In this document: one piece after another, positions 1 through 56,963 of the stretch
Layout: the number at the start of each line of letters is the position of its first letter
Numbering within the stretch: position 1 is the stretch's first letter
Source of the DNA: Betaproteobacteria bacterium
GTDB lineage: Bacteria; Pseudomonadota; Gammaproteobacteria; Burkholderiales; Thiobacteraceae
Direction of reading: 5' to 3'
DNA: 56,963 nucleotides
Assembly (NCBI GenBank): GCA_043783305.1
Contig: JAYVZN010000098.1
Location: forward strand, 1-56,963
Notes under the pieces: generated by a model
Told to the model about the DNA's origin: nothing
Database searches by the model: none
The model's input: only the letters and a program-made list of their open reading frames with translations
Made by a program: the position numbers and the translations under genes

Positions 1-450
1 GCATTAACCAACAAAGCCGGTGCAACACCAATCTCGAATCACGTGTACAGCTACGATGCCTTCGGTAACCGATCAAGCCAGACCGAGACCATTCAAAGCG
101 TCACCAAAAACTGGACTTATCAATACGACGCACAAAACAAATTAACCCAAGCCAACGACGGCACCGCCACCAACTGGACCTGGGACATCTTCGGTAATCG
201 AAGAAGTCAGACCATCGCGACCAACACGCTGGCCTACCTCAACGACGATGCACATCAACTGAATGAAATCCGAAATGGCACCGATACCGGGCTACTCTTG
301 GCGGCGTTCAAATACGATGCCAACGGCAACCTGACCAAGAAGTGCGATGCCACGACCGGCGGAGCCGTCACGCAAACGACCAGCGATTGCAGCGCGAGTG
401 GTGTCGGCAGCAGCACGCTGGCCCTGGCCTACGATGCCTCTGGGTGTTAG
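1..450 (+). pseudogene. RHS/YD-repeat protein fragment (5' end outside window, ends abruptly with no RHS core or toxin tail)
   Basis: Frame 1 is open from base 1. The translation carries repeated YD motifs (YSYDAFGNR, YQYDAQNKL, WDIFGNRRS, KYDANGNL). It terminates ...AYDASGC without the conserved PxxxxDPxGL core end or a C-terminal toxin domain. Confidence 0.6.
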
Positions 451-455
451 TCTCG

Positions 456-575
456 GTCATTCCGGCAGTTGTAGCAACGCAGTGGGGCGTAATCCTACGG
501 GAAGAGCGCTATCTTAAAGAAAAATTCGGTGATGATTACGGTCGTTATGCATCGAAGGTACGTCGTTGGTTGTAA
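456..575 (+). pseudogene. C-terminal remnant of an ICMT/PEMT-family membrane methyltransferase (about 39 codons)
   Basis: The frame-3 translation ...VIPAVVATQWGVILREERYLKEKFGDDYGRYASKVRRWL* matches the conserved C-terminus of isoprenylcysteine/phospholipid methyltransferase-family proteins. No N-terminal body is present; it sits directly against the RHS fragment. Confidence 0.35.
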
Positions 576-901
576 CGTGGCAATCCTGATACGGCGTTTG
601 CGCGGGATGCGGCAAAAGCGCGGCAGCCTCTGTATAATTTTACGGCAAGAACGGGTTTTCAAGCTGACCCGGCCAGGAGTCGGTCGGTGATCGGCGGCTG
701 TTATTGGGCGCGGTGGATCTTCACGTCATACCCGGCCAAGTGCGCTTGGTGGGATCGCTTTCGATGGTGCGAATGGGCGCAACTTTCTCCTCCGGTTAAA
801 AGTGATGAAAACGATTATTCTCATCACATTGGGGATCGCGTTTGCGATTACCCTACTGCAATCTCGGGGTGAGGCAGCCCCTTTCATTCGTCAGGGGCTT
901 T

Positions 902-1837
902 ATGGTTTCTCGAAATAGCCGCACGGAATATGAAGGCAGAATGCACCGAGTGCTGGCCTATATTGATCAGCACCTGGAGCAACCCCTGGATCTCAATACC
1001 TTGGCCGAGGTTGCGCATTTTTCCCCCTTCCATTTTCATCGACTCTTTGCCGCGTGGATGGGAGAAACGCTCGGCGAATATCTGCGTCGGCGGCGTATTG
1101 AAGTGGCCGCCATGCGGCTCGCCGCCCAGCCGCGCACGAGGATTCTGGATATGGCGTTGTCGGTAGGTTTTCGTTCCGCCGAAGCCTTTGCACGTGCGTT
1201 CAAAAATCGGTTCGGCTGTTCGCCCACGGCTTGGCGTACGCAACAATTCGTGCAGCACCATGCGAATAGCAATCCGGGTCAGGTGAATAGCAAGATAAGT
1301 CAGGCACCCACTATTTTTTCGGCGGAACATGAGATCTTTCGAAACGCAGATAGAAAGAATTTTATGAACGTAAAACTTATTGACCGTCAGCCCGTGACCG
1401 TTGCCTATCTTCGACACCTCGGTGCCTACGGCGAACCCGTCGCTGATTTCTGGCAGAATACGTACAAGCCGTGGGCTGTTATGAACAAGCTAGGCGGAGA
1501 TCACGCGCGCTACGGTATCAGCTACGACGACCCGAGTATTACAGCGGCTGACCAGTGCCGGTACGATGCTTGCGCAGAGGTTGCGGCGGATTTTGTTGCA
1601 TCAGGAGGCGCTTTAAAGACCACCCTTCCGGGAGGCCGGTATGCAATGCTCCGTTTTAAAGGCACGGTCAAACAAGTCGGCGAAGCTTGGGTCGCATTAC
1701 TACGGGACTGGCTGCCTTCCAGTGGACTTCAGCTCGATGCGCGTCCCTGTTTCGAATACTACCCAAGAGGTGCGGCATATGATTGTGCGGCAGGAGAGTT
1801 CGAGTGCGAAATATGCATTCCCGTTGTTCCGCTTTGA
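902..1837 (+). CDS. AraC-family transcriptional regulator with GyrI-like effector-binding domain
   Basis: The N-terminus has an AraC helix-turn-helix (LDLNTLAEVAHFSPFHFHRLFAAWMGETLGEYLRRRRIEVAAMRL). The C-terminal about 150 aa is GyrI-like. ATG at 902 (MVSRNS) is preferred over the ORF-track start at 842. Confidence 0.8.
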   Translation: MVSRNSRTEYEGRMHRVLAYIDQHLEQPLDLNTLAEVAHFSPFHFHRLFAAWMGETLGEYLRRRRIEVAAMRLAAQPRTRILDMALSVGFRSAEAFARAFKNRFGCSPTAWRTQQFVQHHANSNPGQVNSKISQAPTIFSAEHEIFRNADRKNFMNVKLIDRQPVTVAYLRHLGAYGEPVADFWQNTYKPWAVMNKLGGDHARYGISYDDPSITAADQCRYDACAEVAADFVASGGALKTTLPGGRYAMLRFKGTVKQVGEAWVALLRDWLPSSGLQLDARPCFEYYPRGAAYDCAAGEFECEICIPVVPL

Positions 1838-2133
1838 GGGGATATAGGCTTGTCAGGAAGGCAATAGTCGGGTCAATCATTCTATTTCAAGGGGCGGTCG
1901 CCGACGGAGCCGCGGGTATGATTGTGGAGTGATACATCTCGGCAATCTCGGAGGATAAATTTTCTAATCGCCGCCAGGCATGGCGAGATGCATTCAATTA
2001 GGTAAAGATTAATTGATCGGTTCAAGTGGATTAAATAACGCTCGCGGACTGGTTTTCCAGTGGGCCATTGTGCGCCTAGGACGTGTGCTTTGAACACCGC
2101 GCCGACAGATCAAACAAAGATGGGAGTGATGCA

Positions 2134-2532
2134 ATGACAAATCTTCTTCAAGGTGGTTGCGCCTGCGGGCAAGTACGTTATGAAGTGGTGGCTGAACCGG
2201 CTTTCACGCTGCTGTGCCAATGTCGCCAGTGCCAGAGAATCACCGGTTCCGGGCATTCAGCCCAATTGGCAGTGCCACGTGACAAGACCTCGATCCACGG
2301 CGAGATTCGGTATTACCGCCTCGTTGCCGATAGCGGTAGTGCGGTGGATAGCGGTTTTTGCCCCACCTGCGGAAGCCCCATCCTAAAGACCACCTCTGAA
2401 TTTCCACAGTTTAATTTTTTTCATGCGGCTACGCTGGATAAACCTGAAATCTTCAAGCCGCAAATGCTCGTTTGGAGTAAAAGTGCCCAACCGTGGGATC
2501 ACGTAAACCCCAGTATTCCCGTTCGCGAATGA
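2134..2532 (+). CDS. GFA-family (glutathione-dependent formaldehyde-activating / CENP-V-like) zinc-binding protein
   Basis: Cys-rich motifs GGCACGQVRYEV, LCQCRQCQRITGS and CPTCGSPI are present. ATG at 2134 is preceded by GGGAG. Confidence 0.7.
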   Translation: MTNLLQGGCACGQVRYEVVAEPAFTLLCQCRQCQRITGSGHSAQLAVPRDKTSIHGEIRYYRLVADSGSAVDSGFCPTCGSPILKTTSEFPQFNFFHAATLDKPEIFKPQMLVWSKSAQPWDHVNPSIPVRE

Positions 2533-2608
2533 TATCGACCGCGTCATTCCGTCGTGCTTTTTCGCGCCGTGTGATGGCGAACGTTGAGCATCTAAAACTG
2601 GAGCGCAC

Positions 2609-2998
2609 ATGAGTTTCGAAATTCAATCCAAAATTATTGAGTTGGAAGAGCGTCTCAGGCAAGCGATGCTGCATTCGGAAGTAAGCGTTCTCGATGAACT
2701 TATTGCGCCGGAGCTCCTCTTCACCAATCACCTTGGGCAACGCATCACGAAGCAAGAAGACTTGGCGTTCCATCGCTCGGGTGCTCTTCAGTTACAGGCG
2801 CTTACACCGTCGGAGCAATATATCCAGATCAATTCTGGATTCATCGTGGTTTCTGTTTTGATGCATCTGCTGGGCGCTTACGAGGGTGCGCCAATTGATT
2901 TTAGTATTCGATATACACGCATATGGGCGGAGGCTTCAAACGGGTCTATGCAAATAGTGGCGGGCCACGCCAGCGCGATCCAAAAAACTAACGGCTGA
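2609..2998 (+). CDS. SnoaL-like / DUF4440 (NTF2-fold) domain protein
   Basis: 129-aa ORF with the pattern of DUF4440/NTF2-like small enzymes. No signal peptide. Confidence 0.45.
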   Translation: MSFEIQSKIIELEERLRQAMLHSEVSVLDELIAPELLFTNHLGQRITKQEDLAFHRSGALQLQALTPSEQYIQINSGFIVVSVLMHLLGAYEGAPIDFSIRYTRIWAEASNGSMQIVAGHASAIQKTNG

Positions 2999-3084
2999 AA
3001 TAGGTGCCCGGTCGGACATTCGCTTTTAGCCGGTAATCGCCCAATACGATGTACCCTTCAGCTTCGTTAACTTTTAAACGCATA

Positions 3085-4044
3085 ATGAACGACCGAACTC
3101 AAATCAAAAAAGCCACCAGCCATCGCTATGTGGAACGCGTTAATCTGGCCTTGCATTATATTCATGAGAATCTGGATGATCCGCTGGATTTGCAGAAAAT
3201 TGCAATGGCCAGTTGTTTTTCGAAGTACCACTTTCATCGGATATTTCTCGCCTTAATGGGTGAGACGGTCAATGACTATGTGGGCCGTAAACGACTTGAG
3301 CGTGCGGCCAACCGGCTTATTTTTAAGAAAAAGTTGAGCATCACAAAAGTTGCGGTGATGAGTGGTTTTTCGTCGAGCGCTAACTTCGCAAAAGCATTTA
3401 AGTTGCATTTCGGTATCAGCCCGAGCCGGATCAGAAAACCGGTCGGTACCGAAAACAGCAAGATTGGAAAAATATTCAGCAAGTATGGAAAGGATTTCAA
3501 TCCCAATGACTTATATCCTCAAGTGGTCGTCAATAAGGTGACAAACGACCCCAACCCATTTGAGGAAATGCCAATGAATGTAACCGTAGTGGAAATCAAA
3601 GAACAAATTGCCTGCGCACTGGCTTCACCAGGGGGTTATGAATCCACCTCTTTGTTCAAAACCTGGGATCGGTTGATCGCATGGGCGCGCGACAACGGTA
3701 TTCAAGATGAAGAACAGCAACGTTTTGCGCTCTGTTATGACAATCCGGCGATTACACCGATTGAAAAATGTCGCTATGAAGCGGTGATCGTCGTAAGCCC
3801 CGATGTCCGGATCGTAGAACCTTTTTTTAAGGCGGTCATCCCATCGGGAAAATATGTTGTTGCGCACTACAAGGGCGCTGCAGAAGAAACCAGCGACTTT
3901 CACCGCTCGCTGTACTCCAATTGGTTCCCCAGTAGCGGATTCGAACCCGATAATTTTCCGTTGATGGAACACTATCTTAATGATGTGAGGGAGGCCGGTT
4001 ATGTGGAAATGCAGGTTTACATTAAGCTGAAAAGTATTGTGTAG
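3085..4044 (+). CDS. AraC-family transcriptional regulator with GyrI-like effector-binding domain (second copy)
   Basis: AraC helix-turn-helix (LDLQKIAMASCFSKYHFHRIFLALMGETVNDYVGRKRLERAANRL) followed by a GyrI-like C-terminal half. ATG at 3085 (MNDRTQ). Confidence 0.8.
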   Translation: MNDRTQIKKATSHRYVERVNLALHYIHENLDDPLDLQKIAMASCFSKYHFHRIFLALMGETVNDYVGRKRLERAANRLIFKKKLSITKVAVMSGFSSSANFAKAFKLHFGISPSRIRKPVGTENSKIGKIFSKYGKDFNPNDLYPQVVVNKVTNDPNPFEEMPMNVTVVEIKEQIACALASPGGYESTSLFKTWDRLIAWARDNGIQDEEQQRFALCYDNPAITPIEKCRYEAVIVVSPDVRIVEPFFKAVIPSGKYVVAHYKGAAEETSDFHRSLYSNWFPSSGFEPDNFPLMEHYLNDVREAGYVEMQVYIKLKSIV

Positions 4045-4250
4045 GGCTGGACAAGCTGCACTTTTTCGATGTACCGCACCGCGCAGACGATAGTCAAAAT
4101 AGAGGATGCCTCTAATTGGTGAATCGACGACTGCGTTTGTTTCATTCTGGTGCATGGCTGAATATAGTGGTGCACAGTTGATGTTTTAAATTACTTCATT
4201 GGAGACGTAATGCACTGATTTTGCGTTAAATATATTTTTGTGCACTAAGT

Positions 4251-4266
4251 TGGCACGGCTTCTGCA
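4251..4266 (+). promoter_or_regulatory. sigma54 (RpoN) -24/-12 promoter candidate upstream of the nitrate transporter gene
   Basis: TGGCACGGCTTCTGCA matches TGGCAC-N5-TTGCA with GG-N10-GC spacing. It lies 44 nt upstream of GTG 4310. Upstream TGCAC/GTGCA half-sites at about 4150-4250 are possible NtrC enhancer sites. Confidence 0.55.
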
Positions 4267-4309
4267 ACAGCATGCCTTAATACCTAAGATTAATTTGAGG
4301 AGCTGTTGC

Positions 4310-5521
4310 GTGAATAAAGAATTTTGGAAGGCCGGACATCCGCCGACGTTGTTTGCGGCATTTTTTTATTTCGATCTAGCGTTCATGGTGTGGGTGATGC
4401 TGGGGCCGCTCGGAGTGCAGATCGCGCAAGACTTACATCTGTCGTCCGCGCAAAAAGGTTTAATGGTGGCCACCCCGGTACTTTCCGGGGCTCTACTGCG
4501 CATTGTCATGGGAATCTTGGTGGATCACCTTAAACCGAAGAAAGCCGGTATTTTAGGGCAGATCGTGGTGCTGGTTGCGCTGGGTTGGGCTTGGCATTTC
4601 GGGATTCATAGTTTCCAACAGGTATTGCTCCTGGGCGTGTTTCTCGGGTTCGCGGGCGCGGCATTCGCTGTTGCCTTGCCGCTAGCGTCACGCTGGTATC
4701 CCCCCGAGCATCAAGGAACAGCACTAGGGATTGCCGGTGCCGGAAACTCCGGTACGGTGCTGGCCGCATTGTTCGCGCCGACATTAGCGATGTGGTACGG
4801 CTGGGAAAATGTGTTCGGTTTAGCGATGATTCCTTTAAGCTTGGCTTTTATTGTTTATCTGGCGCTGGCAAAAGATGCACCGGAATGCCCGCCGCCGAAA
4901 TCACTGCACGAATATATGGCCGTTCTAAAAGATAAAGACGCATGGTGGTTTATGTTCTTTTACAGCGTAACTTTCGGCGGCTTTGTCGGCCTAGCGTCTT
5001 CGTTAACGATCTACTTTAATACTCAATACGGCTTGAACCCGGTGACGGCGGGTTATTTCACAGCGGCTTGCGTGTTTGCCGGATCGCTGGTGCGCCCTAT
5101 CGGCGGTACGGTGGCCGACCGCATCGGCGGTATTCGTTCACTGTCGGTCATGTACGGTTTCGCGGCGGTATTTCTTTTCATCGTCAGCTTCGGACTCAGT
5201 CAGGCTTGGATGGCGTTGGCCGTTTTCGTCGGCGCGATGCTGGCGCTCGGCATGGGTAATGGCGCGGTGTTCCAGTTGGTACCGCAGCGATTCCGCAAGG
5301 AAATTGGCGTGATGACCGGATTGGTGGGGATGGCGGGCGGTGTGGGAGGATTTTATTTAGCGTCTAGTTTGGGCTACGTAAAACAATCGACCGGCAGTTA
5401 TCAAATGGGTTTTGTAATTTTCTCCGGTTTGGCCATCGTGGCTTTGATTGGGCTGACGAGTGTCAAAACACGTTGGCGCACCACCTGGGGTGCGGCGCAT
5501 TTAACCGCAGCAAAAATCTAA
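4310..5521 (+). CDS. MFS nitrate/nitrite transporter (NarK/NasA-like, NNP family)
   Basis: 12-TM MFS protein whose N-terminal region (FYFDLAFMVWVMLGPLGVQIAQDLHLSSAQKGLMVATPVLSGALLRIVMGILVD) is typical of NarK-type transporters. GTG start at 4310 with GAGGAG 8 nt upstream; the ORF-track ATG at 4238 lacks an RBS. Confidence 0.7.
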   Translation: MNKEFWKAGHPPTLFAAFFYFDLAFMVWVMLGPLGVQIAQDLHLSSAQKGLMVATPVLSGALLRIVMGILVDHLKPKKAGILGQIVVLVALGWAWHFGIHSFQQVLLLGVFLGFAGAAFAVALPLASRWYPPEHQGTALGIAGAGNSGTVLAALFAPTLAMWYGWENVFGLAMIPLSLAFIVYLALAKDAPECPPPKSLHEYMAVLKDKDAWWFMFFYSVTFGGFVGLASSLTIYFNTQYGLNPVTAGYFTAACVFAGSLVRPIGGTVADRIGGIRSLSVMYGFAAVFLFIVSFGLSQAWMALAVFVGAMLALGMGNGAVFQLVPQRFRKEIGVMTGLVGMAGGVGGFYLASSLGYVKQSTGSYQMGFVIFSGLAIVALIGLTSVKTRWRTTWGAAHLTAAKI

Positions 5522-5629
5522 AGCAGTTCCGTCGCGAGGGCATGGAAGGCAGCGCGTTAATCGGTTGCTTTACGTCATACCTCCCGAGTATTCTGCGGCA
5601 CCGACTTTTTGTCGTTACAATCCTGCCCT

Positions 5630-7324
5630 ATGGCTCTACAAATATCGGTTGGTCAAGCAACACACATAGGTAGCCGCGAGGAGAACGAGGACTACGCAGG
5701 CTGCGTGACTCCGGATGCCTCCGTCGCCCAGATCAAAGGCGCGTTGCTGGCCGTGGCCGACGGCGTGGGCGGTGGGGCGGCCGGGCGCGAAGCCTCCGAA
5801 TTCACCGTGCGCGGTGTCTTGTCCGACTACTACGCCACGCCCGATACCTGGGAAGTGCCGTTCGCTCTTGAAAAAATACTAGCTGCGATTAACCGTTGGT
5901 TATTAGCGCAGGGAAGATCGCAGCATGCGCTGGCCGACATGGCCACAACACTCTCCGCGCTCGTGCTGCGCGGCGCGCGTTTTTACACGGCGCATGTTGG
6001 CGATAGCCGGATCTATCGCTTGCGCGGTTCAAATCTACAGCAACTCACGACCGATCATGTTTGGGATCGTCCCGACATGCGCCATGTCTTGAAGCGCGCC
6101 GTGGGTTTAGATCAATTTCTATCCGTCGACTATGCCGATGGTGATTTGGCGGCCGGCGATATTTTTATCCTCGCAACCGACGGCGTGTGGGAACCGCTGG
6201 GCGATAAAATCATGCACGAATTGCTGCTGCTGCATCGCGAACCGCAGCGCGTGGCGGAAGCCCTGGTTGAAAGTGCCGTCAAGCGCAGTGGGCAAGACAA
6301 CGCAACCGTGGTCGTGGTGTCTGTGGAACAAGTGGGTGAAGATTCGTTGCAGGAATTTTTAACCGAAGGTAAAACCCTGCCGCTACCACCGAAATTTAAG
6401 CCCGGCGAGCGCATCGACGATTTCGAAGTGCTGGAACTGCTGCACGATTCCCGTGTCAGCCTGTTGTACAAAGTGCGGCAGATAGCCACCCAGCAAATCC
6501 TGGTATTAAAAACACTGCAACCGATTTTAGCCGATGACACGGCCAGCCAAAGTTGTTTGCTGATGGAAGAGTGGTTGACCAAGCGCGTGATGTCGCACTA
6601 CTTTCCGCAAGCGGTACCGTTGTTGCCCGGAGAGCGTAGTTGCTTGTATTTTGCGATGAGTTTTCACGAAGGCGCGACCCTGCAGCAGCGTCTCGACCAA
6701 GGCCAGCATTTCTCGGTAGCCGATGTGGCGCAAATCGGTATTCGCCTAGCCAAAGGCCTGTCGGCGCTGCACCGCTTGCATGTGATCCATCGCGATATCA
6801 AGCCGGCCAATTTACACGGCGGGGCGGATGGCAAATTGCGCATTCTGGATTTGGGTGTAGCGCTCAACCCCTGGACCGAGTCGGGTGCGCGCGGCAATGC
6901 CGGCACACCCAGTTTTATGGCACCGGAACAATTTACCGGTGCTGCGGCCAACGGTCAGGGTGATATTTACGCCGTCGGTGTGACGCTGTATCACTTACTG
7001 ACGCGCAAATATCCATATGGTGAAATCGAGCCGTTTCAAAATCCGCGTTTCGGCGAGCCGGTACCGCCCACGCGCTATCGTCCGGATATACCGCAGTGGC
7101 TGGAAAATGTCATCCTCAAGGCGGCTGCGCGCGACCGCGAGAAGCGCTTCGAAACGATCGAAGAGCTGTTGCTGGCTTTAGAGCAAGGGGAAATGAAACC
7201 CTTAGCGCCGATGGCGGCAACACCGCTGATCGAACGTTGCACTCCAGTCGTTTGGAAATTTTTGGCGCTGTTATCCTTTCTACTGAATCTGTTGTTGCTA
7301 TACCTGTTGCTGGCCGGGACTTAA
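5630..7324 (+). CDS. Bifunctional PP2C-type Ser/Thr phosphatase / Hanks-type Ser/Thr protein kinase with C-terminal membrane anchor
   Basis: The N-terminus has PP2C motifs (GSREENEDY, LAVADGVGG, ATDGVWE, GQDNATVVVV). The C-terminal half has kinase motifs (VLKTL lysine, HRDIKPANL, DLG, GTPSFMAPE). The protein ends in a hydrophobic helix (FLALLSFLLNLLLLYLLLAG). Confidence 0.8.
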   Translation: MALQISVGQATHIGSREENEDYAGCVTPDASVAQIKGALLAVADGVGGGAAGREASEFTVRGVLSDYYATPDTWEVPFALEKILAAINRWLLAQGRSQHALADMATTLSALVLRGARFYTAHVGDSRIYRLRGSNLQQLTTDHVWDRPDMRHVLKRAVGLDQFLSVDYADGDLAAGDIFILATDGVWEPLGDKIMHELLLLHREPQRVAEALVESAVKRSGQDNATVVVVSVEQVGEDSLQEFLTEGKTLPLPPKFKPGERIDDFEVLELLHDSRVSLLYKVRQIATQQILVLKTLQPILADDTASQSCLLMEEWLTKRVMSHYFPQAVPLLPGERSCLYFAMSFHEGATLQQRLDQGQHFSVADVAQIGIRLAKGLSALHRLHVIHRDIKPANLHGGADGKLRILDLGVALNPWTESGARGNAGTPSFMAPEQFTGAAANGQGDIYAVGVTLYHLLTRKYPYGEIEPFQNPRFGEPVPPTRYRPDIPQWLENVILKAAARDREKRFETIEELLLALEQGEMKPLAPMAATPLIERCTPVVWKFLALLSFLLNLLLLYLLLAGT

Positions 7325-7872
7325 CGCGCAAACGCTTTTTTTGAAGCTAAATACGCGGACTCTTCAGCGCTATTGGTACGTCCGAGAATCGCATTCCGAT
7401 GCGGAAAACGTCCAAAGCGATGTACGATTTCGCGGTGATGACGGGCGAAGCGTAAATTGTTTTCCAGACCGGCGGCTTCAAATAAGGCAACCGATAAATC
7501 TTGATCGGCTAAGTCTTCACTGTGCATTAAGGGCATGTACAAAAAGGCCAGTTGCGCTTTATCTATCAACAAATCGAAACCTTGTGCAATGGCTTGCTTT
7601 GTTACGGCGATGGCCTGTTGCATCGTGGAAAAACTTTTAACGGTTCCACGAAACATGTTTAACGGGAATTGGTCAAGAACAATAACTAAAGCCAGGCAAC
7701 CAGCAGAATGGTTACACCAGTGATGGAGTGCGCCAAGCTGTGCGGATTCCCAGACGGGCTCGTAACGCTCCCGAATCATGGCATCTACCGACGGTGTGGA
7801 AGCAAACCACTTTGCACGCATTTCTGCGGCATACCAGAAATGGACAATGTCTTGCGGGGTGGTCGTCTGCAT
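7321..7872 (-). CDS. DUF924 family protein
   Basis: 183 aa, with the FWY...W pattern and the LDQFPLNMFRG motif characteristic of bacterial DUF924. Confidence 0.7.
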   Translation of the reverse strand: MQTTTPQDIVHFWYAAEMRAKWFASTPSVDAMIRERYEPVWESAQLGALHHWCNHSAGCLALVIVLDQFPLNMFRGTVKSFSTMQQAIAVTKQAIAQGFDLLIDKAQLAFLYMPLMHSEDLADQDLSVALFEAAGLENNLRFARHHREIVHRFGRFPHRNAILGRTNSAEESAYLASKKAFAR

Positions 7873-8054
7873 AGCGCAATTATAGGCGCGTGGCCGTTAT
7901 ACGGCGGTCATTGCAACAGAGGCAGAGCTTTTAGGGGGTACTCGTACCGGTTATCCCATCCGCCGTGCGCCGCGATCAGGGTCTCAAGTTTTAGCCGAAT
8001 CTACCGCAATAAACACCAGGCCCCGTAGAAACCCCTACCTGGAAAACAAAAATT

Positions 8055-9347
8055 ATGTTTAATAATATCAATTTGCAGCAGCGCCTGTCCTACCTGGTGC
8101 TATTTTGCTGTGTGCTTTTGTTAGCCGCAAACGGTTTGGGGTTGTATACCATGAATGCGGCGCATGATGCACTGCGTTCCAGTGTTGAGGCGCAGAAGAC
8201 ATTGCTTGCGCGGCAAGCAGATGCCACCAAAATTGTGTCGGAGGCCGAGCATGCACTCAGCGCGGCGCAAGCTGCGCATGATCGTCGTTTCAATGTGGCG
8301 CTTGGAGGGATGATTTTTACCCTTGTTGCGATGGGCTTCGTCGGTTATGTAACGGTGCGCAGCGTTGCAGGCGTGGCCGATTTGATTCGAGAAGCACTGA
8401 AGAAAATTGCGGCGGGTAATTTTACGGTGCGCATTGATTATCGCGGGGGGTTATACAAACGCATCATTTCGGACATCAACACCACGGTTCAAATGCTGCA
8501 ATCGGTTATCACCGAGGTGTCTCAAGCCAGCGCGCAATTAACTTCTTCCGCGACAGTCCTGTCCAATGTAACGGATACCACATCGCAGGGCATTCAAAAA
8601 CAACAAAATGAAACGGATCAAGTTGTTTCGGCCATGCAGGAAATGTCCTCGGCGGCGCATTTAATTGCGGAGAACGCGGCTCAGGCCGCAACAGCGGCGA
8701 ACGACGCGGACAAGCAGGCGGGAGAAGGTGCATTGATCGTGACGCAAGCCATCAGCATGATTCAAGGAATGACGGGGGATATGGAAAACTCCACCGCAGT
8801 GATCCATAAGCTGCAACAGGAAAGTACGAATATCGGCGCGGTGTTGCTCGCGATTAAAGAAATCGCCGATCAAACCAATTTATTGGCCTTGAATGCAGCG
8901 ATTGAGGCCGCGCGCGCCGGAGAACAAGGGCGCGGGTTTGCCGTGGTTGCCGATGAAGTGCGCACCCTCGCCGGGCGCACACAGCAAGCTACCGTTGAAA
9001 TTGAAGGCATGATCGAGAGCCTGCAAGTCGGTACAAAAGAGGCGGTTCAAACGATTGCACGCAGCAGCGAGCGCGTGTTGGCAGGTGTTACGCAGGCCAC
9101 ACACGCCAGTAAAGCGCTTGACGCGATTACACGTGTCGTGAGTAACATTACCGATATGAATACGCAGATTGCGAGCGCGGCGGAAGAACAAAGCGCGGCG
9201 GTAGAAGAGATAAACAGCAGCATTGCCGCCATTGGTACCATCAGTCTTAAGACGGCAGACGGTGCGCAGCACACGGCCTTGGCCAGTAACGACCTGGCCG
9301 CGCTGGCCGCGCAACTGCGCACGATGCTGACGCAATTCAAAGTGTAG
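8055..9347 (+). CDS. Methyl-accepting chemotaxis protein (short periplasmic loop, HAMP, MCP signalling domain)
   Basis: Two TM segments, a HAMP domain, and the highly conserved MCP hairpin tip [34 protein letters not shown]. Confidence 0.85.
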
Positions 9348-9367
9348 TTTTTACGGTGACGCGAGCT

Positions 9368-10000
9368 TCAACCCAACGTCGGAAACAGGCCCTTTAAACC
9401 GGATGCAATAAATTCAATGGCAATTGCTGCCAGAATGAGTCCCATGATACGGGTAAAAATATTGATTCCGGTCTGACTCACGTGGCGCGAGATCCACGGC
9501 ACTAATTTTAGTACCAGCCACAGTAGAAGCCCCACCAACAGAATGTCGGCGGCCATGAGGATGTAGTGGTTCACCCCGGTATTTTTATGCGCATACAAAA
9601 TAATGGTACTGATGGCACCGGGCCCGGCCAGTAGCGGCATGGCCAGCGGCACAACCGCTACCGATTCCTTGGATTCGCCTTCGCGCATTTCTTCGTTTGT
9701 TTGTGAAATGGGGCTGAGCCGTGCCTGCAACATGGAAATGGCCATGAGCAAAATCATGATCCCGCCACCGACACTAAAAGAATAAATGGTGATGCCGAAA
9801 AATCGCAACATCGAATCGCCAATCAGCAAGGCAATAAAAAGAATAATCATCACGGACGCAATCACAATCCGAGCAATTTTTTTACGCTCGATATCAGACG
9901 CGCCGGAAGTCAGTGCTACAAAAATCGGCACGGCTCCCAGCGGATTGACGATGGCCAATAAGGCAATTAAAAATTTGGTATATTCGGTGTATTCCAGCAT
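9368..10000 (-). CDS. MarC-family (UPF0056) integral membrane protein
   Basis: 210 aa with six TM segments and the MarC-family N-terminus (FLIALLAIVNPLGAVPIFVALT). Confidence 0.8.
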   Translation of the reverse strand: MLEYTEYTKFLIALLAIVNPLGAVPIFVALTSGASDIERKKIARIVIASVMIILFIALLIGDSMLRFFGITIYSFSVGGGIMILLMAISMLQARLSPISQTNEEMREGESKESVAVVPLAMPLLAGPGAISTIILYAHKNTGVNHYILMAADILLVGLLLWLVLKLVPWISRHVSQTGINIFTRIMGLILAAIAIEFIASGLKGLFPTLG

Positions 10001-10030
10001 ACAGCTTAAGCGCGGGAATAGTCGGTTGGA

Positions 10031-10885
10031 TTAATCATAAAAAGCGGGAGCGTGTTTAATCTCCGCATTTTGCTCCAAGTCGTGTTGAATCCACAGTTGC
10101 GCGTGATTATCCTGGATAAATTGTTGCATCTCATTCATGGTTTTGACACTCTGCTCTTGGTCAAAATTGAAACCGGGAACACGCTTATGAATCCAGTTAT
10201 CGGTGAAATGTACAAAATCACCGGACAATAAAATATTGCCGTTGTTGCGCAGTTTTACGAACAAAGCTTGATGACCCGGCGTGTGGCCGAGGGTGCGTTT
10301 AATCACCACGCTGCCGTCACCGAAGACATCGTAGTCGCCGTGCAACTGTCGCACCGGATTGTTGCGCAGTGTGGCATAGCTGCTGGGATCAAAGCCGAAT
10401 TTGCCGGGATCGCTGCCGAAGCCCGCCGCGTATTCTTCTTGCTGCATCAATAGGGTTGCATGGGGTAGCAGATTAGCGTTACCCACGTGATCGCCGTGCA
10501 AATGGGAGATGCCCAGATATTGAATACTTGCGGCGGGATAACCGATTTGTAACAACTGCGGTTCCAGCGGATGGTTGACGCTGAATCGGAATATTTTGTA
10601 GCGGATAACACCGCCGGGTGTTTTGGCCAGGGCATCCGGTAACCCGGCATCCCATAATAAGGTGCCTTTCGGATGCACAATAAGATAACAAGAGTCGGTC
10701 AGTAATTTACTTTTACCTTTGTCGATACCGGGGTGAAACACGGAAACATCGAGTGCTTCAATACGCCCGCAATCCAAGACGTAAAGGCGCGGCGTAGCGG
10801 ACTCCGACGGTGGTTTATTCGCACAGCCGGTTAAGAATAGGGTAAACAGCGCGGCCAAGCCGATGAGAGCAGAGAAGCGTTTCAT
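10031..10885 (-). CDS. MBL-fold metallo-hydrolase lipoprotein (N-acyl-homoserine-lactonase-like)
   Basis: Lipoprotein signal (MKRFSALIGLAALFTLFLTGC) and the metallo-beta-lactamase motif HLHGDHVGN. Size and pattern resemble AiiA/AhlD-type lactonases. Confidence 0.7.
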   Translation of the reverse strand: MKRFSALIGLAALFTLFLTGCANKPPSESATPRLYVLDCGRIEALDVSVFHPGIDKGKSKLLTDSCYLIVHPKGTLLWDAGLPDALAKTPGGVIRYKIFRFSVNHPLEPQLLQIGYPAASIQYLGISHLHGDHVGNANLLPHATLLMQQEEYAAGFGSDPGKFGFDPSSYATLRNNPVRQLHGDYDVFGDGSVVIKRTLGHTPGHQALFVKLRNNGNILLSGDFVHFTDNWIHKRVPGFNFDQEQSVKTMNEMQQFIQDNHAQLWIQHDLEQNAEIKHAPAFYD

Positions 10886-11061
10886 GCCGTAACTCCAAAA
10901 AATTGAATGATCGGCATGAATAATAAGCGATGGCGACGACGTTGGCTATTCTCTGATACGGGAACGTCTTGACGGGAGGCGGATGCAGAGGGTACGCCCG
11001 GCAGCGTAGGCTGCATTAATTCGTTTTGCGGGGGCTGGAGAGTATAGGGAGCGGCTATTGT

Positions 11062-11520
11062 CTATTTGTGCAAGCCCTCGACACTTAATACCAGCGAGGC
11101 GCGGTACTTCTGCCAAGTAATCGGGATGACCAAAGAGCGCAGACCATGCGGTAGATAGTCGTCGCCGGGAATGCCCTCGATCACGGTCGGCGGCGAGATC
11201 ACGAGGTCTTGGCCCAATGCGCGCCGCGAGTTGCCGGAGAGCGTGTTGGCGGCTTCACCGACCATATCCGCCATATAGGTTCGGTCCACACGTACCTCGC
11301 CCAGTGTGGCCAACAGGTGACGCAGCATGGCGCTCGGGGCGCTGAAGTAGAGCCGTCCCCGGCACAAGCCGCTGATGCCGATAATACCGGTGTAGTCGAG
11401 TAAATCGTGCTGGATCAATTCAGAGAGATAAGGTGTGCCCACTTCAGCGGGCGCATCCGAGATTGCGGCAAAGTAATCGCGTGCACCATCGACGAAAACT
11501 TGCACCCGTTTTTCATTCAT
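11062..11520 (-). CDS. CheX/CheC-like CheY-P phosphatase (putative)
   Basis: About 152 aa from ATG 11520 (MNEKRVQVFVDGARDYFAAIS...). It is in the CheX size range and overlaps the stop of the upstream single-domain response regulator by a few nt. Confidence 0.45.
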   Translation of the reverse strand: MNEKRVQVFVDGARDYFAAISDAPAEVGTPYLSELIQHDLLDYTGIIGISGLCRGRLYFSAPSAMLRHLLATLGEVRVDRTYMADMVGEAANTLSGNSRRALGQDLVISPPTVIEGIPGDDYLPHGLRSLVIPITWQKYRASLVLSVEGLHK

Positions 11521-11884
11521 GATTGGTTTCTCCGGTAAGTTCGAGTAGTGCGGCACCGATCTGCTCGTCCGAGAACGGCTTGAGCACGAAGCCGTGCGCG
11601 CCGCGCTTGAGTGCTTCGATGGCGGTGGCTTTATCCGCTAGCGCGGAGACAACTAAGATCAGGGTGTTGGGGCGGATCGCCAGTAAAGCCTGAATACAGG
11701 CGATGCCATCCATGCGCGGCATCGTCAGGTCCATCGTCACCACTTCGGCGTGTGATTCACGAAACAGCATCAATGCTTCTTCGCCATCCCGCGCCTGGGC
11801 CACAATGGTAAATTTTCGGGCCGCTGCGCCACGCGCAATCTTGTTGCGGATGACGCTCGAATCGTCAACGATCATCAGCTTCAT
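11513..11884 (-). CDS. CheY-like single-domain response regulator
   Basis: The receiver domain (MKLMIVDDSSVIRNKI..., ...VTMDLTMPRMDGI..., ...KP) has the Asp and Lys signature residues. Its ATG overlaps the stop of the upstream kinase (ATGA). Confidence 0.85.
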   Translation of the reverse strand: MKLMIVDDSSVIRNKIARGAAARKFTIVAQARDGEEALMLFRESHAEVVTMDLTMPRMDGIACIQALLAIRPNTLILVVSALADKATAIEALKRGAHGFVLKPFSDEQIGAALLELTGETNHE

Positions 11885-13995
11885 TGCGTGGCGTATTCAA
11901 CAGTAGGCTTTACATCCGGTAACAGAACGTGGAAGCGGGTCAGTTCGCCGAGCCGGCTGTGCAGGCGGATATGCCCACCCAGCCGTTGCGTAATCGCGTG
12001 CACGGCATCCAGCCCCACACCGCGCCCGGCATCTTCGTCGGCGTTGCTGCGGGTACTAAAACCCGCCCGGAACAACTGCTTGAGCAACTGTTGAGTGTTT
12101 AAGTTTTCGACTTCTGCGGCGGGCATACCGCTTGCGGCAAGCCGTTCACGAATGGCATCCAGTGAGATTCCCGCGCCGTCGTCTTCCACGATTAAGGCGA
12201 AGCCGCCTTCCTGCCGCTGAGTCCAGGCAATGTTGACTAGACCCATACCGGGTTTGTTTTTACCTGCCCGTCGGTCTGGAGTTTCAATGCCGTGCGCGAC
12301 GGCATTACGCACGAATTGCTGCGCTAATTCTTGAATCGCGTGACGGTAGGGCTCAGGTATTGCCGCATCCTCCAGCCCGCGCATCGTTAACTGGACGGAT
12401 TTCCCGCCGCGATTTGCGGCGCGTTGTGCGAGTGTTTTGAGACGGCGCTCTAACGAGAGATCCTCGATTTCGATCAGAGACGTCTGCCGCGGTGTGGCCG
12501 CGCCGCGTAAATGGGTCAAGCGGTTGAGCATTTCTTCGACATTGTCGATCAAGGACAAGAGCCGCTCAATTTGCACTGTTGTGAGGATGAAGTCGTTGCC
12601 GGTAAGCGTTGGCCGTTGCTGCAATTCGGCTAGGCTATCTTCTATTCGATGCGCGTGGCTTTCGATCAGCGATAAGCCGACGGCGCCCGCATCGCCCTTG
12701 ATGCGATGCATGACGCGGTAAATATAGTTGAGCTTGTCGACGAACGCGCGGTTGTCGTGCGCCGGATGGCGCAGAATATCGTTGACTTCGAGTAAGGCCG
12801 TGCGCGTGCGTTGAATCATGTCCGGTAAGTCGAACGGATCCAGCAGTAATAGTTCCGACACCATTTTGACCTGCTGTTCTGCGCGCTCGTTGGCCTGGGC
12901 AAGGTCTTGCTGTAGATGCACCCGTTCGGTCGTGTCTGAAACGGTTACTAGAATATGCGACAGCACACCGGCTTCGAGCACGCGGCGGAAACGAAAATCC
13001 AAGTATTTTGTTACTAAGCCGCCGCTTTGATCTTGAAAGTTCATCTCCACCCGGTTGAGCGGATTTAAGTCCGTGATCAAATGCTGGTTGACGCGATGTT
13101 CGAGCAGCAGCCCGACGTAATCTTTCACCAACTGCATCGTGCGCTCGGAGACATGCGTGCCGAGCAATGCGATAAAATCACGGTGCGCTAAATTTTCGCA
13201 GCGAAATAAGCGCTCCAATTCCTTGGAATACTGCGTGCCGATGTGTAAATCCCGATCCAACAGAAACAGCCCTTCATTTACCGTAGTCAGGATCTGATCG
13301 GTTTCCTGTTTGGCTTCTTCGCGCGCTTGATCGCTACGGCGTAACTGTTTCATGAAATGAAACAGGATGAGAAAGAAGTTGAGGATGGCGAGCACCATGC
13401 CGCCCGCCTGCACCAAGCGCAAAGTTTGCGCCTTGCCCGCAGCGGCTCTTTCCACATGCGTAGTCAGGTCGTTCATCAAATTCAGTAGTTTCAGGTTGCT
13501 TGCGGACGCAGCAGCGACCGCGGCCTGGAGCTTGGCCGGATCGGCATCCGTCAGCGTGGCTTGTACTAAGGCGCGATAGGGTGCCCATACGGCATCGGCT
13601 GTTTTTAAAATTATTTGCCCGGGTCCATCCGCCACGGCGGCTAGGTACAATTGTTCGCCGCCGCCGCCTTTCACCGTGCCGCCCCGGCGAAAGGCCGTAA
13701 GCGTTGTGTCGAACAGCGCAAAGCTTAGTTTTAATTCCTCCATCCGTTCATTAATCGGCTGACCTGTGCGTGCACTCTCTTCCATCTGATACAGCACCTT
13801 AGCCATGCGCTGCGACAACATGCGCTGGCGGCCTGCCAGGTTAACGGAAGCGGCATCGGCCTGGATTTGTGAAGCGATGATGAAGTTCATCACCAGTACC
13901 CCCATATCCACGACCAAAAATAAGGCAACCGCAGCGACGATAGACTGGTATTTGCTTAAGCTGTGTTTAAACATAGGGTAACGATTCAATCCCAA
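11881..13995 (-). CDS. Membrane-bound CheA-like histidine kinase with periplasmic PilJ/NarX-like (nitrate-sensor-type) domain; Hpt + CheA-type ATPase, no CheW-like domain
   Basis: After a signal/TM segment, the N-terminal domain carries the VNLAGRQRMLSQRM motif typical of the PilJ N-terminal / NarX-NIT sensor family. A second TM (VLAILNFFLILF) follows. The cytoplasmic part has an Hpt domain with HRIKGDAGAVGL (compare the canonical Che[12 protein letters not shown] in this window). The ATPase motifs are CheA-like: VRNAVAHGIE, IVEDDGAGI, GRGVGLD. The ORF ends right after the ATPase, with no P5. Confidence 0.7.
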   Translation of the reverse strand: MGLNRYPMFKHSLSKYQSIVAAVALFLVVDMGVLVMNFIIASQIQADAASVNLAGRQRMLSQRMAKVLYQMEESARTGQPINERMEELKLSFALFDTTLTAFRRGGTVKGGGGEQLYLAAVADGPGQIILKTADAVWAPYRALVQATLTDADPAKLQAAVAAASASNLKLLNLMNDLTTHVERAAAGKAQTLRLVQAGGMVLAILNFFLILFHFMKQLRRSDQAREEAKQETDQILTTVNEGLFLLDRDLHIGTQYSKELERLFRCENLAHRDFIALLGTHVSERTMQLVKDYVGLLLEHRVNQHLITDLNPLNRVEMNFQDQSGGLVTKYLDFRFRRVLEAGVLSHILVTVSDTTERVHLQQDLAQANERAEQQVKMVSELLLLDPFDLPDMIQRTRTALLEVNDILRHPAHDNRAFVDKLNYIYRVMHRIKGDAGAVGLSLIESHAHRIEDSLAELQQRPTLTGNDFILTTVQIERLLSLIDNVEEMLNRLTHLRGAATPRQTSLIEIEDLSLERRLKTLAQRAANRGGKSVQLTMRGLEDAAIPEPYRHAIQELAQQFVRNAVAHGIETPDRRAGKNKPGMGLVNIAWTQRQEGGFALIVEDDGAGISLDAIRERLAASGMPAAEVENLNTQQLLKQLFRAGFSTRSNADEDAGRGVGLDAVHAITQRLGGHIRLHSRLGELTRFHVLLPDVKPTVEYATQ

Positions 13996-14028
13996 TCAAA
14001 ATATTTTTCGGCATGCACCGGCTAGGCG

Positions 14029-14829
14029 TTAAGCGGCTGGGCGTAACTGCCGGTGATAAAGGAACTCCAGCACTTGGCTGCGCAGCCGGTGATAGCGTGC
14101 ATCATTGGCTAAAGCCAGCCGGTCGCGCGGGCGCGGCAGGTCTACACTCAAGATATCGCCGATGGTGGCACTCGGCCCATTGGTGAGCATAACAATGCGG
14201 TCGGACAGCAGCACGGCTTCGTCCACGTCGTGCGTCACCATCATCACGGTGCTGTGCGTTTCCTGCGCGATGCGCATTAGTTCATCTTGCAGATGGGCGC
14301 GAGTTAATGCATCCAGTGCGCCGAACGGTTCGTCCAGCAGCAGCACTTTCGGCTGCATCGCCAAGGCGCGTGCAATACCGACGCGCTGCTTCATGCCGCC
14401 GGAAATTTCCTGCGGGCGCTTATGCTCGGCGTGGGTTAAGCCGACTAAGGCCAGGGCATCGCGTGTGCGTTGTTGGAGCTGCGCTTTATTTTCTTTCGCG
14501 CCAAAAACACGCTCCACTGCGAGATAGACATTTTCGTAGCAGGTGAGCCACGGCAGCAGCGAATGGTTTTGAAACACCACGCCGCGCTCCGGACCCGGGC
14601 CATCAATTTCACGCCCGGCGCACAATAAAACCCCGTCGTCTGTTTGCAGTAGGCCCGCCACTAAATTCAGCAGCGTGGATTTACCGCAACCGGAGTGGCC
14701 AATGAGTGTAATAAATTCGCCTTGCGCGACGCTTAAGTTCACATTTTGCAGTGCGACAAACGGCCCGCTTTTGGTGTCGAAGACCATGTTCACATTTTCG
14801 ATCTGCACGTATCTTTCCATTGGAGTCAC
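14029..14829 (-). CDS. nrtD: ABC transporter ATP-binding protein, nitrate/sulfonate/bicarbonate family (NrtD/CmpD-like)
   Basis: Walker A (GHSGCGKST), ABC signature ([15 protein letters not shown]) and Walker B (LLLDEP) are present. It lies in an operon with the NrtA/NrtB homologues. Confidence 0.85.
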
Positions 14830-14847
14830 CTTTGTTTGTATTGGGTT

Positions 14848-16137
14848 TTAGAATTGCAGCTCGGCTTGCAGCCAGAATTTTTTGACATCTTTCGACAAGG
14901 CCTGAGTAGCGTTACGTGTCGCGTTTACCGCGTTGGTGTCGCCGCTATAGTTAGCGTACTTCACAGTGAGCGTGAGGTTTTTTTCGATTTTCTTTGTGGC
15001 CAGAAGATCCCATTCTTTGCCGTAGTTATAGCTTAAGTTATCACTCGAAAAATCATGATAGACCGCCAGCAGGTTGACCCCCCAGCCGGGTGAGCCGCCG
15101 ACGCTGACGAAGGCATCGCGGATACCGTCGCGCGGCGTGGTGAGAAATTTATCCGCCCAGCCGTTGAAGGCGTGCAGCGTCGCGAGCGGGGTGAAGAAGC
15201 CGTAAACGCCGTCGCCGCTCAGCACTTCGTAGTTGAACTTGACCTGCACGCCTTTGTAGTCCGCGCCGAGCATCGCAAACGCGTAGTCGGCATCGACTCG
15301 GGAGGTGCCGTCTTTGTAGCGGCTTTGATTCGCGTATTCGGCGGTGTAGAGCAATTTCCAGCCGTCGAACGGGTGGCCGCCGTCAAAACGCAGACCCAAG
15401 GTTTTATTCGAGTCGGTGACTGGAAAACCACCGTTTTGGCCCGGGTCGTAGTCCAACAAATAACTGTAGCCGACGATTTTTCCGGCCTTAAAGCCACTGT
15501 AGGCGACATTGAATAAATCGCTCTTCATGTGTAGATCGCTCAGCGTCGGATGGTCGGCACCGAAAAAACGATTCACATTGGTGACGTGCGCATAGTTAAT
15601 GGTGGTGGAAGGCAAGGATTTATTTTCCAGCGTGAAGGCATCGTAGGTTTGCTCGTTCTGGCGCCAGCCGACATTGCCGATGAAGCGGTGATTGTCGTAG
15701 GTAATAACTTGACGGCCATACTTGAGCAAGGTGCCCGGGATACCGCTATAGCTCAAGTAAGCTTGATTAATTTCGTTACCGGTGGGGTCGGCCACCACCG
15801 GATATTGGGTGCGGCCATTGTCGGTGCTGTTATAGCGCTCGCTGCCGATGACGCGCACATCCTCGAATTGCAGGAAAGCGCCGAAACCGTGGTACTCGCC
15901 GGTGAGGTAGCCAAGCTGTGTGCGCAAGGTAGAGGCTTCGGCGTTTTTGGCAAATCCTTCTTGGTCGACGCTTTCAAAGCGGTAACGCAAATTCAGCGAA
16001 GGTTTGCCGCCGGTCAGCGCTTCCATGAAATTGTCGCCGCTATAGGCTATCGGCGCGAGACCGGCCAGACAAATCCCGCTGAGTGCTGCTTGCGTCAAGA
16101 TGGAAAGATGTTTTTGTTTTACACGTTGCGTATTCAT
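14848..16137 (-). CDS. Outer-membrane beta-barrel porin embedded in the nitrate ABC operon (putative anion-selective channel)
   Basis: Signal peptide (LSILTQAALSGICLAGLAPIAYSG), alternating amphipathic strands, and a C-terminal aromatic residue (...WLQAELQF). It sits between the nrtB and nrtD homologues with gaps of 15-18 nt. Confidence 0.55.
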   Translation of the reverse strand: MNTQRVKQKHLSILTQAALSGICLAGLAPIAYSGDNFMEALTGGKPSLNLRYRFESVDQEGFAKNAEASTLRTQLGYLTGEYHGFGAFLQFEDVRVIGSERYNSTDNGRTQYPVVADPTGNEINQAYLSYSGIPGTLLKYGRQVITYDNHRFIGNVGWRQNEQTYDAFTLENKSLPSTTINYAHVTNVNRFFGADHPTLSDLHMKSDLFNVAYSGFKAGKIVGYSYLLDYDPGQNGGFPVTDSNKTLGLRFDGGHPFDGWKLLYTAEYANQSRYKDGTSRVDADYAFAMLGADYKGVQVKFNYEVLSGDGVYGFFTPLATLHAFNGWADKFLTTPRDGIRDAFVSVGGSPGWGVNLLAVYHDFSSDNLSYNYGKEWDLLATKKIEKNLTLTVKYANYSGDTNAVNATRNATQALSKDVKKFWLQAELQF

Positions 16138-16152
16138 TTAAAGCTCCCTTGG

Positions 16153-17031
16153 TTATTCGTAGTTAAAGCGTTTGGCCAGCAGTAATAGCCCATTTTCCAA
16201 CAGCAATCCAATAATACCAACGACAAAGATGGCGATGATGATGTGTGCCACATTCAAATTATTCCATTCGTCCCAAACCCAGAAACCGATGCCGACACCG
16301 CCAGTAAGCATTTCTGCGGCAACGATCACCAGCCAGGCGACACCGATGGAAAGCCGGATGCCGGTCATCAAATAAGGGAGTACTGCCGGGAATAAAATTT
16401 TGGTGAAAATTTTCCATTCGGAGAGCTTAAGCACTTTGGCCACATTCAGATAGTCCTGCGGTACGCGCGCAACACCGTCGGCAGTATTGATAATAATAGG
16501 CCAAATACTGGAAATAAAGATAACCCAGATACCGGCCGGGTTTGCGGCCTTGAAGACGAGCAGGCCGATGGGCAACCACACCAACGGCGAGACGGGCCGC
16601 AGCAGGCTGATAATAGGTGAAGTCATGCGATTGAAAAAAGTGAAGCGCCCGATCATGAAGCCCAGTGGAATGCCGATCAACGCCGCCATGCCGAAGCCGA
16701 TGCCGACGCGCTGTAGCGAGTTGAGCACATTCCAGCCGATGCCTTTATCGTTCGGCCCTTTATCGTAGAACGGGTCACTGAATAATTGCAGCGCAGACTC
16801 CCAAGTTTTAACCGGCCCGGGCAAGTTGGGGCTATGTTGCGCAATCACGGCCCACAAGCCGAGAAATAAAATAAAACCCAGGAGCGGTGGAACAATATGT
16901 TGCAGCATCGACCAGGATTTGCCTTTTATGCGCGGCGCGATGGCAGGCGCGGTTGCGACGGGCGGGCTGGCCTGCGGTGCGTTGACTTCAACCACGCTCA
17001 GCGCGGGTTTGATGGCGGCTACAGTGCTCAT
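16153..17031 (-). CDS. nrtB: ABC transporter permease (NrtB/CmpB-like)
   Basis: Binding-protein-dependent transport inner-membrane component with the EAA-like loop (GIRLSIGVAWLVIVAAEM). Confidence 0.85.
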   Translation of the reverse strand: MSTVAAIKPALSVVEVNAPQASPPVATAPAIAPRIKGKSWSMLQHIVPPLLGFILFLGLWAVIAQHSPNLPGPVKTWESALQLFSDPFYDKGPNDKGIGWNVLNSLQRVGIGFGMAALIGIPLGFMIGRFTFFNRMTSPIISLLRPVSPLVWLPIGLLVFKAANPAGIWVIFISSIWPIIINTADGVARVPQDYLNVAKVLKLSEWKIFTKILFPAVLPYLMTGIRLSIGVAWLVIVAAEMLTGGVGIGFWVWDEWNNLNVAHIIIAIFVVGIIGLLLENGLLLLAKRFNYE

Positions 17032-17054
17032 GATGTGCTCCTTGATAAAAATAA

Positions 17055-18329
17055 TTAAACCTTGATCTTGAAACCGTCGGCGTAACTCTTCGGATTTTTT
17101 GCATCCCAGGTCACGCCGTCGATCAGCTTGGCGCTACGCATCGGATCTTTGGGCACGGGTACTTTGACTTGTGCGGCGGCTTGTTTGTAGAGCTCGATCT
17201 GGTTTACTTTTTGGGCGACGGCCAAGTAATCCGGATGCGCTTTCAACAAGCCCCAACGTTTGTGCTGCGTGAGAAACCACATACCGTCGGAGAGGTAGGG
17301 AAAATTCACCGCGCCGTCGTTATAAAATTTCATGTAGTTCGGATCCTGCCATTTCTTACCGATACCGTTGTCGTACTGGCCGAGCATGCGGTCTTCCACC
17401 ACATCGAACGGGGCGTTGACATAAGCCTTATCCGCGATAATTTTGGCGACTTCGGAGCGATTGCTAAGCGTGTCGATGTATTTCGACGCCTCCAATACCG
17501 CCATCATCAGAGCGCGTGTGGTGTGGGGATATTTCGCGACAAATTCTGCGGTCGTGCCCAGTACTTTTTCCGGATGATCCTTCCAGATATCCTGCGTGGT
17601 CACGGCGGTGAAACCGATCTTGTCGGCAATGGCGCGCGCATTCCACGGCTCGCCGACGCAGTAGCCATCCATATTGCCGACGCGCATATTGGCCACCATC
17701 TGCGGTGGCGGCACGGTGATGGTCTTGACTTCGCTAAACGGATTGACCCCCTGCGCGGCCAGCCAATAGTAGAGCCACATCGCGTGGGTGCCGGTGGGGA
17801 AGGTTTGTGCGAAGGTGTATTCGCGCGGCTCTTTCTTGATGAGCGCAGCCAAGCTGGCACCGTCCTTTACACCTTTGTCGTGGAGCTGCTTGGAGAGCGT
17901 GATGGCTTGGCCATTATTGTTCAGCGTCATCAGCACGGACATATCTTTCTTCGGTCCGCCGATACCCAATTGCACACCGTAAAGCAAGCCGTAGAGCACG
18001 TGCGCTGCATCCAACTCGCCATTCACTAATTTATCCCGCACCCCGGCCCAGGAGGCCTCCTTGCTGGGCGTGATTTTAATGCCGTATTTTTTATCGAAGC
18101 CCAGTACCGAGGCGATGACGACCGAAGCGCAATCGGTTAATGGAATGAAACCGATTTTAACTTCAGATTTTTCCGGTGCGTCGGAGCCGGCCGCCCAAGC
18201 AGCGTTGCGGATCGCGTCCGGTACAAAACTCATGATGCCCGCCGCACCGGCTAGTGCGGTGCTTTTCTTTATAAAATCGCGGCGCGGTGTATTGATCGTG
18301 GTGGCATCGGGTGTGCGTTTATCTTTCAT
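17055..18329 (-). CDS. nrtA: Nitrate ABC transporter substrate-binding protein with twin-arginine signal (NrtA/NasF-like)
   Basis: Tat signal (PRRDFIKKSTALAGAAGIMSF), NMT1/NrtA-type periplasmic binding fold, and AGGAGA RBS ahead of ATG 18329. Confidence 0.85.
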   Translation of the reverse strand: MKDKRTPDATTINTPRRDFIKKSTALAGAAGIMSFVPDAIRNAAWAAGSDAPEKSEVKIGFIPLTDCASVVIASVLGFDKKYGIKITPSKEASWAGVRDKLVNGELDAAHVLYGLLYGVQLGIGGPKKDMSVLMTLNNNGQAITLSKQLHDKGVKDGASLAALIKKEPREYTFAQTFPTGTHAMWLYYWLAAQGVNPFSEVKTITVPPPQMVANMRVGNMDGYCVGEPWNARAIADKIGFTAVTTQDIWKDHPEKVLGTTAEFVAKYPHTTRALMMAVLEASKYIDTLSNRSEVAKIIADKAYVNAPFDVVEDRMLGQYDNGIGKKWQDPNYMKFYNDGAVNFPYLSDGMWFLTQHKRWGLLKAHPDYLAVAQKVNQIELYKQAAAQVKVPVPKDPMRSAKLIDGVTWDAKNPKSYADGFKIKV

Positions 18330-18357
18330 CGTGCTCTCCTTAAGTCAATTTTCAGCC

Positions 18358-18409
18358 AAAAAAAAGCGCCCATCCCTGGCAAAGCAAAGCTTGCCGTAGG
18401 AATGGACGC
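18358..18409 (-). terminator. Intrinsic terminator in the nrtA leader (attenuator)
   Basis: In the minus-strand RNA, the 5' arm GCGUCCAUUCC (plus 18399-18409) pairs with GGGAUGGGCGC (plus 18366-18376) over 11 bp including two G-U pairs. It is followed by U8 (plus A8 18358-18365), about 30 nt before the nrtA start. Confidence 0.5.
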
Positions 18410-18465
18410 CGTTGTCCGTTTTAGTAGTGCAACTTTGCACTACCGTACCACCCGCCGTTGGGTGG
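18404..18465 (-). promoter_or_regulatory. ANTAR-type dual hexaloop RNA hairpins in the nrtA leader (NasT antitermination target)
   Basis: RNA hairpin 1 is CCACCC-AACGGC-GGGUGG (plus 18448-18465). RNA hairpin 3 is GGAC-AACGGC-GUCC (plus 18404-18417). Both have the identical hexaloop AACGGC (A at position 1, G at position 4, as in ANTAR targets). Hairpin 3's 3' arm overlaps the terminator's 5' arm. A third hairpin, GUAGUGC-AAAGUU-GCACUAC (plus 18424-18443), lies between them. Confidence 0.5.
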
Positions 18466-18481
18466 CTTTCAATGATTACAC

Positions 18482-18497
18482 AGCACGTACCGTGCCA
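18482..18497 (-). promoter_or_regulatory. sigma54 -24/-12 promoter candidate for the nrtA operon
   Basis: The minus strand reads TGGCACGGTACGTGCT (perfect TGGCAC at -24, GC at -12, GG-N10-GC spacing). It lies 20 nt downstream of the nasT stop and about 15 nt upstream of the first leader hairpin. Confidence 0.45.
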
Positions 18498-18516
18498 ATT
18501 TTTTATTACGCGCGTT

Positions 18517-19134
18517 TTAGGTGAAAGCCTGCGCCATCTCGACAATTTGCGCCGCGATGTCGGCGAGCTTGGCATTGCGTTGCATCGCCATCTTACGCAT
18601 TAAGTTATAAGCCGCGTCTTCACTCACTTTCTTTTGCTGCATCACGATGCCTTTCGCACGCTCAATTAACTTACGCTCGGCAAGCTGATTTTGTGCAAGG
18701 CTTAAATCTTGTCGCAGCGCTTGATGTTCCTCAAAGCGCAGCATGGCGACTTGTAAAATCGGTTTAATGCGCTCCGGCGCAGTCCCTTTTACAACATACG
18801 AAGTGACCCCGGCGCGCATCGCCTGCTTCATTCGAGAGACATCATCGTCATCGGTAAAAAGCACGATGGGGCGTGGTTGATCGCGGCTAATCATGCACAC
18901 ATGCTCGAGCGTGTCGCGATCCGGCGCATCGGTATCGATGACGATCACATCCGGGTCCAATTGCGGCAAGCTATTTAACAAGTCGAGCGAGATCGACGCG
19001 CGTTGCAGTACCAAGTAATCGCTGGTTTGTAAGCTTTGGGCCAATAGAGCGCGCCGCTCAGGATTAGCGTCAACGATTAATACGCGCAATGGCGATGCAA
19101 TGGGAGAGGTCATATCCATACTTATAGCAACCAA
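18517..19134 (-). CDS. nasT: ANTAR-domain response regulator (NasT/AmiR-like nitrate-assimilation antiterminator)
   Basis: Receiver domain (LRVLIVDANPERRALL..., ...DVIVIDTDAPD...) plus a C-terminal ANTAR domain (LAERKLIERAKGIVMQQKKVSEDAAYNLMRKMAMQRNAKLADIA). Confidence 0.85.
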   Translation of the reverse strand: MVAISMDMTSPIASPLRVLIVDANPERRALLAQSLQTSDYLVLQRASISLDLLNSLPQLDPDVIVIDTDAPDRDTLEHVCMISRDQPRPIVLFTDDDDVSRMKQAMRAGVTSYVVKGTAPERIKPILQVAMLRFEEHQALRQDLSLAQNQLAERKLIERAKGIVMQQKKVSEDAAYNLMRKMAMQRNAKLADIAAQIVEMAQAFT

Positions 19135-19264
19135 CGTGCCAAGTCGAAGCTGGCTGAAAATCCCCGAAGCACCATCGGTAAACGCTATTTAACGGTATTC
19201 CAAGGCGCGTGCTGCACCATTCTGGGTGGCTCACATCAGGGAAGTGCACAGCAATGGTGCTGGG

Positions 19265-19600
19265 TTAGCGCTCCAACTTTTTACCAAGAAGATAAGCATC
19301 GACCATGCCGAACAGCCAGCACAGGGCGAGCACCCACGTGGCGGCATTCAGTATTTTATCGTCGGCGGTGGCTTGTAGTGTGACCGCGACTAGATGCTGT
19401 ATATCGAGTCCGCTACCCTCGGCTAAACTTTTTTCGATGACCCGGCGGGCTTGCTGCATTACTTGAAATAGCAAGAGGGTGAGGCTGATTAAACTAATTG
19501 CGATTAACGCGATGCCGCGCTGAAACGATTTGAGCAGGAGGTGGCCCGCCCCCGGAAAAATAACGGCGGACCACAGCAGCGCTTGGATGGATTTACGCAT
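19265..19600 (-). CDS. Small integral membrane protein (3 TM), unknown function
   Basis: 111 aa with hydrophobic segments AVIFPGAGHLLL, IALIAISLISLTLLLF and WVLALCWLFGMV. It lies 3 nt from the upstream Cache-like ORF. Confidence 0.4.
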   Translation of the reverse strand: MRKSIQALLWSAVIFPGAGHLLLKSFQRGIALIAISLISLTLLLFQVMQQARRVIEKSLAEGSGLDIQHLVAVTLQATADDKILNAATWVLALCWLFGMVDAYLLGKKLER

Positions 19601-19603
19601 GCG

Positions 19604-20539
19604 CTAGAACCAAAACGCGGTGTCCTTCAAGAGAAACTCGTCATACGGCATATAGTGCGAGCCGTCACAAGAGAACGTCAGGCTGATCATACCGTTAAAA
19701 ATATTGATCGAGGCGGTACGCAGATAAAAAGTCGGATCGGTGAGGCGTAAGGCTTGCAGCGTGGTGAGAATCGGCTGGATTTTATTCTCGGGAATGGTCG
19801 CATCGTGTGGATAGGAGCGCGCCGGAAACACCAAACAGATATCCGGGTCGCTCAAGGCTTCGTGATCCAAAATACGGTAGCGGTAAGGATCATCAATCGT
19901 CCACAGCGTCGCTTGGCTACTGGAAAAGTGGATCTGACATTGAAACACGCCGCGATTCGTCAGTAACTCTTCCAAGATGGATAAGGCCTGTGCAATATTG
20001 CCGTCCAAGGGACTATCGACCCGACATTGTTGAAACACCGCGCCGCGAATCGCCGGGTCGCCTTTCACCTGGCGCCAGTTACCGGGTTCTTCGTACAACT
20101 CCGCCGTAACCGGCAGATCACGCAAGTCGAAATCGGCGCCGAGATAGCCCAGGGTGTTGCCATCCGCGCGCACAACTTGCAGTGCGGTGAGCGAAGGCCG
20201 GTGATTAAGAATACTGATATACGCATCGGATAACAAAAACCCCCAGGCTGGAACCGCTTCCATCATGTAGGGACGGTTTGAACGATCACGTCCAAAGTGG
20301 CCGGGTATGACGCCGCTCGCGCCAATGTTGTCGCAAATTTGAACACCATCGGTGCCGACGCAGTACAGAAAAGCACTATGCGGTATATCGGCGAAGCCCT
20401 GCATCAGTACAGCTTCCAGTTGCGCACGATCATGCCAAACCGGCGGGCAACGCTCGGCCAACTGCGCTAACGGTTCGCGCAGTTGCCGCGCTAACTGTTC
20501 GCGCTGTAGATAAATACTTTCCTTCCAAGAAGTTTTCAT
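19604..20539 (-). CDS. Cytoplasmic Cache/PAS-like sensor-domain protein with uncharacterised C-terminal domain
   Basis: There is no signal peptide or TM. Residues about 40-190 resemble single-Cache domains (CVGTDGVQICD..., RSNRPYMMEAV..., DGNTLGYLGADFDLRDL). The C-terminal about 130 aa has no recognisable motif. Confidence 0.4.
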   Translation of the reverse strand: MKTSWKESIYLQREQLARQLREPLAQLAERCPPVWHDRAQLEAVLMQGFADIPHSAFLYCVGTDGVQICDNIGASGVIPGHFGRDRSNRPYMMEAVPAWGFLLSDAYISILNHRPSLTALQVVRADGNTLGYLGADFDLRDLPVTAELYEEPGNWRQVKGDPAIRGAVFQQCRVDSPLDGNIAQALSILEELLTNRGVFQCQIHFSSSQATLWTIDDPYRYRILDHEALSDPDICLVFPARSYPHDATIPENKIQPILTTLQALRLTDPTFYLRTASINIFNGMISLTFSCDGSHYMPYDEFLLKDTAFWF

Positions 20540-20740
20540 ACGTTTTTCAAGGGCTCGATAAAGTGGTCATGGTTAAATATGTTTCCGAAGTAATGCCGTC
20601 GTGCATCTGGTCGATAAGATACTACTGGGATGTAATAGTTCAAATACGTCGTGAGTGAGCGGTATAGTGCGCTTGGCCGAAGGGACGACGACCGTGGACT
20701 CGTTTCTCGTTTGAGTTATTTTCCATGGTTTTCATTTTCC

Positions 20741-20769
20741 TCTAAACCTAGAGAAAAAGCTGCCGATAT
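20741..20769 (+). promoter_or_regulatory. sigma28 (FliA)-like promoter candidate upstream of the STAS gene
   Basis: CTAAACCT-N13-GCCGATAT resembles the class-3 flagellar promoter consensus TAAAGTTT-N11-GCCGATAA. It lies 39 nt upstream of ATG 20808. Confidence 0.35.
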
Positions 20770-20807
20770 AGTGTCTATCTCCATGCTTATTCCGAACGAG
20801 GGCGATC

Positions 20808-21119
20808 ATGACTTCGAGCATTACCAATCATATCGGCGATCATAAAGCCACATTAACCATTAACGGGCGCTTTGATTTTTCCATTCATCGCGATTTTCGC
20901 GCAAACTACGAGGAAATCTTAGGCAGCCATGCGGTGAGCGAAATTGCGGTCGATTTGAAGAGTGTCGAATACGTTGATAGCTCGGCGCTCGGCATGCTAT
21001 TGCTATTGCGTGAAAAATCAATGGCGGAGAATATCAAGATGCGGCTTATTAATCCAACGCTTGCCGTGCGCCAAGTGTTGGAAATTGCAAATTTTGAAAA
21101 GTTATTCAGTATTACATAA
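20808..21119 (+). CDS. STAS-domain anti-sigma-factor antagonist (SpoIIAA/RsbV/HsbA-like)
   Basis: 103 aa with the STAS pattern (VDLKSVEYVDSSALGMLLLLREK); the conserved phosphorylatable Ser lies in DSSALG. Confidence 0.8.
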   Translation: MTSSITNHIGDHKATLTINGRFDFSIHRDFRANYEEILGSHAVSEIAVDLKSVEYVDSSALGMLLLLREKSMAENIKMRLINPTLAVRQVLEIANFEKLFSIT

Positions 21120-21235
21120 TAGTTAGCGTAAAAACCTCGCTGCCGCCCCAACTCTTTCAGTTACGGGCATAATCGTATTTTCCGCAATGTCGTTTTCCCC
21201 TACACCATGTCGAGTCCAACAAAAAAAGCGCCCGC

Positions 21236-21973
21236 TTGCTTGCTACGCTGACCCCCGTACAACTGGCGGCTTGCGCGGCGATTTTGGCCACGGCCTATCT
21301 CGCACGGGGTGTCACGGGTTTTGCCTCGGGGTTGATCGCGGTGCCGCTATTGGCTTTGCTGCTGCCGCTGACCCTGGTGGTACCTCTGATTGTTACGCTC
21401 GATTATCTCGCATCGATCAGCCAAGGTATTCATAGTCGCCAGCATATCCGCTGGCGGGAAATTGTAACGATTATTCCGTTTAGTCTGATGGGGGTGGCCA
21501 TCGCGCTATTGTTTCTGTCGCGCTCGGATGCGCTGTACCTTACCAAGGCACTGGGTTTATTTGTTATTTTGTTTGCCTTATTCACATTGTCCGGCTACAA
21601 GCCCAAAGCCAAATCAGCGCGTGCTTGGGGCGTACTGGCCGGCATATCCGGCGGTGTGATCGGCACGCTTTTCGGCACCGGCGGGCCCTTTTACGCCACT
21701 TATTTTAAAGCGCGGGGTTTAGGAAAATCTGCCTTTCGCGCGACCTTCGCGGCGATTTTTTTACTGGACGGCAGCGGGCGCTTGCTGGGTTATGCGTCCT
21801 CCGGGTTTTTGACGGCGGCATTTTTTACGTTACTGCTCGCCGCACTGCCGATTGCCGGAATTTTTTTGTATATCGGAGGCCGTGTTCACACCAAACTCAC
21901 GGAATCCGATTTTGAGCGTGCCATTAGTGTGTTGTTGATCGTGAGCGGAAGCGTACTATTGATCAAATTTTAG
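21236..21973 (+). CDS. TSUP-family (TauE/SafE) anion exporter-type membrane protein
   Basis: 245 aa, about 8 TM, with duplicated 4-TM halves and G-rich motifs (GVTGFASGLIAVPLL; GGVIGTLFGTGGP) typical of TauE/SafE. Confidence 0.8.
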   Translation: MLATLTPVQLAACAAILATAYLARGVTGFASGLIAVPLLALLLPLTLVVPLIVTLDYLASISQGIHSRQHIRWREIVTIIPFSLMGVAIALLFLSRSDALYLTKALGLFVILFALFTLSGYKPKAKSARAWGVLAGISGGVIGTLFGTGGPFYATYFKARGLGKSAFRATFAAIFLLDGSGRLLGYASSGFLTAAFFTLLLAALPIAGIFLYIGGRVHTKLTESDFERAISVLLIVSGSVLLIKF

Positions 21974-21989
21974 CTTGCCGTTGATCGAC

Positions 21990-23105
21990 CTACATACCCG
22001 ATGCGTAACGTTTCGGAGCGATGGCCTGCCAGCGATAAGGTGCTGCGTTAATCGGCTGCGCGCGTTGGTTAATGAGGTTGCTCAGCAGGCAGGCGCTAGC
22101 GGGTGCCATGCTTAAACCGTAACGGAAGTGCCCGCTATTGATATACAAATTTTCCAGTTGCGGATGCCGGTCGATAATCGGAATATTGTCCGGTGAGCCC
22201 GGGCGCAAACCCGCCCATTGCCGTACGATTTGCGCCTGTTTGAGTGCCGGTAAAAGGGTTGTGGCGCGATCCAGAAAAAGCGCCCCGGCTTCTTCCGTAG
22301 TGCTTTTGTCGAATCCCACATCCTCACGCGTACTACCGACCAGAATATGCCCGTCGCGTCGGGGAACCAAATAAATATCGTTTTGCCGGATAATTTTAGT
22401 GAGTAAGCCGGGTGCGTCTTTAAATAATAAAATTTGTCCGCGGATCGGTTTAATCTGCACCGTCTGCGCCCATTTTCCCAGTAAACGGCTGCTCCAGGCA
22501 CCGGCGGTCACTATAAAATTTTCGGCTGAAAAGGAGCCGCGTTGCGTCTCGATCGCCACTGCGCGATTACGGGCAACGCGGAAGCCCGTGACCTCTTCCT
22601 GCTCCCGAAATTTTACGCCCTGCAATTCGGCGGCGCGGCGGAGGGAGCGTATTAAACGCGGATTTCTAACCTGCGCAACTTGCGGCAGCCAGATCCCCGG
22701 GCTTTCTAAACCCAACTGAGGAATCAGCGTTTGTGCATCGACCCGCTCCATCGGCACATCGTAGCGTTCGCACCACGCCAAGGCTTTTTCTTCGCTGTAG
22801 TACGGATCGTATTTCTGTAGCACCAGCATGCCGTCCACTTGGTATTCCGGATCAATGCCGCTGGCGGCCGCAATGGCCGCGATCCAATCGGGATAAAGTT
22901 TCAAACTCCACTGCGTGAGATGATTCACCGCATCGGAATATTGCCAAGGCGGCAGCACGGACAAAATCCCGCTACCGGCCCAGGATGATTCGGCACCGAC
23001 GGCACCGCGATCCAGTACCGTTACTTGGGCTCCTTGGCGCGCAAATTCAAGGGCCGTCGCACAGCCGATAACGCCGGCACCGATCACAAGGTAGTCTGAG
23101 TTCAT
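21990..23105 (-). CDS. FAD-dependent oxidoreductase (DAO family; glycine/D-amino-acid oxidase-like)
   Basis: Rossmann FAD motif directly after ATG 23105 (MNSDYLVIGAGVIGCATALEFARQGAQVTVLDRG). The ORF-track extension to 23288 carries no domain and lacks an RBS. Confidence 0.75.
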   Translation of the reverse strand: MNSDYLVIGAGVIGCATALEFARQGAQVTVLDRGAVGAESSWAGSGILSVLPPWQYSDAVNHLTQWSLKLYPDWIAAIAAASGIDPEYQVDGMLVLQKYDPYYSEEKALAWCERYDVPMERVDAQTLIPQLGLESPGIWLPQVAQVRNPRLIRSLRRAAELQGVKFREQEEVTGFRVARNRAVAIETQRGSFSAENFIVTAGAWSSRLLGKWAQTVQIKPIRGQILLFKDAPGLLTKIIRQNDIYLVPRRDGHILVGSTREDVGFDKSTTEEAGALFLDRATTLLPALKQAQIVRQWAGLRPGSPDNIPIIDRHPQLENLYINSGHFRYGLSMAPASACLLSNLINQRAQPINAAPYRWQAIAPKRYASGM

Positions 23106-23413
23106 GAAAGTTTCCCAGGTTAAAACTGCCGTCCAATTAAGTTGTCTTCTGCGCAACCCTTTGTGCCGCGCGGCAGCACAGAAGCACATTAAGGATACCG
23201 TCATGAATAGTAGATCAAAATAACCCGAGCATAATAAAGTTTTTTTAATCGAAAACCATGCGGGCTTTATCCGCGTGTTTAGGCTCAATTTATGGCGCAG
23301 CTAACCGTTAAGTAATTCGTAGCGCTCGCGAAGGTCGCCCCGCAATTGACTGCATAACTATATAACTATTTGGTTATAAGGGTAACAAAACGGATCAAAC
23401 TGAGGTAAAGAAA

Positions 23414-24274
23414 ATGTTAAAAAAACCACGCAAGCTTCATGGTATCGGCATTTATTTTTGCGGCATCATGTTGGGGCTAATCGGTGGCGTGCAAGCGCAG
23501 GATAAAGTCTCGACCTTCGGTGTTTTAAATCAGCGCAGCATTAGCTTGACGGCGGAATATTGGAATCCGATATTAAATTACGTGAGCCTGAAAAGCGGTG
23601 TCCCGCTCCGCTTGTTATTGGCAAAAACAGCACCGGAAACCGATGCCATGATCGGAGAGGGGCAATTTGATTTTATTTATTCGAATACTGTTTTTACCAA
23701 TCGTAATTACACGGTAGGGTATCAAGTCTTTACCCGCCCCATCGGGCCAGCGCTGCAAGGGCAAATCGTCACCCTGGAACATTCCACTATACGATCATTG
23801 CGCGACCTGGAGCAACGCGAGGTCGGCTTCCCCTCCACGGCTGCCTTGGCCGGATATGCCCTACCGATGAATGCGCTATTGGAACAAGGCATCACGGTAA
23901 AACCGGTGTTCGCAGGCAATCAAGAAGGCATCATGGCGCAATTAAAATTCGGTCGCGTACTGGCGGCGGGGGTGAATTCAATCGTCATGCAGGATTACGC
24001 GCAACGCGAAAAAATAGCTTATCGGGTATTGTGGACCTCGGCACCGTACCAGAATTTACCCATTGCAGCGCATCCGCGTGTTCCGAAAAAAAGTGTGGCA
24101 GCCGTGCGTGCGGCATTTCTCAGTATGCACCAGGATGCCGAAGGTTTGAAAATACTACAAACCAGTGCAGCGCTGATCCAACAAACGCCGCCGCTCGGGT
24201 TTATTCCGTCCAGCAATCATGACTACCAAAATTATCGTGATTTTTTTAAGATAAACCGAATCAAGGCACCCTAA
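23414..24274 (+). CDS. PhnD/SsuA-like periplasmic solute-binding protein (signalling-associated)
   Basis: Signal peptide (IYFCGIMLGLIGGVQA) and a phosphonate-binding-type fold. Its stop lies 3 nt before the GTG of the downstream sensor protein. Confidence 0.7.
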   Translation: MLKKPRKLHGIGIYFCGIMLGLIGGVQAQDKVSTFGVLNQRSISLTAEYWNPILNYVSLKSGVPLRLLLAKTAPETDAMIGEGQFDFIYSNTVFTNRNYTVGYQVFTRPIGPALQGQIVTLEHSTIRSLRDLEQREVGFPSTAALAGYALPMNALLEQGITVKPVFAGNQEGIMAQLKFGRVLAAGVNSIVMQDYAQREKIAYRVLWTSAPYQNLPIAAHPRVPKKSVAAVRAAFLSMHQDAEGLKILQTSAALIQQTPPLGFIPSSNHDYQNYRDFFKINRIKAP

Positions 24275-24277
24275 GCC

Positions 24278-26659
24278 GTGGTGCGCTACTTTCATCGACA
24301 CCTCTGGAAAAAACGGAGTTTAATTGTCCGCCTGCTTATTCTGTCCAGCGTATTGTTCGTTCTGGGCGGCAGCTTTTTATTGCACCGGATGATCGAGCAG
24401 GTCGTGGACAATCGGCGCGTTACCTTGTTGGAAAACTTACAAGGCGAAACGCGGGATATAGCCAATAGTCTGGTGGAGTACGCCGTCACCGGCGACTATG
24501 CAAGTATTCAACAAGTGTTGATTAAGCGCGCCAAGCGCCGCGATATCCATTCGGTAGAATGGACGGACACAGCGGGAAGAGTCATTCGTGCCGATAACAA
24601 CGTGCTGTCGGTACAAGCACCCGCTTGGTTCATTCGCTGGATCAATATTCCAGCATTTTATGTTACCACCGCCGTTACCGTCGGCGGCAGCGCTTACGGC
24701 AACGTATTGCTGACACCGACGCATGTCCCCTCGATAAATTTTTTATGGCAGACGTTTAAGCAACAGGTGCTTATTCTCCTACTGAGCGTAGCGGTGTTTT
24801 ACAGCGTGATGATTTTATTTTTATGGTACGAGTTACGCCCGCTTCAGGCTTTGGTGAAGGGCACGATACGATTCGGCGAAGGCGATCATTCGATCCGTAT
24901 CAAACCTGCCAGCGCGCCTGAAATCAGCGCCAGTGTCGCGGCATTTAATCGCATGGCGGATATGATTCAAAAATTACTGGTATCGACCCAGGAAAAAGAA
25001 AATCATCTGCACGCCGTCATGAACAGCATCGATGATGCAATTATCATCATGGATGAGCGGCATGTTATCGAATCATTCAATCACGCCATGCCGCGATTGT
25101 TTGCTAATTTACCGGATGAATTATCCGGGCGGCCATTGATGTCGCTATTGGAAGGCGCGTGGGAAGAAAAAACTAATCGATCAGAGGACGCTTACTCGGG
25201 ATTGGAAACGGAAACCCGTGGGCGGCGCGGTGACGGCGCCTCGTTTCCGATTAACCTCAGAATTAAACCGCTGCAATCACAAGGGCGCTCGTTATTCATG
25301 GCGAACGTCCAAGATATTAGTAAACGCCGCAAGGCCGAGGCGCTGCTGGCGCAGGGTCGGGAGCGGCTCGAAATCTATCAGGCCACAACGGAGCAGGAGT
25401 TGCGGCTGGCGCACCATGTGTTCCAAACCATCACCAGTGAAAGTGCTAGAAAACCGGCCCCGCTGGAACTTTGGACGGAGCCGATGGGCCTGTTCAACGG
25501 CGATTTATTGCTGCATGAATTCAGTCCTTCCGGTGAGCTGCGTGTCATGTTGTGCGATTTCATGGGGCATGGCTTGGGTGCTGCAATCGGCGCGATTCCC
25601 GTTTCGGATGTTTTTCTCGGCATGAGCCGGAAAGGCTATGGAATTCCCGATATCGCCAGCGAAATTAATAACAAGTTAAAACGCATATTGCCGACCGGGC
25701 ATTTTTGCGCCGCCTGTTTGATCAGCATTAATCAAGACGAACGCGGTTTGGAAATTTGGAATGGCGGTTTACCGCCCGTCCTGATTATGGACGAAAATAA
25801 AAAAGTTATGCGGCGTGTGTTGTCGAGCAAATTGCCGCTGGGGATTGCATCTCCCGGCGAATTTGATGCGCGCACGGAAATATTTTCCGCGCAAGGCGTA
25901 CATTCGGCGTTTATTTACAGCGATGGCTTGATCGAAACGCGCAATGCGCAAGGCGAAATGCTCGGGCAAGCGACCTTGGAGAAGATGATCGAAACGGAAT
26001 CGGGCGCCGGGTCCTGGCTGGACAGCGTCAAGGCGCAGATAGTTAATTTTTTCGGAGATTGTGCGTTAGGCGATGATCTGTCGCTGCTGCATATCTATTG
26101 CGACACCGCTCATGCCGTACCCGAGATTGTTGCTGAGCGCTGCCCTGAAACGGGTGTTAACAACGAATCGGCACACGGCAGTTGGCGCGTCGAATTTCAA
26201 TTGAGTGGTGAGATGATTAAAAATTGCACGCCCATACCGCTGCTCATGAGCTGGCTAATGGGCTTGAATTTTACGGAGCTCCAGCGCTCGCACATTTACA
26301 CCATCTTGTCCGAGTTGATTAATAATTCCATCGATCATGGATTGTTGAAGATGGATTCCGGGCTTAAATCCACGCCGGACGGTTTTGAAAGTTATTATGC
26401 GACGCGCCAGCATCTCTTAGATGCGCTTAACGAGGGAATGCTCACGGTACAGTTAAGCCTGAAGCAAGGTAGCCATAAAAAAACCATCCAGATTGCGGTT
26501 AAAGATACCGGCAGCGGATTTAATTTCAGCCAAGTTTTTTCGCGGCTGGACGGCAACAATAAAAATTTCGGGCGCGGCCTCGCCTTGGTGAATTCCTTAA
26601 GCAGCAAACTGCACTATATCGGCTGCGGCAATAGCGTCATGGTGGAGTACACCGAATAA
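24278..26659 (+). CDS. Membrane sensor TM-periplasmic loop-TM-HAMP-PAS-PP2C(SpoIIE/RsbU-type phosphatase)-HATPase(RsbW-type anti-sigma kinase) fusion protein
   Basis: GTG start. TM1 is LILSSVLFVLGGSFLL and TM2 is LILLLSVAVFYSVMILFLWY, followed by a HAMP domain. The PAS region is LHAVMNSIDDAIIIMDERHVIESFN. The SpoIIE/PP2C region has the motifs FNGDLLLHEF, VMLCDFMGHGLGAAIGAIPV and IYSDGLIETRN. The C-terminal GHKL kinase of the RsbW/SpoIIAB type has ILSELINNSIDHGLL, VKDTGSGFNF and GRGLALVNSLSS. Confidence 0.8.
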   Translation: MVRYFHRHLWKKRSLIVRLLILSSVLFVLGGSFLLHRMIEQVVDNRRVTLLENLQGETRDIANSLVEYAVTGDYASIQQVLIKRAKRRDIHSVEWTDTAGRVIRADNNVLSVQAPAWFIRWINIPAFYVTTAVTVGGSAYGNVLLTPTHVPSINFLWQTFKQQVLILLLSVAVFYSVMILFLWYELRPLQALVKGTIRFGEGDHSIRIKPASAPEISASVAAFNRMADMIQKLLVSTQEKENHLHAVMNSIDDAIIIMDERHVIESFNHAMPRLFANLPDELSGRPLMSLLEGAWEEKTNRSEDAYSGLETETRGRRGDGASFPINLRIKPLQSQGRSLFMANVQDISKRRKAEALLAQGRERLEIYQATTEQELRLAHHVFQTITSESARKPAPLELWTEPMGLFNGDLLLHEFSPSGELRVMLCDFMGHGLGAAIGAIPVSDVFLGMSRKGYGIPDIASEINNKLKRILPTGHFCAACLISINQDERGLEIWNGGLPPVLIMDENKKVMRRVLSSKLPLGIASPGEFDARTEIFSAQGVHSAFIYSDGLIETRNAQGEMLGQATLEKMIETESGAGSWLDSVKAQIVNFFGDCALGDDLSLLHIYCDTAHAVPEIVAERCPETGVNNESAHGSWRVEFQLSGEMIKNCTPIPLLMSWLMGLNFTELQRSHIYTILSELINNSIDHGLLKMDSGLKSTPDGFESYYATRQHLLDALNEGMLTVQLSLKQGSHKKTIQIAVKDTGSGFNFSQVFSRLDGNNKNFGRGLALVNSLSSKLHYIGCGNSVMVEYTE

Positions 26660-26935
26660 CCCACATAATTAGCATGGATATCCCATTGTATTTCATGAGA
26701 AATATCTGTTTTTTTGTTGAAAAACCATGCAGATATCGGTGCATGACCGTGCTATCCGCAACCCCGCATTATTTCCGCAACATATTTTTCATAATTCACT
26801 CAAGTTGGCTTTTCTAAAGTCGCTACCTAATTGGCAAGTCAGCGCGACGAATTGTTTCGTTTGGAAAATGCATCGCGGACTGACGGTTTACACGTTAGAG
26901 CCACAAGGGAAAATTACTTAGCCTCTATAGAAGCC

Positions 26936-28165
26936 ATGAAGCACAACAGACCACAGATGATTATTCTCGCAACGGGTATCGGCACAATCGCCTTGACCGG
27001 TTTGGCGGCATGGCTCATGGGTGCGCATTGGCAAGCCAGTGCGGGTGTTTATGCGATGTTCGCTCTAAGCCTTGCTGCGGTTATCGCCGTCGCTTATTTT
27101 CAGATCGTTAAAATACAAACCACATCGAACGATGAAGTGATTCACTCCCCGCCGGATATGAATGAGGTTAGACAGCAAGTAGATCATTTGCTGCATGGTT
27201 TAAAGCAAAGTTTTAATCTACAGCATACGCAGGCGAACGACGAATTAGAGCAGGTGCGCACAATAATTGCCGATGCCGGAGAAAAACTGGTGGCGAGCTT
27301 TACCAGCTTAGAATCGCATACGCGGGCGCAACAAGCGCTGGCCCTTAATTTGACCGGAGCACCGCAGGATAAAACGCCTTGCGAAGCGGTCGATTTTGAA
27401 GCATTCATCGCCGAGATTTCCAAAATGCTGATTGTCTTCGTCGAAACCACGATAGACACCAGTCGCGTCGGGATGGGGCTGGTGGGCATGATGGACGACA
27501 TCACCGCGCGCGTGAATACGATCATCGGCGTACTCAATGAAATTGAGTCCATCGCCAAACAAACTAACCTGCTGGCGCTCAATGCGGCCATCGAAGCCGC
27601 ACGCGCCGGTGAGGCGGGGCGCGGCTTTGCGGTAGTGGCGGATGAGGTGCGTGCCTTGTCGACGCGTTCCAGCCTGTTTTCCAGCCAAATACGCGAGTAC
27701 ATGGGGCAGATGCATCGCTCGGTGATTGAAGCCGAGCAGTCGATCAACGGCATGGCTTCGAAAGATATGCGCTTCGCACTCGATTCTAAATTACGTGTGG
27801 AAAGTATGTTGGGCAGTGTGCGCGCAATCAATCGGCAAATGGTCATGACGGTGGATCAACTCACCGACATCGCCAAGGAAGTGGAAAGCGAAGTGCGGGT
27901 AACGGTGACCTCGCTGCAATTTCAGGATTTAGCAACGCAATTGGTCACGCGCGTCGGGGATCGCATCGGCGCGATGTCCGGTGCCTTAAATGAAATCGAA
28001 CAGATTCAGATTCAGCACACGCCGACAGCCATTCAAGATTTACCGGCGTTAAGTCGATATTTAAAACAGTACGACACGGTTCTGGAGAAAGCGAATGCAG
28101 GGCCGATGGGTAAAGGTCCGGTCTCACAGCACCAAATGTCCGCGGGCGAAGTAGATTTGTTTTGA
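26936..28165 (+). CDS. Methyl-accepting chemotaxis protein with two closely spaced TM helices and no periplasmic sensor domain
   Basis: MCP signalling tip [37 protein letters not shown]. The first in-frame ATG is at 26936; the ORF-track start at 26831 is a TTG, so the start is uncertain. Confidence 0.75.
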
Positions 28166-28192
28166 ACAATGTAACGGATTAAGGAAGACATC

Positions 28193-28558
28193 ATGGCAAA
28201 GACGATTTTAGCAGTTGATGATTCAGCGTCCATTCGGCAGATGGTAGCCTTTACGCTCAAGGGCGCGGGCTACGAAGTGGTCGAAGCCGTGGACGGTGAG
28301 GATGGATTGAATAAAGCCAAAGCCAAGTCATTCAATTTGGTGTTGACCGATCAGAACATGCCGAAAATGGATGGCATCACCTTAATCAAATCTTTACGCA
28401 CCTTGGCGCAATACAAAGTCACGCCGATTTTGGTATTAACTACCGAAGCGGGCGATGCCATGAAAACCCAAGGGAAAGCGGCCGGCGCTACCGGTTGGTT
28501 GGTTAAACCGTTCGACCCGCAAAAGTTAATGGATGTCGTGAAAAAGGTGATCGGCTAA
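28193..28558 (+). CDS. cheY: Chemotaxis response regulator CheY
   Basis: 121-aa receiver with DD...D...T...K signature residues (LAVDDSASIRQ, LVLTDQNMPKMDG, LVLTTEA, KP). Confidence 0.9.
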   Translation: MAKTILAVDDSASIRQMVAFTLKGAGYEVVEAVDGEDGLNKAKAKSFNLVLTDQNMPKMDGITLIKSLRTLAQYKVTPILVLTTEAGDAMKTQGKAAGATGWLVKPFDPQKLMDVVKKVIG

Positions 28559-28605
28559 ACACCGCACACCCTCTTAAATTTTCGATTATTTTCAGCGAGC
28601 CCACC

Positions 28606-30720
28606 ATGACAGTCGATATGAGCCAGTTCTACGAAGTATTTTTTGAAGAAGCCGCAGAACATTTAGCTTCGATGGAAACCTTGTTGCTTAAATTGGATGT
28701 GAATGCACCCGATCCCGACGACTTGAATGCGATATTCCGTGCCGCGCATTCGATCAAAGGCGGGAGCGGTACTTTCGGTTTTACCGACATGACCGAAGTC
28801 ACCCATATTTTAGAAAATTTATTGGATCGACTGCGCAAAAATGAGCTTGTATTGACACAAGCCATGATCGACATCTTTCTGGTGGCGGGTGATGTCTTGA
28901 AAAGTCAGCTTGATTTCCATCGCGGCGGTGCCGCCGTGGATGCGGTCGTTGTGGCGGAAATCTGCGCTACCCTGGCGCAATTGACCAACAACGAGAATGC
29001 ACCTGCGGTAGCGGCCGCTCCGGCAGCCGTCAATTCTGGGGCGCACGCGGCTAAAAATCTTAATCCGCCTAAAACACGCTTTCACCTCGCCTTCAAACGG
29101 GTTGCCAAAGCCAAATTGGAAAATCTATTACCGGTACTCGCGCTGCAGGGCGATTTAAGCGCCCCGCAGGAGGCCGCGGACAGCGCGCTGCAATCGTTTA
29201 CCTTCGACACTGTGCTGGGCGAGTCCGAGTTATGGGAGATGCTCGAGTTTGTGGTGAGCCGCAAACAGGTCAGTATCAAAGTCGGCGAAATCATTGCAGC
29301 TTCCAGTGAGTCAGCCGAGCCGGAAGACGAAGGCTTTGGACTTTTTCTACCGGAAGAAGAATTACACGCGCAGCTTGAAGCCGAGCAAGGTTTTGGTTTG
29401 TTTGAAGGCGCACCCGGCTCGGAGCCGATGCGCAATCCCGGTCGTCGCGAGGGCGATCAAAGTGAGTCCGTGGCGGTGCCGGGGCGGCGCGATAACGACC
29501 GCGTGGCGGTTGCTGCCAGTGCCGAAGCGTCCTCGATCCGCGTCGGTGTCGATAAAGTCGATAACTTAATTAATCTGGTCGGCGAGCTGGTCATCAGCCA
29601 AGCCATGCTGGCGCAGACCGCGTCGCGTGTCGACCCGGTGCTCTTCGAAAGTTTGATGACGAGTGTCGCGCAACTCGAACGCAATACACGCGACTTGCAA
29701 GAGTCGGTCATGTCGATCCGCATGCTGCCGATCAGTTTTGTGTTCAATCGTTTTCCACGCGTGGTGCGTGATGTTGCCACCAAGCTGGGTAAGCAGGTGG
29801 AGCTGGTTACGATCGGCGAAGGCACGGAGTTGGACAAAGGTTTGATCGAAAAAATCGCCGATCCGCTCACGCACTTGGTGCGCAACAGCCTGGATCACGG
29901 CATCGAATCGCCGGAAAAACGCAGCGCCGCCGGTAAAAATCCCAAAGGCACACTGACCCTGCGCGCCTCACATCAGGGCGGCAGCATTGTGATCGAAGTA
30001 TCGGATGATGGTGCGGGTTTGAGCCGCGAAAGAATTCTAGCCAAGGCGCAAGAGCGCGGGCTGCCGTCGCACGAAGGCATGTCCGATCACGAAGTATGGC
30101 AAATGATTTTTGCGCCGGGATTTTCTACCGCTGAGGTGGTAACCGATGTTTCCGGTCGCGGTGTCGGCATGGATGTGGTGAAACGCAACATCGAAGGCAT
30201 GGGCGGTCGTGTGGAGCTGGCTTCCACACCCGGTGCCGGTGCTAAAGTCACCATTCGTCTGCCGCTTACGCTGGCAATCCTGGACGGCATGTCGATCGCG
30301 GTCGGCAATGAAGTATTTATTATCCCGCTCACCTATATTGTGGAATCGCTGCAACCCACCGTTGAGGATATCAAAACCATTTCCAGCAGCGGCCAAGTAG
30401 TACAGGTGCGCGGTGAATATCTGCCGCTGGTGCCGCTGCACTCGGTATTTAAAATCGAAGCGAAAGCACACGAACCGCACCAAGGCATTATCGTCATTAT
30501 CGAATCCGACGATGGAAAAATCGCTTTACTGGTCGATGCTTTGGTGGGCCAGCACCAGGTGGTGATTAAGAGTCTCGAAGGCAACTACCGCAAGGTAGCG
30601 GCGGTGTCTGGGGCAACCATCATGGGAGATGGCAGGGTGGCGCTGATTTTAGATGTGGTGGCGCTGGTTAGGGGTAATCAACGTGTAGGTCAGAGTCTGG
30701 AATTGGGCGTCGCGGCTTAG
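28606..30720 (+). CDS. cheA: Chemotaxis histidine kinase CheA
   Basis: P1 Hpt ([13 protein letters not shown]), P3/P4 ([33 protein letters not shown]) and a C-terminal CheW-like P5 domain. Confidence 0.9.
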
Positions 30721-30754
30721 GCCGCACGACGCACGTCACATAGGAGATACGCAA

Positions 30755-31267
30755 ATGTTACAGGCAACGCAAGCAGGACAAGACAATGGAATGACGGGCA
30801 CACCGGCTGTCGGCAATGAATTTCTTACCTTTACCTTGGGCCATGAAGAGTACGGCATCGACATACTTAAGGTACAGGAAATTCGCGGCTACGACGCGGT
30901 GACGCACATTGCCAACGCTCCCGAGTTTATTAAAGGCGTGATTAATCTGCGCGGCATCATCGTGCCGATTGTCGATATGCGCATTAAATTCAATCTTGGA
31001 AATGTGGAGTACAACCAATTCACCGTCGTCATCATCCTCAATATTGCGAAGCGCGTGGTGGGCATGGTGGTGGATGGTGTGTCGGACGTGACCACGCTCA
31101 AACCGGAACAGATCAAACCGGCGCCGGAATTCGGCACAGGTTTAGACACGCAATATCTGCTGGGCTTGGGCACGGTCGACGAGCGCATGTTGATCTTAGT
31201 GGATATCGAGCGGTTGATGGGTAGCCGCGATATGGAATTGATCGAAACAACCCAACTGGCGGCTTAG
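30755..31267 (+). CDS. cheW: Chemotaxis coupling protein CheW
   Basis: 170 aa CheW domain ([26 protein letters not shown]). Confidence 0.9.
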
Positions 31268-31318
31268 TGTTAATCATCCGTTTTTGAATTGAATTATTTT
31301 TTGTAAGGAGAAAGAATC

Positions 31319-33046
31319 ATGTCTTTAGCAAATTTGAAAGTCGGTGTGCGCCTGGGGCTGGGCTTCGGCGTAGTGCTGCTGTTGTTGACCGTTATCGCGG
31401 CTATCGGCGTTAGTCGCTTGGCGAACATGGATCAAGGGATGAGTTTAATGCTCAATGATCGTTATCCGAAGATCGTGACCGCAAACGAAACAGTGCATCA
31501 GTTGAACCGCATAGCGCGCTCCATGCGCAATGTACTGATTATGGAAAAAGCCGAGGACATTAAAAAAGAACTGGGGCGTATTGCCGAGGCTAGAGACATC
31601 ATCCAGAAAAACCTGGATAAGCTGGAGAAAACCATTGCCTCCGAGAAAGGTAAGGAAATGCTGAAAGGTGTCCAGGATATGCGCGCTAAATACATTGTGC
31701 TGCAGGAGAAATTTATGCAGCTCGCCACCAACGAAAAGACAAAAGAAGCCCGCGAATTGCTATTGGGCGAGCTACGCCCGGCACAATTGGCTTATTTCGG
31801 TAGTTTGGAAAAACTAATCGAATACCAAGGAAGCCTCATGGACGATGCCGGCAAGCTAGCAAGCGAAAACTACCAGTCGGCACGCAACATGGTGGTCGGA
31901 TTGGCCGTTGCCGCGTTGATATTGGGAATGGGCATCGCCTGGTTCATCACGCGCTCCATTACACGTCCATTGAACGAAGCGGTAGACGTAGCGCAGAAAG
32001 TGGCGGCGGGCGACCTTACGAGCACCATTGAAGTTAAATCCAAAGACGAAACCGGGCAACTACTGCAGGCCTTAAAAGACATGAACGAAAGCTTATCGAA
32101 CATCGTCGGCGATGTGCGCGGTTCTACCGATTCCATCACCACAGCCGCCAAGGAAATTGCAGCGGGTAACAGTGATTTATCGCAGCGCACCGAAGAGCAG
32201 GCATCCAGCTTGGAGGAAACCGCTTCCAGCATGGAAGAGCTGACCTCGACCGTAAAGCAAAATGCCGAGAATGCCAAACAAGCCAACCAATTAGCCGCCA
32301 GCGCATCGGATGTTGCGGTGAAGGGTGGGCAGGTGGTGGGCGAAGTCGTGCAAACGATGGCCTCGATCAGCGACAGCTCGAAAAAGATTGTGGACATCAT
32401 CAGCGTTATCGAGGGCATCGCGTTCCAGACCAATATTCTGGCCTTGAATGCAGCGGTAGAAGCCGCGCGTGCCGGTGAGCAGGGCCGCGGTTTCGCGGTG
32501 GTAGCCGGTGAAGTGCGCAACCTAGCACAACGCTCAGCAGCAGCGGCGAAAGAAATTAAAACGCTGATCGGCGATTCTGTGGATAAAGTCGATACCGGCG
32601 CCAAGTTGGTGGATCAAGCGGGAACGACCATGCAGGAGATCGTCGGTGCGGTGAAACGCGTGACGGACATCATGTCGGAAATCTCTGCGGCCTCGACCGA
32701 ACAGAGTGCAGGCATCGAGCAGGTGAATCAGGCGATCACGCAGATGGACGAAGTCACCCAGCAGAATGCAGCCTTGGTGGAAGAAGCTGCGGCTGCCGCT
32801 GAATCGATGGAAGAGCAAGCACGCAGCTTGTTGGATGCAGTGGGTATCTTTAAGTTGGAAGCGGCGGGTGGGCGCATGCGGGCGGGTGGTGCAAAGTCCG
32901 TGACCAGTGTTGCACATACGGCACCTGTGCATGCGACGACCAGCGCCAGTAAGTCCGCCAAGACGACAAAACCCGTTAAAACAGCAAAATCCGCCCAGGC
33001 CAGCAAATCGGCGGAAGATGCCGACGGTGATTGGGCGGAATTTTAA
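31319..33046 (+). CDS. Methyl-accepting chemotaxis protein with 4HB_MCP periplasmic domain, HAMP, and C-terminal xWxxF pentapeptide
   Basis: Two TM flank a four-helix-bundle ligand-binding region, followed by HAMP. The MCP signalling tip is [34 protein letters not shown]. The protein ends ...DGDWAEF (compare NWETF in Tar/Tsr). Confidence 0.9.
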
Positions 33047-33261
33047 ACAACGGCCTCACTTGAAAGCAGCAGGGACGCATTGAGTTTTTCCATGACTAGC
33101 GGCGGTGGCAGCAGCGTTAAAGGCCACCGTCGCGAGTGGGATGACCCACGTGGATTGACTGAGTATCGCTGTCCCAACCAATGCATCGGCGCGGAGTTAG
33201 CGCATGGTTTTAAAACAGCCTGATTTTTGATCTATCCAAGCGTTGGTAATCGGAGAGCAAC

Positions 33262-34128
33262 ATGGCACTAGCAGAAAAGAAAGCGCGCGATGGCCGCGAA
33301 TTTATTTTTACCACGCAGGATTTTGAGCGCGTTAGAAAGCTGATTTACGACCACGCCGGTATCGCGCTGTCGCCGCAAAAAGAAGACATGGTCTACAGCC
33401 GCTTAGCACGCCGCTTGCGGGTGGTAGGGCTGACCAATTTCGACGACTATTTGGCGCTGCTGGAACGGGGCGATGAGGGTGAGTGGGAAGCATTTGTTAA
33501 CTCGCTCACCACCAATCTCACTTCTTTTTTTCGCGAAGAGCACCACTTCCCCCTGCTGCAGGAATACTTGCGGCCGCGCATGAAAAATACCCACCTGGCG
33601 ATCTGGTGTTCGGCCGCTTCCACGGGCGAGGAACCCTACACGCTGGCGATCACGGTGGCCGAGTTATTCGGGCGTATTCCCAGCAACGTTAAAATTCTCG
33701 CCTCCGACCTCGATACGCAGGTGCTGGATAAAGCGCGCCTGGGGGTGTATCCACTGGAACGTGTGGAAAAAATGCCGGAAAAATTACTGCAAAAGTATTT
33801 TCTGCGCGGCAGTGGTGCGCAAGAAGGGCAGGTGCGTGTGCGCCCGGAATTACAGGCGATGCTGACGTTTAGGCAGGTGAATTTGCTCGATGCCAGTTGG
33901 CCGATGCGCGGTCCGTTCGATGTTATTTTTTGCCGCAATGTCATGATTTATTTCGACAAGGAAACTCAGCACGCCATTCTGGATAAATTTGTCCCGCTCA
34001 TGGCGCCCGATGGTTTGTTATTTGCGGGCCATTCTGAGAGCTTTCAACAAGCGGCGGCGTTGTTTAAATTGCGCAATCGAACCGTTTATGAATTGACTGA
34101 GCAAGCCAAGCTGCGAGCCTGTAAATAA
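33262..34128 (+). CDS. cheR: Chemotaxis protein methyltransferase CheR
   Basis: CheR N-terminal domain and SAM-MTase motifs ([30 protein letters not shown]). Confidence 0.9.
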
Positions 34129-34724
34129 TGCCGAATCAGACTCAAGGGCTGTACTTCGACCGCCAATTCGACACGCAGGCGGCGAAAATTTTGCCCGGAG
34201 AATACTATGCATCCACCAAGGATGTGATGATTGTTACGGTGCTGGGATCTTGTGTTTCAGCCTGCATTCGCGACCGCGAGCTGGGCATCGGCGGCATGAA
34301 TCATTTTATGTTGCCGCACAGCGATGCGGAGCCCGGTAACCCGCTGAGCACCTCGGCGCGATATGGCACCTATGCGATGGAAATGTTGATTAACGACGTA
34401 CTCAAGCTCGGCGCGCGCCGTGAATTTTTAGAAGCTAAAATATTCGGCGGCGGCAATGTGATGACGGGATTCACGGTCAATCTAGTGGGCACACGCAATG
34501 CGGAGTTTGCGCTAAGCTATCTTAAAACTGAAAATATTCGGATTACCGCCAAAGATTTACTGGATATTTATCCGCGCAAAGTCTACTTTTTCCCGCACTC
34601 CGGGCGCGTGTTAATCAAAAAATTACGCAGCTTGAACAACAGCACAATTATCGAGCGCGAGATGGCCTATGTGTCAAACATAAACGTGGGTTCGAGCGCG
34701 GGTGATGTGGAATTGTTTTCTTAG
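34128..34724 (+). CDS. cheD: Chemoreceptor glutamine deamidase CheD
   Basis: CheD signature ([16 protein letters not shown] ... GGMNHFMLP). Its ATG overlaps the cheR stop. Confidence 0.85.
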
Positions 34725-34739
34725 ACTTAGGGAATTATC

Positions 34740-35816
34740 ATGCCAATCAAAGTAGTGATCGTCGACGATTCAGCGCTGATCCGCAGCGTACTCAAAAAAA
34801 TTCTTGAGCAGGTTCCCGATATCCGTGTCGTAGGTGTTGCTTCCGACCCCATCGTCGCGCGTGAAGTTATTCGCGCCAACAATCCCGATGTGATTACACT
34901 CGATGTGGAAATGCCGAAAATGGATGGCTTGGAATTTTTAGAGAAACTCATGCGCTTGCGCCCAATGCCGGTGGTGATGATTTCTTCGCTGACTGAACGC
35001 AGCTCCGAAATTACATTGCGCGCACTCGAGTTAGGCGCGGTGGATTTTGTAACCAAACCGAAGCTGGATATTGCCGCTGGCATGCAGGCGTATTCGGAAT
35101 TAATTATCGAAAAAATACGGGCGGCTGCACAGGCCAAACCCAAGCAGTTTGCCGCGCAGCCCGTAACCGCGCGTTTGACGGCGGATGCGGTGCTGCCCGC
35201 CTTAGCGAATCGTGTCACTTCGACCGAAAAATTAATTATCATCGGCGCTTCCACAGGCGGCACCGAGGCCATTAAAGAAGTTTTGATCCGAATGCCCGCC
35301 GATTGTCCGGGTATTTTGGTTACACAGCACATGCCGGAGTCGTTCACCCGTTCCTTTGCGAACCGGTTGGACAGCTTGTGCAAAATTTCGGTTAAAGAAG
35401 CCGAAAACGGCGACCGAATTTTGCCGGGGCACGCCTATATCGCCCCCGGTCATTCGCATCTGCTGCTTAAGCGTAGCGGCGCAAATTATATTTGTGAATT
35501 AAGCGATGGCCCACCGGTGAATCGCCACCGGCCTTCGGTGGATGTGTTGTTTCGCTCCGCCGCGAACTGCGCTGGAAAAAATGCGATCGGAGTCATCTTG
35601 ACGGGGATGGGCAAAGACGGCGCGGCGGGCATGTTGGAAATGAAGCAAGCGGGCTCGCACACGATTTCCCAGAATGAGGAAACTTGTGTCGTCTACGGCA
35701 TGCCGAAGGAAGCGGTGGCCGCCGGCGGTGTTGAGGAAGTTGCCGCGCTCAATGATATTGCACAGCGTATCATGGCGCATCTTTCAACCTTGGGCGCACG
35801 CGCAATTCGGGTGTAG
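34740..35816 (+). CDS. cheB: Chemotaxis methylesterase/deamidase CheB (receiver + CheB domain)
   Basis: Receiver ([23 protein letters not shown]) and esterase domain ([23 protein letters not shown] catalytic His). Confidence 0.9.
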
Positions 35817-35865
35817 GTTTTTTAAATCAAGGCGTGCGGATAAAGAAGAAATTTTTACGGGCATC

Positions 35866-36011
35866 AAAAAAACGGCGATTGGTCCACGAAAAGCACGAAA
35901 AGCACGAACAATTCAAAGTGATGCAAAGCTGTAGATCGTTATCCAATGGATCTATTGGCCGTGCCTATGCAAGTCGTTGGTTCATTTCGTGGACTGGCTG
36001 CTTTTTCTAAG
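35866..36011. repeat. MITE-like intergenic repeat, copy A (CACGAAAAG tandem units plus GTCCAC...GTGGAC terminal inverted repeats)
   Basis: GTCCACGAAAAGCACGAAAAGCACGAA at the left end and CATTTCGTGGACTGGCTGCTTTTTCTAAG at the right end. The right end and interior (CCAATGG, GATCTA) are shared with copy C at 54441-54593. Confidence 0.5.
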
Positions 36012-36213
36012 TTGGTAGAAAGGGAGCTTATAGGCTTGTATGGGCAGTATGGTACTATAAATAAACAGCTTAATTCATAGCTTTTCGATTGGATTGCCCC
36101 GGGTACTACGCGCGCTGCACCTCCCTAGTTATAAAGACCATCGCTAATGTAATATGCCACTTTATCCAGATAAAAAATTGTACCGATAAAAGTTACAATC
36201 CAAGGAAACAAGA

Positions 36214-38295
36214 ATGAATTTTTTAACAAGCGTTTGGGTGTCGGTAATCCCTTATTGGTGGATTCTTGTATTACTGTTGGCGATAGTTTTTTGGAAACAA
36301 GCATTGTGGTTTTTGGGAGTGATTATTGTCCCGGATAACATGATCGGCCTTATCACAAAAAAATTCGTCTTGTGGGGCGCGCACAAAGATCTTCCACCGG
36401 GAAAAATTGTCGCCCTCAACGGTGAGGCCGGTGACCAAGTAGATGCCTTGGCCTCGGGCGTACATTATGCTCTTTGGCCCTGGCAATACACGGTCAGGAA
36501 CGAGGCTTTGACCATTATCCCGGAAGATTTCATTGGCGTGGTTGAGTCGCGCGACGGCGCGCCGCTTAGCAACGGTAATATTATCGGCATGCACGTTAAT
36601 TGCGACACATTCCAGGATGCGCGCGCTTTTCTGGTTGGCGGAGGGCAGCGTGGCCCGCAAGGTATGGTCATCCCTGAAGGCTCGTACCGGATTAACAAAT
36701 TGTTGTTTAATGTCACGCTGGAAAAAATTACGATGATTGAAAAAAACCAGATCGGCATTGTGGAAGCTTATGGCGGCACGCCGATTCCTAATGGTCGCGT
36801 ACTGGCAAAACACGTAAATTCCAATACGTTCCAGGATGCACATGCTTTTCTCATGGAGGGTGGTGAGCGCGGGCCGCAAATTTCGATTATTCCCAATGGT
36901 CAGTACCGAATTAACCCACGCTTGTTTTCTGTTAAAGCGGTGGATGTTGTCGACATCCCGGACAATATGGTGGGTGTTGTAACGACCAAAGAAGGCGCGC
37001 CGCTGGACACCGGCGAAATTGCCGGTAAAGAAGTTACAGGGCACAACATGTATCAAAACGGCCAAGCCTTTTTAGATGCGGGTGGTTTTAAAGGGCTACA
37101 GGAACAAATTATTCTTTCAGGGCGGTATTTTATTAACCCGATGTTTGCCACGGTGGAAATGGTGGAAATGACGAAGGTGCCGATTGCGAATGCCGGAGTC
37201 GTGATCGCTTATGTCGGCGCAGAGGGCCAAGATGTCACGGGCGATAGTTTTAAGCATGGCAATCTGGTCAAAAAAGGTCAAAAAGGTGTTTGGGTCGAGC
37301 CGCTGGATCCCGGAAAATATCCGATTAATCCGTACACGCATAAAGTGGAATGTGTGCCCACGGCCAACGTGGTACTGAACTGGGCCACCGGGAAAACTGA
37401 AGCGCATAATCTGGATAAAAATTTATCGACCATTACAGTGCGCAGCTCCGATGGTTTTACTTTTAATTTGGATGTTTCCCAGATTATTCACATTCCGCGT
37501 ACTGACGCACCGAAGGTCATTGCCCGCTTCGGCAATGTCGCCAATCTAGTAACGCAAGTATTGGAACCGACGATTGGTAATTATTTTCGTAATACGGCGC
37601 AAGGGTCCGATGTTATCGATTTTTTAAAAGGCCGTGCACAGCGCCAAGTCGACGCAAAAAATCGAATTTCGGAAGCGCTTCAAGAGTACAACGTAGTGGC
37701 CGTGGATACTTTAATCGGTGACATTACGCCACCGGAAGCGCTCATGAAAACGCTGACCGACCGCAAAATTGCGGAGCAAGAGCAAGTCACTTTTAAAACG
37801 CAACAACTGGCGCAGGTTGCCCGAAAGGAACTGGCGCAAGCACAAGCCATTGCGGACACACAATCGCAAGTCGTGGCTGCCGAGCGTGAAGTGGAAATTG
37901 CTGAATTTACCGCAAACGCAATGGTGAAAAAAGCGACCGGCGATAAAAATTCCAGGGTGCTCAATGCCGAAGGTGATGCTAAAGCCAAAATTGTAAATGC
38001 GGAAGCCGATGCCAATGTCTTTTCGGTTGTGGGAAAGGCAAAAGCCGAAAACACACTCGCGGTGGGCACAGCCGAAGCAGAAGTCATCCAGAAAAAAACC
38101 ACGGCAGTCGGTCAAAGTAATTACGCGCTCATTGAGATTGGCCGCGCACTCGCGGAAGCCAAAATCCCATTGGTACCTCAAATCGTGGTGGGGGACGGGG
38201 GTAACAATGGTGGGAATTCGCTGGTCAACGTTCTCCTCGCAAATCTGGTGGCGAAGAATATGGATGCGATGCCGATCAATGGTGAAAAGAAATAA
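36214..38295 (+). CDS. Flotillin-like SPFH/band-7 family membrane protein (YqiK-like) with four N-terminal about 70-aa internal repeats
   Basis: N-terminal TM (WVSVIPYWWILVLLLAIVFW). Four tandem repeats share the pattern (I/V)G(V/I)V...G.P...G......V....FQDA.AFL..GG.RGPQ...IP.G.YRIN. The C-terminal half is an Ala/Glu/Lys-rich coiled-coil flotillin tail (EQEQVTFKTQQLAQVARKELAQAQAIAD...). Confidence 0.65.
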   Translation: MNFLTSVWVSVIPYWWILVLLLAIVFWKQALWFLGVIIVPDNMIGLITKKFVLWGAHKDLPPGKIVALNGEAGDQVDALASGVHYALWPWQYTVRNEALTIIPEDFIGVVESRDGAPLSNGNIIGMHVNCDTFQDARAFLVGGGQRGPQGMVIPEGSYRINKLLFNVTLEKITMIEKNQIGIVEAYGGTPIPNGRVLAKHVNSNTFQDAHAFLMEGGERGPQISIIPNGQYRINPRLFSVKAVDVVDIPDNMVGVVTTKEGAPLDTGEIAGKEVTGHNMYQNGQAFLDAGGFKGLQEQIILSGRYFINPMFATVEMVEMTKVPIANAGVVIAYVGAEGQDVTGDSFKHGNLVKKGQKGVWVEPLDPGKYPINPYTHKVECVPTANVVLNWATGKTEAHNLDKNLSTITVRSSDGFTFNLDVSQIIHIPRTDAPKVIARFGNVANLVTQVLEPTIGNYFRNTAQGSDVIDFLKGRAQRQVDAKNRISEALQEYNVVAVDTLIGDITPPEALMKTLTDRKIAEQEQVTFKTQQLAQVARKELAQAQAIADTQSQVVAAEREVEIAEFTANAMVKKATGDKNSRVLNAEGDAKAKIVNAEADANVFSVVGKAKAENTLAVGTAEAEVIQKKTTAVGQSNYALIEIGRALAEAKIPLVPQIVVGDGGNNGGNSLVNVLLANLVAKNMDAMPINGEKK

Positions 38296-38342
38296 TTTTT
38301 GGGCGCGCCGCGCTTAGTTTTACCGACCCACGGTTACTCAAG

Positions 38343-38672
38343 GTGCTGAATATGAAAATAGACATCGACAAACTGACGGAAGCTGAACTCATTGACCTCA
38401 ATAATCGTATCGTTGAGCGTTTGAAGTTTTTGCAACAGATGCGCGCACATGCCGCGATGCTCGATTACAGCATCGGCGAGCGGGTGTCGTTTCAGCCCAG
38501 CGGGCATCCGGTGCTGACGGGAATTATTTCAAAGTACAATAAAAAAACCGTGACTGTTGTTACGTCGAATGGGCAGCAGTGGAATGTGGCTCCGGTATTC
38601 TTATCGAAAGTGCACGTATCCCCAGGCATGGAGTTTGAGCAAGGAAATGTGATCAGCTTGCATAGGAAGTAG
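38343..38672 (+). CDS. Hypothetical cytoplasmic protein downstream of flotillin gene
   Basis: 109-aa ORF, 48 nt after the flotillin stop. No recognisable motif. The alternative start is MKIDID at 38352. Confidence 0.3.
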   Translation: MLNMKIDIDKLTEAELIDLNNRIVERLKFLQQMRAHAAMLDYSIGERVSFQPSGHPVLTGIISKYNKKTVTVVTSNGQQWNVAPVFLSKVHVSPGMEFEQGNVISLHRK

Positions 38673-38771
38673 TGGTGCCTATGCAGATCGTGGAATTACT
38701 TTGTGGGGTGATCGCTGTTTTTAGAATAAACATCCGCGTGTTTATTCCTGAGAAACCCCGTGCGGCGGTTT

Positions 38772-39743
38772 TTAAATCCAGCCGCGCCGCTTCAGCCGAC
38801 GATACAGCCAATAGCCGCCGCTAAAGGTGCCGAGTACGACAATCGGATAGGCCCAAGGCCAACTGAGTTCGGGCATGATTTTGAAATTCATGCCGTAGAG
38901 TGAAAAAATCACGGTTGGAATGGCGAGAATGGCACCCCAGCCAGCCAGTTTCTGCACGGCTTCGTTTTGGCGTAAGGTCAGCGTCGCCATATGAAACTGC
39001 ATCGCGTCAGACGCTGAAGCGCGCAACAAGTCCAAGGTGCTGACGGCGCGCAGGGCGTGGTCGTAGACATCGCGAAAATAGACTTTTAATTCTTTGGTTG
39101 CAATGGCTGGATGCAGGCGGATCAGGTCCAGCACAACGCCTTGCATGGGGTCGACGGCTTCGCGTAGCGAGGTCAATTCTCGTTTGATGGTATACAGATT
39201 TTGCAACTCCTCCCGCTCCAAACCGCCGCGCAACAGTAACTCTTCCAAGATGCGAAAACGGTCTTGCATTAAGGCGATCACCGGCTGATAGTGGTCGATG
39301 ATTTCATCCAATATAAAATACAAGGCGGATGCACGCTCGGCTTTAAATCCATTACTGGTGCGGCTTAGACGTACGCGTGTGCGCGCTAGGTCGGGGCCAT
39401 GCTGGTGTCGGATGGTGGCAATGAAATTAGCGCCGATAAAGAGATGCATCTCATCCAATAAAATATGCCCGGTTTTGAGCGCCGCTGTCCGGCAGCTAAT
39501 GAATAGATAGTCACCATACTCTTCCAGTTTTGGTCGCTGGTGGGTGGTCAGTGCATCTTCCAATGTGAGCTCATGAAAATTTAATTCATCACCGAGTTTG
39601 GCGAGCAATTCACTGCCGGGCGTTTGCATGTCGATGAGGATGAAATTTTGGCTGTCGTTGACGAATTCGCTGATCTCGTCCAGCGTGATTTCGCGGGGCG
39701 CTTGTCCTTTGCGGTAGACCAAACATTGCGTACGGTCGTGCAT
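38772..39743 (-). CDS. CorA-family divalent-cation transporter
   Basis: C-terminal two TM with the GMN signature (IFSLYGMNFKIMPEL) and a soluble N-terminal domain. Confidence 0.8.
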   Translation of the reverse strand: MHDRTQCLVYRKGQAPREITLDEISEFVNDSQNFILIDMQTPGSELLAKLGDELNFHELTLEDALTTHQRPKLEEYGDYLFISCRTAALKTGHILLDEMHLFIGANFIATIRHQHGPDLARTRVRLSRTSNGFKAERASALYFILDEIIDHYQPVIALMQDRFRILEELLLRGGLEREELQNLYTIKRELTSLREAVDPMQGVVLDLIRLHPAIATKELKVYFRDVYDHALRAVSTLDLLRASASDAMQFHMATLTLRQNEAVQKLAGWGAILAIPTVIFSLYGMNFKIMPELSWPWAYPIVVLGTFSGGYWLYRRLKRRGWI

Positions 39744-39833
39744 ATATTTCCTTAGGGGTAAAGACGGGATTGGTCCGGTGCGCGGATGCCGTTCAAAACT
39801 TGGTTTAAGATTGAGTCCGGATGATCCAACAGG

Positions 39834-40325
39834 TTATGTAGATGGATTTAAGAGTTTACCGAGTAAGGCGGTAACTTGCGTTAATTCGCGCTTGGTCAAT
39901 GTGTTTTTGATCCAAGTAGTTGCATCGGCAATTAGTTCTTGCATGGTTTGCTCAATGATCGGTAAGGCGGATGGGCTGAGGCGGATAGGCTTGATGCGGC
40001 GATCCGATGCATTCGTTGATCGTATCACTAGGCCGCGCGTTTCCAGTTGGCGTAAAACTTTAGTCAACCCGCCCGAGGTGATGATGACTGAACGTTGCAC
40101 GTCCGATGGTGTCAATTCGTGGGGTGGTGCCGTGCGGCGCAAACTGGCGAGGACGTCGAATTCCGCCGGGCACAGGTTGTGACGGCTGAAGATGGCATTG
40201 GAGCGGATAGTTTTGGCTGCGTATACGCGATGCAACGTGACCATCAGCGGCATTAGTTCGCCGTTAAAAGTGGCTGGCCAGTACTTGCAGTGCATCGCGA
40301 CTGGATCGGTTAGGTCGTCAGGCAT
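39834..40325 (-). CDS. MarR-family transcriptional regulator
   Basis: Winged-helix MarR pattern (LTPSDVQRSVIITSGGLTKVLRQLETRGLVIRSTNASDRRIKPIRLS). It is divergent from the efflux operon. Confidence 0.8.
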   Translation of the reverse strand: MPDDLTDPVAMHCKYWPATFNGELMPLMVTLHRVYAAKTIRSNAIFSRHNLCPAEFDVLASLRRTAPPHELTPSDVQRSVIITSGGLTKVLRQLETRGLVIRSTNASDRRIKPIRLSPSALPIIEQTMQELIADATTWIKNTLTKRELTQVTALLGKLLNPST

Positions 40326-40365
40326 AAAGCGCTCTTTGCTCGATGCGATAGAAATGGGGAAACAT

Positions 40366-40379
40366 TATCTTGTAAGATA
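40366..40379. promoter_or_regulatory. Palindromic candidate MarR operator in the marR/efflux divergent intergenic region
   Basis: TATCTT-GT-AAGATA (6-bp perfect arms, 2-bp spacer), 40 nt upstream of the marR start. This is the MarR-type operator geometry. Confidence 0.35.
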
Positions 40380-40486
40380 GATAGCTGCGCAATATTATAT
40401 ATCTTCCTGGATTGGTAATATTTATTTCCCCGCTTCCCTGCAACGTTTTCTTATAACTATGGGCTTCTAGACCTGAAAGTCTGCAT

Positions 40487-42019
40487 ATGTCGTATCGGTT
40501 ATATTCTTTAAACAAGGTTCACGCGACCCACCTGGGGCAAACGGGATTGTGGGTGGCGACCATTCTGATGCTCGCGGGCTGCACCACAGTCGGCCCCGAT
40601 TTCAAACAACCCGCGCCACCCAGTGTGGCGGGCTATACGGCACAAGAGATACCGCTACAAACAGCCGCGACACCAAACGTACTGCTCGGAGGTAGCCAAC
40701 ATTTTGTGTCAGGCCAAAGCATTCCTGCGTACTGGTGGCAGAATTTTGGTTCGAGCCAATTGAACGCGCTGATTGACCAGGCATTACAGGCCAGTCCAAG
40801 CTTGGCGTCCGCTCAGGCAACCTTACGCCAGGCGCAGCAATCGTATGCGGCCAAGGCCGGTACCAGCCGGTATCCGCAGGTCGATGCCAATCTGAGTGCG
40901 CAGCGTCAGCGCACCACCAATGCTAATTTCGGGCAACGTGAGAGTGCGCGCACATTCGATCTGTACAACGCCGGTATCGCCGTACGCTATAACCTGGATC
41001 TGTTCGGCGGCAATCAACGTGCGCTGGAGGCATTGGCAGCGCAGGCTGATTATCAGCGTTATCAGTTAACCGGTGCACGTCTAACGCTGGCGGCAAATAT
41101 CGTGACTGCCGCTATGACACAGGCGCAATACGCCGCACAAATTAATGCCACCGAAGCCATTCTGGCTGTACAGCAATCGCAGGTGGATATTGCGCACAAG
41201 CGGTTTCAGTTAGGCGCGATTGCGCGCGGCGATGAGTTGTCTTTGCAAACGCAACTAGAGCAGACGCGCGCCAGCCTACCGCCCCTGCGCAATCAATTGC
41301 AGCAGACCAATCACCTGCTGGCTTTGTTGGCGGGTGAGGCACCGGGGGCGGCCAAAATTCCATTATTCAGCTTGAGCGATTTCACACTACCGGCTGATAT
41401 TCCCTTGCTCGTGCCATCCGAGTTGGTGCGTCAGCGACCGGATATTCAAGCATCGGAAGCGCTGCTACGGGCATCCAATGCGAGCTACGGCGTGGCCATT
41501 TCCAAAAGCTATCCGCAAATTAATCTATCTGCTACGTTGGGTACGCAGGCATTGGCGGCTTCCAGTCTATTCGGATCGGGGTCGCTTATTTGGGGTCTCG
41601 TCGGGCAGTTAGCACAACCTTTGTTCGATGGGGGTTTGCAAGCCGGAGTCAATTCGGCACAGGCGGGTCTCGATGCCGCCGCCGCCAATTATCAAGAGAG
41701 CGTGTTGCAGGGTTTGCGCAACGTGGCCGATGTCTTGCGCGCGCTGGATAACGGCGCACAGACCTTGCAGGCGCAGGCGGCGGCCAATGTTGCCGCGCAA
41801 GCAGCGCTGGATCTGGTGCAGCAGCAATATCAACTCGGCAGCGTGAGCTATCTACAGCTACTCACCGCACAGCAACAGGTACAACAAACCCGTATCAATT
41901 TAATTACGGCGCAAACACAACGCTTGACCAACACGGCCGCGCTGTATCAAGCCATGGGCGGTGGTTGGACGAACACGACGCACGAGAGCGCCGCGCAAGC
42001 CCCTCTAAATATCAACTGA
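40487..42019 (+). CDS. RND efflux outer-membrane factor lipoprotein (NodT/OprM family)
   Basis: Lipobox (ILMLAGCTT) and two repeated OEP/TolC-like halves with conserved QA..AL/NY..L patterns. Confidence 0.85.
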   Translation: MSYRLYSLNKVHATHLGQTGLWVATILMLAGCTTVGPDFKQPAPPSVAGYTAQEIPLQTAATPNVLLGGSQHFVSGQSIPAYWWQNFGSSQLNALIDQALQASPSLASAQATLRQAQQSYAAKAGTSRYPQVDANLSAQRQRTTNANFGQRESARTFDLYNAGIAVRYNLDLFGGNQRALEALAAQADYQRYQLTGARLTLAANIVTAAMTQAQYAAQINATEAILAVQQSQVDIAHKRFQLGAIARGDELSLQTQLEQTRASLPPLRNQLQQTNHLLALLAGEAPGAAKIPLFSLSDFTLPADIPLLVPSELVRQRPDIQASEALLRASNASYGVAISKSYPQINLSATLGTQALAASSLFGSGSLIWGLVGQLAQPLFDGGLQAGVNSAQAGLDAAAANYQESVLQGLRNVADVLRALDNGAQTLQAQAAANVAAQAALDLVQQQYQLGSVSYLQLLTAQQQVQQTRINLITAQTQRLTNTAALYQAMGGGWTNTTHESAAQAPLNIN

Positions 42020-42034
42020 ATACGGAGTTTTGTT

Positions 42035-43177
42035 ATGACCAAGGGTACCACCAAGCGCATGCTCATCATGTTGCTGATCGCCGCGCTGGTGTTCGGCGCA
42101 ATTTACGGTTTTCAATTATTCCGTAATTCGATGATACAGAAGTCGATCAGGGGCCACGGACTGCCGCCGCAGGCCGTGTCCACCATTGTGGCGCAGATGC
42201 AAAGCTGGCAACCGAGTGTGGAGGTAGTGGGAACTCTACGCGCTTCCAACGGTGCTAATTTGGCCTCTGAAGTCAGCGGCATCGTGTCGGCCATTCACTT
42301 TAAATCCGGCGCTACGGTGAAAGCCGGGCAGATATTGGTTGAACTCAACGCCGCACCGCTGATTGCGCAACTTGAACAACTCAAAGCGGTCGCCGCGCTG
42401 GCACAACAAAATTACCAACGCGATTTAGCGCAGCTCAAAGTGCAGGCTCTTAGTCAAGCTGCGGTCGACACCGATGCAACCAACCTAAAAAGTGCGCAGG
42501 CGCAAGTGGCGGCACAGCAGGCAGTGATTGCACAGAAGACGATTCGCGCGCCGTTTTCCGGACGCTTGGGTATTCGTCAAATTGACCTAGGTCAATATGT
42601 TGCGCCGGGCACGGCCTTCGTTAATCTGCAAAAACTGGACCCGATGTATCTCGATTTCACCATACCCCAGGAGCAGATCCGCTTAATTAAGGTCGGCGAA
42701 AAAATCAACGCCACCAGCAATGCACTCCCCGATAAAATATTTACCGGGCGTATTTCCGCCATCGAACCACAGGTTGATATCGCGACGCGCAACCTCAAGG
42801 TGCGTGCACGTTTTGCTAACCCCGAAGGCACTTTATTGCCGGGATTGTTTGCCACAGCACGGGTAGGTAATGGCGGCAGCCAACAATACATTACACTGCC
42901 GAATAGCGCCGTGGCGTACAACCCCTACGGCAGCACGGTGTTCATCGTCAAGAACACGGGTAAGGGCAAGGATAACCAGCCACAACTAACGGTACAGCAG
43001 CGTTTTATCACCACGGGACTCACGCGCGGCGATCAGGTTGCCGTGATCAGCGGCTTGCAGGCGGGCGATATTGTGGTGACGGCAGGGCAGCTTAAACTGC
43101 ATAACGATACGCCGGTGTTTGTAAATAATAGTATTCAACCCGCGAATAATCCCCACCCTGAGGTACATGACGAATGA
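42035..43177 (+). CDS. RND efflux periplasmic adaptor (membrane fusion protein, HlyD family)
   Basis: N-terminal TM, coiled-coil hairpin, lipoyl/beta-barrel motifs (IRAPFSGRLGIRQIDLGQYV). Its stop overlaps the RND gene start. Confidence 0.85.
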   Translation: MTKGTTKRMLIMLLIAALVFGAIYGFQLFRNSMIQKSIRGHGLPPQAVSTIVAQMQSWQPSVEVVGTLRASNGANLASEVSGIVSAIHFKSGATVKAGQILVELNAAPLIAQLEQLKAVAALAQQNYQRDLAQLKVQALSQAAVDTDATNLKSAQAQVAAQQAVIAQKTIRAPFSGRLGIRQIDLGQYVAPGTAFVNLQKLDPMYLDFTIPQEQIRLIKVGEKINATSNALPDKIFTGRISAIEPQVDIATRNLKVRARFANPEGTLLPGLFATARVGNGGSQQYITLPNSAVAYNPYGSTVFIVKNTGKGKDNQPQLTVQQRFITTGLTRGDQVAVISGLQAGDIVVTAGQLKLHNDTPVFVNNSIQPANNPHPEVHDE

Positions 43178-46100
43178 GCCTTGCCGACAGTGCGACACGG
43201 CGCAAATTTACCGATATCTTTGTCGAACGTCCCGTACTGGCGACGGTGATTAGTCTCGTTATCTTGGTGCTGGGATTGCGCTCGTTGGGTCTGCTGCCCG
43301 TGCTGCAATTCCCGTATACGCAAAATGCCGTGGTCACTGTGAGCACCGCCTACCCCGGTGCCGATGCCAACCTGGTCGCCAGCTTTATTACGACACCCTT
43401 GGAAAACGCCGTGGCGCAGGCCAATGGGATCGACTACATGACTTCCAGTAGCGTGCAGGGCGTGAGCAATATTACCGCTAACCTGCGCCTAAATTATGCG
43501 CCGGATAAAGCGCTTACCGAGATCAATACCAAGATCAATGCCGTGCTCAACCAGTTGCCGCCCCAGGCGCAGAAACCGGCGCTGTCGGTGAGTATCGGCC
43601 AGACCATCGATGCCATGTACATCGGATTTTACAGTGATGTGCTCAAGCCCAATCAGGTAACGGACTATCTGGTGCGCGCGGTACAACCTAAGATGCAGGC
43701 GATTAACGGCGTACAGAACGCCGAGTTGCTGGGCGCAAAAAATTTCGCGCTACGCGCTTGGCTCGACCCGCAAAAGCTGGCATCGGTTGGTCTTACGGCC
43801 GCCGATGTTTACAGTGCATTGGCGGCCAATAATTTCTTGTCCTCCAGCGGTCAGTCCAAGGGCCAAATGGTGCAAATCAATTTGAACGCTTCGACGGCGC
43901 TAAATTCAGTAGAGTCCTTCAAGCAGATGATTGTTAAGCAGCAAAACGGCGTACTCGTGCGCTTGTCGGATGTAGCGAACGTGACCTTGGGTGCGGATGA
44001 TTATGAATCCAGCGTGTCGTTTGACGGCATCAAGGCGGTGTACGTGGGAATCCAAGTCGCGCCGGGTGCTAATCTGCTTGACGTGGTGGCGCGTGTGCGT
44101 GAAATTATGCCGGGTATTCAGGCGCAATTGCCGCAAGGTCTTAAAGCCAACATCGTGTACGACTCGACGCGATTTGTAAATTCTTCGATCCACGAGGTGG
44201 AGAAAACTTTGCTGGAAGCGCTCCTCATTGTTTCCATCGTGGTGTTTGTGTTTTTAGGTTCGCTGCGCTCCGTGCTGATTCCAATTATCGCCATACCCTT
44301 ATCGTTGATCGGCAGTTTTAGCGTCATGCTGGCGTTGGGTTATTCGATTAACTTACTCACCTTGTTGGCGTTGGTGTTGGCCATCGGCCTGGTGGTGGAT
44401 GACGCGATTATTGTGGTGGAAAATGTCAGCCGCCATCTCGATGAAGGGCTGACACCAACCGCTGCGGCGATTCAGGCGGCGCGCGAGCTGTCCAATCCGA
44501 TCATCGCCATGACCGTTGTATTGATCGCGGTGTACGTGCCGATTGGTTTTCTGAGCGGACTAACCGGTGCATTATTTACGGAGTTTGCGTTTACCTTAGT
44601 TGGTGCCGTAACCATGTCGGCCGTGATTGCGTTGACGCTATCACCCATGATGTCGGCGCGCCTGTTGCACGCACCCAAACGCGAGGGCGGCAACTGGCAG
44701 GATCATTTGGTCATTTGGCTTGATCACCAGTTTGAACGCTTGCACAAGCGTTACGAACGCAGCTTAAGCGGTGTGCTTAATTACCAGTACGTGGTCGCGG
44801 TGTTCGCTGTGGTGGTGCTGGGTGGTATCTATTTTCTGTACAGCACGTCACTGTCGGAGCTGGCCCCGCAAGAAGATCAGGGCGTACTGATTGCGGCCTC
44901 GTTTAATGCGCCGACGGCAACGCTGCACCAGCGCGAGGGCTATGCTCACCAAGTGCACGAAATATTTCGTGCCTACCCGGAAACAGGCCACATATTTCAG
45001 TTGAATACGCCGACGCAAGTCATCAGCGGCATGGTGCTCAAGCCGTGGGACGAGCGCGAGCGTACCTCGAATCAGTTGCAGCCATTGGTGCAGAAAGACC
45101 TAGGGAAAATCGCCGGAACCCAGAATGCGATCTTCCAGCCGCCACCGCTGCCGGGTGCGCGCGGCCTACCGATACAATTTGTAATCACCACCACCGAGCC
45201 GTTTGCACAACTCTACGAAGTGTCGCAAAAATTTCTACAAGACGCACAGAAAACCGGCGACTTTATTTTTGTACAGTCCGACTTACGCATCGATCTACCG
45301 CAAACCACGGTGGTGATTGACCGCAATTTAGCCGCGCAAATTGGGTTGAATATGCAGGATATCGGCTCGGCGTTGTCTGCCATGCTGGGTGGAGGTTACG
45401 TGAATTATTTTGAATTCAGTGGACGCTCCTACAAAGTTATTCCGCAAGTGGCGCAGAAATTTCGCCTCAACGCCGACCAACTCAAACAATATTATTTGAA
45501 AGCGTCCAATGGACAAATGGTGTCGCTGTCGACGGTGGCCCATTTGGAAACGCAAACCTTGGCGGAGACAATTAACCATTTTCAGCAACAAAATATGGCA
45601 ACCATCCAAGGTGTCGCCTTCCCCACCATCTCGCAAGGGCAGGCGCTGGATCGTTTAAAAACACTGGCGCAGAAGACGCTGCCGTCGGGTTACAGTTTTG
45701 ATTATGCGGGCCCATCGCGGCAGTTTATTCAAGAATCCGGTGGATTGATTTTGACGTTCTTCTTCGCCATCGTCATTATTTTCCTGGCGCTGGCCGCGCA
45801 GTTCGAGAGCTTTCGCGACCCGGTGATTATTCTGGTATCGGTTCCCATGTCGATTGCCGGTGCGCTGATTTTTATCAATTTGGGCATCGGGCACGCCACG
45901 CTGAATATCTATACCGAGGTGGGGTTGGTTACGTTAATCGGATTAGTGTCCAAGCACGGTATCTTAATCGTGGAATTTGCCAACAATCTGCAACGACTCG
46001 GTGCGAGTAGGCGCGAAGCCATCGAAAAAGCCGCTGGCCTGCGCCTGCGGCCCATCCTGATGACCACCGGCGCGATGGTGCTGGGGGTTGTGCCGCTCAT

Positions 46101-46266
46101 CACGGCGAGTGGTGCCGGTGCGGTGAGCCGTTTTAACTTGGGCTTGGTGATTGCCAGTGGATTGTCGATCGGCACGTTATTCACCTTGTTTGTGGTGCCG
46201 GGTATGTACATGCTATTGGCGGCGGATCATAGCCATGAAGCGCGCGCCCGACCGGAAACAGCGTAG
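43174..46266 (+). CDS. RND multidrug efflux transporter permease (AcrB/MexF-like, HAE1 family)
   Basis: 1030 aa, 12 TM with two large periplasmic loops. The conserved TM4 region is ALVLAIGLVVDDAIIVVENV. Confidence 0.9.
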   Translation: MSLADSATRRKFTDIFVERPVLATVISLVILVLGLRSLGLLPVLQFPYTQNAVVTVSTAYPGADANLVASFITTPLENAVAQANGIDYMTSSSVQGVSNITANLRLNYAPDKALTEINTKINAVLNQLPPQAQKPALSVSIGQTIDAMYIGFYSDVLKPNQVTDYLVRAVQPKMQAINGVQNAELLGAKNFALRAWLDPQKLASVGLTAADVYSALAANNFLSSSGQSKGQMVQINLNASTALNSVESFKQMIVKQQNGVLVRLSDVANVTLGADDYESSVSFDGIKAVYVGIQVAPGANLLDVVARVREIMPGIQAQLPQGLKANIVYDSTRFVNSSIHEVEKTLLEALLIVSIVVFVFLGSLRSVLIPIIAIPLSLIGSFSVMLALGYSINLLTLLALVLAIGLVVDDAIIVVENVSRHLDEGLTPTAAAIQAARELSNPIIAMTVVLIAVYVPIGFLSGLTGALFTEFAFTLVGAVTMSAVIALTLSPMMSARLLHAPKREGGNWQDHLVIWLDHQFERLHKRYERSLSGVLNYQYVVAVFAVVVLGGIYFLYSTSLSELAPQEDQGVLIAASFNAPTATLHQREGYAHQVHEIFRAYPETGHIFQLNTPTQVISGMVLKPWDERERTSNQLQPLVQKDLGKIAGTQNAIFQPPPLPGARGLPIQFVITTTEPFAQLYEVSQKFLQDAQKTGDFIFVQSDLRIDLPQTTVVIDRNLAAQIGLNMQDIGSALSAMLGGGYVNYFEFSGRSYKVIPQVAQKFRLNADQLKQYYLKASNGQMVSLSTVAHLETQTLAETINHFQQQNMATIQGVAFPTISQGQALDRLKTLAQKTLPSGYSFDYAGPSRQFIQESGGLILTFFFAIVIIFLALAAQFESFRDPVIILVSVPMSIAGALIFINLGIGHATLNIYTEVGLVTLIGLVSKHGILIVEFANNLQRLGASRREAIEKAAGLRLRPILMTTGAMVLGVVPLITASGAGAVSRFNLGLVIASGLSIGTLFTLFVVPGMYMLLAADHSHEARARPETA

Positions 46267-46454
46267 CGCAGGGTCGAGTGACAATAAGCTATGTATAGTG
46301 CCGATTGTAACGGAATATTAAATTTGTATTATTAGGAATAAAACTCAGATCATTACGATTATAAGGTAGTTAACCGTCTTTAAAAATGTGTAGGCTCAGC
46401 ACGGTACCCCGCTACCGAGAGTTACAATAAAGCCGATCAAATGGGGAAAATTAA

Positions 46455-47504
46455 ATGAAAATTAAAATATCGTTAATCAGTATTGCGGCGTTATTCGCGG
46501 TTCTAAATATGCTACCGGTATCGGCTGCGCAGGTGAGTTGCAGTGCCTTACCCTATACCACTGCACCGAACAGTTCGGATACCTGCTTATCGCTCGGATC
46601 GGCGGACCCTTATAACGCCATTTTCCGGCAGGGCACCAGTAATATCGGCGTTTTGTTCCTGCACGGGCGTGGTCAAGATCCCAACGGCGATGTTGTGCGT
46701 CAATTACGCAATAGTTTGAATAGCGATGGATATACCACGCTCTCCATTGAGGATCCTGTTCCACCGGGGGGTACGGCTTTCAATAATTATGTGGCGAACG
46801 AAACCATCATTCAAAATCAGTTGTTCTTGCGTGTGGAGCTTGCGCTCGCTGAATTAAAGAGTCGAAATGTGGATCGGGTGGTTTTGGCGGGATTTAGTTT
46901 AGGCTCCCGGTTTGCTACCGCATCGGCCGCCGCCTGGGAACTGAATCAGTTAAATACTTCAGGGCTGAATTTAATTGGATTGCTGGGCGTGGGTTTATAT
47001 TCTTCCGGCCCGGACAGTACAATCAGTAATATTAACGTGTTGAACAGTATTAGTAACTTGTCGTTTATTACCAGCATTCCCGTGCTCGATATCTATGGCG
47101 ATAATGACACGCCGGCCAGTACAACGGCCGCCGCGCGCAAAGCCGCCTATGCGGGCGATAACTATACGCAAGTGGAGTTAACTTGCCCCAACACCAGTGG
47201 AAATTATTTTGTTCAAACTGCAACCGGGATTGTTCCCTACTACGGCGGCACCGGCACTACCGGCGATACAAATCGATGCCATCAACTACGCAACGGGTTG
47301 CTTTTTGATCCCGTGAGCAATAGTTATGTGCCGGATGTTGTGCTTAGAGGATCACCGAATGCTCCGCTGGAGACCACTGCGCGCAACTGGTTTGCCAGTA
47401 ATTTCGCACTTCCGGAGCCTAAAACTTGGCTGCTGGTTATCATCGGGTTGCTCGGTATGGGGATTGTCAAACGCCATCAGCGCGGCGCGCGGGCGGATGG
47501 ATAA
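46455..47504 (+). CDS. PEP-CTERM-anchored secreted alpha/beta-hydrolase-fold protein
   Basis: Signal peptide (ISLISIAALFAVLNMLPVSAA), nucleophile elbow GFSLG, and a C-terminal PEP-CTERM sorting signal (LPEPKTWLLVIIGLLGMGIVKRHQRG). Confidence 0.7.
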   Translation: MKIKISLISIAALFAVLNMLPVSAAQVSCSALPYTTAPNSSDTCLSLGSADPYNAIFRQGTSNIGVLFLHGRGQDPNGDVVRQLRNSLNSDGYTTLSIEDPVPPGGTAFNNYVANETIIQNQLFLRVELALAELKSRNVDRVVLAGFSLGSRFATASAAAWELNQLNTSGLNLIGLLGVGLYSSGPDSTISNINVLNSISNLSFITSIPVLDIYGDNDTPASTTAAARKAAYAGDNYTQVELTCPNTSGNYFVQTATGIVPYYGGTGTTGDTNRCHQLRNGLLFDPVSNSYVPDVVLRGSPNAPLETTARNWFASNFALPEPKTWLLVIIGLLGMGIVKRHQRGARADG

Positions 47505-48650
47505 TTATTCCGCGAAGGATGCTTGATGTTTCCCCGCGCGTTTGGAGGTGTACATCGCGAAGTCGGCGCGGCGGATAATGTCGGCGGGGGAGCATTCGGG
47601 GTAAGGGAATAGGCAAATTCCCAAGCTCGCGCTGAGGTTAATCGCTTCCGACGTGCCGGCTAAAATAAAAGGCAGTTCTAACTGCTGTAAGATTTTTCGA
47701 GCTAAATCCGCCGCATCTTGCCGTGTCGCAACGCCGTGCGCGACGACGAAAAATTCATCACCGGCAATGCGCGATATGGTATCGGCCTCGCGTAGGACAT
47801 GGCGTATGCGCGTGGCCGTCTCACACAGCACACGATCACCGGCATCGTGGCCGTGCGAGTCGTTAATCATTTTAAAATTATCCAAGTCAATGAACACCCC
47901 CGCGCACGATTGTTCATCGCGCTGTGCCAATGAAATCGCCAAGGTAATACGGTCATCCAGTAAATCGCGATTGGGTAGTCCTGTCAGAGGGTCGTGCAGC
48001 GCCCGTTCCAAATGGAGTTTGCGCTCGGTGTCCAACTCCATCTCGCGCAGAAACAGCGTGCGCCGGTATTGTTCGGCCATATAGCCTGCCGCGCCGCCGA
48101 TTAAGTTGGCAGAAACCAACACGTAATCGTGGCTGGCTAAAATTTCAGGCGGTAGGCCGCGCACCATGCCAAAGAGGATGTTATAGGCCAGCAGTAGAGA
48201 TATATCGGCACCGAAGGCATAGATAAATCGAGTGCCGATAAAGTTGTAGGTCCAAAAAGCGGTCAGCACTAATCCAGTGTAGTAATAAATGAGAACACTG
48301 TTCGGCAGCAGCCACATAATAACCAGCATGCCCGTGCCGGGAGCGATACCCGCCATGACCAGCGGGCCGTAATTAAAACGTTTAAAGCTCGAATGAAAGG
48401 TATAGAGCAGCACGGCGAAAGCGCACGCGATAACGATTAGGCGCACCAGCCAAACCGCCGCGCGTAACTCCGGTGGTACGAACCAGGAGTCCAGCACGCC
48501 GAACAAGGCGTACACGAAGATGCCGACACAAAGCGCGATGCGGCTCTGCGTACGCAGCCGGGGTAGTGAATGTCGGACAAAAGCGGCCTCCATCGGCGGT
48601 TCTAAGAAGCGCAGTGTGATGGGGTGCATGAGGAAATTTGATTTTTTCAT
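47505..48650 (-). CDS. Membrane-anchored diguanylate cyclase (GGDEF domain, AGDEF variant) with N-terminal 5-6 TM sensor domain
   Basis: GGDEF domain (LTGLPNR ... RIAGDEFFVV) with a multi-TM N-terminus. ATG 48650 (MKKSNF) is preferred over 48758. Confidence 0.75.
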   Translation of the reverse strand: MKKSNFLMHPITLRFLEPPMEAAFVRHSLPRLRTQSRIALCVGIFVYALFGVLDSWFVPPELRAAVWLVRLIVIACAFAVLLYTFHSSFKRFNYGPLVMAGIAPGTGMLVIMWLLPNSVLIYYYTGLVLTAFWTYNFIGTRFIYAFGADISLLLAYNILFGMVRGLPPEILASHDYVLVSANLIGGAAGYMAEQYRRTLFLREMELDTERKLHLERALHDPLTGLPNRDLLDDRITLAISLAQRDEQSCAGVFIDLDNFKMINDSHGHDAGDRVLCETATRIRHVLREADTISRIAGDEFFVVAHGVATRQDAADLARKILQQLELPFILAGTSEAINLSASLGICLFPYPECSPADIIRRADFAMYTSKRAGKHQASFAE

Positions 48651-48936
48651 CGCGTATTTTGGGGTGGTGGATTGATCCTCCCGGGTTACGGTCGCGATGT
48701 AACCCGGGTCGAGCCGGTGAAACGGGGGGTACGCCTTTGCATGCGTTGTCGATCCCATTTCCCGGGTATTTTACGCGGGCGTGTGCGGTAACATCGAATC
48801 CAAAATGCGAATTCAGGGAGCGATGGATCTAAGCGGGATATCTAGTACGCCAGGGCCGATTGAAAATAACGGTATAGGCGATCACTTGCCCTCCCGCCAA
48901 TCGAGGTGATTCGCTCCACTTATCCGCACACTGCGC

Positions 48937-49053
48937 TTAGAATCCTTGGTGCTGTCTTTCCGCCTTCTTGAGTTTTTTGGCTTCTTTTTTTTCTTTGGGG
49001 GATTTTACGGGTGCCTTTTTAACCGCTTTTTTCGTGTCTTGGGCTTTACTCAT
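48937..49053 (-). CDS. Unannotated 38-aa lysine-rich basic small protein
   Basis: ATG at 49053 is preceded by GGAGA. It translates to MSKAQDTKKAVKKAPVKSPKEKKEAKKLKKAERQHQGF*. It lies 30 nt downstream of the 93-aa ORF on the same strand and is absent from the 60-aa-cutoff ORF track. Confidence 0.35.
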   Translation of the reverse strand: MSKAQDTKKAVKKAPVKSPKEKKEAKKLKKAERQHQGF

Positions 49054-49083
49054 GGTAGGTCTCCTCGGTTGTAAATAAGTGGA

Positions 49084-49350
49084 TTAACGACGCGATGAAG
49101 GGCGTAGATTCGGGTTAAGTTTGTCGATATCGGCTTTCACAAGTTCACGGCTGCGTTCGTAAACAATCTCACGCCCCATGACCTCGCCCACAAAAGCCTG
49201 TCCATTGCGCGTCGGGACAAGGTCGCATTTTACGCTGTGGATACCCTCGCCGAGAACAACTTGGATATGGTCGACGCGCTTGTCGTACACCACAACGTCC
49301 ATATTTTGGCCGGTTTGGGTGATGCGGACTTTAATTTTTTCGGTTTGCAT
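49084..49350 (-). CDS. Hypothetical small cytoplasmic protein (about 88 aa)
   Basis: ORF MQTEKIKVRITQTGQNMDVVVYDKRVDHIQVVLGEGIHSVKCDLVPTRNGQAFVGEVMGREIVYERSR... with a beta-rich pattern. No known motif was recognised. Confidence 0.3.
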   Translation of the reverse strand: MQTEKIKVRITQTGQNMDVVVYDKRVDHIQVVLGEGIHSVKCDLVPTRNGQAFVGEVMGREIVYERSRELVKADIDKLNPNLRPSSRR

Positions 49351-49430
49351 AGATGGATGCTCCAATAAAACATGCGCTATGTAGTGTCACTTATACCGAA
49401 CTTAGTCGTGCGATACGCTATTGTAAACAT

Positions 49431-49446
49431 TACTCCAAAGCACGAA
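49431..49446. repeat. Solo CACGAAAAAGCACGAG unit related to the MITE-like repeat family (copy B, partial)
   Basis: CACGAAAAAGCACGA matches the tandem unit of copies A and C. No flanking TIR was found. Confidence 0.3.
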
Positions 49447-49724
49447 AAAGCACGAGTCTAAAATTAAGGATTTTTTTTTGAGCCTATCGCCGATAGTACG
49501 CCGGTTTGGACATACTCGACAGCGCTGAGTCTTTACAATTTACCCGGGCTTTTAGTTTAATCGGATATTGTTTGTTTTGGTGCCGTATTGGATTTATTAC
49601 AAAAATAAAAGTAAGTACGGCTTTGGCTTTTTCTGCCCATCTTCGCGCTGGCCGCGTTCAGAACTGGTGCGCCGGTATTTTTCTTTTCGGATCAAATACT
49701 ATTGCGCTAGTCAGCATATCCGGA

Positions 49725-50069
49725 TTATGTCGGTAGCAGCGTGATCGTTGTTTCTGCCGTGAGTTTATCGATATCGAATTGTACTTCGCAGTACTCGGTA
49801 ATCTCGGTTATGGGCGTGGGGTCATCGGCGCAACTGCAACCCGCCATAATGCCCGAATAAAAAATGCCTGTTTTTATGCGGAGCGTATGGGCTTCGTCGA
49901 CTGTGCTGATGATGATGACGCAGCGGTTAGCGCCATCGGTATAACTTGTTTGGACGAGGCCTTGCTGCAAGGGTAGCAAGGCCACCTCCATTGCCGTGAT
50001 TTCTTTTTTAAAAATCTCTGCGAAGGCTGGGGTTTCCCAGGCATTTAAGATGTTAGTGAGTTGTAGCAT
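49725..50069 (-). CDS. Hypothetical protein (114 aa)
   Basis: ORF only; Cys-containing (GIMAGCSCADD), no recognised domain. Confidence 0.3.
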   Translation of the reverse strand: MLQLTNILNAWETPAFAEIFKKEITAMEVALLPLQQGLVQTSYTDGANRCVIIISTVDEAHTLRIKTGIFYSGIMAGCSCADDPTPITEITEYCEVQFDIDKLTAETTITLLPT

Positions 50070-50182
50070 GTATGACTTTCCAATTTAAATAACGGGATTA
50101 TCTGCATTATCTCAGCGTGTCGCCCAAGTAAGCAAATCGTGTATTTCAAGCCGCTATAAAGGAGGTGCCGACGCATTTTCCA

Positions 50183-50914
50183 TTAATCTTGGAGCGGATT
50201 ATCTTTGAGTGCTTCCGTGCGATCAAAGGCACGGTTTGCCAAGGCGTATTCATTATAAATACGGTTGCCTTCGCGGTTGACCTCGCGGTTAAGCGCGGGG
50301 CAATTATCGAAAGCCGGCAAAGATTTTAAGCGCCGCGCTAATACATTGGCACCTTCGGTTCCGATCGCTTTGTGGCCGTCTTCATGCGTTCGAATTTTAC
50401 CCACCACACCAGGCCAACGCGCTTTCAACGCGGCGGGTGCCTGTTCCGAATCCATCCATTGCGGCATGGTAATGGTGGTTACCAGCGTCACCTTAAATTG
50501 GTCGATGCGGCATTGTTCCGGTGTTTCGATGTAATCAAATTTCCACTTGAGCTGCCAGCGAATCTCCGCGTAAACGTGGCGCTGAACAATTTCGTTAAAC
50601 GGGCCGTTTTGCAGCATGGAGAGATGCAGCGCATAAGGTGTGTTGCCATAAACCGGATAGTATTGAATGGCCGATTCCGGTACTTCCACGCCACTGACCG
50701 GATTCGCGCTATGCGATTTTTGGATGTGCAATGTCTGCGCTTTGGTTTCGGGTGGAGCATGCTCTTCGTAATGTACCCGACCTTCTCGGTCGACCCACTT
50801 GTAAATTTCGCCAACGGCATCGGCGGCCAGCGCTAAACCCAGCAGGCTGCCCAGAATCGGTTTGAAAATTCTGCGTGAGGCCGCTATCCCGAGGCTGATT
50901 GTTCTGGGTTTCAA
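50183..50914 (-). CDS. Secreted DUF4124 + DUF922 (predicted Zn-metallopeptidase, HEDGH motif) protein
   Basis: Signal peptide, then the DUF4124 motif (IYKWVDREGRVHYEE), then a DUF922-like region with THEDGHKAIG (HExxH). Confidence 0.6.
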   Translation of the reverse strand: MKPRTISLGIAASRRIFKPILGSLLGLALAADAVGEIYKWVDREGRVHYEEHAPPETKAQTLHIQKSHSANPVSGVEVPESAIQYYPVYGNTPYALHLSMLQNGPFNEIVQRHVYAEIRWQLKWKFDYIETPEQCRIDQFKVTLVTTITMPQWMDSEQAPAALKARWPGVVGKIRTHEDGHKAIGTEGANVLARRLKSLPAFDNCPALNREVNREGNRIYNEYALANRAFDRTEALKDNPLQD

Positions 50915-51550
50915 TTATCGAATCGCCGTGATCGCATTCTGGATGGGGCGTTCTTGGTAACCAACAAACCGTTGATACCCCACGTACGTCAGCGGATAAC
51001 CATTGCCTTGGAGGATGGTGTAAGCCGTTTTTGCCGTATCGGATTTCTCCGGATCGAGTTCTGTGAACGGGATGTCGTGGCTGTTGAAATACGCCCTTTG
51101 TCGCTTGCAATGGGGGCACCAATCTGTGCCGTACATCACGACACGGGCGCGACCATTGTCGTCAAAATGATTTTGCATGGCGATGTTTTCACTGCGGCTC
51201 AGCGCCGCTGGCCCCAGTGTACCGGCTAATACGCCGACGATTTCCAATCGACCGCCCGCCGCACTTTCATGGCCCACTTGAATCAGCGGATATTGATGCA
51301 CGCCATATTTTGCACTTTCCGGAGCGGCAATATCCACTAAGTCATATTCAATTTTTCGATCTTTGAGCAAGGCCTCGATTTCCCCGCAGACGGCTTCACA
51401 TCCTGGTCCGACGAATAGCCGCACAATCGCTTTTCCATCGGCATCAAACGCGCCGGGTTTTTTTAAGAACGGTAAACGATCGAATGCGCCGATGGAATAG
51501 AGTTTGTATCCGCCAAATAGTAGTACGGCCAGGAGGATCAATTTTTTCAT
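50915..51550 (-). CDS. Secreted tandem glutaredoxin/thioredoxin-fold protein
   Basis: Signal peptide. The first thioredoxin-like module has CEAVC (FVGPGCEAVCGEIE). The second module has a canonical CPHC (YGTDWCPHCKRQRAYF). Its stop directly abuts the downstream DUF922 gene start. Confidence 0.55.
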   Translation of the reverse strand: MKKLILLAVLLFGGYKLYSIGAFDRLPFLKKPGAFDADGKAIVRLFVGPGCEAVCGEIEALLKDRKIEYDLVDIAAPESAKYGVHQYPLIQVGHESAAGGRLEIVGVLAGTLGPAALSRSENIAMQNHFDDNGRARVVMYGTDWCPHCKRQRAYFNSHDIPFTELDPEKSDTAKTAYTILQGNGYPLTYVGYQRFVGYQERPIQNAITAIR

Positions 51551-51601
51551 GTTTGCGTTTCTCTTTCGCGCGATTTACGGCGTTGATTCGGAGCCAATCA
51601 C

Positions 51602-51916
51602 TCAGGCAATTTTAGCAAAAAGTGTGTGCCGATGGTTACGCGACTTGCACGTCAATATGGTACAACGCCCAGGGGCACAATGCGAAGCGCGCATCGTCGC
51701 AAAGTCAAAGCAATATCCTTTATCGAATTGAATCTTTTGCTTGTGCATCATCTGATCGAGTGCAGGATTCAGCGGGCCGCGATTGGTGCGCTCGATTGCA
51801 CCCGTCACTGTCAGAAGTACGGGCCAGGCGAATTTTTCCGTGCGCTTTGCGTGCACGAATGAGGGGAGGGCCACCGTGCTTGCGGCAACCGTCGCAAGAA
51901 ATTGTCGTTTATTCAT
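51602..51916 (-). CDS. Hypothetical secreted protein (104 aa)
   Basis: Signal peptide (FLATVAASTVALPSFVHA). The rest is unrecognised; the call is tentative. Confidence 0.25.
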   Translation of the reverse strand: MNKRQFLATVAASTVALPSFVHAKRTEKFAWPVLLTVTGAIERTNRGPLNPALDQMMHKQKIQFDKGYCFDFATMRASHCAPGRCTILTCKSRNHRHTLFAKIA

Positions 51917-52318
51917 TTGGATAACCGGGGGAATGTATCTTGTCGAAGTTTGACGTAAATTTCCAGACCCGACACGGTACGGCGTTATTTTTTTGATGCG
52001 GCATTACTCTCTGTGGTTATTCGGCGGAGCATTGCGGAATCTAAAGTTAAGAAAAATCCACGCGTTGTTCCGCGTGCATGCGCATTTTGAAAGGGCGATC
52101 AGCTAAGCAAATTTTTTTGAGCACCATATAAACTGCGGCCTATTTGAATATATAAAAATAAGAATAATGTGTTTATCTTAAATAATATCCAACATCCAAA
52201 ATATTTTTTTACTACGGAATAAAAACGTAGACTTGGCAGTCAGGCATATCGTAAGACAATAATTGAAATTAAAACGACCAGATCATCAGTGAACAACAAA
52301 AAAAGGGAGTAAATAATA

Positions 52319-53854
52319 ATGATCCATAAAATAGCGTTAGCAATTATAGTTTCTATGTTCGGGCTGGTTTCAAATGTGACGTTAGCGGCAGGGCCGACGG
52401 ATACGGGGGTTCGCGGCGGCGCTCCGGGAGCCGGAGGGGCGCTCCCCAATATCCAAGTCAATGAATTTGCTTTGTTCAAAGAGGGGCTGTTTCGAGCGAC
52501 GGAGTTTGAGTCCACGTGCGAAACCTGTTCGGACATCGTACCCGGTACGCCCAATGGTCAAGACCCGCTGCTGCAGACCATTACAAACTCGGCTGGACTC
52601 GGTGCTCGATTTAACGGCGATCAATGCACGATCTGCCACAGCCAACCGGCGCTGGGTGGCTCGGGTGGATTTTTGGTGCCAAACCCGCAAGACCCGGTCA
52701 GCCAACACCGCCCCCCGGAAAATCCAATGTTCGATTTGATCCCCCACCGCAAAGGCCAAACGAATGTCACTCCTTCATTCATCAAACAATATGGGCCGAT
52801 ACAGGAAGCGCGCTTTATTCTAAAGCCGGATGGAACTCCCGACGGCGGGGTGCATCAACTCTTTACAGTCGTCGGCAGGACAGACGACCCCTCAATTGCG
52901 GGTTGTACGGCGGAGGTGCTTCCACAGCCTAATTTTGAGGCTCAACTGAAGAACAGGAATGTGATTTTTCGTATCCCGTTACAACTTTTCGGCATGGGGC
53001 TGATTGACTCTGTTCAGGATATTGAAATTCTCGCGCGACACAATGCCACCGCCGGATACCGGTCCGCAAACGGCATTAAAGGTATACCGAATACCAGTGG
53101 CAATGATGGAACCATTGCACGTTTTGGCTGGAAGGCGCAGAACAAGTCGTTGACCTTGTTTGCGGGCGAGGCTTATAACGTTGAAATGGGTGTGACGAAT
53201 GAGTTGTTCCCGCAGGCGGTAGAAGAGATGCCGGTGTGCAACGGGCCGCTGAAGCCGCACCCCAACGACGTTACGCGAACGGATACGGACGACAACGGAA
53301 ATGATGGCTTCAATAATCCGCTGCACATATTGCCGGACTGGATGCAATTCAGCTTGTTCATGCGATTTTTAGATGCACCGCAACCGGTTGCCCTAACGGC
53401 CAGCGCGCAACAAGGAAAAGTATTGTTCGGCACCGATGCGAATAATTTGGGTATCGGTTGCGCCGCTTGCCACACGCCGCAAATGAAAACGCCGGACATC
53501 ATTAAAAGTGATGCGCTGAAAAACCAACCAGTGAACCTTTTTTCCGATTTGCTGATACACAATATGGGTTATAAGTTGGCCGACAATATCACCCAGGGTG
53601 CCGCGAAAGGCGACATGTTCCGTACGACTCCGCTATGGGGCGTGGGACAGCGCAAGTTTTTTATGCACGATGGGCGCACCGATAACCTGCTGAGTGCAAT
53701 TGAAGCGCATGCTGCACCGGGAGGCTGCAACAACTTGGCGGGATGCCCGAATGGCGGATACCCGGCATCGGAGGCGAATCAAGTAATCCGTCGCTTCAAA
53801 GAATTAAAGAACAGCGATCAGCAAGCGATATTAGATTTCCTGCGGGCCTTATAG
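52319..53854 (+). CDS. Di-haem c-type cytochrome, DUF1111 / cytochrome-c-peroxidase-like family (putative periplasmic peroxidase/thiol oxidoreductase)
   Basis: Signal peptide, two CxxCH motifs (CTICH; CAACH) and an MHDGRTDNL motif as in di-haem CCP/MauG-like proteins. It lies downstream of an AT-rich promoter region at 52100-52300. Confidence 0.65.
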   Translation: MIHKIALAIIVSMFGLVSNVTLAAGPTDTGVRGGAPGAGGALPNIQVNEFALFKEGLFRATEFESTCETCSDIVPGTPNGQDPLLQTITNSAGLGARFNGDQCTICHSQPALGGSGGFLVPNPQDPVSQHRPPENPMFDLIPHRKGQTNVTPSFIKQYGPIQEARFILKPDGTPDGGVHQLFTVVGRTDDPSIAGCTAEVLPQPNFEAQLKNRNVIFRIPLQLFGMGLIDSVQDIEILARHNATAGYRSANGIKGIPNTSGNDGTIARFGWKAQNKSLTLFAGEAYNVEMGVTNELFPQAVEEMPVCNGPLKPHPNDVTRTDTDDNGNDGFNNPLHILPDWMQFSLFMRFLDAPQPVALTASAQQGKVLFGTDANNLGIGCAACHTPQMKTPDIIKSDALKNQPVNLFSDLLIHNMGYKLADNITQGAAKGDMFRTTPLWGVGQRKFFMHDGRTDNLLSAIEAHAAPGGCNNLAGCPNGGYPASEANQVIRRFKELKNSDQQAILDFLRAL

Positions 53855-54440
53855 GGGATATCCGTTTCGTCAAATCCTCCAGCGGGCCGTACGCCGCTGG
53901 GGGATTTTATTTTAGCGTACCGCGAGATAGCTTTGGAATTCATCCGCGTTCATTTCACGTACCTTCATGCCCGCGCGCGCTTTAAATGGGTAATAGTAGG
54001 TGTGGTTACCGTCGATACGGACTTTGATAATAACCGTGTCCGATCCGGTATTACGGGTTCCAAACAAACGACTGGCAAGACGTTTCAGCAACATGATGGC
54101 TCCTGTGATTAGTCCTTTTGCTGCATATTCAGCAAGCACCGTGCCAGGTAAATAATCAGAGCAACTTCTCGCGGCAACTCTGCCGCAAGCATAAAGTTTT
54201 AGTTAAATAACAGCCGTGTAAGAATTTTAGCGCGGGGACAATTACGACTTCGAGTGGATCGCGATGACGCGCGTAACCTCGTCGATATTGTTTTGCCTGT
54301 AGAAAAATTGACGGCGATGAACGGAAATTCGACAGGGGATCGGTAGCGGAATATAACCGGGCGCACAGCGATGTATCCCGTGTGCATTACCGATAGGTAG
54401 CAACACTTTTACGTGCGAAACAGCTATTTACGCCATAACC

Positions 54441-54593
54441 CTAGAAAAAGCAGTCAGTCCACAAAAGGCACGAAATAAATCAAAAGCCTGTGCGGGTTAG
54501 GCCACTCACCCATTGGGTAGCGATCTATAGATATGCATCTCTTTGAATATTTCGTGCTTTTCGTGTATTTCGTGGACTGACTGCTTTTTCTAG
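54441..54593. repeat. MITE-like intergenic repeat, copy C (complete, 22-bp perfect terminal inverted repeats)
   Basis: CTAGAAAAAGCAGTCAGTCCAC (54441-54462) is the exact reverse complement of GTGGACTGACTGCTTTTTCTAG (54572-54593). The interior has CACGAAA(A/T)N tandem units on both arms and CCATTGG/GATCTA motifs shared with copy A. Confidence 0.55.
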
Positions 54594-54623
54594 GATTATT
54601 GATGGGCGTTAATCGCGGCGAGA

Positions 54624-55004
54624 TTATGCTGGAGTTTGCAATACGGCGCGCATCGCTTCCTTAGTGACCGGGAATTTCAACACGGTATGGATTGTAAACA
54701 ACGCGAGCAGCTTGCCAATATGCGCTTCCTCACTGGGTTGCATAACAACAATAATCTTCGCCTGGGGTGCAATGGCTTGCAGGGTTCTCAGGGTGACATC
54801 CAGATTGGAGACAGTGGCCCCCGCGTAGTCGTTGCCCCAGCCATAGATAAACTCTCCCACGAAAAAATCCGGCGGCTGTTTTTGCAAGGCCCGGTGGAGA
54901 TTGCGGGCAGAGTCGAAACGCTCCGCCACGATGTCCAGCGCCTGACACAAACCGGGGAAATCGGGCGGAAAGGGCGATGTGATTAGGGAGAAGAGGGTTT
55001 TCAT
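54624..55004 (-). CDS. Hypothetical protein (126 aa)
   Basis: ORF only; alpha/beta pattern (KIIVVMQPSEEAHIGKLL). Confidence 0.3.
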   Translation of the reverse strand: MKTLFSLITSPFPPDFPGLCQALDIVAERFDSARNLHRALQKQPPDFFVGEFIYGWGNDYAGATVSNLDVTLRTLQAIAPQAKIIVVMQPSEEAHIGKLLALFTIHTVLKFPVTKEAMRAVLQTPA

Positions 55005-55109
55005 GCAACTACTGTTTCATGGGGCTGGCAACTAGGGTTGAAGCATGATGATGCACCAGCGCTAGCGGCGGATAGGATAACCAAGAATTAATTCGACTCT
55101 GACCCCATT

Positions 55110-55991
55110 TTATTGGGCCACCTGCTGCCGTTGATACTCCTTACGTTTCATCACGAGGTATACATCCCGCTCGATTTCATGCAGTTGGCGGGCGTACTGC
55201 TCGGTGTCGCTATACCACTGTTGCAGGCGCTTCTCTACTTGATACTTGGGCGGGGTGGCTAGTGCGGCCAGATACGCATTGATCGCCAGGTAGTAGCGCA
55301 TGGTATTGCGTTCCACCACGCCGCGTATTCCTTGAACATAAATTGGTTGACCATCGGCTTGTTTGCCGGTGACCGTAAACCCGACCTTGCCCCGGCCGAG
55401 CGTGGCCAAGTAGCCTTGCATGGCTAGGCGGCCAGTGAAACCAAAGGCATAGGCATAGGTGATATGTAAAAAACTACGCCCATCTTTCAAGGATGTGGCT
55501 TCAATCCAGATGCGATAGTCATGGGTACTCAAGGGCCCGTCATCGGCGTTTAGTTCCAATGCGAAATACTCCGGCGTTGTGATCACGCTGCGATAATTGA
55601 ACGCGAGACGATAAGCCTCCGGCAGCGCCTGATAGTATTTCCGACCAAGGTTTACGTTAAGTACCGTACCGTTCTTGTTATCGGTGGCATTACAATATTT
55701 GATATTCATATGCAGTATCAGCACATCACACCAATGTGCGGGGTTGTTGAGCGCTGCGTTAACAGTAATAAACGGATAATCGACCACAGCATAGATTTCG
55801 CCCTTTAGATCCGTCGATGATGCTACAGAATCAAGATAGAGCGCACGTCGAAACTGATTGTTCAGTAGCCGATTACCCAATTCGGTGAACATGGTACGCA
55901 GCGGTACGGCGGATATTTCGGACGCGGTAGCAAAAGATGTTCCGATGGCAAATCCGCTGCCAATAAGCAAGAAAATCAGCGCCCGTTGCAA
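55110..55991 (-). CDS. Secreted hypothetical protein (293 aa)
   Basis: Signal peptide (ALIFLLIGSGFAIGTSFATA); Tyr-rich beta-type composition; unknown function. Confidence 0.4.
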   Translation of the reverse strand: MQRALIFLLIGSGFAIGTSFATASEISAVPLRTMFTELGNRLLNNQFRRALYLDSVASSTDLKGEIYAVVDYPFITVNAALNNPAHWCDVLILHMNIKYCNATDNKNGTVLNVNLGRKYYQALPEAYRLAFNYRSVITTPEYFALELNADDGPLSTHDYRIWIEATSLKDGRSFLHITYAYAFGFTGRLAMQGYLATLGRGKVGFTVTGKQADGQPIYVQGIRGVVERNTMRYYLAINAYLAALATPPKYQVEKRLQQWYSDTEQYARQLHEIERDVYLVMKRKEYQRQQVAQ

Positions 55992-56222
55992 TAACCTTGG
56001 CGGAAATGCATATTCAGCCTCAACTTGAAAAAACCGTATCAGCAGGATGTTCCTTTATATCAATGTGTATCTGAACGCCCGACACGTACTTCTGAAACAA
56101 CTCCGCGCGACTCATAGGCCTCGTGCAATTGTTGGAATGCACTATAAAATTTACAGTTTAAAAGGTGCAATCCAGGTGGTCTGCATGCGAGAAATTGGAA
56201 AATTACTCGCACACCGTTACCT

Positions 56223-56375
56223 TTATTTATGTTCCCGCGCTTCATCCTTGATGGCTTTACCACCCTTCTCGATGTCTTTACCTGCACCCTCAACGGTGTT
56301 GCAACCGGACAGAATGGCAAAACTGCTGGCTAAGAATAAAGCCGCCATGAGCGGTGTGATGAATCGTTTGATCAT
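56223..56375 (-). CDS. Entericidin A/B-family small lipoprotein (50 aa), unannotated in ORF track
   Basis: AGGAGA lies 5 nt before ATG 56375. It translates to MIKRFITPLMAALFLASSFAILSGCNTVEGAGKDIEKGGKAIKDEAREHK*, with a lipobox (LSGC) and the entericidin pattern CNTxxGxGxDIxxxG. Confidence 0.6.
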   Translation of the reverse strand: MIKRFITPLMAALFLASSFAILSGCNTVEGAGKDIEKGGKAIKDEAREHK

Positions 56376-56560
56376 TTGAATCTCCTATTAAAGATATTGA
56401 ATAGCACCAATGCATTTGCATGGTAGTGCCGCACGGTCGTGCATGTATGTACGCTACCCAACATACGACCCTAGCCCGTCGGGTTATTGTGCATGCTTGA
56501 GGATGAGAACGATTGGTGAATTCGTCCGAATACATCAAATCAGCGAACCGAGGTATCTTA

Positions 56561-56963
56561 TGAACATTACGCGAAAACAACTGGCCGTCTTAGTCACGAT
56601 TGCAGGGATGATGCAGTTAACGCTGTTGCCGATTCAAGCAAATGCACAAGCGTACAACCACGTACAGGCAAGCCCCCGTATTGAAGGTTTCAATGTCGAT
56701 GAAGTGCAACGCTTGACCCCGGGTACCGAACTTGATTTTAGCCTCTATGGCACACCCGGTGGACAGGCAACCTTGAGCATTGCCGGTACATCGCGCAATC
56801 TGGCCCTTAGCGAAGTTGAAGCCGGTGTATACGAAGGAACCTACACAATTAGCAGCCGCGACAAGATTACAGCGCGCAGTCCAGTCACCGCCAATCTGCG
56901 CGTAGGCAATCAAGTGGACAGCATGGTGTTGAATGAATCCCTGCAAATAGGTGTCGGTGACCA
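56561..56963 (+). CDS. Secreted protein, 5' part (continues beyond window)
   Basis: GAGGT 8 nt upstream of ATG 56561. Signal peptide (MNITRKQLAVLVTIAGMMQLTLLPIQANA) and an open frame to the window end. It is absent from the ORF track because it has no stop; the overlapping minus-strand ORF 56617-56946 is likely spurious. Confidence 0.5.

Follow-up and report, generated by a model that had tools for sequence, protein, structure and literature searches.

The last three genes of a nitrate transport operon probably encode a self-contained, array-independent and nitrate-responsive phosphorelay, assembled from chemotaxis-type parts and co-expressed with the importer. This reading is drawn from sequence analysis of the window, a 56,963-nt stretch of betaproteobacterial DNA. 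The predicted components are a sensor-fused CheA-type histidine kinase (HK), a single-domain CheY-like response regulator (RR), and a CheX-family CheY-P phosphatase. A preliminary description of the DNA had considered the arrangement new, and no published description of it was found. The module is part of a large kinase family that is widely distributed and apparently unstudied.

Operon organisation and the nrtA leader

The operon lies on the minus strand in the order nasT, leader, nrtA, nrtB, porin, nrtD, kinase, RR, and cheX. All nine features were located as first described, and each assignment is backed by Pfam or NCBIfam. The transport genes are nrtA (17055..18329), encoding a periplasmic nitrate-binding protein with a TAT signal (NMT1_2 6e-107, 357 bits; TIGR01409 above cut-off), nrtB (16153..17031), encoding the ABC transporter permease (TIGR01183, 250 bits vs. 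a cut-off of 209), and nrtD (14029..14829), encoding its ATPase (TIGR01184, 350.8 bits vs. a cut-off of 291.8). Between nrtB and nrtD is a gene for an outer-membrane β-barrel channel, an AlgE-like porin of the Alginate_exp family (14848..16137; PF13372 2.1e-12). A porin inside an ABC operon had been called atypical; it is present but is not a one-off, as homologues adjoin nrt genes and/or the sensor gene in relatives (L013, L029, L037, L056, L088).

Across the run from nasT to cheX, genes are separated by 15–54 nt or have overlapping codons. The gaps are 23 nt for nrtA–nrtB, 15 nt for nrtB–porin, and 18–27 nt for porin–nrtD, while the kinase stop and RR start overlap by 4 nt (ATGA) and RR and cheX by 8 nt. 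The tight packing behind the nitrate ABC genes therefore stands as claimed, with the nrtD–kinase gap revised from 33 to 54 nt. This is because all kinase homologues begin at Met8, making ATG 13974 the probable start and the product 697 aa rather than the 704 aa first called. No terminator-like site, promoter-like site or stable structure was found in this gap. The identical gene order on independent metagenome contigs excludes an assembly artefact. From this layout we infer that nrtA to cheX forms one co-expressed unit behind a NasT/ANTAR leader.

The nasT gene (18517..19134) encodes an ANTAR-type RNA-binding antiterminator with an N-terminal receiver (Pfam ANTAR 5.3e-19, Response_reg 4.2e-15). 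The nrtA leader (18330..18516) contains two hairpins, at 18447–18466 and 18404–18417, which carry the same AACGGC hexaloop; only four hairpins of this type occur in the whole window. These are accompanied by an intrinsic terminator with a 12-bp stem (arms 18398–18409 and 18366–18377) and a T-run at 18358–18365, and the second hairpin overlaps the 5' arm of the terminator. The leader RNA folds with −66.9 kcal/mol (z = −4.7) and the MFE structure contains the terminator. Rfam returned a weak match to narK RNA (29.4 bits, E 0.021) and weak P11/NalA matches, below gathering thresholds. P11 is the leader bound by NasT in Pseudomonas (PMC11387622). The dual hexaloop hairpins overlapping a terminator support the earlier proposal of a NasT-type antitermination leader. 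As the whole unit sits behind this leader, with the kinase only 54 nt past nrtD and no terminator between them, the module is probably made only under induced nitrate assimilation. Co-induction via NasT fits this operon but is not universal, since the Thiobacillus module lies ahead of the nrtA leader.

The sensor-fused kinase and its partners

In the 704-aa numbering, a Pfam scan of the kinase (11881..13995) finds PilJ at 41–157, Hpt at 391–462, and HATPase_c at 555–694, with no CheW match. The AlphaFold2 model (pLDDT 81) consists of a four-helix bundle, TM, PAS-like domain, coil, Hpt, flexible linker, and P4, with neither a P3 hairpin nor P5. TM1 (~17–39) and TM2 (~195–217) flank the periplasmic PilJ-type four-helix bundle of residues 41–190 (13426..13875; PF13675 4.9e-12, above cut-off). 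The N-box, VNLAGRQRMLSQ, spans residues 51–62 (13810–13845). It exactly fits the nitrate-specific pattern [IVL]-[ND]-x-A-G-x-Q-R-M-L-[ST]-Q published from McpN (PMC6381276), with an Arg at the position corresponding to McpN R61, and its residues are invariant across 27 kinase homologues. The kinase profile also matches the McpN-LBD structure 6GCV (E 6.7e-5 over 45 residues), with low overall similarity outside the N-box helix. Of the sensor families first suggested, PilJ with an McpN-type N-box is retained while NIT, a different family, is not.

Residues 241–354 (12934..13275) form a predicted cytoplasmic PAS-like domain, followed by a coiled coil (356–384). In the AlphaFold2 model this region has a β-β-α(n)-β-β-β order with pLDDT of about 75–86, and Foldseek gives long alignments with LOV/PAS–HK chimeras. 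Pfam gives no match there, so the assignment rests on the model. This domain may supply a second input.

The catalytic half resembles CheA. Residues 390–499 (12499..12828) form a CheA-P1-type Hpt four-helix bundle (Pfam Hpt 31.7 bits, above cut-off) whose profile matches the CheA P1 structures 1TQG/2LD6 at 1e-9. The predicted phospho-acceptor is His430 (codon 12706–12708) in the motif HRIKGDAG, and H430, K433, and G434 are invariant among homologues. The ATP-binding domain, residues 515–692 (11920..12453), matches CheA P4 structures with E of about 1e-42, compared with about 1e-5 for ordinary HKs, and superimposes on T. maritima P4 in Foldseek (TM 0.85, rmsd 2.2–2.5 Å). The residues of its N, G1, F, and G2 boxes do not vary. 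For both P1 and P4, similarity to CheA exceeds that to HisKA-type kinases by orders of magnitude.

The kinase ends about 10 residues past P4, leaving no P5. The canonical CheA of the window (28606–30720, 15 kb away) has both P3 and P5, which are detected in the same type of scan (H-kinase_dim 2.9e-21, CheW 1.6e-28), so their absence from the sensor kinase is real. The unusual architecture first described, a PilJ/NarX-type periplasmic sensor, TM, CheA-type Hpt, and CheA-type ATPase without P5, is thus confirmed by Pfam, profile, and AlphaFold2 analyses. The original domain list was incomplete in that it omitted the PAS-like domain and the absence of P2 and P3 in addition to that of P5/CheW.

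Both proposed cognate partners are present. The RR (11513..11884, minus strand like the rest; 123 aa) is a single-domain CheY-like protein (Response_reg 6e-25). Among solved structures it is nearest to T. maritima CheY (4.5e-21), archaeal CheY, and Borrelia CheY3, and 50 orthologues all keep D7, D8, D52, S80, and K102. The CheX-family gene (11062..11556; PF13690 6.8e-16) most likely starts at ATG 11520, with a GGAG Shine-Dalgarno, giving a 152-aa product whose E101-x-x-N104 motif does not vary among 49 orthologues. The motifs quoted originally, the N-box, HRIKG, and GEAANT, were all found.

Exact identity with the McpN motif suggests that periplasmic nitrate would bind at the dimer interface of the PilJ bundle. 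The signal would then pass through TM2 to the PAS-like domain and coiled coil, altering phosphorylation of His430 on the tethered Hpt by the P4-type ATPase. Lacking P5 and P3, the kinase should work without an MCP array or CheW, presumably dimerising via its sensor, TM, PAS, and coiled coil. The phosphoryl group would move to Asp52 of the adjacent RR and be rapidly removed by the adjacent CheX, such that the RR-P level would follow the current nitrate concentration. Phospho-RR presumably acts through protein–protein contact. The module contains no methylation or adaptation components, which points to an absolute nitrate readout, such as kinesis or a lifestyle switch, rather than classical gradient-sensing chemotaxis.

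Distribution, nrt linkage, and possible outputs

An exhaustive search found 678 representatives of the kinase family at E ≤ 1e-30. About 50 species, drawn from Gamma- and Betaproteobacteria and Verrucomicrobiota, share the conserved kinase–RR–CheX module; RR follows the kinase in 50 of 52 loci and CheX in 49, spread over three phyla/classes. The only other recurrent neighbours are nrtD, nrtB, and nrtA (9–10 of 52 loci, about 20%), and in about 80% of surveyed family loci nrt genes are absent within 10 kb. The hard-wiring to transport claimed initially is therefore recurrent but lineage-specific and not a defining property, as the module stands alone in most genomes. Linkage occurs in at least five arrangements, found in Comamonadaceae, Thiobacillus, Arenicella, Spongiibacteraceae, and the clade of the window itself. 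In the close relatives L085 and L087 it is kept even though the transporter type has changed. On the sibling contig L088, an orthologous sensor–PAS module fused to GGDEF-EAL occupies the same slot directly after nrtD.

No conserved output gene was found near the module in the 52 loci. Our best guess is a target in motility or surface lifestyle, given the CheY-like RR, the CheX phosphatase, and the c-di-GMP enzyme of the sibling, which has this sensor and occupies the same operon slot. The flagellar form of this idea, raised in the preliminary description, is that phospho-RR binds FliM/FliN like CheY, providing an array-independent nitrate input parallel to the canonical Che cluster. The solved structures nearest to the RR belong to flagellar CheYs that work with CheX/CheC, the CheX family is dedicated to dephosphorylating CheY-P, the organism carries chemotaxis genes including the cluster in the window, and McpN is an established case of nitrate chemotaxis through an N-box PilJ sensor (PMC6381276). 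Against this, there are no CheR/CheB targets or methylation helices and hence no adaptation by which concentrations could be compared through time, the RR shares just 34% identity with the CheY of the window, and flagellar genes are linked in none of the 52 loci. MAGs classified as Moraxella/Moraxellaceae and Arenicella, groups generally regarded as non-flagellated, also carry the module. True nitrate taxis is therefore unsupported as the output and appears unlikely.

It is highly improbable that the module adjoins nrtD only incidentally, as a separately transcribed two-component system responding to a ligand other than nitrate, or to nitrate and something else. Most family members are not beside nrt genes, and the nrtD–kinase gaps of other lineages (80–470 nt) leave room for a separate promoter. 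However, the N-box, defined to separate nitrate-binding PilJ domains from others, is matched exactly and invariant, and the linkage survives changes of transporter type or output domain. Assuming one nrt locus in several Mb, the probability of lying within 10 kb of it by chance would be far below 1% per genome, and the gap in the window has no promoter-like or terminator-like site.

Least probable is that the kinase regulates its own operon by phosphorylating NasT in place of NasS, with RR and CheX as a phosphate sink tuning flux: the 57-kb window has no NasS-like NrtA paralogue, NasT keeps the equivalents of the phospho-acceptor D57, T87, and K109, and Thiobacillus nasT is directly upstream of the kinase gene, but Ala replaces the Mg-binding Asp13 as in a pseudo-receiver, the conserved partners are RR and CheX with about 40 loci lacking a nearby NasT, nasS could be encoded elsewhere in the genome, and characterised NasT is controlled by NasS binding rather than phosphorylation (PMC3795266, PMC11387622).

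Relationship to known systems

The predicted nitrate-responsive phosphorelay shares with CheA of E. coli, T. maritima, and the window itself a P1-type Hpt with its His in an HxxKG motif, a closely similar P4-type domain, and partners comprising a CheY-like single-domain RR and a CheY-P phosphatase. Its kinase differs in lacking P2, the P3 dimerisation hairpin, and the P5/CheW-like domain, and in being itself a transmembrane receptor with periplasmic ligand-binding and PAS-like domains. No CheW, MCP, CheR or CheB is associated with it.

The sensor resembles that of McpN (PA2788), the nitrate chemoreceptor of Pseudomonas aeruginosa, with a PilJ-type LBD of the same Pfam family and the same topology of TM1, periplasmic four-helix bundle, and TM2. 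The N-box motif is identical; its nitrate specificity has been demonstrated in chemoreceptor LBDs and is predicted for the kinase family. McpN, being a methyl-accepting chemoreceptor, passes its signal to CheW and CheA arrays and adapts by methylation, whereas here sensor and kinase core are joined in one polypeptide.

The kinases NarX/NarQ likewise span the membrane and place a four-helix-bundle nitrate sensor in the periplasm; the sensors belong to one Pfam/InterPro family and share a conserved Arg in the P-box/N-box helix. NarX/NarQ carry out two-component nitrate sensing, which is predicted here. They also contain HAMP, S-helix, GAF-like, DHp (HisKA_3), and CA domains, and their targets are the DNA-binding NarL/NarP, in contrast to the PAS-like, Hpt, and P4 domains and the predicted stand-alone receiver target of the present kinase. 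A survey of about 6000 nitrate-sensing HKs selected only DHp-containing architectures (PMC8199190), placing the sensor–CheA family outside its scope.

With the NasS–NasT/NasR systems and their NalA/P11 leaders, the operon shares an ANTAR regulator and a two-hexaloop leader opposing a terminator ahead of nitrate-assimilation transport genes. It differs in having no nasS adjoining nasT and in adding an outer-membrane channel gene and three signalling genes. Finally, CheX with a catalytic ExxN motif beside a T. maritima-type CheY is known from the chemotaxis operons of Borrelia, Treponema, and Thermotoga. There the pair acts in full MCP–CheW–CheA pathways controlling flagella, while here it is found in proteobacteria and tied to a sensor-fused kinase.

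Domain architecture of the kinase and its partners

The gene at 11881-13995 on the minus strand of the window encodes a kinase, 704 aa as called, in which Pfam finds PilJ (residues 41-157), Hpt (391-462), and HATPase_c (555-694) and no other domain. An AlphaFold2 (AF2) model built from 27 homologues, with a mean pLDDT of 81, shows a periplasmic four-helix bundle between TM1 and TM2 (about residues 195-217). Next come a PAS-like alpha/beta domain of five strands (241-354), a coiled coil (356-384), and an Hpt bundle of four helices (390-499) whose second helix carries His430; a disordered linker (500-512) then leads into an alpha/beta ATPase domain (515-692). The unusual architecture reported in the preliminary description, a PilJ sensor with Hpt and a CheA-type ATPase but no CheW-like P5, is borne out by Pfam, profile comparison, and the model alike.

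PF13675 (PilJ) reaches 46.4 bits (cut-off 26.6), and sequence and AF2 model both show TM helices on either side of the domain. The N-box, [IVL]-[ND]-x-A-G-x-Q-R-M-L-[ST]-Q, was derived by Martín-Mora et al. from the nitrate-bound structure of McpN-LBD to tell nitrate-binding PilJ domains apart from others; its Arg, R61 in McpN, hydrogen-bonds nitrate. The same authors also noted N-box PilJ domains in sensor kinases generally (PMC6381276). Kinase residues 51-62, VNLAGRQRMLSQ, fit the N-box exactly, nitrate-coordinating Arg included. The motif is invariant in 27 homologues, and the family profile matches the McpN-LBD structure 6GCV. The sensor is a putative nitrate-binding PilJ domain of the McpN N-box type. 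It had earlier been assigned to a PilJ/NarX-NIT family, of which the PilJ part holds, through PF13675 and the exact N-box, while the NIT part was rejected as there is no PF08376 match at E <= 0.01 in Pfam. A survey of about 6000 nitrate-sensing kinases did not cover this family because only DHp-containing architectures were selected (PMC8199190).

The catalytic half contains domains of the CheA P1 and P4 types. The Pfam Hpt model gives 31.7 bits (cut-off 24.6), the family profile matches CheA P1 structures at 1e-9, and the phospho-accepting His430, within HRIKG (HxxKG motif), is invariant across the family. For P4, the family profile reaches CheA P4 structures at E about 1e-42, Foldseek places the C-terminal domain on T. 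maritima P4 with a TM score of 0.85 and an rmsd of about 2.3 Å, and the residues of the ATP-binding boxes are all invariant in the family. P2 is absent from the kinase. There is no PF02895 (H-kinase_dim) match and no P3 hairpin; after the disordered residues 500-512, the model has a single helix (515-529) belonging to P4. Nor is there a PF01584 (CheW) match for P5, and the chain stops about 10 residues past P4. Sensitivity does not explain these absences, because the canonical CheA of the same window (28606-30720) scores 2.9e-21 for H-kinase_dim and 1.6e-28 for CheW in a same-type scan. The two proteins share 28% identity over P4. On NCBIfam CheA models the kinase reaches only 95-119 bits against cut-offs of 793-950. 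Full CheA membership was rejected on these scores and on the lack of P3 and P5, and the kinase should not be filed as a CheA because these two defining features fail. An ordinary HisKA-type kinase was also rejected, Pfam giving no HisKA or HAMP match; structures of ordinary histidine kinases match the kinase profile only in the G2/lid region, roughly the final 60 residues, with E near 1e-5.

The two genes that follow encode a CheY-like single-domain response regulator (RR; 11513-11884, a 123-aa receiver) and CheX (11062-11556). The phospho-acceptor pocket of the RR is complete, with D7, D8, D52, S80, and K102 invariant in 50 orthologues. Among solved structures it comes closest to CheY from T. 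maritima, archaea, and Borrelia, all of which rely on phosphatases of the CheX/CheC type. Its identity to the CheY encoded in the canonical cluster of the window is only 34%, and it falls under the cut-offs of the NCBIfam CheY equivalogs (49 bits vs 189; 70.8 vs 200). CheX matches PF13690 at 58.6 bits against a cut-off of 27, and E101 and N104 of its catalytic E-x-x-N motif are invariant in 49 orthologues. The kinase is thus accompanied by a single-domain CheY with its own CheX, as was first proposed.

The canonical chemosensory cluster of the window (26831-35816, plus strand) comprises an MCP, CheY (28193-28558), the CheA, CheW, a 4HB-MCP, CheR, CheD, and CheB; that its CheA is also 704 aa is a coincidence. 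Just upstream (24278-26659, plus strand) is a gene for a 793-aa protein with periplasmic LapD_MoxY_N, HAMP, PAS, SpoIIE (PP2C), and HATPase_c_2 domains, and near it one for a STAS-domain protein (20808-21119, plus strand); the two look like a partner-switching module. A further signalling gene, at 5609-7324 (plus strand) beside DUF924 and MFS genes, encodes a fused PP2C phosphatase and Ser/Thr protein kinase (571-aa ORF; 564 aa as called in the precomputed Pfam table, L001).

Operon structure and the leader upstream of nrtA

Nine features run consecutively on the minus strand from 19134 down to 11062, every assignment being backed by Pfam and NCBIfam. These are nasT (18517-19134; REC and ANTAR domains), a 187-nt leader between nasT and nrtA, nrtA (17055-18329; NMT1_2 at 6e-107, TAT signal), nrtB (16153-17031; TIGR01183 above cut-off), a gene for an outer-membrane channel of the Alginate_exp family (14848-16137; a porin assigned by Pfam, there being no NCBIfam model), nrtD (14029-14829; TIGR01184 above cut-off), and the kinase, RR, and cheX genes, which together form the module. 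Gaps are 23 nt between nrtA and nrtB, 15 nt between nrtB and the porin gene, and 18-27 nt between the porin gene and nrtD. The stop codon of the kinase gene and the start codon of the RR gene share the sequence ATGA, while RR and cheX overlap by 8 nt. The tightly packed gene row of the preliminary description is confirmed by these coordinates and domain matches. The kinase probably starts at ATG 13974, 54 nt past nrtD, giving 697 aa, since all homologues begin at Met8 and public gene calls give that length. For cheX, ATG 11520, preceded by GGAG, is the probable start. An identical kinase occurs on contigs from several metagenome samples, with the same gene order over the extent of each contig; the source databases hold no names for the window's proteins.

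The leader folds far more stably than shuffled sequence (z = -4.7), and its minimum free energy structure ends in a terminator with a 12-bp stem followed by a T8 run. Two hairpins with identical AACGGC hexaloops (18447-18466 and 18404-18417) lie 49 nt apart, the second sharing bases with the 5' arm of the terminator, and only four such hairpins occur in the whole window on both strands. In ANTAR targets, two hairpins have six-base loops whose first base is A and fourth is G, and the second hairpin competes with a terminator. The leader fits this layout in its two stem-loops, its hexaloops, and the terminator overlap. Rfam gives weak matches to the narK RNA motif and to P11, both under the gathering scores. 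P11 is NalA, the leader bound by NasT in Pseudomonas (PMC11387622). Thiobacillus, a Burkholderiaceae MAG, Ramlibacter, and Polaromonas likewise have P11-like matches or comparable hexaloop hairpins immediately ahead of nrtA. NasT control of the module is no general property, however, because in Thiobacillus the module sits upstream of the leader.

A single transcript from the nrtA leader through cheX is likely in the window's genome, as the gap between nrtD and the kinase gene contains no terminator-like site, promoter-like site, or stable structure. In a Methylotenera MAG (L029) a 335-nt spacer (840-1175) separates the porin gene from the kinase gene, with a strong hairpin just past the porin stop codon. 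This spacer has two hexaloop hairpins (AACGGC and AACGAC), but at about 130 nt apart they do not make a convincing ANTAR-type leader of the kinase module's own. Directly upstream of nasT in the window (19265-20539, minus strand) are a 311-aa ORF (19604-20539) and a gene for a 111-aa membrane protein (19265-19600). The 311-aa ORF has a Cache/PDC-like look in sequence and no Pfam match in the scan, and the precomputed Pfam table gives no match for either. With nasS absent from the window, the 311-aa ORF could be relevant to NasT control.

Distribution and gene neighbourhood of the module

A word-indexed search found 381 relatives of the kinase, virtually all of them close to 700 aa long and carrying the three Pfam domains found in the kinase. 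At E <= 1e-30 an exhaustive HMMER search with residues 8-500, leaving out P4, returned 678 representatives of clusters formed at 50% identity; of the top 150, almost every one is full-length. Full-length kinases were located at 52 loci on contigs from one genome per species. Carriers include Betaproteobacteria (Polaromonas, Rhodoferax, Ramlibacter, Thiobacillus, Methylophilaceae, Rhodocyclaceae, Chitinivorax), Gammaproteobacteria (Cellvibrio, Zhongshania, Marinagarivorans, Steroidobacteraceae, Arenicella, Moraxellaceae, Competibacteraceae, and others), and Verrucomicrobiota. The window's own contig is metagenomic, and among species representatives of the genome collection the closest kinase is no more than 42% identical. 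Database labels of these relatives are automatic and inconsistent.

Several kinases of 820-875 aa (P0140, P0143, P0145, and others) align from about query residue 180 on, with two matched stretches each; this sub-family probably carries a tandem PilJ sensor. In a predicted protein of 4858 aa (P0253), the kinase region 215-452 (PAS-like, coiled coil, Hpt) is matched 25 separate times; this is either a genuine giant built of repeats or an artefact of assembly or gene calling.

When all ORFs within 9 kb of the kinase were clustered across the 52 loci, the RR was found to follow the kinase in 50 and CheX to be present in 49. The next commonest real neighbours are NrtD (10 loci), NrtB (9), and NrtA (9). 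Beyond the RR, CheX, and nrt genes nothing recurs across lineages as a conserved output gene, and no MCP, CheW, or CheR/CheB genes are conserved near the kinase. The linkage to nrt genes takes several forms: nasT-nrtABD-kinase in Comamonadaceae, nasT-kinase-RR-cheX-[leader]-nrtABD in Thiobacillus, nrtABD-kinase in Arenicella, nrt genes with a porin on the opposite strand in a Spongiibacteraceae MAG, and porin-kinase in Methylophilaceae. The linkage seen in the window is therefore recurrent in several arrangements but not universal, NrtD being present at only 10 of the 52 loci.

Within the window's own clade, where kinases are 67-70% identical, nrt linkage is kept while the transporter varies. 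One relative (L087) lacks the porin in its nrt locus. Another (L085, 4349-9839; kinase 70% identical) has a different nrt-type ABC system upstream of the kinase, consisting of an NrtA-like protein (31% identity), an NrtB-like protein, and a 583-aa fused double ATPase. Directly upstream of its kinase is a 381-aa NrtA paralogue (64% identity) without a signal peptide, which may be NasS-like. A 143-aa Trans_reg_C protein is encoded after cheX at this locus.

The sensor itself is found with other outputs. On a sibling contig, L088 (ENA ERZ27313595 k141_836927, 1-4366), where porin and NrtD are both 84% identical to those of the window, the gene 25 nt past nrtD encodes an 808-aa protein in which an N-box PilJ domain and PAS are fused to GGDEF-EAL and not to Hpt-P4. 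Its sensor-PAS module is orthologous to kinase residues 7-378 (66% identity). This protein occupies the same operon slot as the kinase, with its predicted output swapped to c-di-GMP. A 559-aa PilJ-GGDEF paralogue (P0069) comes from the same sample. At locus L056 (5131-6213) a 360-aa N-box protein (INLAGRQRMLSQ) with two TM helices and, at its C-terminus, about 130 aa of no recognised type is encoded between nrtD and a porin homologue (69% identity), in the order nasT-nrtA-nrtB-nrtD-sensor-porin, followed by globin-like and Rieske (NirD-like) genes. As judged from gene order and domain content, an N-box nitrate sensor inside a nitrate ABC operon is a recurrent design with an exchangeable output, because the linkage recurs rearranged, L088 swaps the output, and L056 carries another N-box sensor. 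The Alginate_exp channel adjoins nrt genes and/or an N-box sensor gene at five of the relatives' loci (L013, L029, L037, L056, L088), which suggests a dedicated outer-membrane route for nitrate.

Proposed signalling pathway and comparison with known systems

Conserved motifs, folds, and gene linkage together suggest a relay. Periplasmic nitrate would bind the N-box four-helix bundle of the kinase, and the signal would run via TM2, the PAS-like domain, and the coiled coil. P4 would then phosphorylate His430 on the tethered Hpt domain, the phosphoryl group would pass to Asp52 of the RR, and CheX would hydrolyse RR-P. As P3 is absent, dimerisation presumably occurs through the sensor, TM, PAS, and coiled-coil parts; as P5 is absent, no CheW or MCP array would be needed. 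Lacking methylation, the pathway would be expected to track nitrate as it stands at the moment, with CheX resetting it quickly, and not to compute temporal gradients.

The CheY-like RR with CheX, together with the GGDEF-EAL alternative in L088, point towards a motility or surface-lifestyle decision as the output of RR-P. A more speculative reading, rather less likely than not, is a new class of signalling pathway, in which a CheA core is taken off the arrays, fused to a TM receptor, and given a private CheY and CheX, allowing array- and methylation-independent nitrate behaviour via a flagellar or pilus motor or attachment, co-made with the importer. If so, cells would change behaviour only while equipped to import nitrate, and the output swap in L088 would reflect a general 'transporter-embedded nitrate sensor' design in which one behavioural output can replace another.

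True flagellar nitrate taxis, one of the outputs first envisaged, is compatible with the identity of CheY and CheX but is considered unlikely, as the module lacks adaptation machinery and has no linkage to support this role: no flagellar or pilus genes are linked to it at the 52 loci. Two of its carriers, Moraxellaceae and Arenicella, are lineages not generally known to be flagellated. That the kinase adjoins nrtD merely incidentally is very improbable given that nrt linkage is repeated in rearranged orders and the N-box is invariant. The kinase feeding NasT in place of NasS would suit the absence of a NasS-like gene from the window, but there is hardly a chance of this, since NasT has Ala at the Asp13 position, making it an unlikely substrate, and is no conserved neighbour of the kinase.

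The module would couple the import of nitrate to a rapid signalling branch that a phosphatase resets. Its carriers include Beta- and Gammaproteobacteria of environmental importance (among them Comamonadaceae, Thiobacillus, Methylophilaceae, Cellvibrio, Steroidobacteraceae), which suggests a behaviour or lifestyle tuned to periplasmic nitrate during nitrate assimilation. As the parts of the module are all small and soluble or readily truncated, these predictions are directly testable. The preliminary description considered the arrangement to be undescribed, and this appears to be so: searches of the open-access literature found neither a sensor-fused, P3/P5-less CheA-type kinase, nor a triad of kinase, CheY, and CheX, nor such a triad placed within nrt operons, though a description may exist elsewhere.

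In textbooks CheA stands for the kinase that senses nothing itself and depends on MCP/CheW arrays. A large natural family in which the P1-P4 core is joined to a TM ligand sensor without P3 or P5 indicates that this core can be controlled in another way, and the kinase, being one polypeptide, is a simple system in which CheA-type catalysis and its regulation could be studied. It also differs from NarX and NarQ, in which the phospho-His lies in a DHp domain (HisKA_3), whereas here it lies in an Hpt domain; no NarX/NarQ-type HAMP or DHp is matched by Pfam in the kinase. The kinase, RR, and CheX are a two-component system assembled from chemotaxis parts.

What the first reader, a model, noticed from the sequence alone, without database searches (positions are those of the whole stretch)
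18358..18497. nrtA leader carries a sigma54 promoter, hexaloop ANTAR-target hairpins and a hairpin-overlapped intrinsic terminator
There are 187 bp between nasT and nrtA. Reading the minus-strand RNA, a sigma54 -24/-12 element (TGGCAC-N5-GTGCT) comes first. Hairpin CCACCC-AACGGC-GGGUGG follows. Then comes hairpin GUAGUGC-AAAGUU-GCACUAC. Then comes hairpin GGAC-AACGGC-GUCC. The 3' arm of the last hairpin is part of the 5' arm of an 11-bp terminator stem (GCGUCCAUUCC / GGGAUGGGCGC) followed by U8. Two hairpins share the identical hexaloop AACGGC with A at position 1 and G at position 4, the signature of ANTAR-binding dual stem-loops. This is a textbook NasT-type antitermination switch that can be read directly from the sequence. 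The identical loops are striking.
Basis: seen in the sequence. Interest (0 to 1): 0.6.

Follow-up and report, generated by a model that had tools for sequence, protein, structure and literature searches.

The report
NasT antitermination leader before nrtA
The DNA between nasT and nrtA encodes an ordinary, well-conserved nitrate-control RNA switch: a default transcription stop signal that the neighbouring RNA-binding protein NasT most likely overrides. It is a new example of a known mechanism.

Summary

- **Model match.** A covariance model built only from 24 other nrtA leaders hits 18401-18468(-) at 40.8 bits (E~7e-9). This is the only hit below E=0.08 in the 57-kb window.
- **Conservation.** The same model finds this architecture upstream of 66 of 80 nrtA orthologues. 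The architecture is a sigma54 promoter, a P1 hexaloop hairpin, a GGAC-AANGGC-GUCC P2 hairpin and an overlapping terminator.
- **Covariation.** P1, P2 and the terminator extension all covary.
- **Loops.** A1 and G4 and the closing C:G pair are nearly invariant.
- **Linked protein.** An ANTAR-domain nasT gene lies directly upstream in most loci.
- **Known relatives.** Orthologous leaders reach Rfam's narK motif threshold. The window does not (29.4 vs 43.2 bits), because the middle hairpin is a 21-23-nt insertion.

The element is therefore a new member of the NasR/NasT (NalA/P11, narK-motif) leader class.

Three points go beyond the textbook case:
- The middle hairpin is a clade-specific structured spacer and also carries a C:G-closed A1/G4 hexaloop.
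- No nasS gene is nearby.
- This clade's NasT alone keeps a complete phospho-acceptor set.

The parts
18482..18497 (-). sigma54-type -24/-12 promoter of nrtA (TGGCAC-N5-GTGCT). The predicted transcription start is near 18471.
   Evidence: One search shows the sequence. The same motif lies 130-190 nt upstream of nrtA in 55/80 orthologous loci. Its T, GG, C and TGC columns are invariant in alignment A1. The start site is inferred from the usual spacing and was not mapped.
18447..18466 (-).
   Evidence: It appears in the MFE fold. In a MAFFT alignment of 49 loci, 87.1% of cells pair against 30-48% when the partner is slid, with 107 double-change cells and 0/500 shuffles as high. Loop A1 is 64/65 and G4 is 65/65. 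The loop starts 19-24 nt after the -12 element in nearly all loci.
18423..18444 (-). It is a clade-specific structured spacer and possibly an auxiliary ANTAR site.
   Evidence: Folded alone it gives -12.7 kcal/mol. Both Rfam narK and model R1 treat it as a 21-23-nt insertion. All 7 members of the close clade have a stable hairpin here with different stem sequences. Only 4/7 have A1/G4.
18404..18417 (-). P2 antiterminator mini-hairpin GGAC-AACGGC-GUCC (loop 18413-18408).
   Evidence: It is absent from the MFE fold because it competes with the terminator. Across 69 model matches it is 100% paired, with compensatory changes at 3 of 4 pairs and an invariant C:G closing pair. Loop A1 is 68/69, G4 69/69, G5 67/69 and C6 67/69.
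18358..18410 (-). Intrinsic terminator: 13 outer plus 7 inner pairs (18410-18366), then U8 (18365-18358). Its 5' arm reuses P2 loop positions 4-6 and the whole P2 3' arm.
   Evidence: Seen. The terminator conformer is 8.2 kcal/mol more stable than the fold with P2 enforced. The variable 8-nt stem extension pairs 5.39/8 with its own partner, against 3.40±0.18 after permutation, with 0/20000 permutations as high.
18336..18341 (-). Shine-Dalgarno AAGGAG of nrtA, 6 nt before the ATG at 18329.
18517..19119 (-). nasT: REC + ANTAR response-regulator-type antiterminator. The start codon is uncertain: the ORF runs up to 19134, but a sigma54 motif overlaps that start.
   Evidence: Pfam ANTAR E 5.3e-19 and Response_reg E 4.2e-15. 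EutV 6WSH/6WW6 E 2.4e-19 over the full length. A nasT homologue lies directly upstream of nrtA in most of the 80 loci.
19126..19141 (-). Second, perfect sigma54 motif TGGCACGTTGGTTGCT at the 5' end of nasT.
   Evidence: It is conserved at the same place in 8 of 9 close relatives. An NtrC-like palindrome with 2 mismatches lies about 105 nt upstream at 19245-19261.
14029..18329 (-). Controlled genes: nrtA (17055-18329, Tat signal), nrtB (16153-17031), an Alginate_exp-like porin (14848-16137) and the nitrate ABC ATPase (14029-14829).
   Evidence: Pfam and NCBIfam hits: NMT1_2 E 6e-107, TIGR01183 ntrB, TIGR01184 ntrCD.
11062..13995 (-). Probably co-transcribed PilJ-Hpt-HATPase kinase (11881-13995), CheY-like gene (11513-11884) and CheX (11062-11556).
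   Evidence: Pfam. There is a 33-nt gap after the ATPase gene. The same module follows nrtABD in L164 and L165.

Best explanation
This is the 5' leader of a nitrate ABC-transporter operon. It works as a protein-dependent transcription antitermination switch of the NasR/NasT (ANTAR) kind.

1. **Initiation.** Transcription starts at a sigma54 promoter, presumably driven by NtrC under nitrogen limitation. Transcripts reading through from nasT also enter the leader.
2. **Early folding.** The nascent RNA first folds P1 (18466-18447) and the middle hairpin.
3. **Default stop.** The long terminator hairpin (18410-18366 plus U8) then forms, and transcription stops before nrtA.
4. **Override.** When NasT, encoded immediately upstream, is active, it binds the C:G-closed AACGGC hexaloop of P1. 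It then captures the identical hexaloop of the weak 4-bp P2 hairpin (18417-18404). This holds back the GC-GUCC segment that the terminator needs for its base, so RNA polymerase reads into nrtA-nrtB-porin-nrtD and probably the kinase module.
5. **Middle hairpin.** It most likely acts as a structured spacer. It folds 23 of the 30 linker nucleotides away and brings P1 and P2 together. It may also offer a third NasT site.

**Shown here:** the sequence elements, the mutual exclusivity of P2 and the terminator, the energetics, conservation and covariation, and linkage to nasT.

**Inferred:** NasT binding, nitrate dependence, sigma54/NtrC use and the transcription start.
For: - Elements and fold.
- The terminator is favoured over the P2-enforced fold by 8.2 kcal/mol in the window and by 8-16 kcal/mol in six relatives, so P2 needs a protein.
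- An independent model (R1) hits the window at 40.8 bits, E~7e-9, as the only hit below E=0.08. It aligns H1 as P1 and H3 as P2.
- R1 finds 66/80 nrtA loci, always just upstream of nrtA on the coding strand.
- Covariation supports P1, P2 and the terminator extension.
- Loop A1/G4 and the C:G closing pairs are nearly invariant. These match the determinants found for EutV (PMC3369931) and by SELEX for NasR (PMC7496416).
- NasT has REC and ANTAR domains and is EutV-like.
- nasT lies upstream of nrtA in 50 of 62 leader-bearing loci that have enough flank.
- Rfam narK scores 29.4 bits and P11 scores 23.2 bits here. narK is reached above threshold in the orthologous leaders L026 and L046.
- P11 is NalA, the validated NasT target (PMC11387622, PMC10783516).
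- K. oxytoca nasR-nasF has the same layout, including sigma54 promoters for both genes (PMC12591593).
Against: - No experiment is available for this organism.
- The P1-P2 spacing is 30 nt. For EutV, linkers of 14 nt or +20 nt abolished antitermination (PMC3369931, PMC8934654).
- No nasS-like gene lies in the window or within 3 kb of nasT in the 80 loci, so the nitrate input is unidentified.
- No NtrC-like site was found within 200 bp upstream of the nrtA promoter.
- Both Rfam family thresholds are missed.
- The leader/nasT co-occurrence test is only marginal (Fisher p = 0.059).
Confidence: 0.85

Rival explanations
1. This is a three-site switch. The middle hairpin is a true third NasT-binding hexaloop. 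H2 and H3, separated by 6 nt, form the canonical dual hairpin, and the promoter-proximal H1 is an additional recruitment site. This would fit the 'successive binding' model proposed for EutV.
For: - H2 has a C:G closing pair, A1 and G4.
- Its loop lies 23 nt before the P2 loop. That is the same distance as P1 to P2 in short-linker leaders, which is 19-32 nt.
- Among leaders that have a distal P1 plus a stable proximal hexaloop hairpin, 6 of 9 proximal loops are A1/G4. The background rate is 5.8% (34/583).
- In L007 and L018 only the proximal hairpin is ANTAR-like.
- Model R1 chooses the middle hairpin plus P2 in L001 and L003.
- A single hexaloop is the minimal ANTAR binding site (PMC8934654).
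Against: - Within the window's own clade the stem is conserved but the loop drifts. A1/G4 occurs in only 4 of 7 members, and L083 (AAGAUU), L084 (pentaloop) and L002 (CAAGGA) lack it.
- In the window, the A1-U6 pair can close the loop into a tetraloop in the MFE fold.
- R1 prefers H1 plus H3 in the window despite the insertion penalty.
- P1 and P2 loops are invariant while H2 loops are not.
Confidence: 0.25
2. The RNA mechanism is the same but the input differs. In this clade NasT is a genuine phospho-accepting response regulator, activated by a histidine kinase rather than by release from a nitrate-binding NasS partner. The kinase could be the PilJ-sensor CheA-like kinase encoded at the end of the same operon.
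For: - The REC residues D-D-T-K are complete only in the window and its 6 closest relatives. The other 130 NasT homologues have D, G, A, N or H at the Lys position, and some lack the acceptor Asp.
- The Lys aligns with the EutV Lys.
- There is no nasS-like gene nearby.
- The PilJ-Hpt-HATPase kinase, CheY and CheX follow nrtABD here and in L164 and L165.
- PilJ domains bind nitrate in McpN (PMC6381276). There is a weak match to the chemotaxis transducer 6GCV (E 0.025).
Against: - L001 belongs to the D-D-T-K clade but has no such kinase after nrtD.
- The kinase has its own CheY and CheX partners.
- NasS could be encoded elsewhere in the genome.
- The first acidic pair is D-A, not D-D.
- Nothing here tests phosphotransfer.
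Confidence: 0.15
3. The conserved 'narK motif' RNA is recognised by something other than NasT, such as a small-molecule ligand (riboswitch) or another RNA-binding protein. The nasT linkage would then be incidental.
For: Rfam lists narK (RF03032) only as a cis-regulatory element. Twelve leader-bearing loci have no nasT within the available upstream flank.
Against: - The conserved nucleotides are exactly the ANTAR determinants: C:G closing pair, A1 and G4 in two hexaloops (PMC7496416).
- There is no conserved pocket-forming structure beyond two simple hairpins.
- Homologous P11/NalA leaders are shown to depend on NasT (PMC10783516, PMC11387622).
Confidence: 0.04
4. The hairpins are chance inverted repeats. 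The region is only the terminator of nasT next to an independent nrtA promoter.
For: The sigma54 string alone is not above chance in the window. No terminator lies between nasT and the promoter.
Against: The terminator lies downstream of the promoter, so it would also stop nrtA transcripts. Covariation and conservation across 66 loci argue against chance. R1 gives E~7e-9.
Confidence: 0.01

Closest known systems
Klebsiella oxytoca nasR-nasF leader (NasR, NIT+ANTAR)
   Same: - The regulator gene lies immediately upstream of the periplasmic nitrate-binding-protein gene.
- Both genes have sigma54 promoters.
- The leader has two C:G-closed A1/G4 hexaloop hairpins, and the second overlaps a factor-independent terminator (PMC12591593, PMC7496416).
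   Different: The regulator here is REC+ANTAR (NasT-type), not NIT+ANTAR, so it cannot sense nitrate through a fused NIT domain. The leader also carries an extra stable hairpin between P1 and P2.
Pseudomonas NalA/P11 leader of nirBD with NasS-NasT (Rfam RF00625)
   Same: It has a sigma54/NtrC promoter and a P1 hexaloop. It also has a nearly identical P2 (GGAC-AAAGGC-GUCC) that overlaps the terminator. Its regulator is a REC+ANTAR NasT. Loop A1/G4 residues are required for binding and readthrough (PMC10783516, PMC11387622; alignment).
   Different: - The window scores 23.2 bits against a gathering score of 70.
- The controlled operon is nrtABD rather than nirBD.
- There is no adjacent nasS.
- NasT here keeps the REC Lys and Thr that most NasT homologues have lost.
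Rfam narK motif (RF03032)
   Same: This is the same element. The consensus is a sigma54 promoter, a CC-AACGGC-GG hairpin and CGAC-AAAGAC-GUCG. The orthologous nrtA leaders in L026 and L046 pass the threshold at 46.2 and 45.5 bits.
   Different: The window scores 29.4 against 43.2 bits because H2 is a 21-nt insertion. The Rfam model is narrow: several clear short-linker leaders also fail it.
Enterococcus faecalis EutV / eut dual-hexaloop terminators
   Same: The ANTAR+REC protein is full-length homologous (E 2.4e-19). The dual A1/G4 hexaloop logic is the same, with P2 embedded in the terminator (PMC3369931, PMC8934654).
   Different: eut linkers are 5-12 nt and length-sensitive. Here P1-P2 spacing ranges from 1 to 48 nt among matched leaders and is 30 nt, folded into a hairpin, in the window. 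The pathway and kinase also differ.

Membership tests
ANTAR-target dual-hexaloop RNA (Ramesh 2012; Goodson 2020) | Two stem-loops with at least 3 bp each | tested here: met
   P1 has 6-7 bp and P2 has 4 bp. Both helices are supported by covariation.
ANTAR-target dual-hexaloop RNA (Ramesh 2012; Goodson 2020) | Hexanucleotide loops with A at position 1 and G at position 4 | tested here: met
   Both loops are AACGGC. Across the family, A1 is 64/65 and 68/69, and G4 is 65/65 and 69/69.
ANTAR-target dual-hexaloop RNA (Ramesh 2012; Goodson 2020) | Terminal C:G closing base pair on each hairpin (NasR SELEX) | tested here: met
   Both hairpins read C-AACGGC-G. The closing C:G pair is present in 66/69 P1 and 69/69 P2 hairpins.
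ANTAR-target dual-hexaloop RNA (Ramesh 2012; Goodson 2020) | The P2 3' arm is part of the 5' arm of an intrinsic terminator with a U tract | tested here: met
   Positions 18410-18404 are shared between P2 and the terminator, and U8 follows at 18365-18358. The terminator extension covaries.
ANTAR-target dual-hexaloop RNA (Ramesh 2012; Goodson 2020) | Short single-stranded linker between the two hairpins (5-12 nt in eut) | tested here: inconclusive
   The H1-H3 linker is 30 nt, but 22 of those nucleotides fold into H2, leaving about 3 + 5 unpaired. The H2-H3 linker is 6 nt. Linkers of 1-48 nt occur in the family.
ANTAR-target dual-hexaloop RNA (Ramesh 2012; Goodson 2020) | An ANTAR-domain protein is encoded in the genome | tested here: met
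   The adjacent gene has Pfam ANTAR at E 5.3e-19.
ANTAR-target dual-hexaloop RNA (Ramesh 2012; Goodson 2020) | The ANTAR protein binds the RNA and causes readthrough | not testable with these tools
   This needs gel shifts, reporter fusions or in vitro transcription.
Rfam RF03032 narK | Score at or above the curated gathering threshold (43.2 bits) | tested here: not met
   The window scores 29.4 bits, E 7.5e-4. The orthologous leaders L026 and L046 score 46.2 and 45.5 bits.
Rfam RF00625 P11 (NalA) | Score at or above the gathering threshold (70 bits) | tested here: not met
   The window scores 23.2 bits, E 0.0033. The family is Pseudomonas-specific.
NasS-NasT partner-switching system | A cytoplasmic NrtA-like NasS is encoded with nasT | tested here: not met
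   tblastn with NrtA finds no paralogue in the 57-kb window or next to nasT in the 80 loci. The rest of the genome was not searchable.
NasS-NasT partner-switching system | NasT has a REC + ANTAR architecture | tested here: met
   Unlike 130 of 136 homologues, this NasT keeps the REC Lys.
sigma54-dependent promoter | GG and GC dinucleotides spaced as in TGGCAC-N5-TTGCW | tested here: met
   The window has TGGCACGGTACGTGCT, with 1 mismatch. The motif is conserved in 55/80 orthologous loci.
sigma54-dependent promoter | An upstream enhancer site for an activator (NtrC) and a mapped start site | tested here: inconclusive
   No NtrC-like match with 3 or fewer mismatches lies within 200 bp upstream. 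The nearest is at 19245-19261, upstream of nasT. The start site was not mapped.

The most novel reading that the evidence does not exclude
In this small betaproteobacterial clade the NasT switch may have been rewired in two ways.

- The antiterminator alone retains a complete phospho-acceptor receiver (D-D-T-K), and no NasS is encoded nearby.
- It acts on a three-hairpin leader.

Nitrate would then be sensed by a histidine kinase that phosphorylates NasT, as EutW does for EutV. A candidate is the PilJ (NarX/McpN-like) sensor kinase that this same leader controls, which would create a positive feedback loop. The classical mechanism, by contrast, is NasS partner switching.
Probability: 0.12. Interest if true: 0.6.

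Novelty: new member of a known kind. Interest (0 to 1): 0.3.

Why it matters
The result confirms that a reader working from sequence alone can correctly recognise an ANTAR antitermination switch.

It also links the betaproteobacterial 'narK motif' of Rfam to nasT and to the NasR/NasT mechanism. Rfam lists that motif only as a cis-regulatory element.

Biologically it predicts two-layer control of nitrate uptake in an uncharacterised sulfur-oxidiser-like betaproteobacterium. One layer is nitrogen limitation acting through sigma54. The other is nitrate acting through NasT.

The leads of wider interest are secondary:
- NasT leaders tolerate linkers of 1-48 nt, unlike eut leaders.
- Some leaders carry a third ANTAR-type hexaloop.
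- One clade's NasT looks phosphorylatable and lacks an adjacent NasS.

Tried and rejected
1. **orf311 (19604-20539) as a missing nitrate sensor or NasT partner.** It is conserved next to nasT in L081-L084. However, it belongs to a very large 'PDC sensor domain' family of 5801 homologues. In three other genomes its neighbours have nothing to do with nitrate. Rejected.
2. **Further ANTAR targets in the window.** None were found. GGACAANGGCGTCC has one exact match. CAANGRYG is at chance level. The paired CAACGACG strings at 153 and 240 lie in what looks like repeat-protein coding sequence. The second-best R1 hit scores 13.1 bits inside a coding region.
3. **Rfam at gathering thresholds.** Nothing was found in the window.
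4. **The Weinberg 2017 paper.** Its main text does not mention narK, ANTAR or nitrate, so I could not cite what was originally proposed for the motif.
5. **One wasted literature search.** It matched 'Antarctic'.
6. **Naming the source organism.** The cluster look-up returned no names.
7. **RNAalifold on the 7-member clade.** It recovered P1 and the terminator, but only the top of H2, because MAFFT misregistered its bulged stem. Per-sequence folds were used instead.
8. **A leader-peptide attenuator.** By eye, the leader has no plausible start codon with a ribosome-binding site.
Full report
**Observation**

Reading 18200-18650 on the minus strand confirms every element at the stated coordinates.
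- The nasT stop codon ends at 18517 and the nrtA ATG is at 18329, giving 187 intergenic bases.
- TGGCAC-N5-GTGCT lies at 18497-18482.
- Hairpin 1 is CCACCC/AACGGC/GGGUGG (18465-18448).
- Hairpin 2 is GUAGUGC/AAAGUU/GCACUAC (18443-18424).
- Hairpin 3 is GGAC/AACGGC/GUCC (18417-18404).
- The terminator has a 5' arm that reuses the last loop bases and the whole 3' arm of hairpin 3. U8 follows at 18365-18358.

RNAfold of 18330-18480(-) gives hairpins 1 and 2 plus a long terminator of 13 outer and 7 inner pairs. The energy is -59.8 kcal/mol, z = -5.06.

- 18517-19134(-) is a REC+ANTAR protein.
- 17055-18329(-) is an NMT1_2 nitrate-binding protein with a Tat signal.
- It is followed by the nitrate ABC permease, an Alginate_exp-like porin and the ntrCD-type ATPase.

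**Is it more than chance?**

The sigma54 string by itself is not. With up to one mismatch there are 4 matches against 3.0 expected in the window. The composite element is.

I built covariance model R1 from 24 dual-hairpin leaders of other loci (A3). None came from the window or its close relatives. With filters off, R1 hits 18401-18468(-) at 40.8 bits, E about 7e-9. The next match in 57 kb scores 13.1 bits. The model aligns hairpin 1 as P1 and hairpin 3 as P2, and treats hairpin 2 as a 23-nt insertion.

**Comparative evidence**

A scan of species-representative genomes with NrtA returned 80 loci, all Betaproteobacteria-like. The best is 88% identical.
- A strict TGGC[AC][CT]-N5-[TCG]TGC[TA] motif lies upstream of nrtA in 55 of 80 loci, mostly at -130 to -190.
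- Downstream of it the same architecture recurs. A hexaloop hairpin has its loop starting 19-24 nt after the -12 element. A variable linker follows. Then comes GGAC-AA[ACG]GGC-GUCC, and then a terminator whose base pairs with GGCGUCC.
- R1 finds this unit in 66 of 80 loci, always just 5' of nrtA on the coding strand.

Covariation supports all three helices.
- **P1.** In a MAFFT alignment that was not fitted to any structure (A1, 49 loci), the 7-bp helix is 87.1% paired. With the partner slid it is 30-48% paired. There are 107 double-change cells against 21-35, and 0 of 500 shuffles reach the observed values.
- **P2.** It is 100% paired in 69 matches, with compensatory changes at 3 of 4 pairs. 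That alignment is model-fitted, so it leans towards the structure.
- **Terminator.** The variable 8 nt beyond the conserved core pair 5.39/8 with their own partner. After permuting partners among loci the value is 3.40±0.18, and 0 of 20,000 permutations reach the observed value.

Loop statistics are as follows.

| Hairpin | A1 | A2 | G4 | G5 | C6 |
|---|---|---|---|---|---|
| P1 | 64/65 | 64/65 | 65/65 | – | – |
| P2 | 68/69 | – | 69/69 | 67/69 | 67/69 |

The closing pair is C:G in 66/69 P1 and 69/69 P2 hairpins. The identical AACGGC loops in the window are therefore the family consensus rather than a peculiarity.

**Link to the protein**

A NasT homologue lies directly upstream of nrtA, on the same strand, in most loci. 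Among loci with enough upstream sequence, 50 of 62 leader-bearing loci have nasT upstream, against 6 of 12 without a leader. This is only marginal statistically (Fisher p = 0.059). The window's NasT aligns over its full length with EutV (6WSH/6WW6, E 2.4e-19) and Rv1626.

**Comparison with what is known**

The features that define ANTAR targets are:
- two stem-loops of at least 3 bp;
- hexaloops with A1 and G4;
- a second hairpin that overlaps a terminator (Ramesh 2012, PMC3369931);
- a terminal C:G pair, found by SELEX with NasR (Goodson 2020, PMC7496416).

All are met. The K. oxytoca nasR-nasF system has the same gene order and sigma54 promoters for both genes (PMC12591593). Pseudomonas NalA, also called P11, is the validated NasT-dependent leader of nirBD (PMC10783516, PMC11387622).

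In E-value mode Rfam gives sub-threshold hits here.
- narK (RF03032) scores 29.4 bits against a gathering score of 43.2. Hairpin 2 appears as a 21-nt insertion.
- P11 (RF00625) scores 23.2 bits against 70.

At gathering thresholds nothing is found in the window. The orthologous nrtA leaders of L026 and L046 do pass narK, at 46.2 and 45.5 bits. The window's element thus works like these families and is homologous to them. It formally fails both curated score thresholds. I file it under the broader ANTAR-target/NasT-leader kind, not as an Rfam narK member.

**Mechanism**

The terminator conformer is 8.2 kcal/mol more stable than the best fold with P2 enforced. In six relatives the difference is 8-16 kcal/mol. 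The default state is therefore termination, and the 4-bp P2 needs a protein clamp.

With P2 formed, the residual hairpin is separated from the U tract by GGGCGC. It is therefore no longer a terminator.

Nothing terminates transcription between nasT and the promoter. nasT transcripts therefore also run into the leader.

**The middle hairpin**

Its loop AAAGUU has a C:G closing pair, A1 and G4, although A1-U6 can close it into a tetraloop. A metagenome scan with NasT added four close relatives, L081-L084. All seven members of the clade have a stable hairpin here, at -12 to -17 kcal/mol, and their stems are quite different. Loops are ANTAR-like in only four of the seven.

| Clade member | Middle-hairpin loop | A1/G4 |
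|---|---|---|
| Window | AAAGUU | yes |
| L081 | AGCGAU | yes |
| L082 | AGCGAU | yes |
| L001 | AAUGAG | yes |
| L083 | AAGAUU | no |
| L084 | pentaloop | no |
| L002 | CAAGGA | no |

More widely, leaders fall into three classes:
- short-linker, with loop-to-loop distance of 19-32 nt;
- long unstructured linker of about 45 nt, as in Thiobacillus-like loci;
- three-hairpin.

Where a distal P1 and a stable proximal hexaloop hairpin coexist, 6 of 9 proximal loops are A1/G4. The background rate is 5.8%.

For EutV, a longer linker abolishes antitermination (PMC3369931, PMC8934654). My reading is that H2 is primarily a structured spacer that brings P1 and P2 together. A real but unproven possibility is that it serves as a third binding site. 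A single hexaloop is the minimal ANTAR site (PMC8934654).

**Signal input**

No NrtA/NasS paralogue is in the window or near nasT in the 80 loci.

The REC residues of this NasT are D-D-T-K. Among 136 homologues only the six closest relatives share the Lys. The rest have D, G, A, N or H, and some lack the acceptor Asp.

The operon continues, after a 33-nt gap, into a PilJ-Hpt-HATPase kinase, a CheY and a CheX.
- The same module follows nrtABD in L164 and L165, at 70-73% identity.
- It does not do so in L001 or in a 41% homologue.
- PilJ domains bind nitrate in McpN (PMC6381276).
- The match to the chemotaxis transducer 6GCV is weak (E 0.025).

This supports only a low-probability alternative, in which NasT is controlled here by phosphorylation.

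**Verdict**

This is a new member of a known kind. Interest is modest, because specialists would expect such a leader upstream of a nasT-linked nitrate transporter operon.

Noticed in passing
window 19126-19141 (-), and 19245-19261: A perfect sigma54 motif, TGGCACGTTGGTTGCT, overlaps the 5' end of the longest nasT ORF. It is conserved in 8 of 9 close relatives. The real nasT start must therefore lie downstream (ATG 19113 or TTG 19089), with almost no leader and no obvious ribosome-binding site. An NtrC-like palindrome, AGCACCATTGCTGTGCA, lies about 105 nt upstream.
   Followed up: partly
window 18517-19119 (-): The NasT receiver domain keeps D-D-T-K. Among 136 homologues only this clade (L081-L084, L001, L002) has the conserved Lys. 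The others have D, G, A, N or H, and Thiobacillus-type proteins also lack the acceptor Asp. No nasS-like gene is in the window.
   Followed up: partly
window 11062-13995 (-); L164 9001-11943; L165 3312-6239: A membrane kinase with a PilJ (NarX/McpN-like) sensor, Hpt and HATPase domains but no CheW domain sits directly after the nitrate ABC transporter genes. A CheY and a CheX follow it. The arrangement is the same in two relatives. This could be a nitrate-sensing chemosensory-like module under the same leader.
   Followed up: partly
window 14848-16137 (-): An Alginate_exp-like outer-membrane porin gene is inserted between nrtB and nrtD. Homologues occur in nrt loci L041, L043, L044, L052 and L061, but not in the closest genome, L001. 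It may be a nitrate/nitrite porin.
   Followed up: no
Rfam RF03032 consensus positions 1-15 (alignment): The first 15 consensus positions of the Rfam narK 'RNA' model (GGCaCAgcucUUGCU) are the sigma54 -24/-12 promoter. This is a DNA element upstream of the transcript, so the model mixes promoter and RNA.
   Followed up: no
L165 196-249, 6977-7031, 10231-10286; L164 3197-3259, 12660-12710; L035 6061-6116; L053 6133-6187; L041 1206-1248: Relatives carry several R1-type leaders in one locus. In L165 they precede nrtA, an MFS transporter gene and nirB. This points to NasT regulons of several operons. The window has only one.
   Followed up: partly
L004, L005, L013, L019, L049 (upstream of nrtA): These nrtA orthologues keep a sigma54 motif at -56 to -106 but have no P1/P2/terminator leader and no nasT upstream. 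They appear to have lost the antitermination layer.
   Followed up: no
window 19604-20539 (-) and 19265-19600 (-): orf311 is a 311-aa 'PDC sensor domain' protein with no significant Pfam match (dCache_1 E 0.015). It is extremely conserved, at 74-96% identity across Sulfuricella, Sulfuriferula, Thiobacillus and Acidithiobacillus, with 5801 homologues. Its gene context is variable. orf111 is a small membrane protein that weakly resembles DUF6677.
   Followed up: partly
window 5609-7324 (+); L165 8398-10086: A PP2C phosphatase-Ser/Thr kinase fusion protein is encoded in the window. A protein with the same domains sits between the MFS gene and nirB in L165. This may be a recurrent link to nitrate assimilation clusters.
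   Followed up: no
window 54131-54146 (-) and 4251-4266 (+): There are two further sigma54-like motifs: TGGCACGGTGCTTGCT (a perfect match) and TGGCACGGCTTCTGCA.
   Followed up: no
window 1-450 (+): The sequence reads by eye like coding sequence for a repeat-rich protein of the YD/RHS type, running off the window start. It accounts for the clustered CAACGACG matches.
   Followed up: no

Follow-up and report, generated by a model that had tools for sequence, protein, structure and literature searches.

Described partner switches and binding-protein sensors

A phosphatase and a kinase of the partner-switching type carried in one chain are already known from HsbR, CrsR and Rv1364c. In CrsR-CrsA, encoded in the che1 cluster of Shewanella oneidensis, a PP2C phosphatase is fused to a C-terminal GHKL domain of the anti-sigma/serine-kinase type, the STAS antagonist is a separate protein, and CrsR is cytoplasmic, with an N-terminal receiver. 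In the HsbR-HsbA-HptB system of Pseudomonas, which is tied to motility genes, both activities of HsbR are directed at one STAS protein, and the receiver of HsbR takes its input from HptB and hybrid kinases. CrsR and HsbR bind RpoS, while HsbA binds FlgM or HsbD (PMC6482189). Rv1364c of Mycobacterium tuberculosis (PAS-PP2C-RsbW-STAS) also unites PAS, PP2C and an RsbW-type kinase in one polypeptide, but it is cytoplasmic, has its own fused STAS domain, and works with neither a periplasmic sensor nor a binding protein. In SiaA-SiaB-SiaC of Pseudomonas aeruginosa, biofilm output is controlled through a STAS-like protein, on which a kinase and a membrane-bound sensor PP2C both act; here, however, the kinase SiaB is separate, the target is a diguanylate cyclase, and there is no binding protein.

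On the input side, the arsenic oxyanion sensing systems AioX-AioS and ArrX-ArrS have a signalling binding protein of the PF12974 family that is encoded together with a membrane sensor, although the output is a classical histidine kinase with a response regulator. The XAC2383 system reportedly pairs a PhnD-fold periplasmic protein with a membrane signalling enzyme whose output is a diguanylate cyclase. In betaproteobacteria (Sulfuricella L053, L052, L040–L042 and L046; Janthinobacterium sp. 17J80-10 L055), solute-binding proteins are encoded with LapD_MoxY_N-HAMP-PAS sensors; these have as output HisKA-HATPase_c, in some cases joined by REC-Hpt, or else GGDEF-EAL, and no STAS partner accompanies them.

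The locus described here lies in a window, i.e., the whole stretch of DNA that was analysed, of 56,963 nucleotides; the host is described as an uncultured, sulfur-oxidiser-like bacterium. All features given below are on the + strand. The binding-protein ORF (23414–24274, ATG start, 286 aa) ends with a TAA stop at 24272–24274, and after 3 nt the GTG of the 793-aa sensor ORF (24278–26659) follows, in agreement with the sequence-only reading from which this analysis set out; the start position of the sensor is identical in all seven full-length homologues. Probably the locus encodes an input module for partner switching that descends from the CrsR/HsbR family and would consist of three parts, namely a PhnD-fold binding protein that is secreted, a sensor that sits as a dimer in the inner membrane, and a small STAS protein. 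The sensor shares with CrsR the PP2C-GHKL fusion and the separate STAS protein, and with HsbR 30–34% identity across the whole PP2C-GHKL unit. It differs from both in what precedes this unit: instead of a receiver it has two transmembrane segments, a LapD/MoxY domain, HAMP and PAS, a binding-protein gene is added, and no Hpt gene is present in the window. What is new is the input module.

The STAS gene and the neighbouring chemosensory cluster

The STAS gene (20808–21119) encodes a single-domain protein of 103 aa (PF01740, E 2.5e-13; also PF13466 and TIGR00377), classed as an anti-sigma-factor antagonist of the HsbA/CrsA type. It is 48% identical to the STAS protein encoded beside Pseudomonas hsbR, the HsbA orthologue, which carries the same DSSALGMLLLLR motif. 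Ser58 and the DSSALGMLL motif are invariant in nine STAS orthologues, and DSSALG aligns with DSSGLG of SpoIIAA (1th8) and DSAGLG of TM1442; from the sequence, Ser58 is predicted to be the phospho-acceptor. The gene is linked to the pair of binding-protein and sensor genes in all four lineages found (L003–L006, 57–94% identity), and in L004 it directly adjoins the pair. In the window it stands 2.3 kb from the operon, with a TauE-family gene and thiO between them and with its own promoter, which counts against the three-part module; nevertheless, the earlier proposal that this distant gene encodes the partner is supported by the synteny, by the identity to the HsbA orthologue and by the invariant motif, and the STAS protein is presumably the substrate of the sensor.

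The sigma28-like promoter claimed for this gene was found again as a FliA-type element, TAAACCTA-N11-GCCGATAT (20743–20769), 38 nt upstream of the start codon; P. putida hsbA, in contrast, has a sigma70-type promoter. Both boxes are kept in L003, L004 and L005, while the spacer and flanks diverge. The element is the sole exact match of its pattern in the 57-kb window, where one mismatch gives six matches against 1.09 expected; each family locus has the pattern once, in every case upstream of STAS, and one other match was found in about 50 further loci. A second sigma28-like element, TCAAGTTG-N11-GTCGCTAC (26800–26826), lies upstream of the MCP/che operon and is kept as TAAAGTTA-N11-GTCGCTAC in L003 and as TCAAGTTA-N11-GTCGTTAA in L004; being outside the sensor operon, it is context. 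The search for a sigma factor or FlgM that had been suggested gave none within the 57-kb window, nor were flagellar genes found there, which likewise counts against the three-part module. The description of the sensor as self-contained goes too far, since STAS is a separate gene and the window has no sigma-factor or FlgM gene.

As had been noted, the module stands immediately upstream of a chemotaxis locus, which extends over 26936–35816 and encodes a hairpin-TM MCP (409 aa), CheY, CheA, CheW, a 4HB-HAMP MCP, CheR, CheD and CheB. The Shewanella che1 locus, in which crsA and crsR lie, is described with the same gene set (two MCPs with CheY, CheA, CheW, CheR, CheD and CheB), the comparison being one of described gene sets and not of Shewanella sequence. 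Gammaproteobacterial clusters with MCP-STAS-REC-PP2C-kinase at their end encode che proteins 42–58% identical to those of the window, and the order CheB-MCP-STAS-REC-PP2C-kinase is found in 17 genome loci plus L056. Since CrsR/CrsA, from the che1 cluster of Shewanella, is the described system that comes closest, the position of the sensor beside che genes is ancestral and not incidental.

The same neighbourhood could be read in another way, namely that what the module regulates is the adjacent chemosensory array instead of a sigma factor: STAS would bind the 409-aa MCP or CheA/CheW according to its phosphorylation state, and the binding-protein sensor would be an extra input to the array. Genes for an MCP like that of 409 aa, STAS and the PP2C-kinase are indeed contiguous at the che-cluster ends just mentioned, in the window this MCP is still encoded right after the sensor, and for Campylobacterota it has been proposed that a REC-PP2C-kinase/STAS pair of this kind acts on a chemoreceptor (PMC9239204). 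This reading is nevertheless unlikely, for L005 and L006 keep the triad of STAS, binding protein and sensor although ketosynthase genes stand in place of the che cluster and MCP, the homologous Pseudomonas pair sits in a flagellar cluster without MCP or che genes, and the partners reported for the characterised CrsR, HsbR and HsbA are those named above, i.e., RpoS for the first two and FlgM or HsbD for the third.

Catalytic core and input half of the sensor

The sequence-only reading gave the 793-aa protein a periplasmic loop between two transmembrane segments, HAMP, PAS, a SpoIIE-type PP2C and an RsbW-type GHKL domain, and this architecture was borne out by Pfam, hydropathy and the AF2 model. 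The SpoIIE/RsbU-type PP2C domain (PF07228, E 1e-31) covers residues 418–606 (25529–26095), with the fold extending over 396–607. The RsbW/SpoIIAB-type GHKL domain (HATPase_c_2, PF13581) covers residues 657–787 (26246–26638), with the fold extending over 636–792, and its score of 27.9 bits is marginal against a cut-off of 27.4. The chain ends with this domain at residue 793, without a fused STAS domain of the Rv1364c type. The PP2C residues D409, D427, G430-H431-G432, D549-G550 and D599-D600 are kept in at least 90% of 39 homologues, as are the N-box (E679, N683, H687, G688), G1 (D743, G745, G747) and G2 (G765, R766, G767) of GHKL; on these alignments, all catalytic motifs of both domains are intact. 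The PP2C+GHKL unit of the AF2 model fits the crystal structure of the RsbU+RsbW pair from Rv1364c (3ke6; 412 columns, E 2e-12), which is among the two best fold matches, at an identity of only 14–15%. The marginal GHKL call is upheld because of the conserved boxes, the HsbR-type homology and the match to 3ke6, so that the C-terminus is GHKL as first read.

The likeness to HsbR, first put forward as one of domain logic, proved to be true homology. Residues ~340–792 and the receiver-PP2C-kinase proteins of the HsbR/CrsR family are homologous, with identities of 30–43%. The alignment with one REC-PP2C-HATPase_c_2 protein (P0198) reaches 42% over 454 residues, is nearly gap-free, and begins exactly at the end of REC. 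REC-PP2C-HATPase proteins match the core with E-values of 1e-66 to 1e-114, and some of them are named HptB-dependent response regulator by a source. For Pseudomonas HsbR-type proteins the values are 1e-66 to 1e-75, and one of these proteins is encoded in the flagellar-cluster order fliJ-STAS-hsbR-hptB. The similarity to SiaA is confined to the HAMP region and the PP2C fold. Since the 793-aa protein has no match to Response_reg (REC), residues 1–348 being TM/LapD_MoxY_N/TM/HAMP/PAS, the sensor has the CrsR/HsbR core but is no response regulator.

It would be quite improbable, in view of this conservation, that one of the catalytic activities, kinase or phosphatase, is absent. The sensor would then be no bifunctional switch but either a simple phosphatase or an anti-sigma factor gated by ligand, with GHKL as an anti-sigma/docking domain without kinase activity or PP2C as a regulatory pseudo-phosphatase like enterobacterial RssB. 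The marginal HATPase_c_2 score speaks for this, and inactive PP2C-fold proteins do exist nearby in fold space (the PP2C fold matches include Rv1364c, RssB, SiaA and SpoIIE, with RssB structures among the top ones); the four metal-binding Asp positions, GHG and the N/G1/G2 boxes are, however, kept at the frequency given above with the whole family included, and HsbR is reported to apply both activities to HsbA (PMC6482189).

The N-terminal half has another kinship. Hydropathy gives two transmembrane segments (about residues 12–39 and 160–186), and the loop between them, correctly seen as periplasmic, can be refined to a LapD/MoxY-type domain by PF16448 (LapD_MoxY_N; residues 45–157, 24410–24748; 35.4 bits, cut-off 25). 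NCBIfam gives weak LapD and DgcN/YfiN matches over the same region, and residues 74–147 form an alpha/beta domain in the AF2 model (pLDDT about 90). For AioS, by contrast, the periplasmic domain is given as sCache-like. HAMP (residues 183–231) and PAS (residues 243–348) follow at 24824–25321. The PAS domain resembles FixL; a FixL-type haem oxygen sensor was rejected, as the seven-residue segment with the haem-ligating His is deleted in the alignment.

Residues ~8–365, together with the binding protein, match the common betaproteobacterial module that elsewhere drives histidine kinases or GGDEF-EAL proteins. Against these pairs, the identity is 43–67% for binding proteins and 26–33% for the sensor N-half, and the coupling of the genes is equally tight. 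In the case of the Sulfuricella histidine kinase (L053), the identity is 32% over sensor residues 10–365, and the kinase gene starts 3 nt after a binding-protein gene whose product is 63% identical to that of the window. The motifs GDYASIQQ and APAWF are common to the sensor N-half and the histidine kinases linked to solute-binding proteins.

Because the core is homologous to the HsbR/CrsR family, and the N-half and binding protein to a separate betaproteobacterial module, the sensor is, on these alignments, a chimera in which the receiver of a chemotaxis-cluster switch of the CrsR type was replaced by a binding-protein-dependent membrane sensor. The N-half homology stops at residue 365 and the C-half homology begins at residues 339–342, which places the recombination junction at about residues 340–365, in the region of the linker helix; in the AF2 model, PAS is joined to PP2C by one single helix of 43 residues (348–390, 25319–25447). 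The fusion is rare: at 50% identity it makes up a single cluster in a set of 1.84 billion representatives, and no full-length match was found in 185,579 species genomes.

Binding protein and proposed course of signalling

The binding protein belongs to the Phosphonate-bd family (PF12974, E 5e-39). Its N-terminus is a hydrophobic leader by hydropathy, and residues 1–28 or so, ending VQA|QD, can be read as a signal peptide. The assignment as the PhnD protein of a phosphonate ABC transporter was rejected: the scores are far under the curated cut-offs (43.3 bits against 261.1 for the PhnD model TIGR03431, and 48.5 against 112.05 for TIGR01098), and transporter genes are absent nearby. The AF2 model (pLDDT 88) has ArrX, PtxB and AioX as its top structural neighbours, and ArrX is also the nearest solved sequence, at about 19% identity to ArrX/AioX-type structures in the structural alignment. 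XAC2383 structures are among the fold and profile matches as well, although in sequence they are only weakly related (E 8e-4 against the family profile), and that system is like the present one in its PhnD-fold periplasmic protein and membrane signalling enzyme and unlike it in its diguanylate cyclase output. The Ser-x-Ser of the pocket in PhnD, AioX and ArrX aligns with Ala-Leu-Ala, and the two serines common to these three proteins are Ala or variable across the binding-protein family. Because these pocket serines are not kept, the binding protein may be a ligand-free adaptor.

The spacing between the binding-protein and sensor genes is 3 nt in the window, L003, L004, L005 and L053, 37 nt in L052, and a 4-nt overlap in L055. 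Next to the binding-protein gene there are no genes for an ABC permease or ATPase, nor were any found at L003–L006, L052, L053 or L055. The pairing with LapD_MoxY_N occurs with three output types (HK, HK-REC-Hpt and GGDEF-EAL). That the binding protein serves ordinary transport or has nothing to do with the sensor, which would then respond via its own periplasmic, PAS or membrane domains, is very improbable, since the tight spacing across three output types, the absence of permease/ATPase genes from all coupled loci, the scores far under the PhnD cut-offs and the signalling role of the closest solved relative, ArrX, outweigh the ABC phosphonate transport name borne by the family and the two of six informative N-half relatives (the LapD_MoxY_N sensors L044 and L048) without an adjoining binding-protein gene. 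The same coupling, outputs and lack of ABC genes lend indirect support to the earlier claim that the binding protein controls the sensor; it is from gene linkage that we infer the contact itself. The three-part module is further supported because the nearest solved relatives of the binding protein, ArrX and AioX, signal to sensor kinases.

In such a module, the binding protein would capture a small periplasmic ligand and dock on the LapD/MoxY-type periplasmic domain of the sensor, and the signal would then pass via TM2, HAMP, PAS and the long helical linker to the PP2C switch region. There it would set the balance between PP2C phosphatase and RsbW-type kinase, both acting on Ser58 of the STAS protein. 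Going by the homology with CrsR/CrsA and HsbR/HsbA, in which the displaced sigma factor is sigma-S, dephosphorylated STAS would displace a sigma factor from the GHKL domain and/or bind FlgM, so that sigma28 is freed; in the other state, phosphorylated STAS would be released to other partners. Both the sign of this regulation and its target, a sigma factor or FlgM, are presumed. In effect, a direct ligand-sensing module would replace the receiver, which in CrsR/HsbR listens to CheA or an Hpt phosphorelay. If this is true, an extracellular chemical could flip the stress/motility switch directly, without a phosphorelay.

The coupled binding-protein and sensor genes

The binding-protein gene (23414-24274, + strand, 286 aa) ends with the TAA stop codon at 24272-24274 and is followed, after 3 nt, by the GTG initiation codon of the sensor gene (24278-26659, + strand, 793 aa); the ORF positions and the gap agree with those of the sequence-only reading, and the same sensor start residue is found in 7/7 of the full-length homologues. 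According to Pfam, the binding protein belongs to the Phosphonate-bd family (PF12974, E 5e-39), and its hydropathy profile has a hydrophobic N-terminal leader, which is read as a probable signal peptide ending at VQA, before QD. That is to say, a secreted protein of the PhnD fold is translationally coupled to a membrane sensor. In the sensor, Pfam identified LapD_MoxY_N (residues 45-157), HAMP (183-231), PAS (243-348), SpoIIE (418-606, E 1e-31) and HATPase_c_2 (657-787; 27.9 bits, barely above the threshold of 27.4), which confirmed the makeup proposed from the sequence: HAMP, PAS, a SpoIIE-type PP2C and an RsbW-type GHKL domain. The two TM segments in the hydropathy profile (~12-39 and 160-186) lie on either side of the periplasmic LapD/MoxY domain, whose family is named after LapD and MoxY, and in the AlphaFold2 model (mean pLDDT 80) the PAS and PP2C domains are linked by a single unbroken helix of 43 residues (348-390). 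A haem-binding PAS of the FixL type was also considered; the domain resembles FixL, but the segment with the haem-ligating histidine is deleted in the sensor.

The binding protein scores far below the cut-offs for PhnD transporter proteins, and its reading as a true PhnD transporter protein was rejected. Among proteins of solved structure, ArrX is the closest to it in sequence (E 9e-7 by itself, 4e-11 when the family profile is used), and the model of the binding protein superposes on ArrX, PtxB, AioX and PhnD with TM of ~0.7-0.8. In the PhnD and AioX pockets a Ser-x-Ser motif contacts the oxyanion, and this motif is reported to be conserved in ArrX; it aligns to Ala144-Leu-Ala146 of the binding protein (window 23843-23851), of which Ala144 is nearly invariant across the family. 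Therefore, the pocket chemistry differs from that of the known PF12974 proteins, and the ligand need not be an oxyanion of the phosph(on)ate type.

Several other features were recorded in the window. A 564-aa protein (5630-7324, +) carries PP2C_2 and a eukaryotic-type Pkinase by Pfam, which is another fusion of opposing activities. On the minus strand, 11062-18329 and 18517-19134 encode a kinase with PilJ, Hpt and HATPase_c domains, a REC protein and CheX, adjoined by an NMT1-type ABC transporter operon with a porin of the Alginate_exp family; an ANTAR response regulator (NasT-like) lies in the same neighbourhood, and these genes together may form an unusual sensing neighbourhood of the nitrate/nitrite type. 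An RHS/YD-repeat fragment at the window start (43-450, +) carries on from a large RHS gene that lies further upstream on the contig. An RND pump encoded in the window shares 86-90% identity with proteins of Sulfuriferula, which, for this one gene, hints at a betaproteobacterium akin to Sulfuricellaceae as the source.

The STAS gene, its promoter and the chemotaxis cluster

The STAS protein (20808-21119, +, 103 aa) is 48% identical to the STAS protein of one Pseudomonas locus among the sensor matches, whose gene order within a flagellar cluster is fliJ-STAS-[REC-PP2C-kinase]-Hpt-..., that is, the published hsbA-hsbR-hptB arrangement of P. putida. Ser58 and the motif Y-x-DSSALGMLL are invariant among nine STAS orthologues, and the motif aligns with DSSGLG of SpoIIAA and DSAGLG of TM1442. 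In SpoIIAA, the first Ser of DSSGLG is the phosphorylated residue. The genes for STAS, binding protein and sensor are linked in the contexts of homologues at 72%, 60% and 57% identity. Among these contexts, locus L003 is arranged like the window, in L004 STAS directly adjoins binding protein-sensor-MCP-che, and L005 and L006 have the order STAS-thiO(-)-binding protein-sensor, with no che cluster downstream. The FAD oxidoreductase gene between the STAS and binding-protein genes encodes glycine oxidase ThiO (TIGR02352, 291 bits versus 251). ThiO and TauE were rejected as parts of the system, both being missing in L004 and TauE also in L005. Since the trio of STAS, binding protein and sensor is kept while the genes between them vary, the intervening genes are passengers. 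The synteny in L003-L006 and the identity to the Pseudomonas protein thus point to STAS as the linked partner gene, as had been suggested. Two genes divergent from STAS (19265-20539, -; 311 aa and 111 aa) could not be assigned to a family with confidence; their L003 counterparts are 89% and 76% identical, and in L004 and L005 the pair does not stand beside STAS.

The sigma28-like promoter that had been noticed at the STAS gene is the putative element TAAACCTA-N11-GCCGATAT (20743-20769, +), 38 nt before the STAS start. L003, L004 and L005 have kept the two boxes, whereas their spacers and flanking bases differ. A search for the exact pattern gave a single match in the window, or 6 against 1.09 expected if one mismatch is allowed. 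Each locus of the family has one match, invariably ahead of the STAS gene, and ~50 other loci gave a lone stray match. A second, weaker sigma28-like element, TCAAGTTG-N11-GTCGCTAC (26800-26826, +), lies upstream of the operon of the 409-aa MCP (MCP409) and che genes and is kept in L003 and L004; no such motif was found before the binding-protein gene. Therefore, the sensor operon is flanked by two promoters of the FliA type, without one of its own. The promoter of the STAS gene is consistent with a connection to the flagellar regulon. Ahead of the binding-protein gene, the block CAATTTATGGCGCAGCTAACCGTTAA (23286-23311, +) is near-exact in L003, and its counterpart in the same region of L005 is CTTAACGGTTAGG; the inverted repeat TAAC-N-GTTA there may be a regulator binding site. 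In a generic scan of 20400-27100, sigma70 promoters and terminators were no more numerous than in shuffles, and an Rfam scan of 19000-29000 gave no match.

The order in the window is STAS ... binding protein-sensor-MCP409-CheY-CheA-CheW-MCP-CheR-CheD-CheB, so MCP409 comes next after the sensor and the module does lie directly upstream of the chemotaxis locus. MCP409 (26936-28165, +) has two TM segments with a loop of a few residues between them, and therefore has no periplasmic domain. One genome per species was scanned for sensor relatives (185,579 species) with two peptide patterns, short exact motifs that distant relatives may escape, and 43 loci were found: 36 match the C-half only and 7 the N-half only. 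The 36 loci match residues ~340-792, and most belong to MAGs of Methylococcales and other Gammaproteobacteria; a STAS gene 41-51% identical to that of the window lies directly upstream in 25 of them. Moreover, 17 of the 36 have the full order MCP-(CheW)-CheR-CheD-CheB-MCP(409-like)-STAS-[REC-PP2C-kinase], in which CheR, CheD, CheB and the long MCP are 42-58% identical to those of the window. P0011 (41% identity), the closest REC-type relative with readable context, also has the order MCP-...-CheB-MCP(409-like)-STAS-[REC-PP2C-kinase]. The window and the 17 loci share the gene content published for Shewanella oneidensis che1 (six Che proteins, two MCPs, CrsR and CrsA), the array of which was called F7 in the che1 paper. 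The position of MCP409 resembles that of McpA beside crsA/crsR in che1. By these gene orders, the link of the sensor to chemotaxis genes is ancestral.

An MCP of the MCP409 type constantly adjoins STAS and the PP2C-kinase (the 17 genome loci plus a further locus, L056), and this conserved trio would fit an output directed at the neighbouring chemosensory array; as the che context is missing in L005, L006 and Pseudomonas, such an output is considered unlikely.

Homology of the two sensor halves

In a protein search covering 5.8 billion proteins, the best matches to the sensor were nine family members, eight near full length and one a 464-aa fragment. The next-best were REC-SpoIIE-HATPase_c_2 proteins of ~570 aa (30-43% identity, E down to 1e-114), which span the C-terminal 57% of the sensor; Pseudomonas contributes many of them, and a source names some as HptB-dependent response regulators. 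Among them, the best representative, P0198, is 42% identical over 454 residues, nearly gap-free, and its alignment begins precisely at the end of its receiver domain. The likeness to Pseudomonas HsbR pointed out earlier is a real homology over the whole PP2C-GHKL unit. Other inputs in the same family are REC-PAS, four proteins have no Pfam-detectable N-terminal domain, and two are multi-TM: P0212 and P0246 have an N-terminus of 170-200 aa with several hydrophobic segments where the receiver would be. Thus, membrane-embedded input variants of the CrsR/HsbR core exist elsewhere, and the lack of a receiver is not unique to the sensor. A paralogous PP2C-HATPase_c_2 group (L029, L030, L032-L037 and L045) is mostly from Methylomonas; none of these loci has a STAS gene within the fetched ±8 kb, a che cluster is absent in the two checked (L032 and L033), and Pfam found no receiver domain in the L032 protein.

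The residues of the GHKL N-box (E679, N683, H687, G688), G1 box (D743, G745, G747) and G2 box (G765, R766, G767), and those of the PP2C (D409, D427, G430-H431-G432, D549-G550, D599-D600), are kept in at least 90% of 39 aligned homologues, and the sensor model matches the RsbU+RsbW crystal structure of Rv1364c (3ke6; 412 columns, E 2e-12). With the HsbR-type homology, this backs the marginal Pfam match of the C-terminus to GHKL. Judged by their motifs, the PP2C and the RsbW-type kinase are both intact, and the explanation that one of the two activities is vestigial, which such conservation speaks against, is improbable.

For the N-half, the 7 loci match residues ~8-381 only; they belong to MAGs of Betaproteobacteria and other groups (Rhodocyclaceae, Sulfuricella, Hydrogenophilales and Steroidobacteraceae) and encode LapD_MoxY_N-HAMP-PAS sensors that end in HisKA-HATPase_c-REC(-Hpt) or GGDEF-EAL. 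A binding-protein gene (47-56% identical) lies directly upstream in 4 of the 6 loci with readable upstream DNA. The binding-protein family is large (>1,100 proteins at E<=1e-20), and its named members are mostly from Sulfuricella, Sulfuritalea, Sulfurimicrobium and kin. The two closest members outside the sensor family that were looked up (63-67% identity) precede, with gaps of 3 nt and 37 nt, the gene of a ~750-aa HAMP/PAS sensor kinase of the LapD_MoxY_N type, followed by a REC-PAS-GGDEF-EAL regulator; over residues 10-365 of the sensor, the kinase from Sulfuricella shares 32% identity with it. In the isolate Janthinobacterium sp. 17J80-10 (CP035311.1, locus L055), the binding-protein gene overlaps a LapD_MoxY_N-PAS-PAS-GGDEF-EAL gene by 4 nt. 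No ABC permease or ATPase genes were found at the loci of the N-half and binding-protein relatives. With the coupling conserved across three output types and transporter genes absent, a binding protein that takes no part in signalling is very improbable.

The N-half homology stops at residue 365 and the C-half homology starts at 339-342, which places the junction in the helix leaving the PAS domain. The sensor is a chimera: a CrsR-type protein has had its receiver swapped for a presumably binding-protein-dependent membrane sensor, and the N-half and the binding protein derive from a separate, common module. By HMMER against 1.84 billion representatives, P0003 (1301 bits) was the single full-length sensor representative among the best 150 matches listed (down to ~242 bits), and the next match (388 bits) covers residues 342-792 only; no genome matching both halves was found by the two-peptide-pattern scan of the 185,579 species genomes. 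A crude literature query on a binding protein with a partner switch returned nothing relevant. Bifunctional PP2C-kinase proteins (HsbR, CrsR, Rv1364c), membrane PP2C sensors (SiaA) and signalling binding proteins (AioX, ArrX and XAC2383) are already known, and the system is not categorically new. What is new is the combination, a receiver-less, membrane-bound switch of the CrsR/HsbR type that would be gated by a binding protein, clearly chimeric in origin and very narrowly distributed. As a whole, the observation and interpretation of the sequence-only reading are supported and sharpened.

Proposed signalling route and its meaning

The overall picture, which we hold to be rather probable, runs from the binding protein through the sensor to the PP2C/kinase balance on Ser58 of STAS, and from there to sigma-S and/or FlgM/sigma28. 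By analogy, the binding protein, either ligand-bound or free, would dock on the periplasmic domain of the sensor, as arsenite-bound AioX has been proposed to act on AioS. The signal would then pass down the linker into the PP2C switch region, a route that has been put forward for PPM phosphatases whose inputs are REC, HAMP or PAS domains, and would decide the phosphorylation state of Ser58. Two outputs, which are not exclusive, may follow: the GHKL domain could hold sigma-S until dephosphorylated STAS displaces it, as is reported for CrsR and HsbR (PMC6482189), or dephosphorylated STAS could bind FlgM and free sigma28, as HsbA does, the phosphorylated form of which binds the cyclase HsbD (PMC6482189). 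No sigma factor, FlgM or flagellar gene was found in the 57-kb window. A 417-aa GGDEF protein (47505-48758, -), 21 kb downstream, has a GGDEF domain (residues ~240-405) that matches the one in DgcN/YfiN; the window has no other candidate for an HsbD-like cyclase, and there is no evidence of linkage for this one.

A more specific form of this picture, tentative and rather doubtful, is that the sensor is a membrane-tethered anti-sigma factor gated by the binding protein. Its GHKL domain would retain sigma-S, or else a different sigma factor, on the inner membrane, the ligand would flip the PP2C/kinase balance via the binding protein, and dephosphorylated STAS would let the sigma go and/or capture FlgM. 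If true, this would be the first case of a periplasmic binding protein that reaches a partner switch directly, with no His-Asp step in between. With STAS expressed from sigma28, the switch and the flagellar regulon would also form a closed feedback loop. Moreover, one sensor cassette would work on a histidine kinase, a GGDEF-EAL enzyme or a PPM phosphatase via one linker design, a natural and phylogenetically traceable case of such reuse; the binding-protein/LapD-like/HAMP/PAS cassette does occur on all three outputs.

The HsbR/HsbA and CrsR/CrsA switches serve the choice between motile and sessile life and the control of sigma-S, and the signals that drive them are still described as unknown. 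In the overall picture of a binding protein acting on the PP2C/kinase balance, the phosphorelay input is replaced by one soluble binding protein amenable to ligand screening. The sensor would thereby add a receptor class to the known binding-protein-dependent receptors, and the binding protein would offer a simple chemical means of acting on the PP2C/kinase balance in the CrsR/HsbR family.
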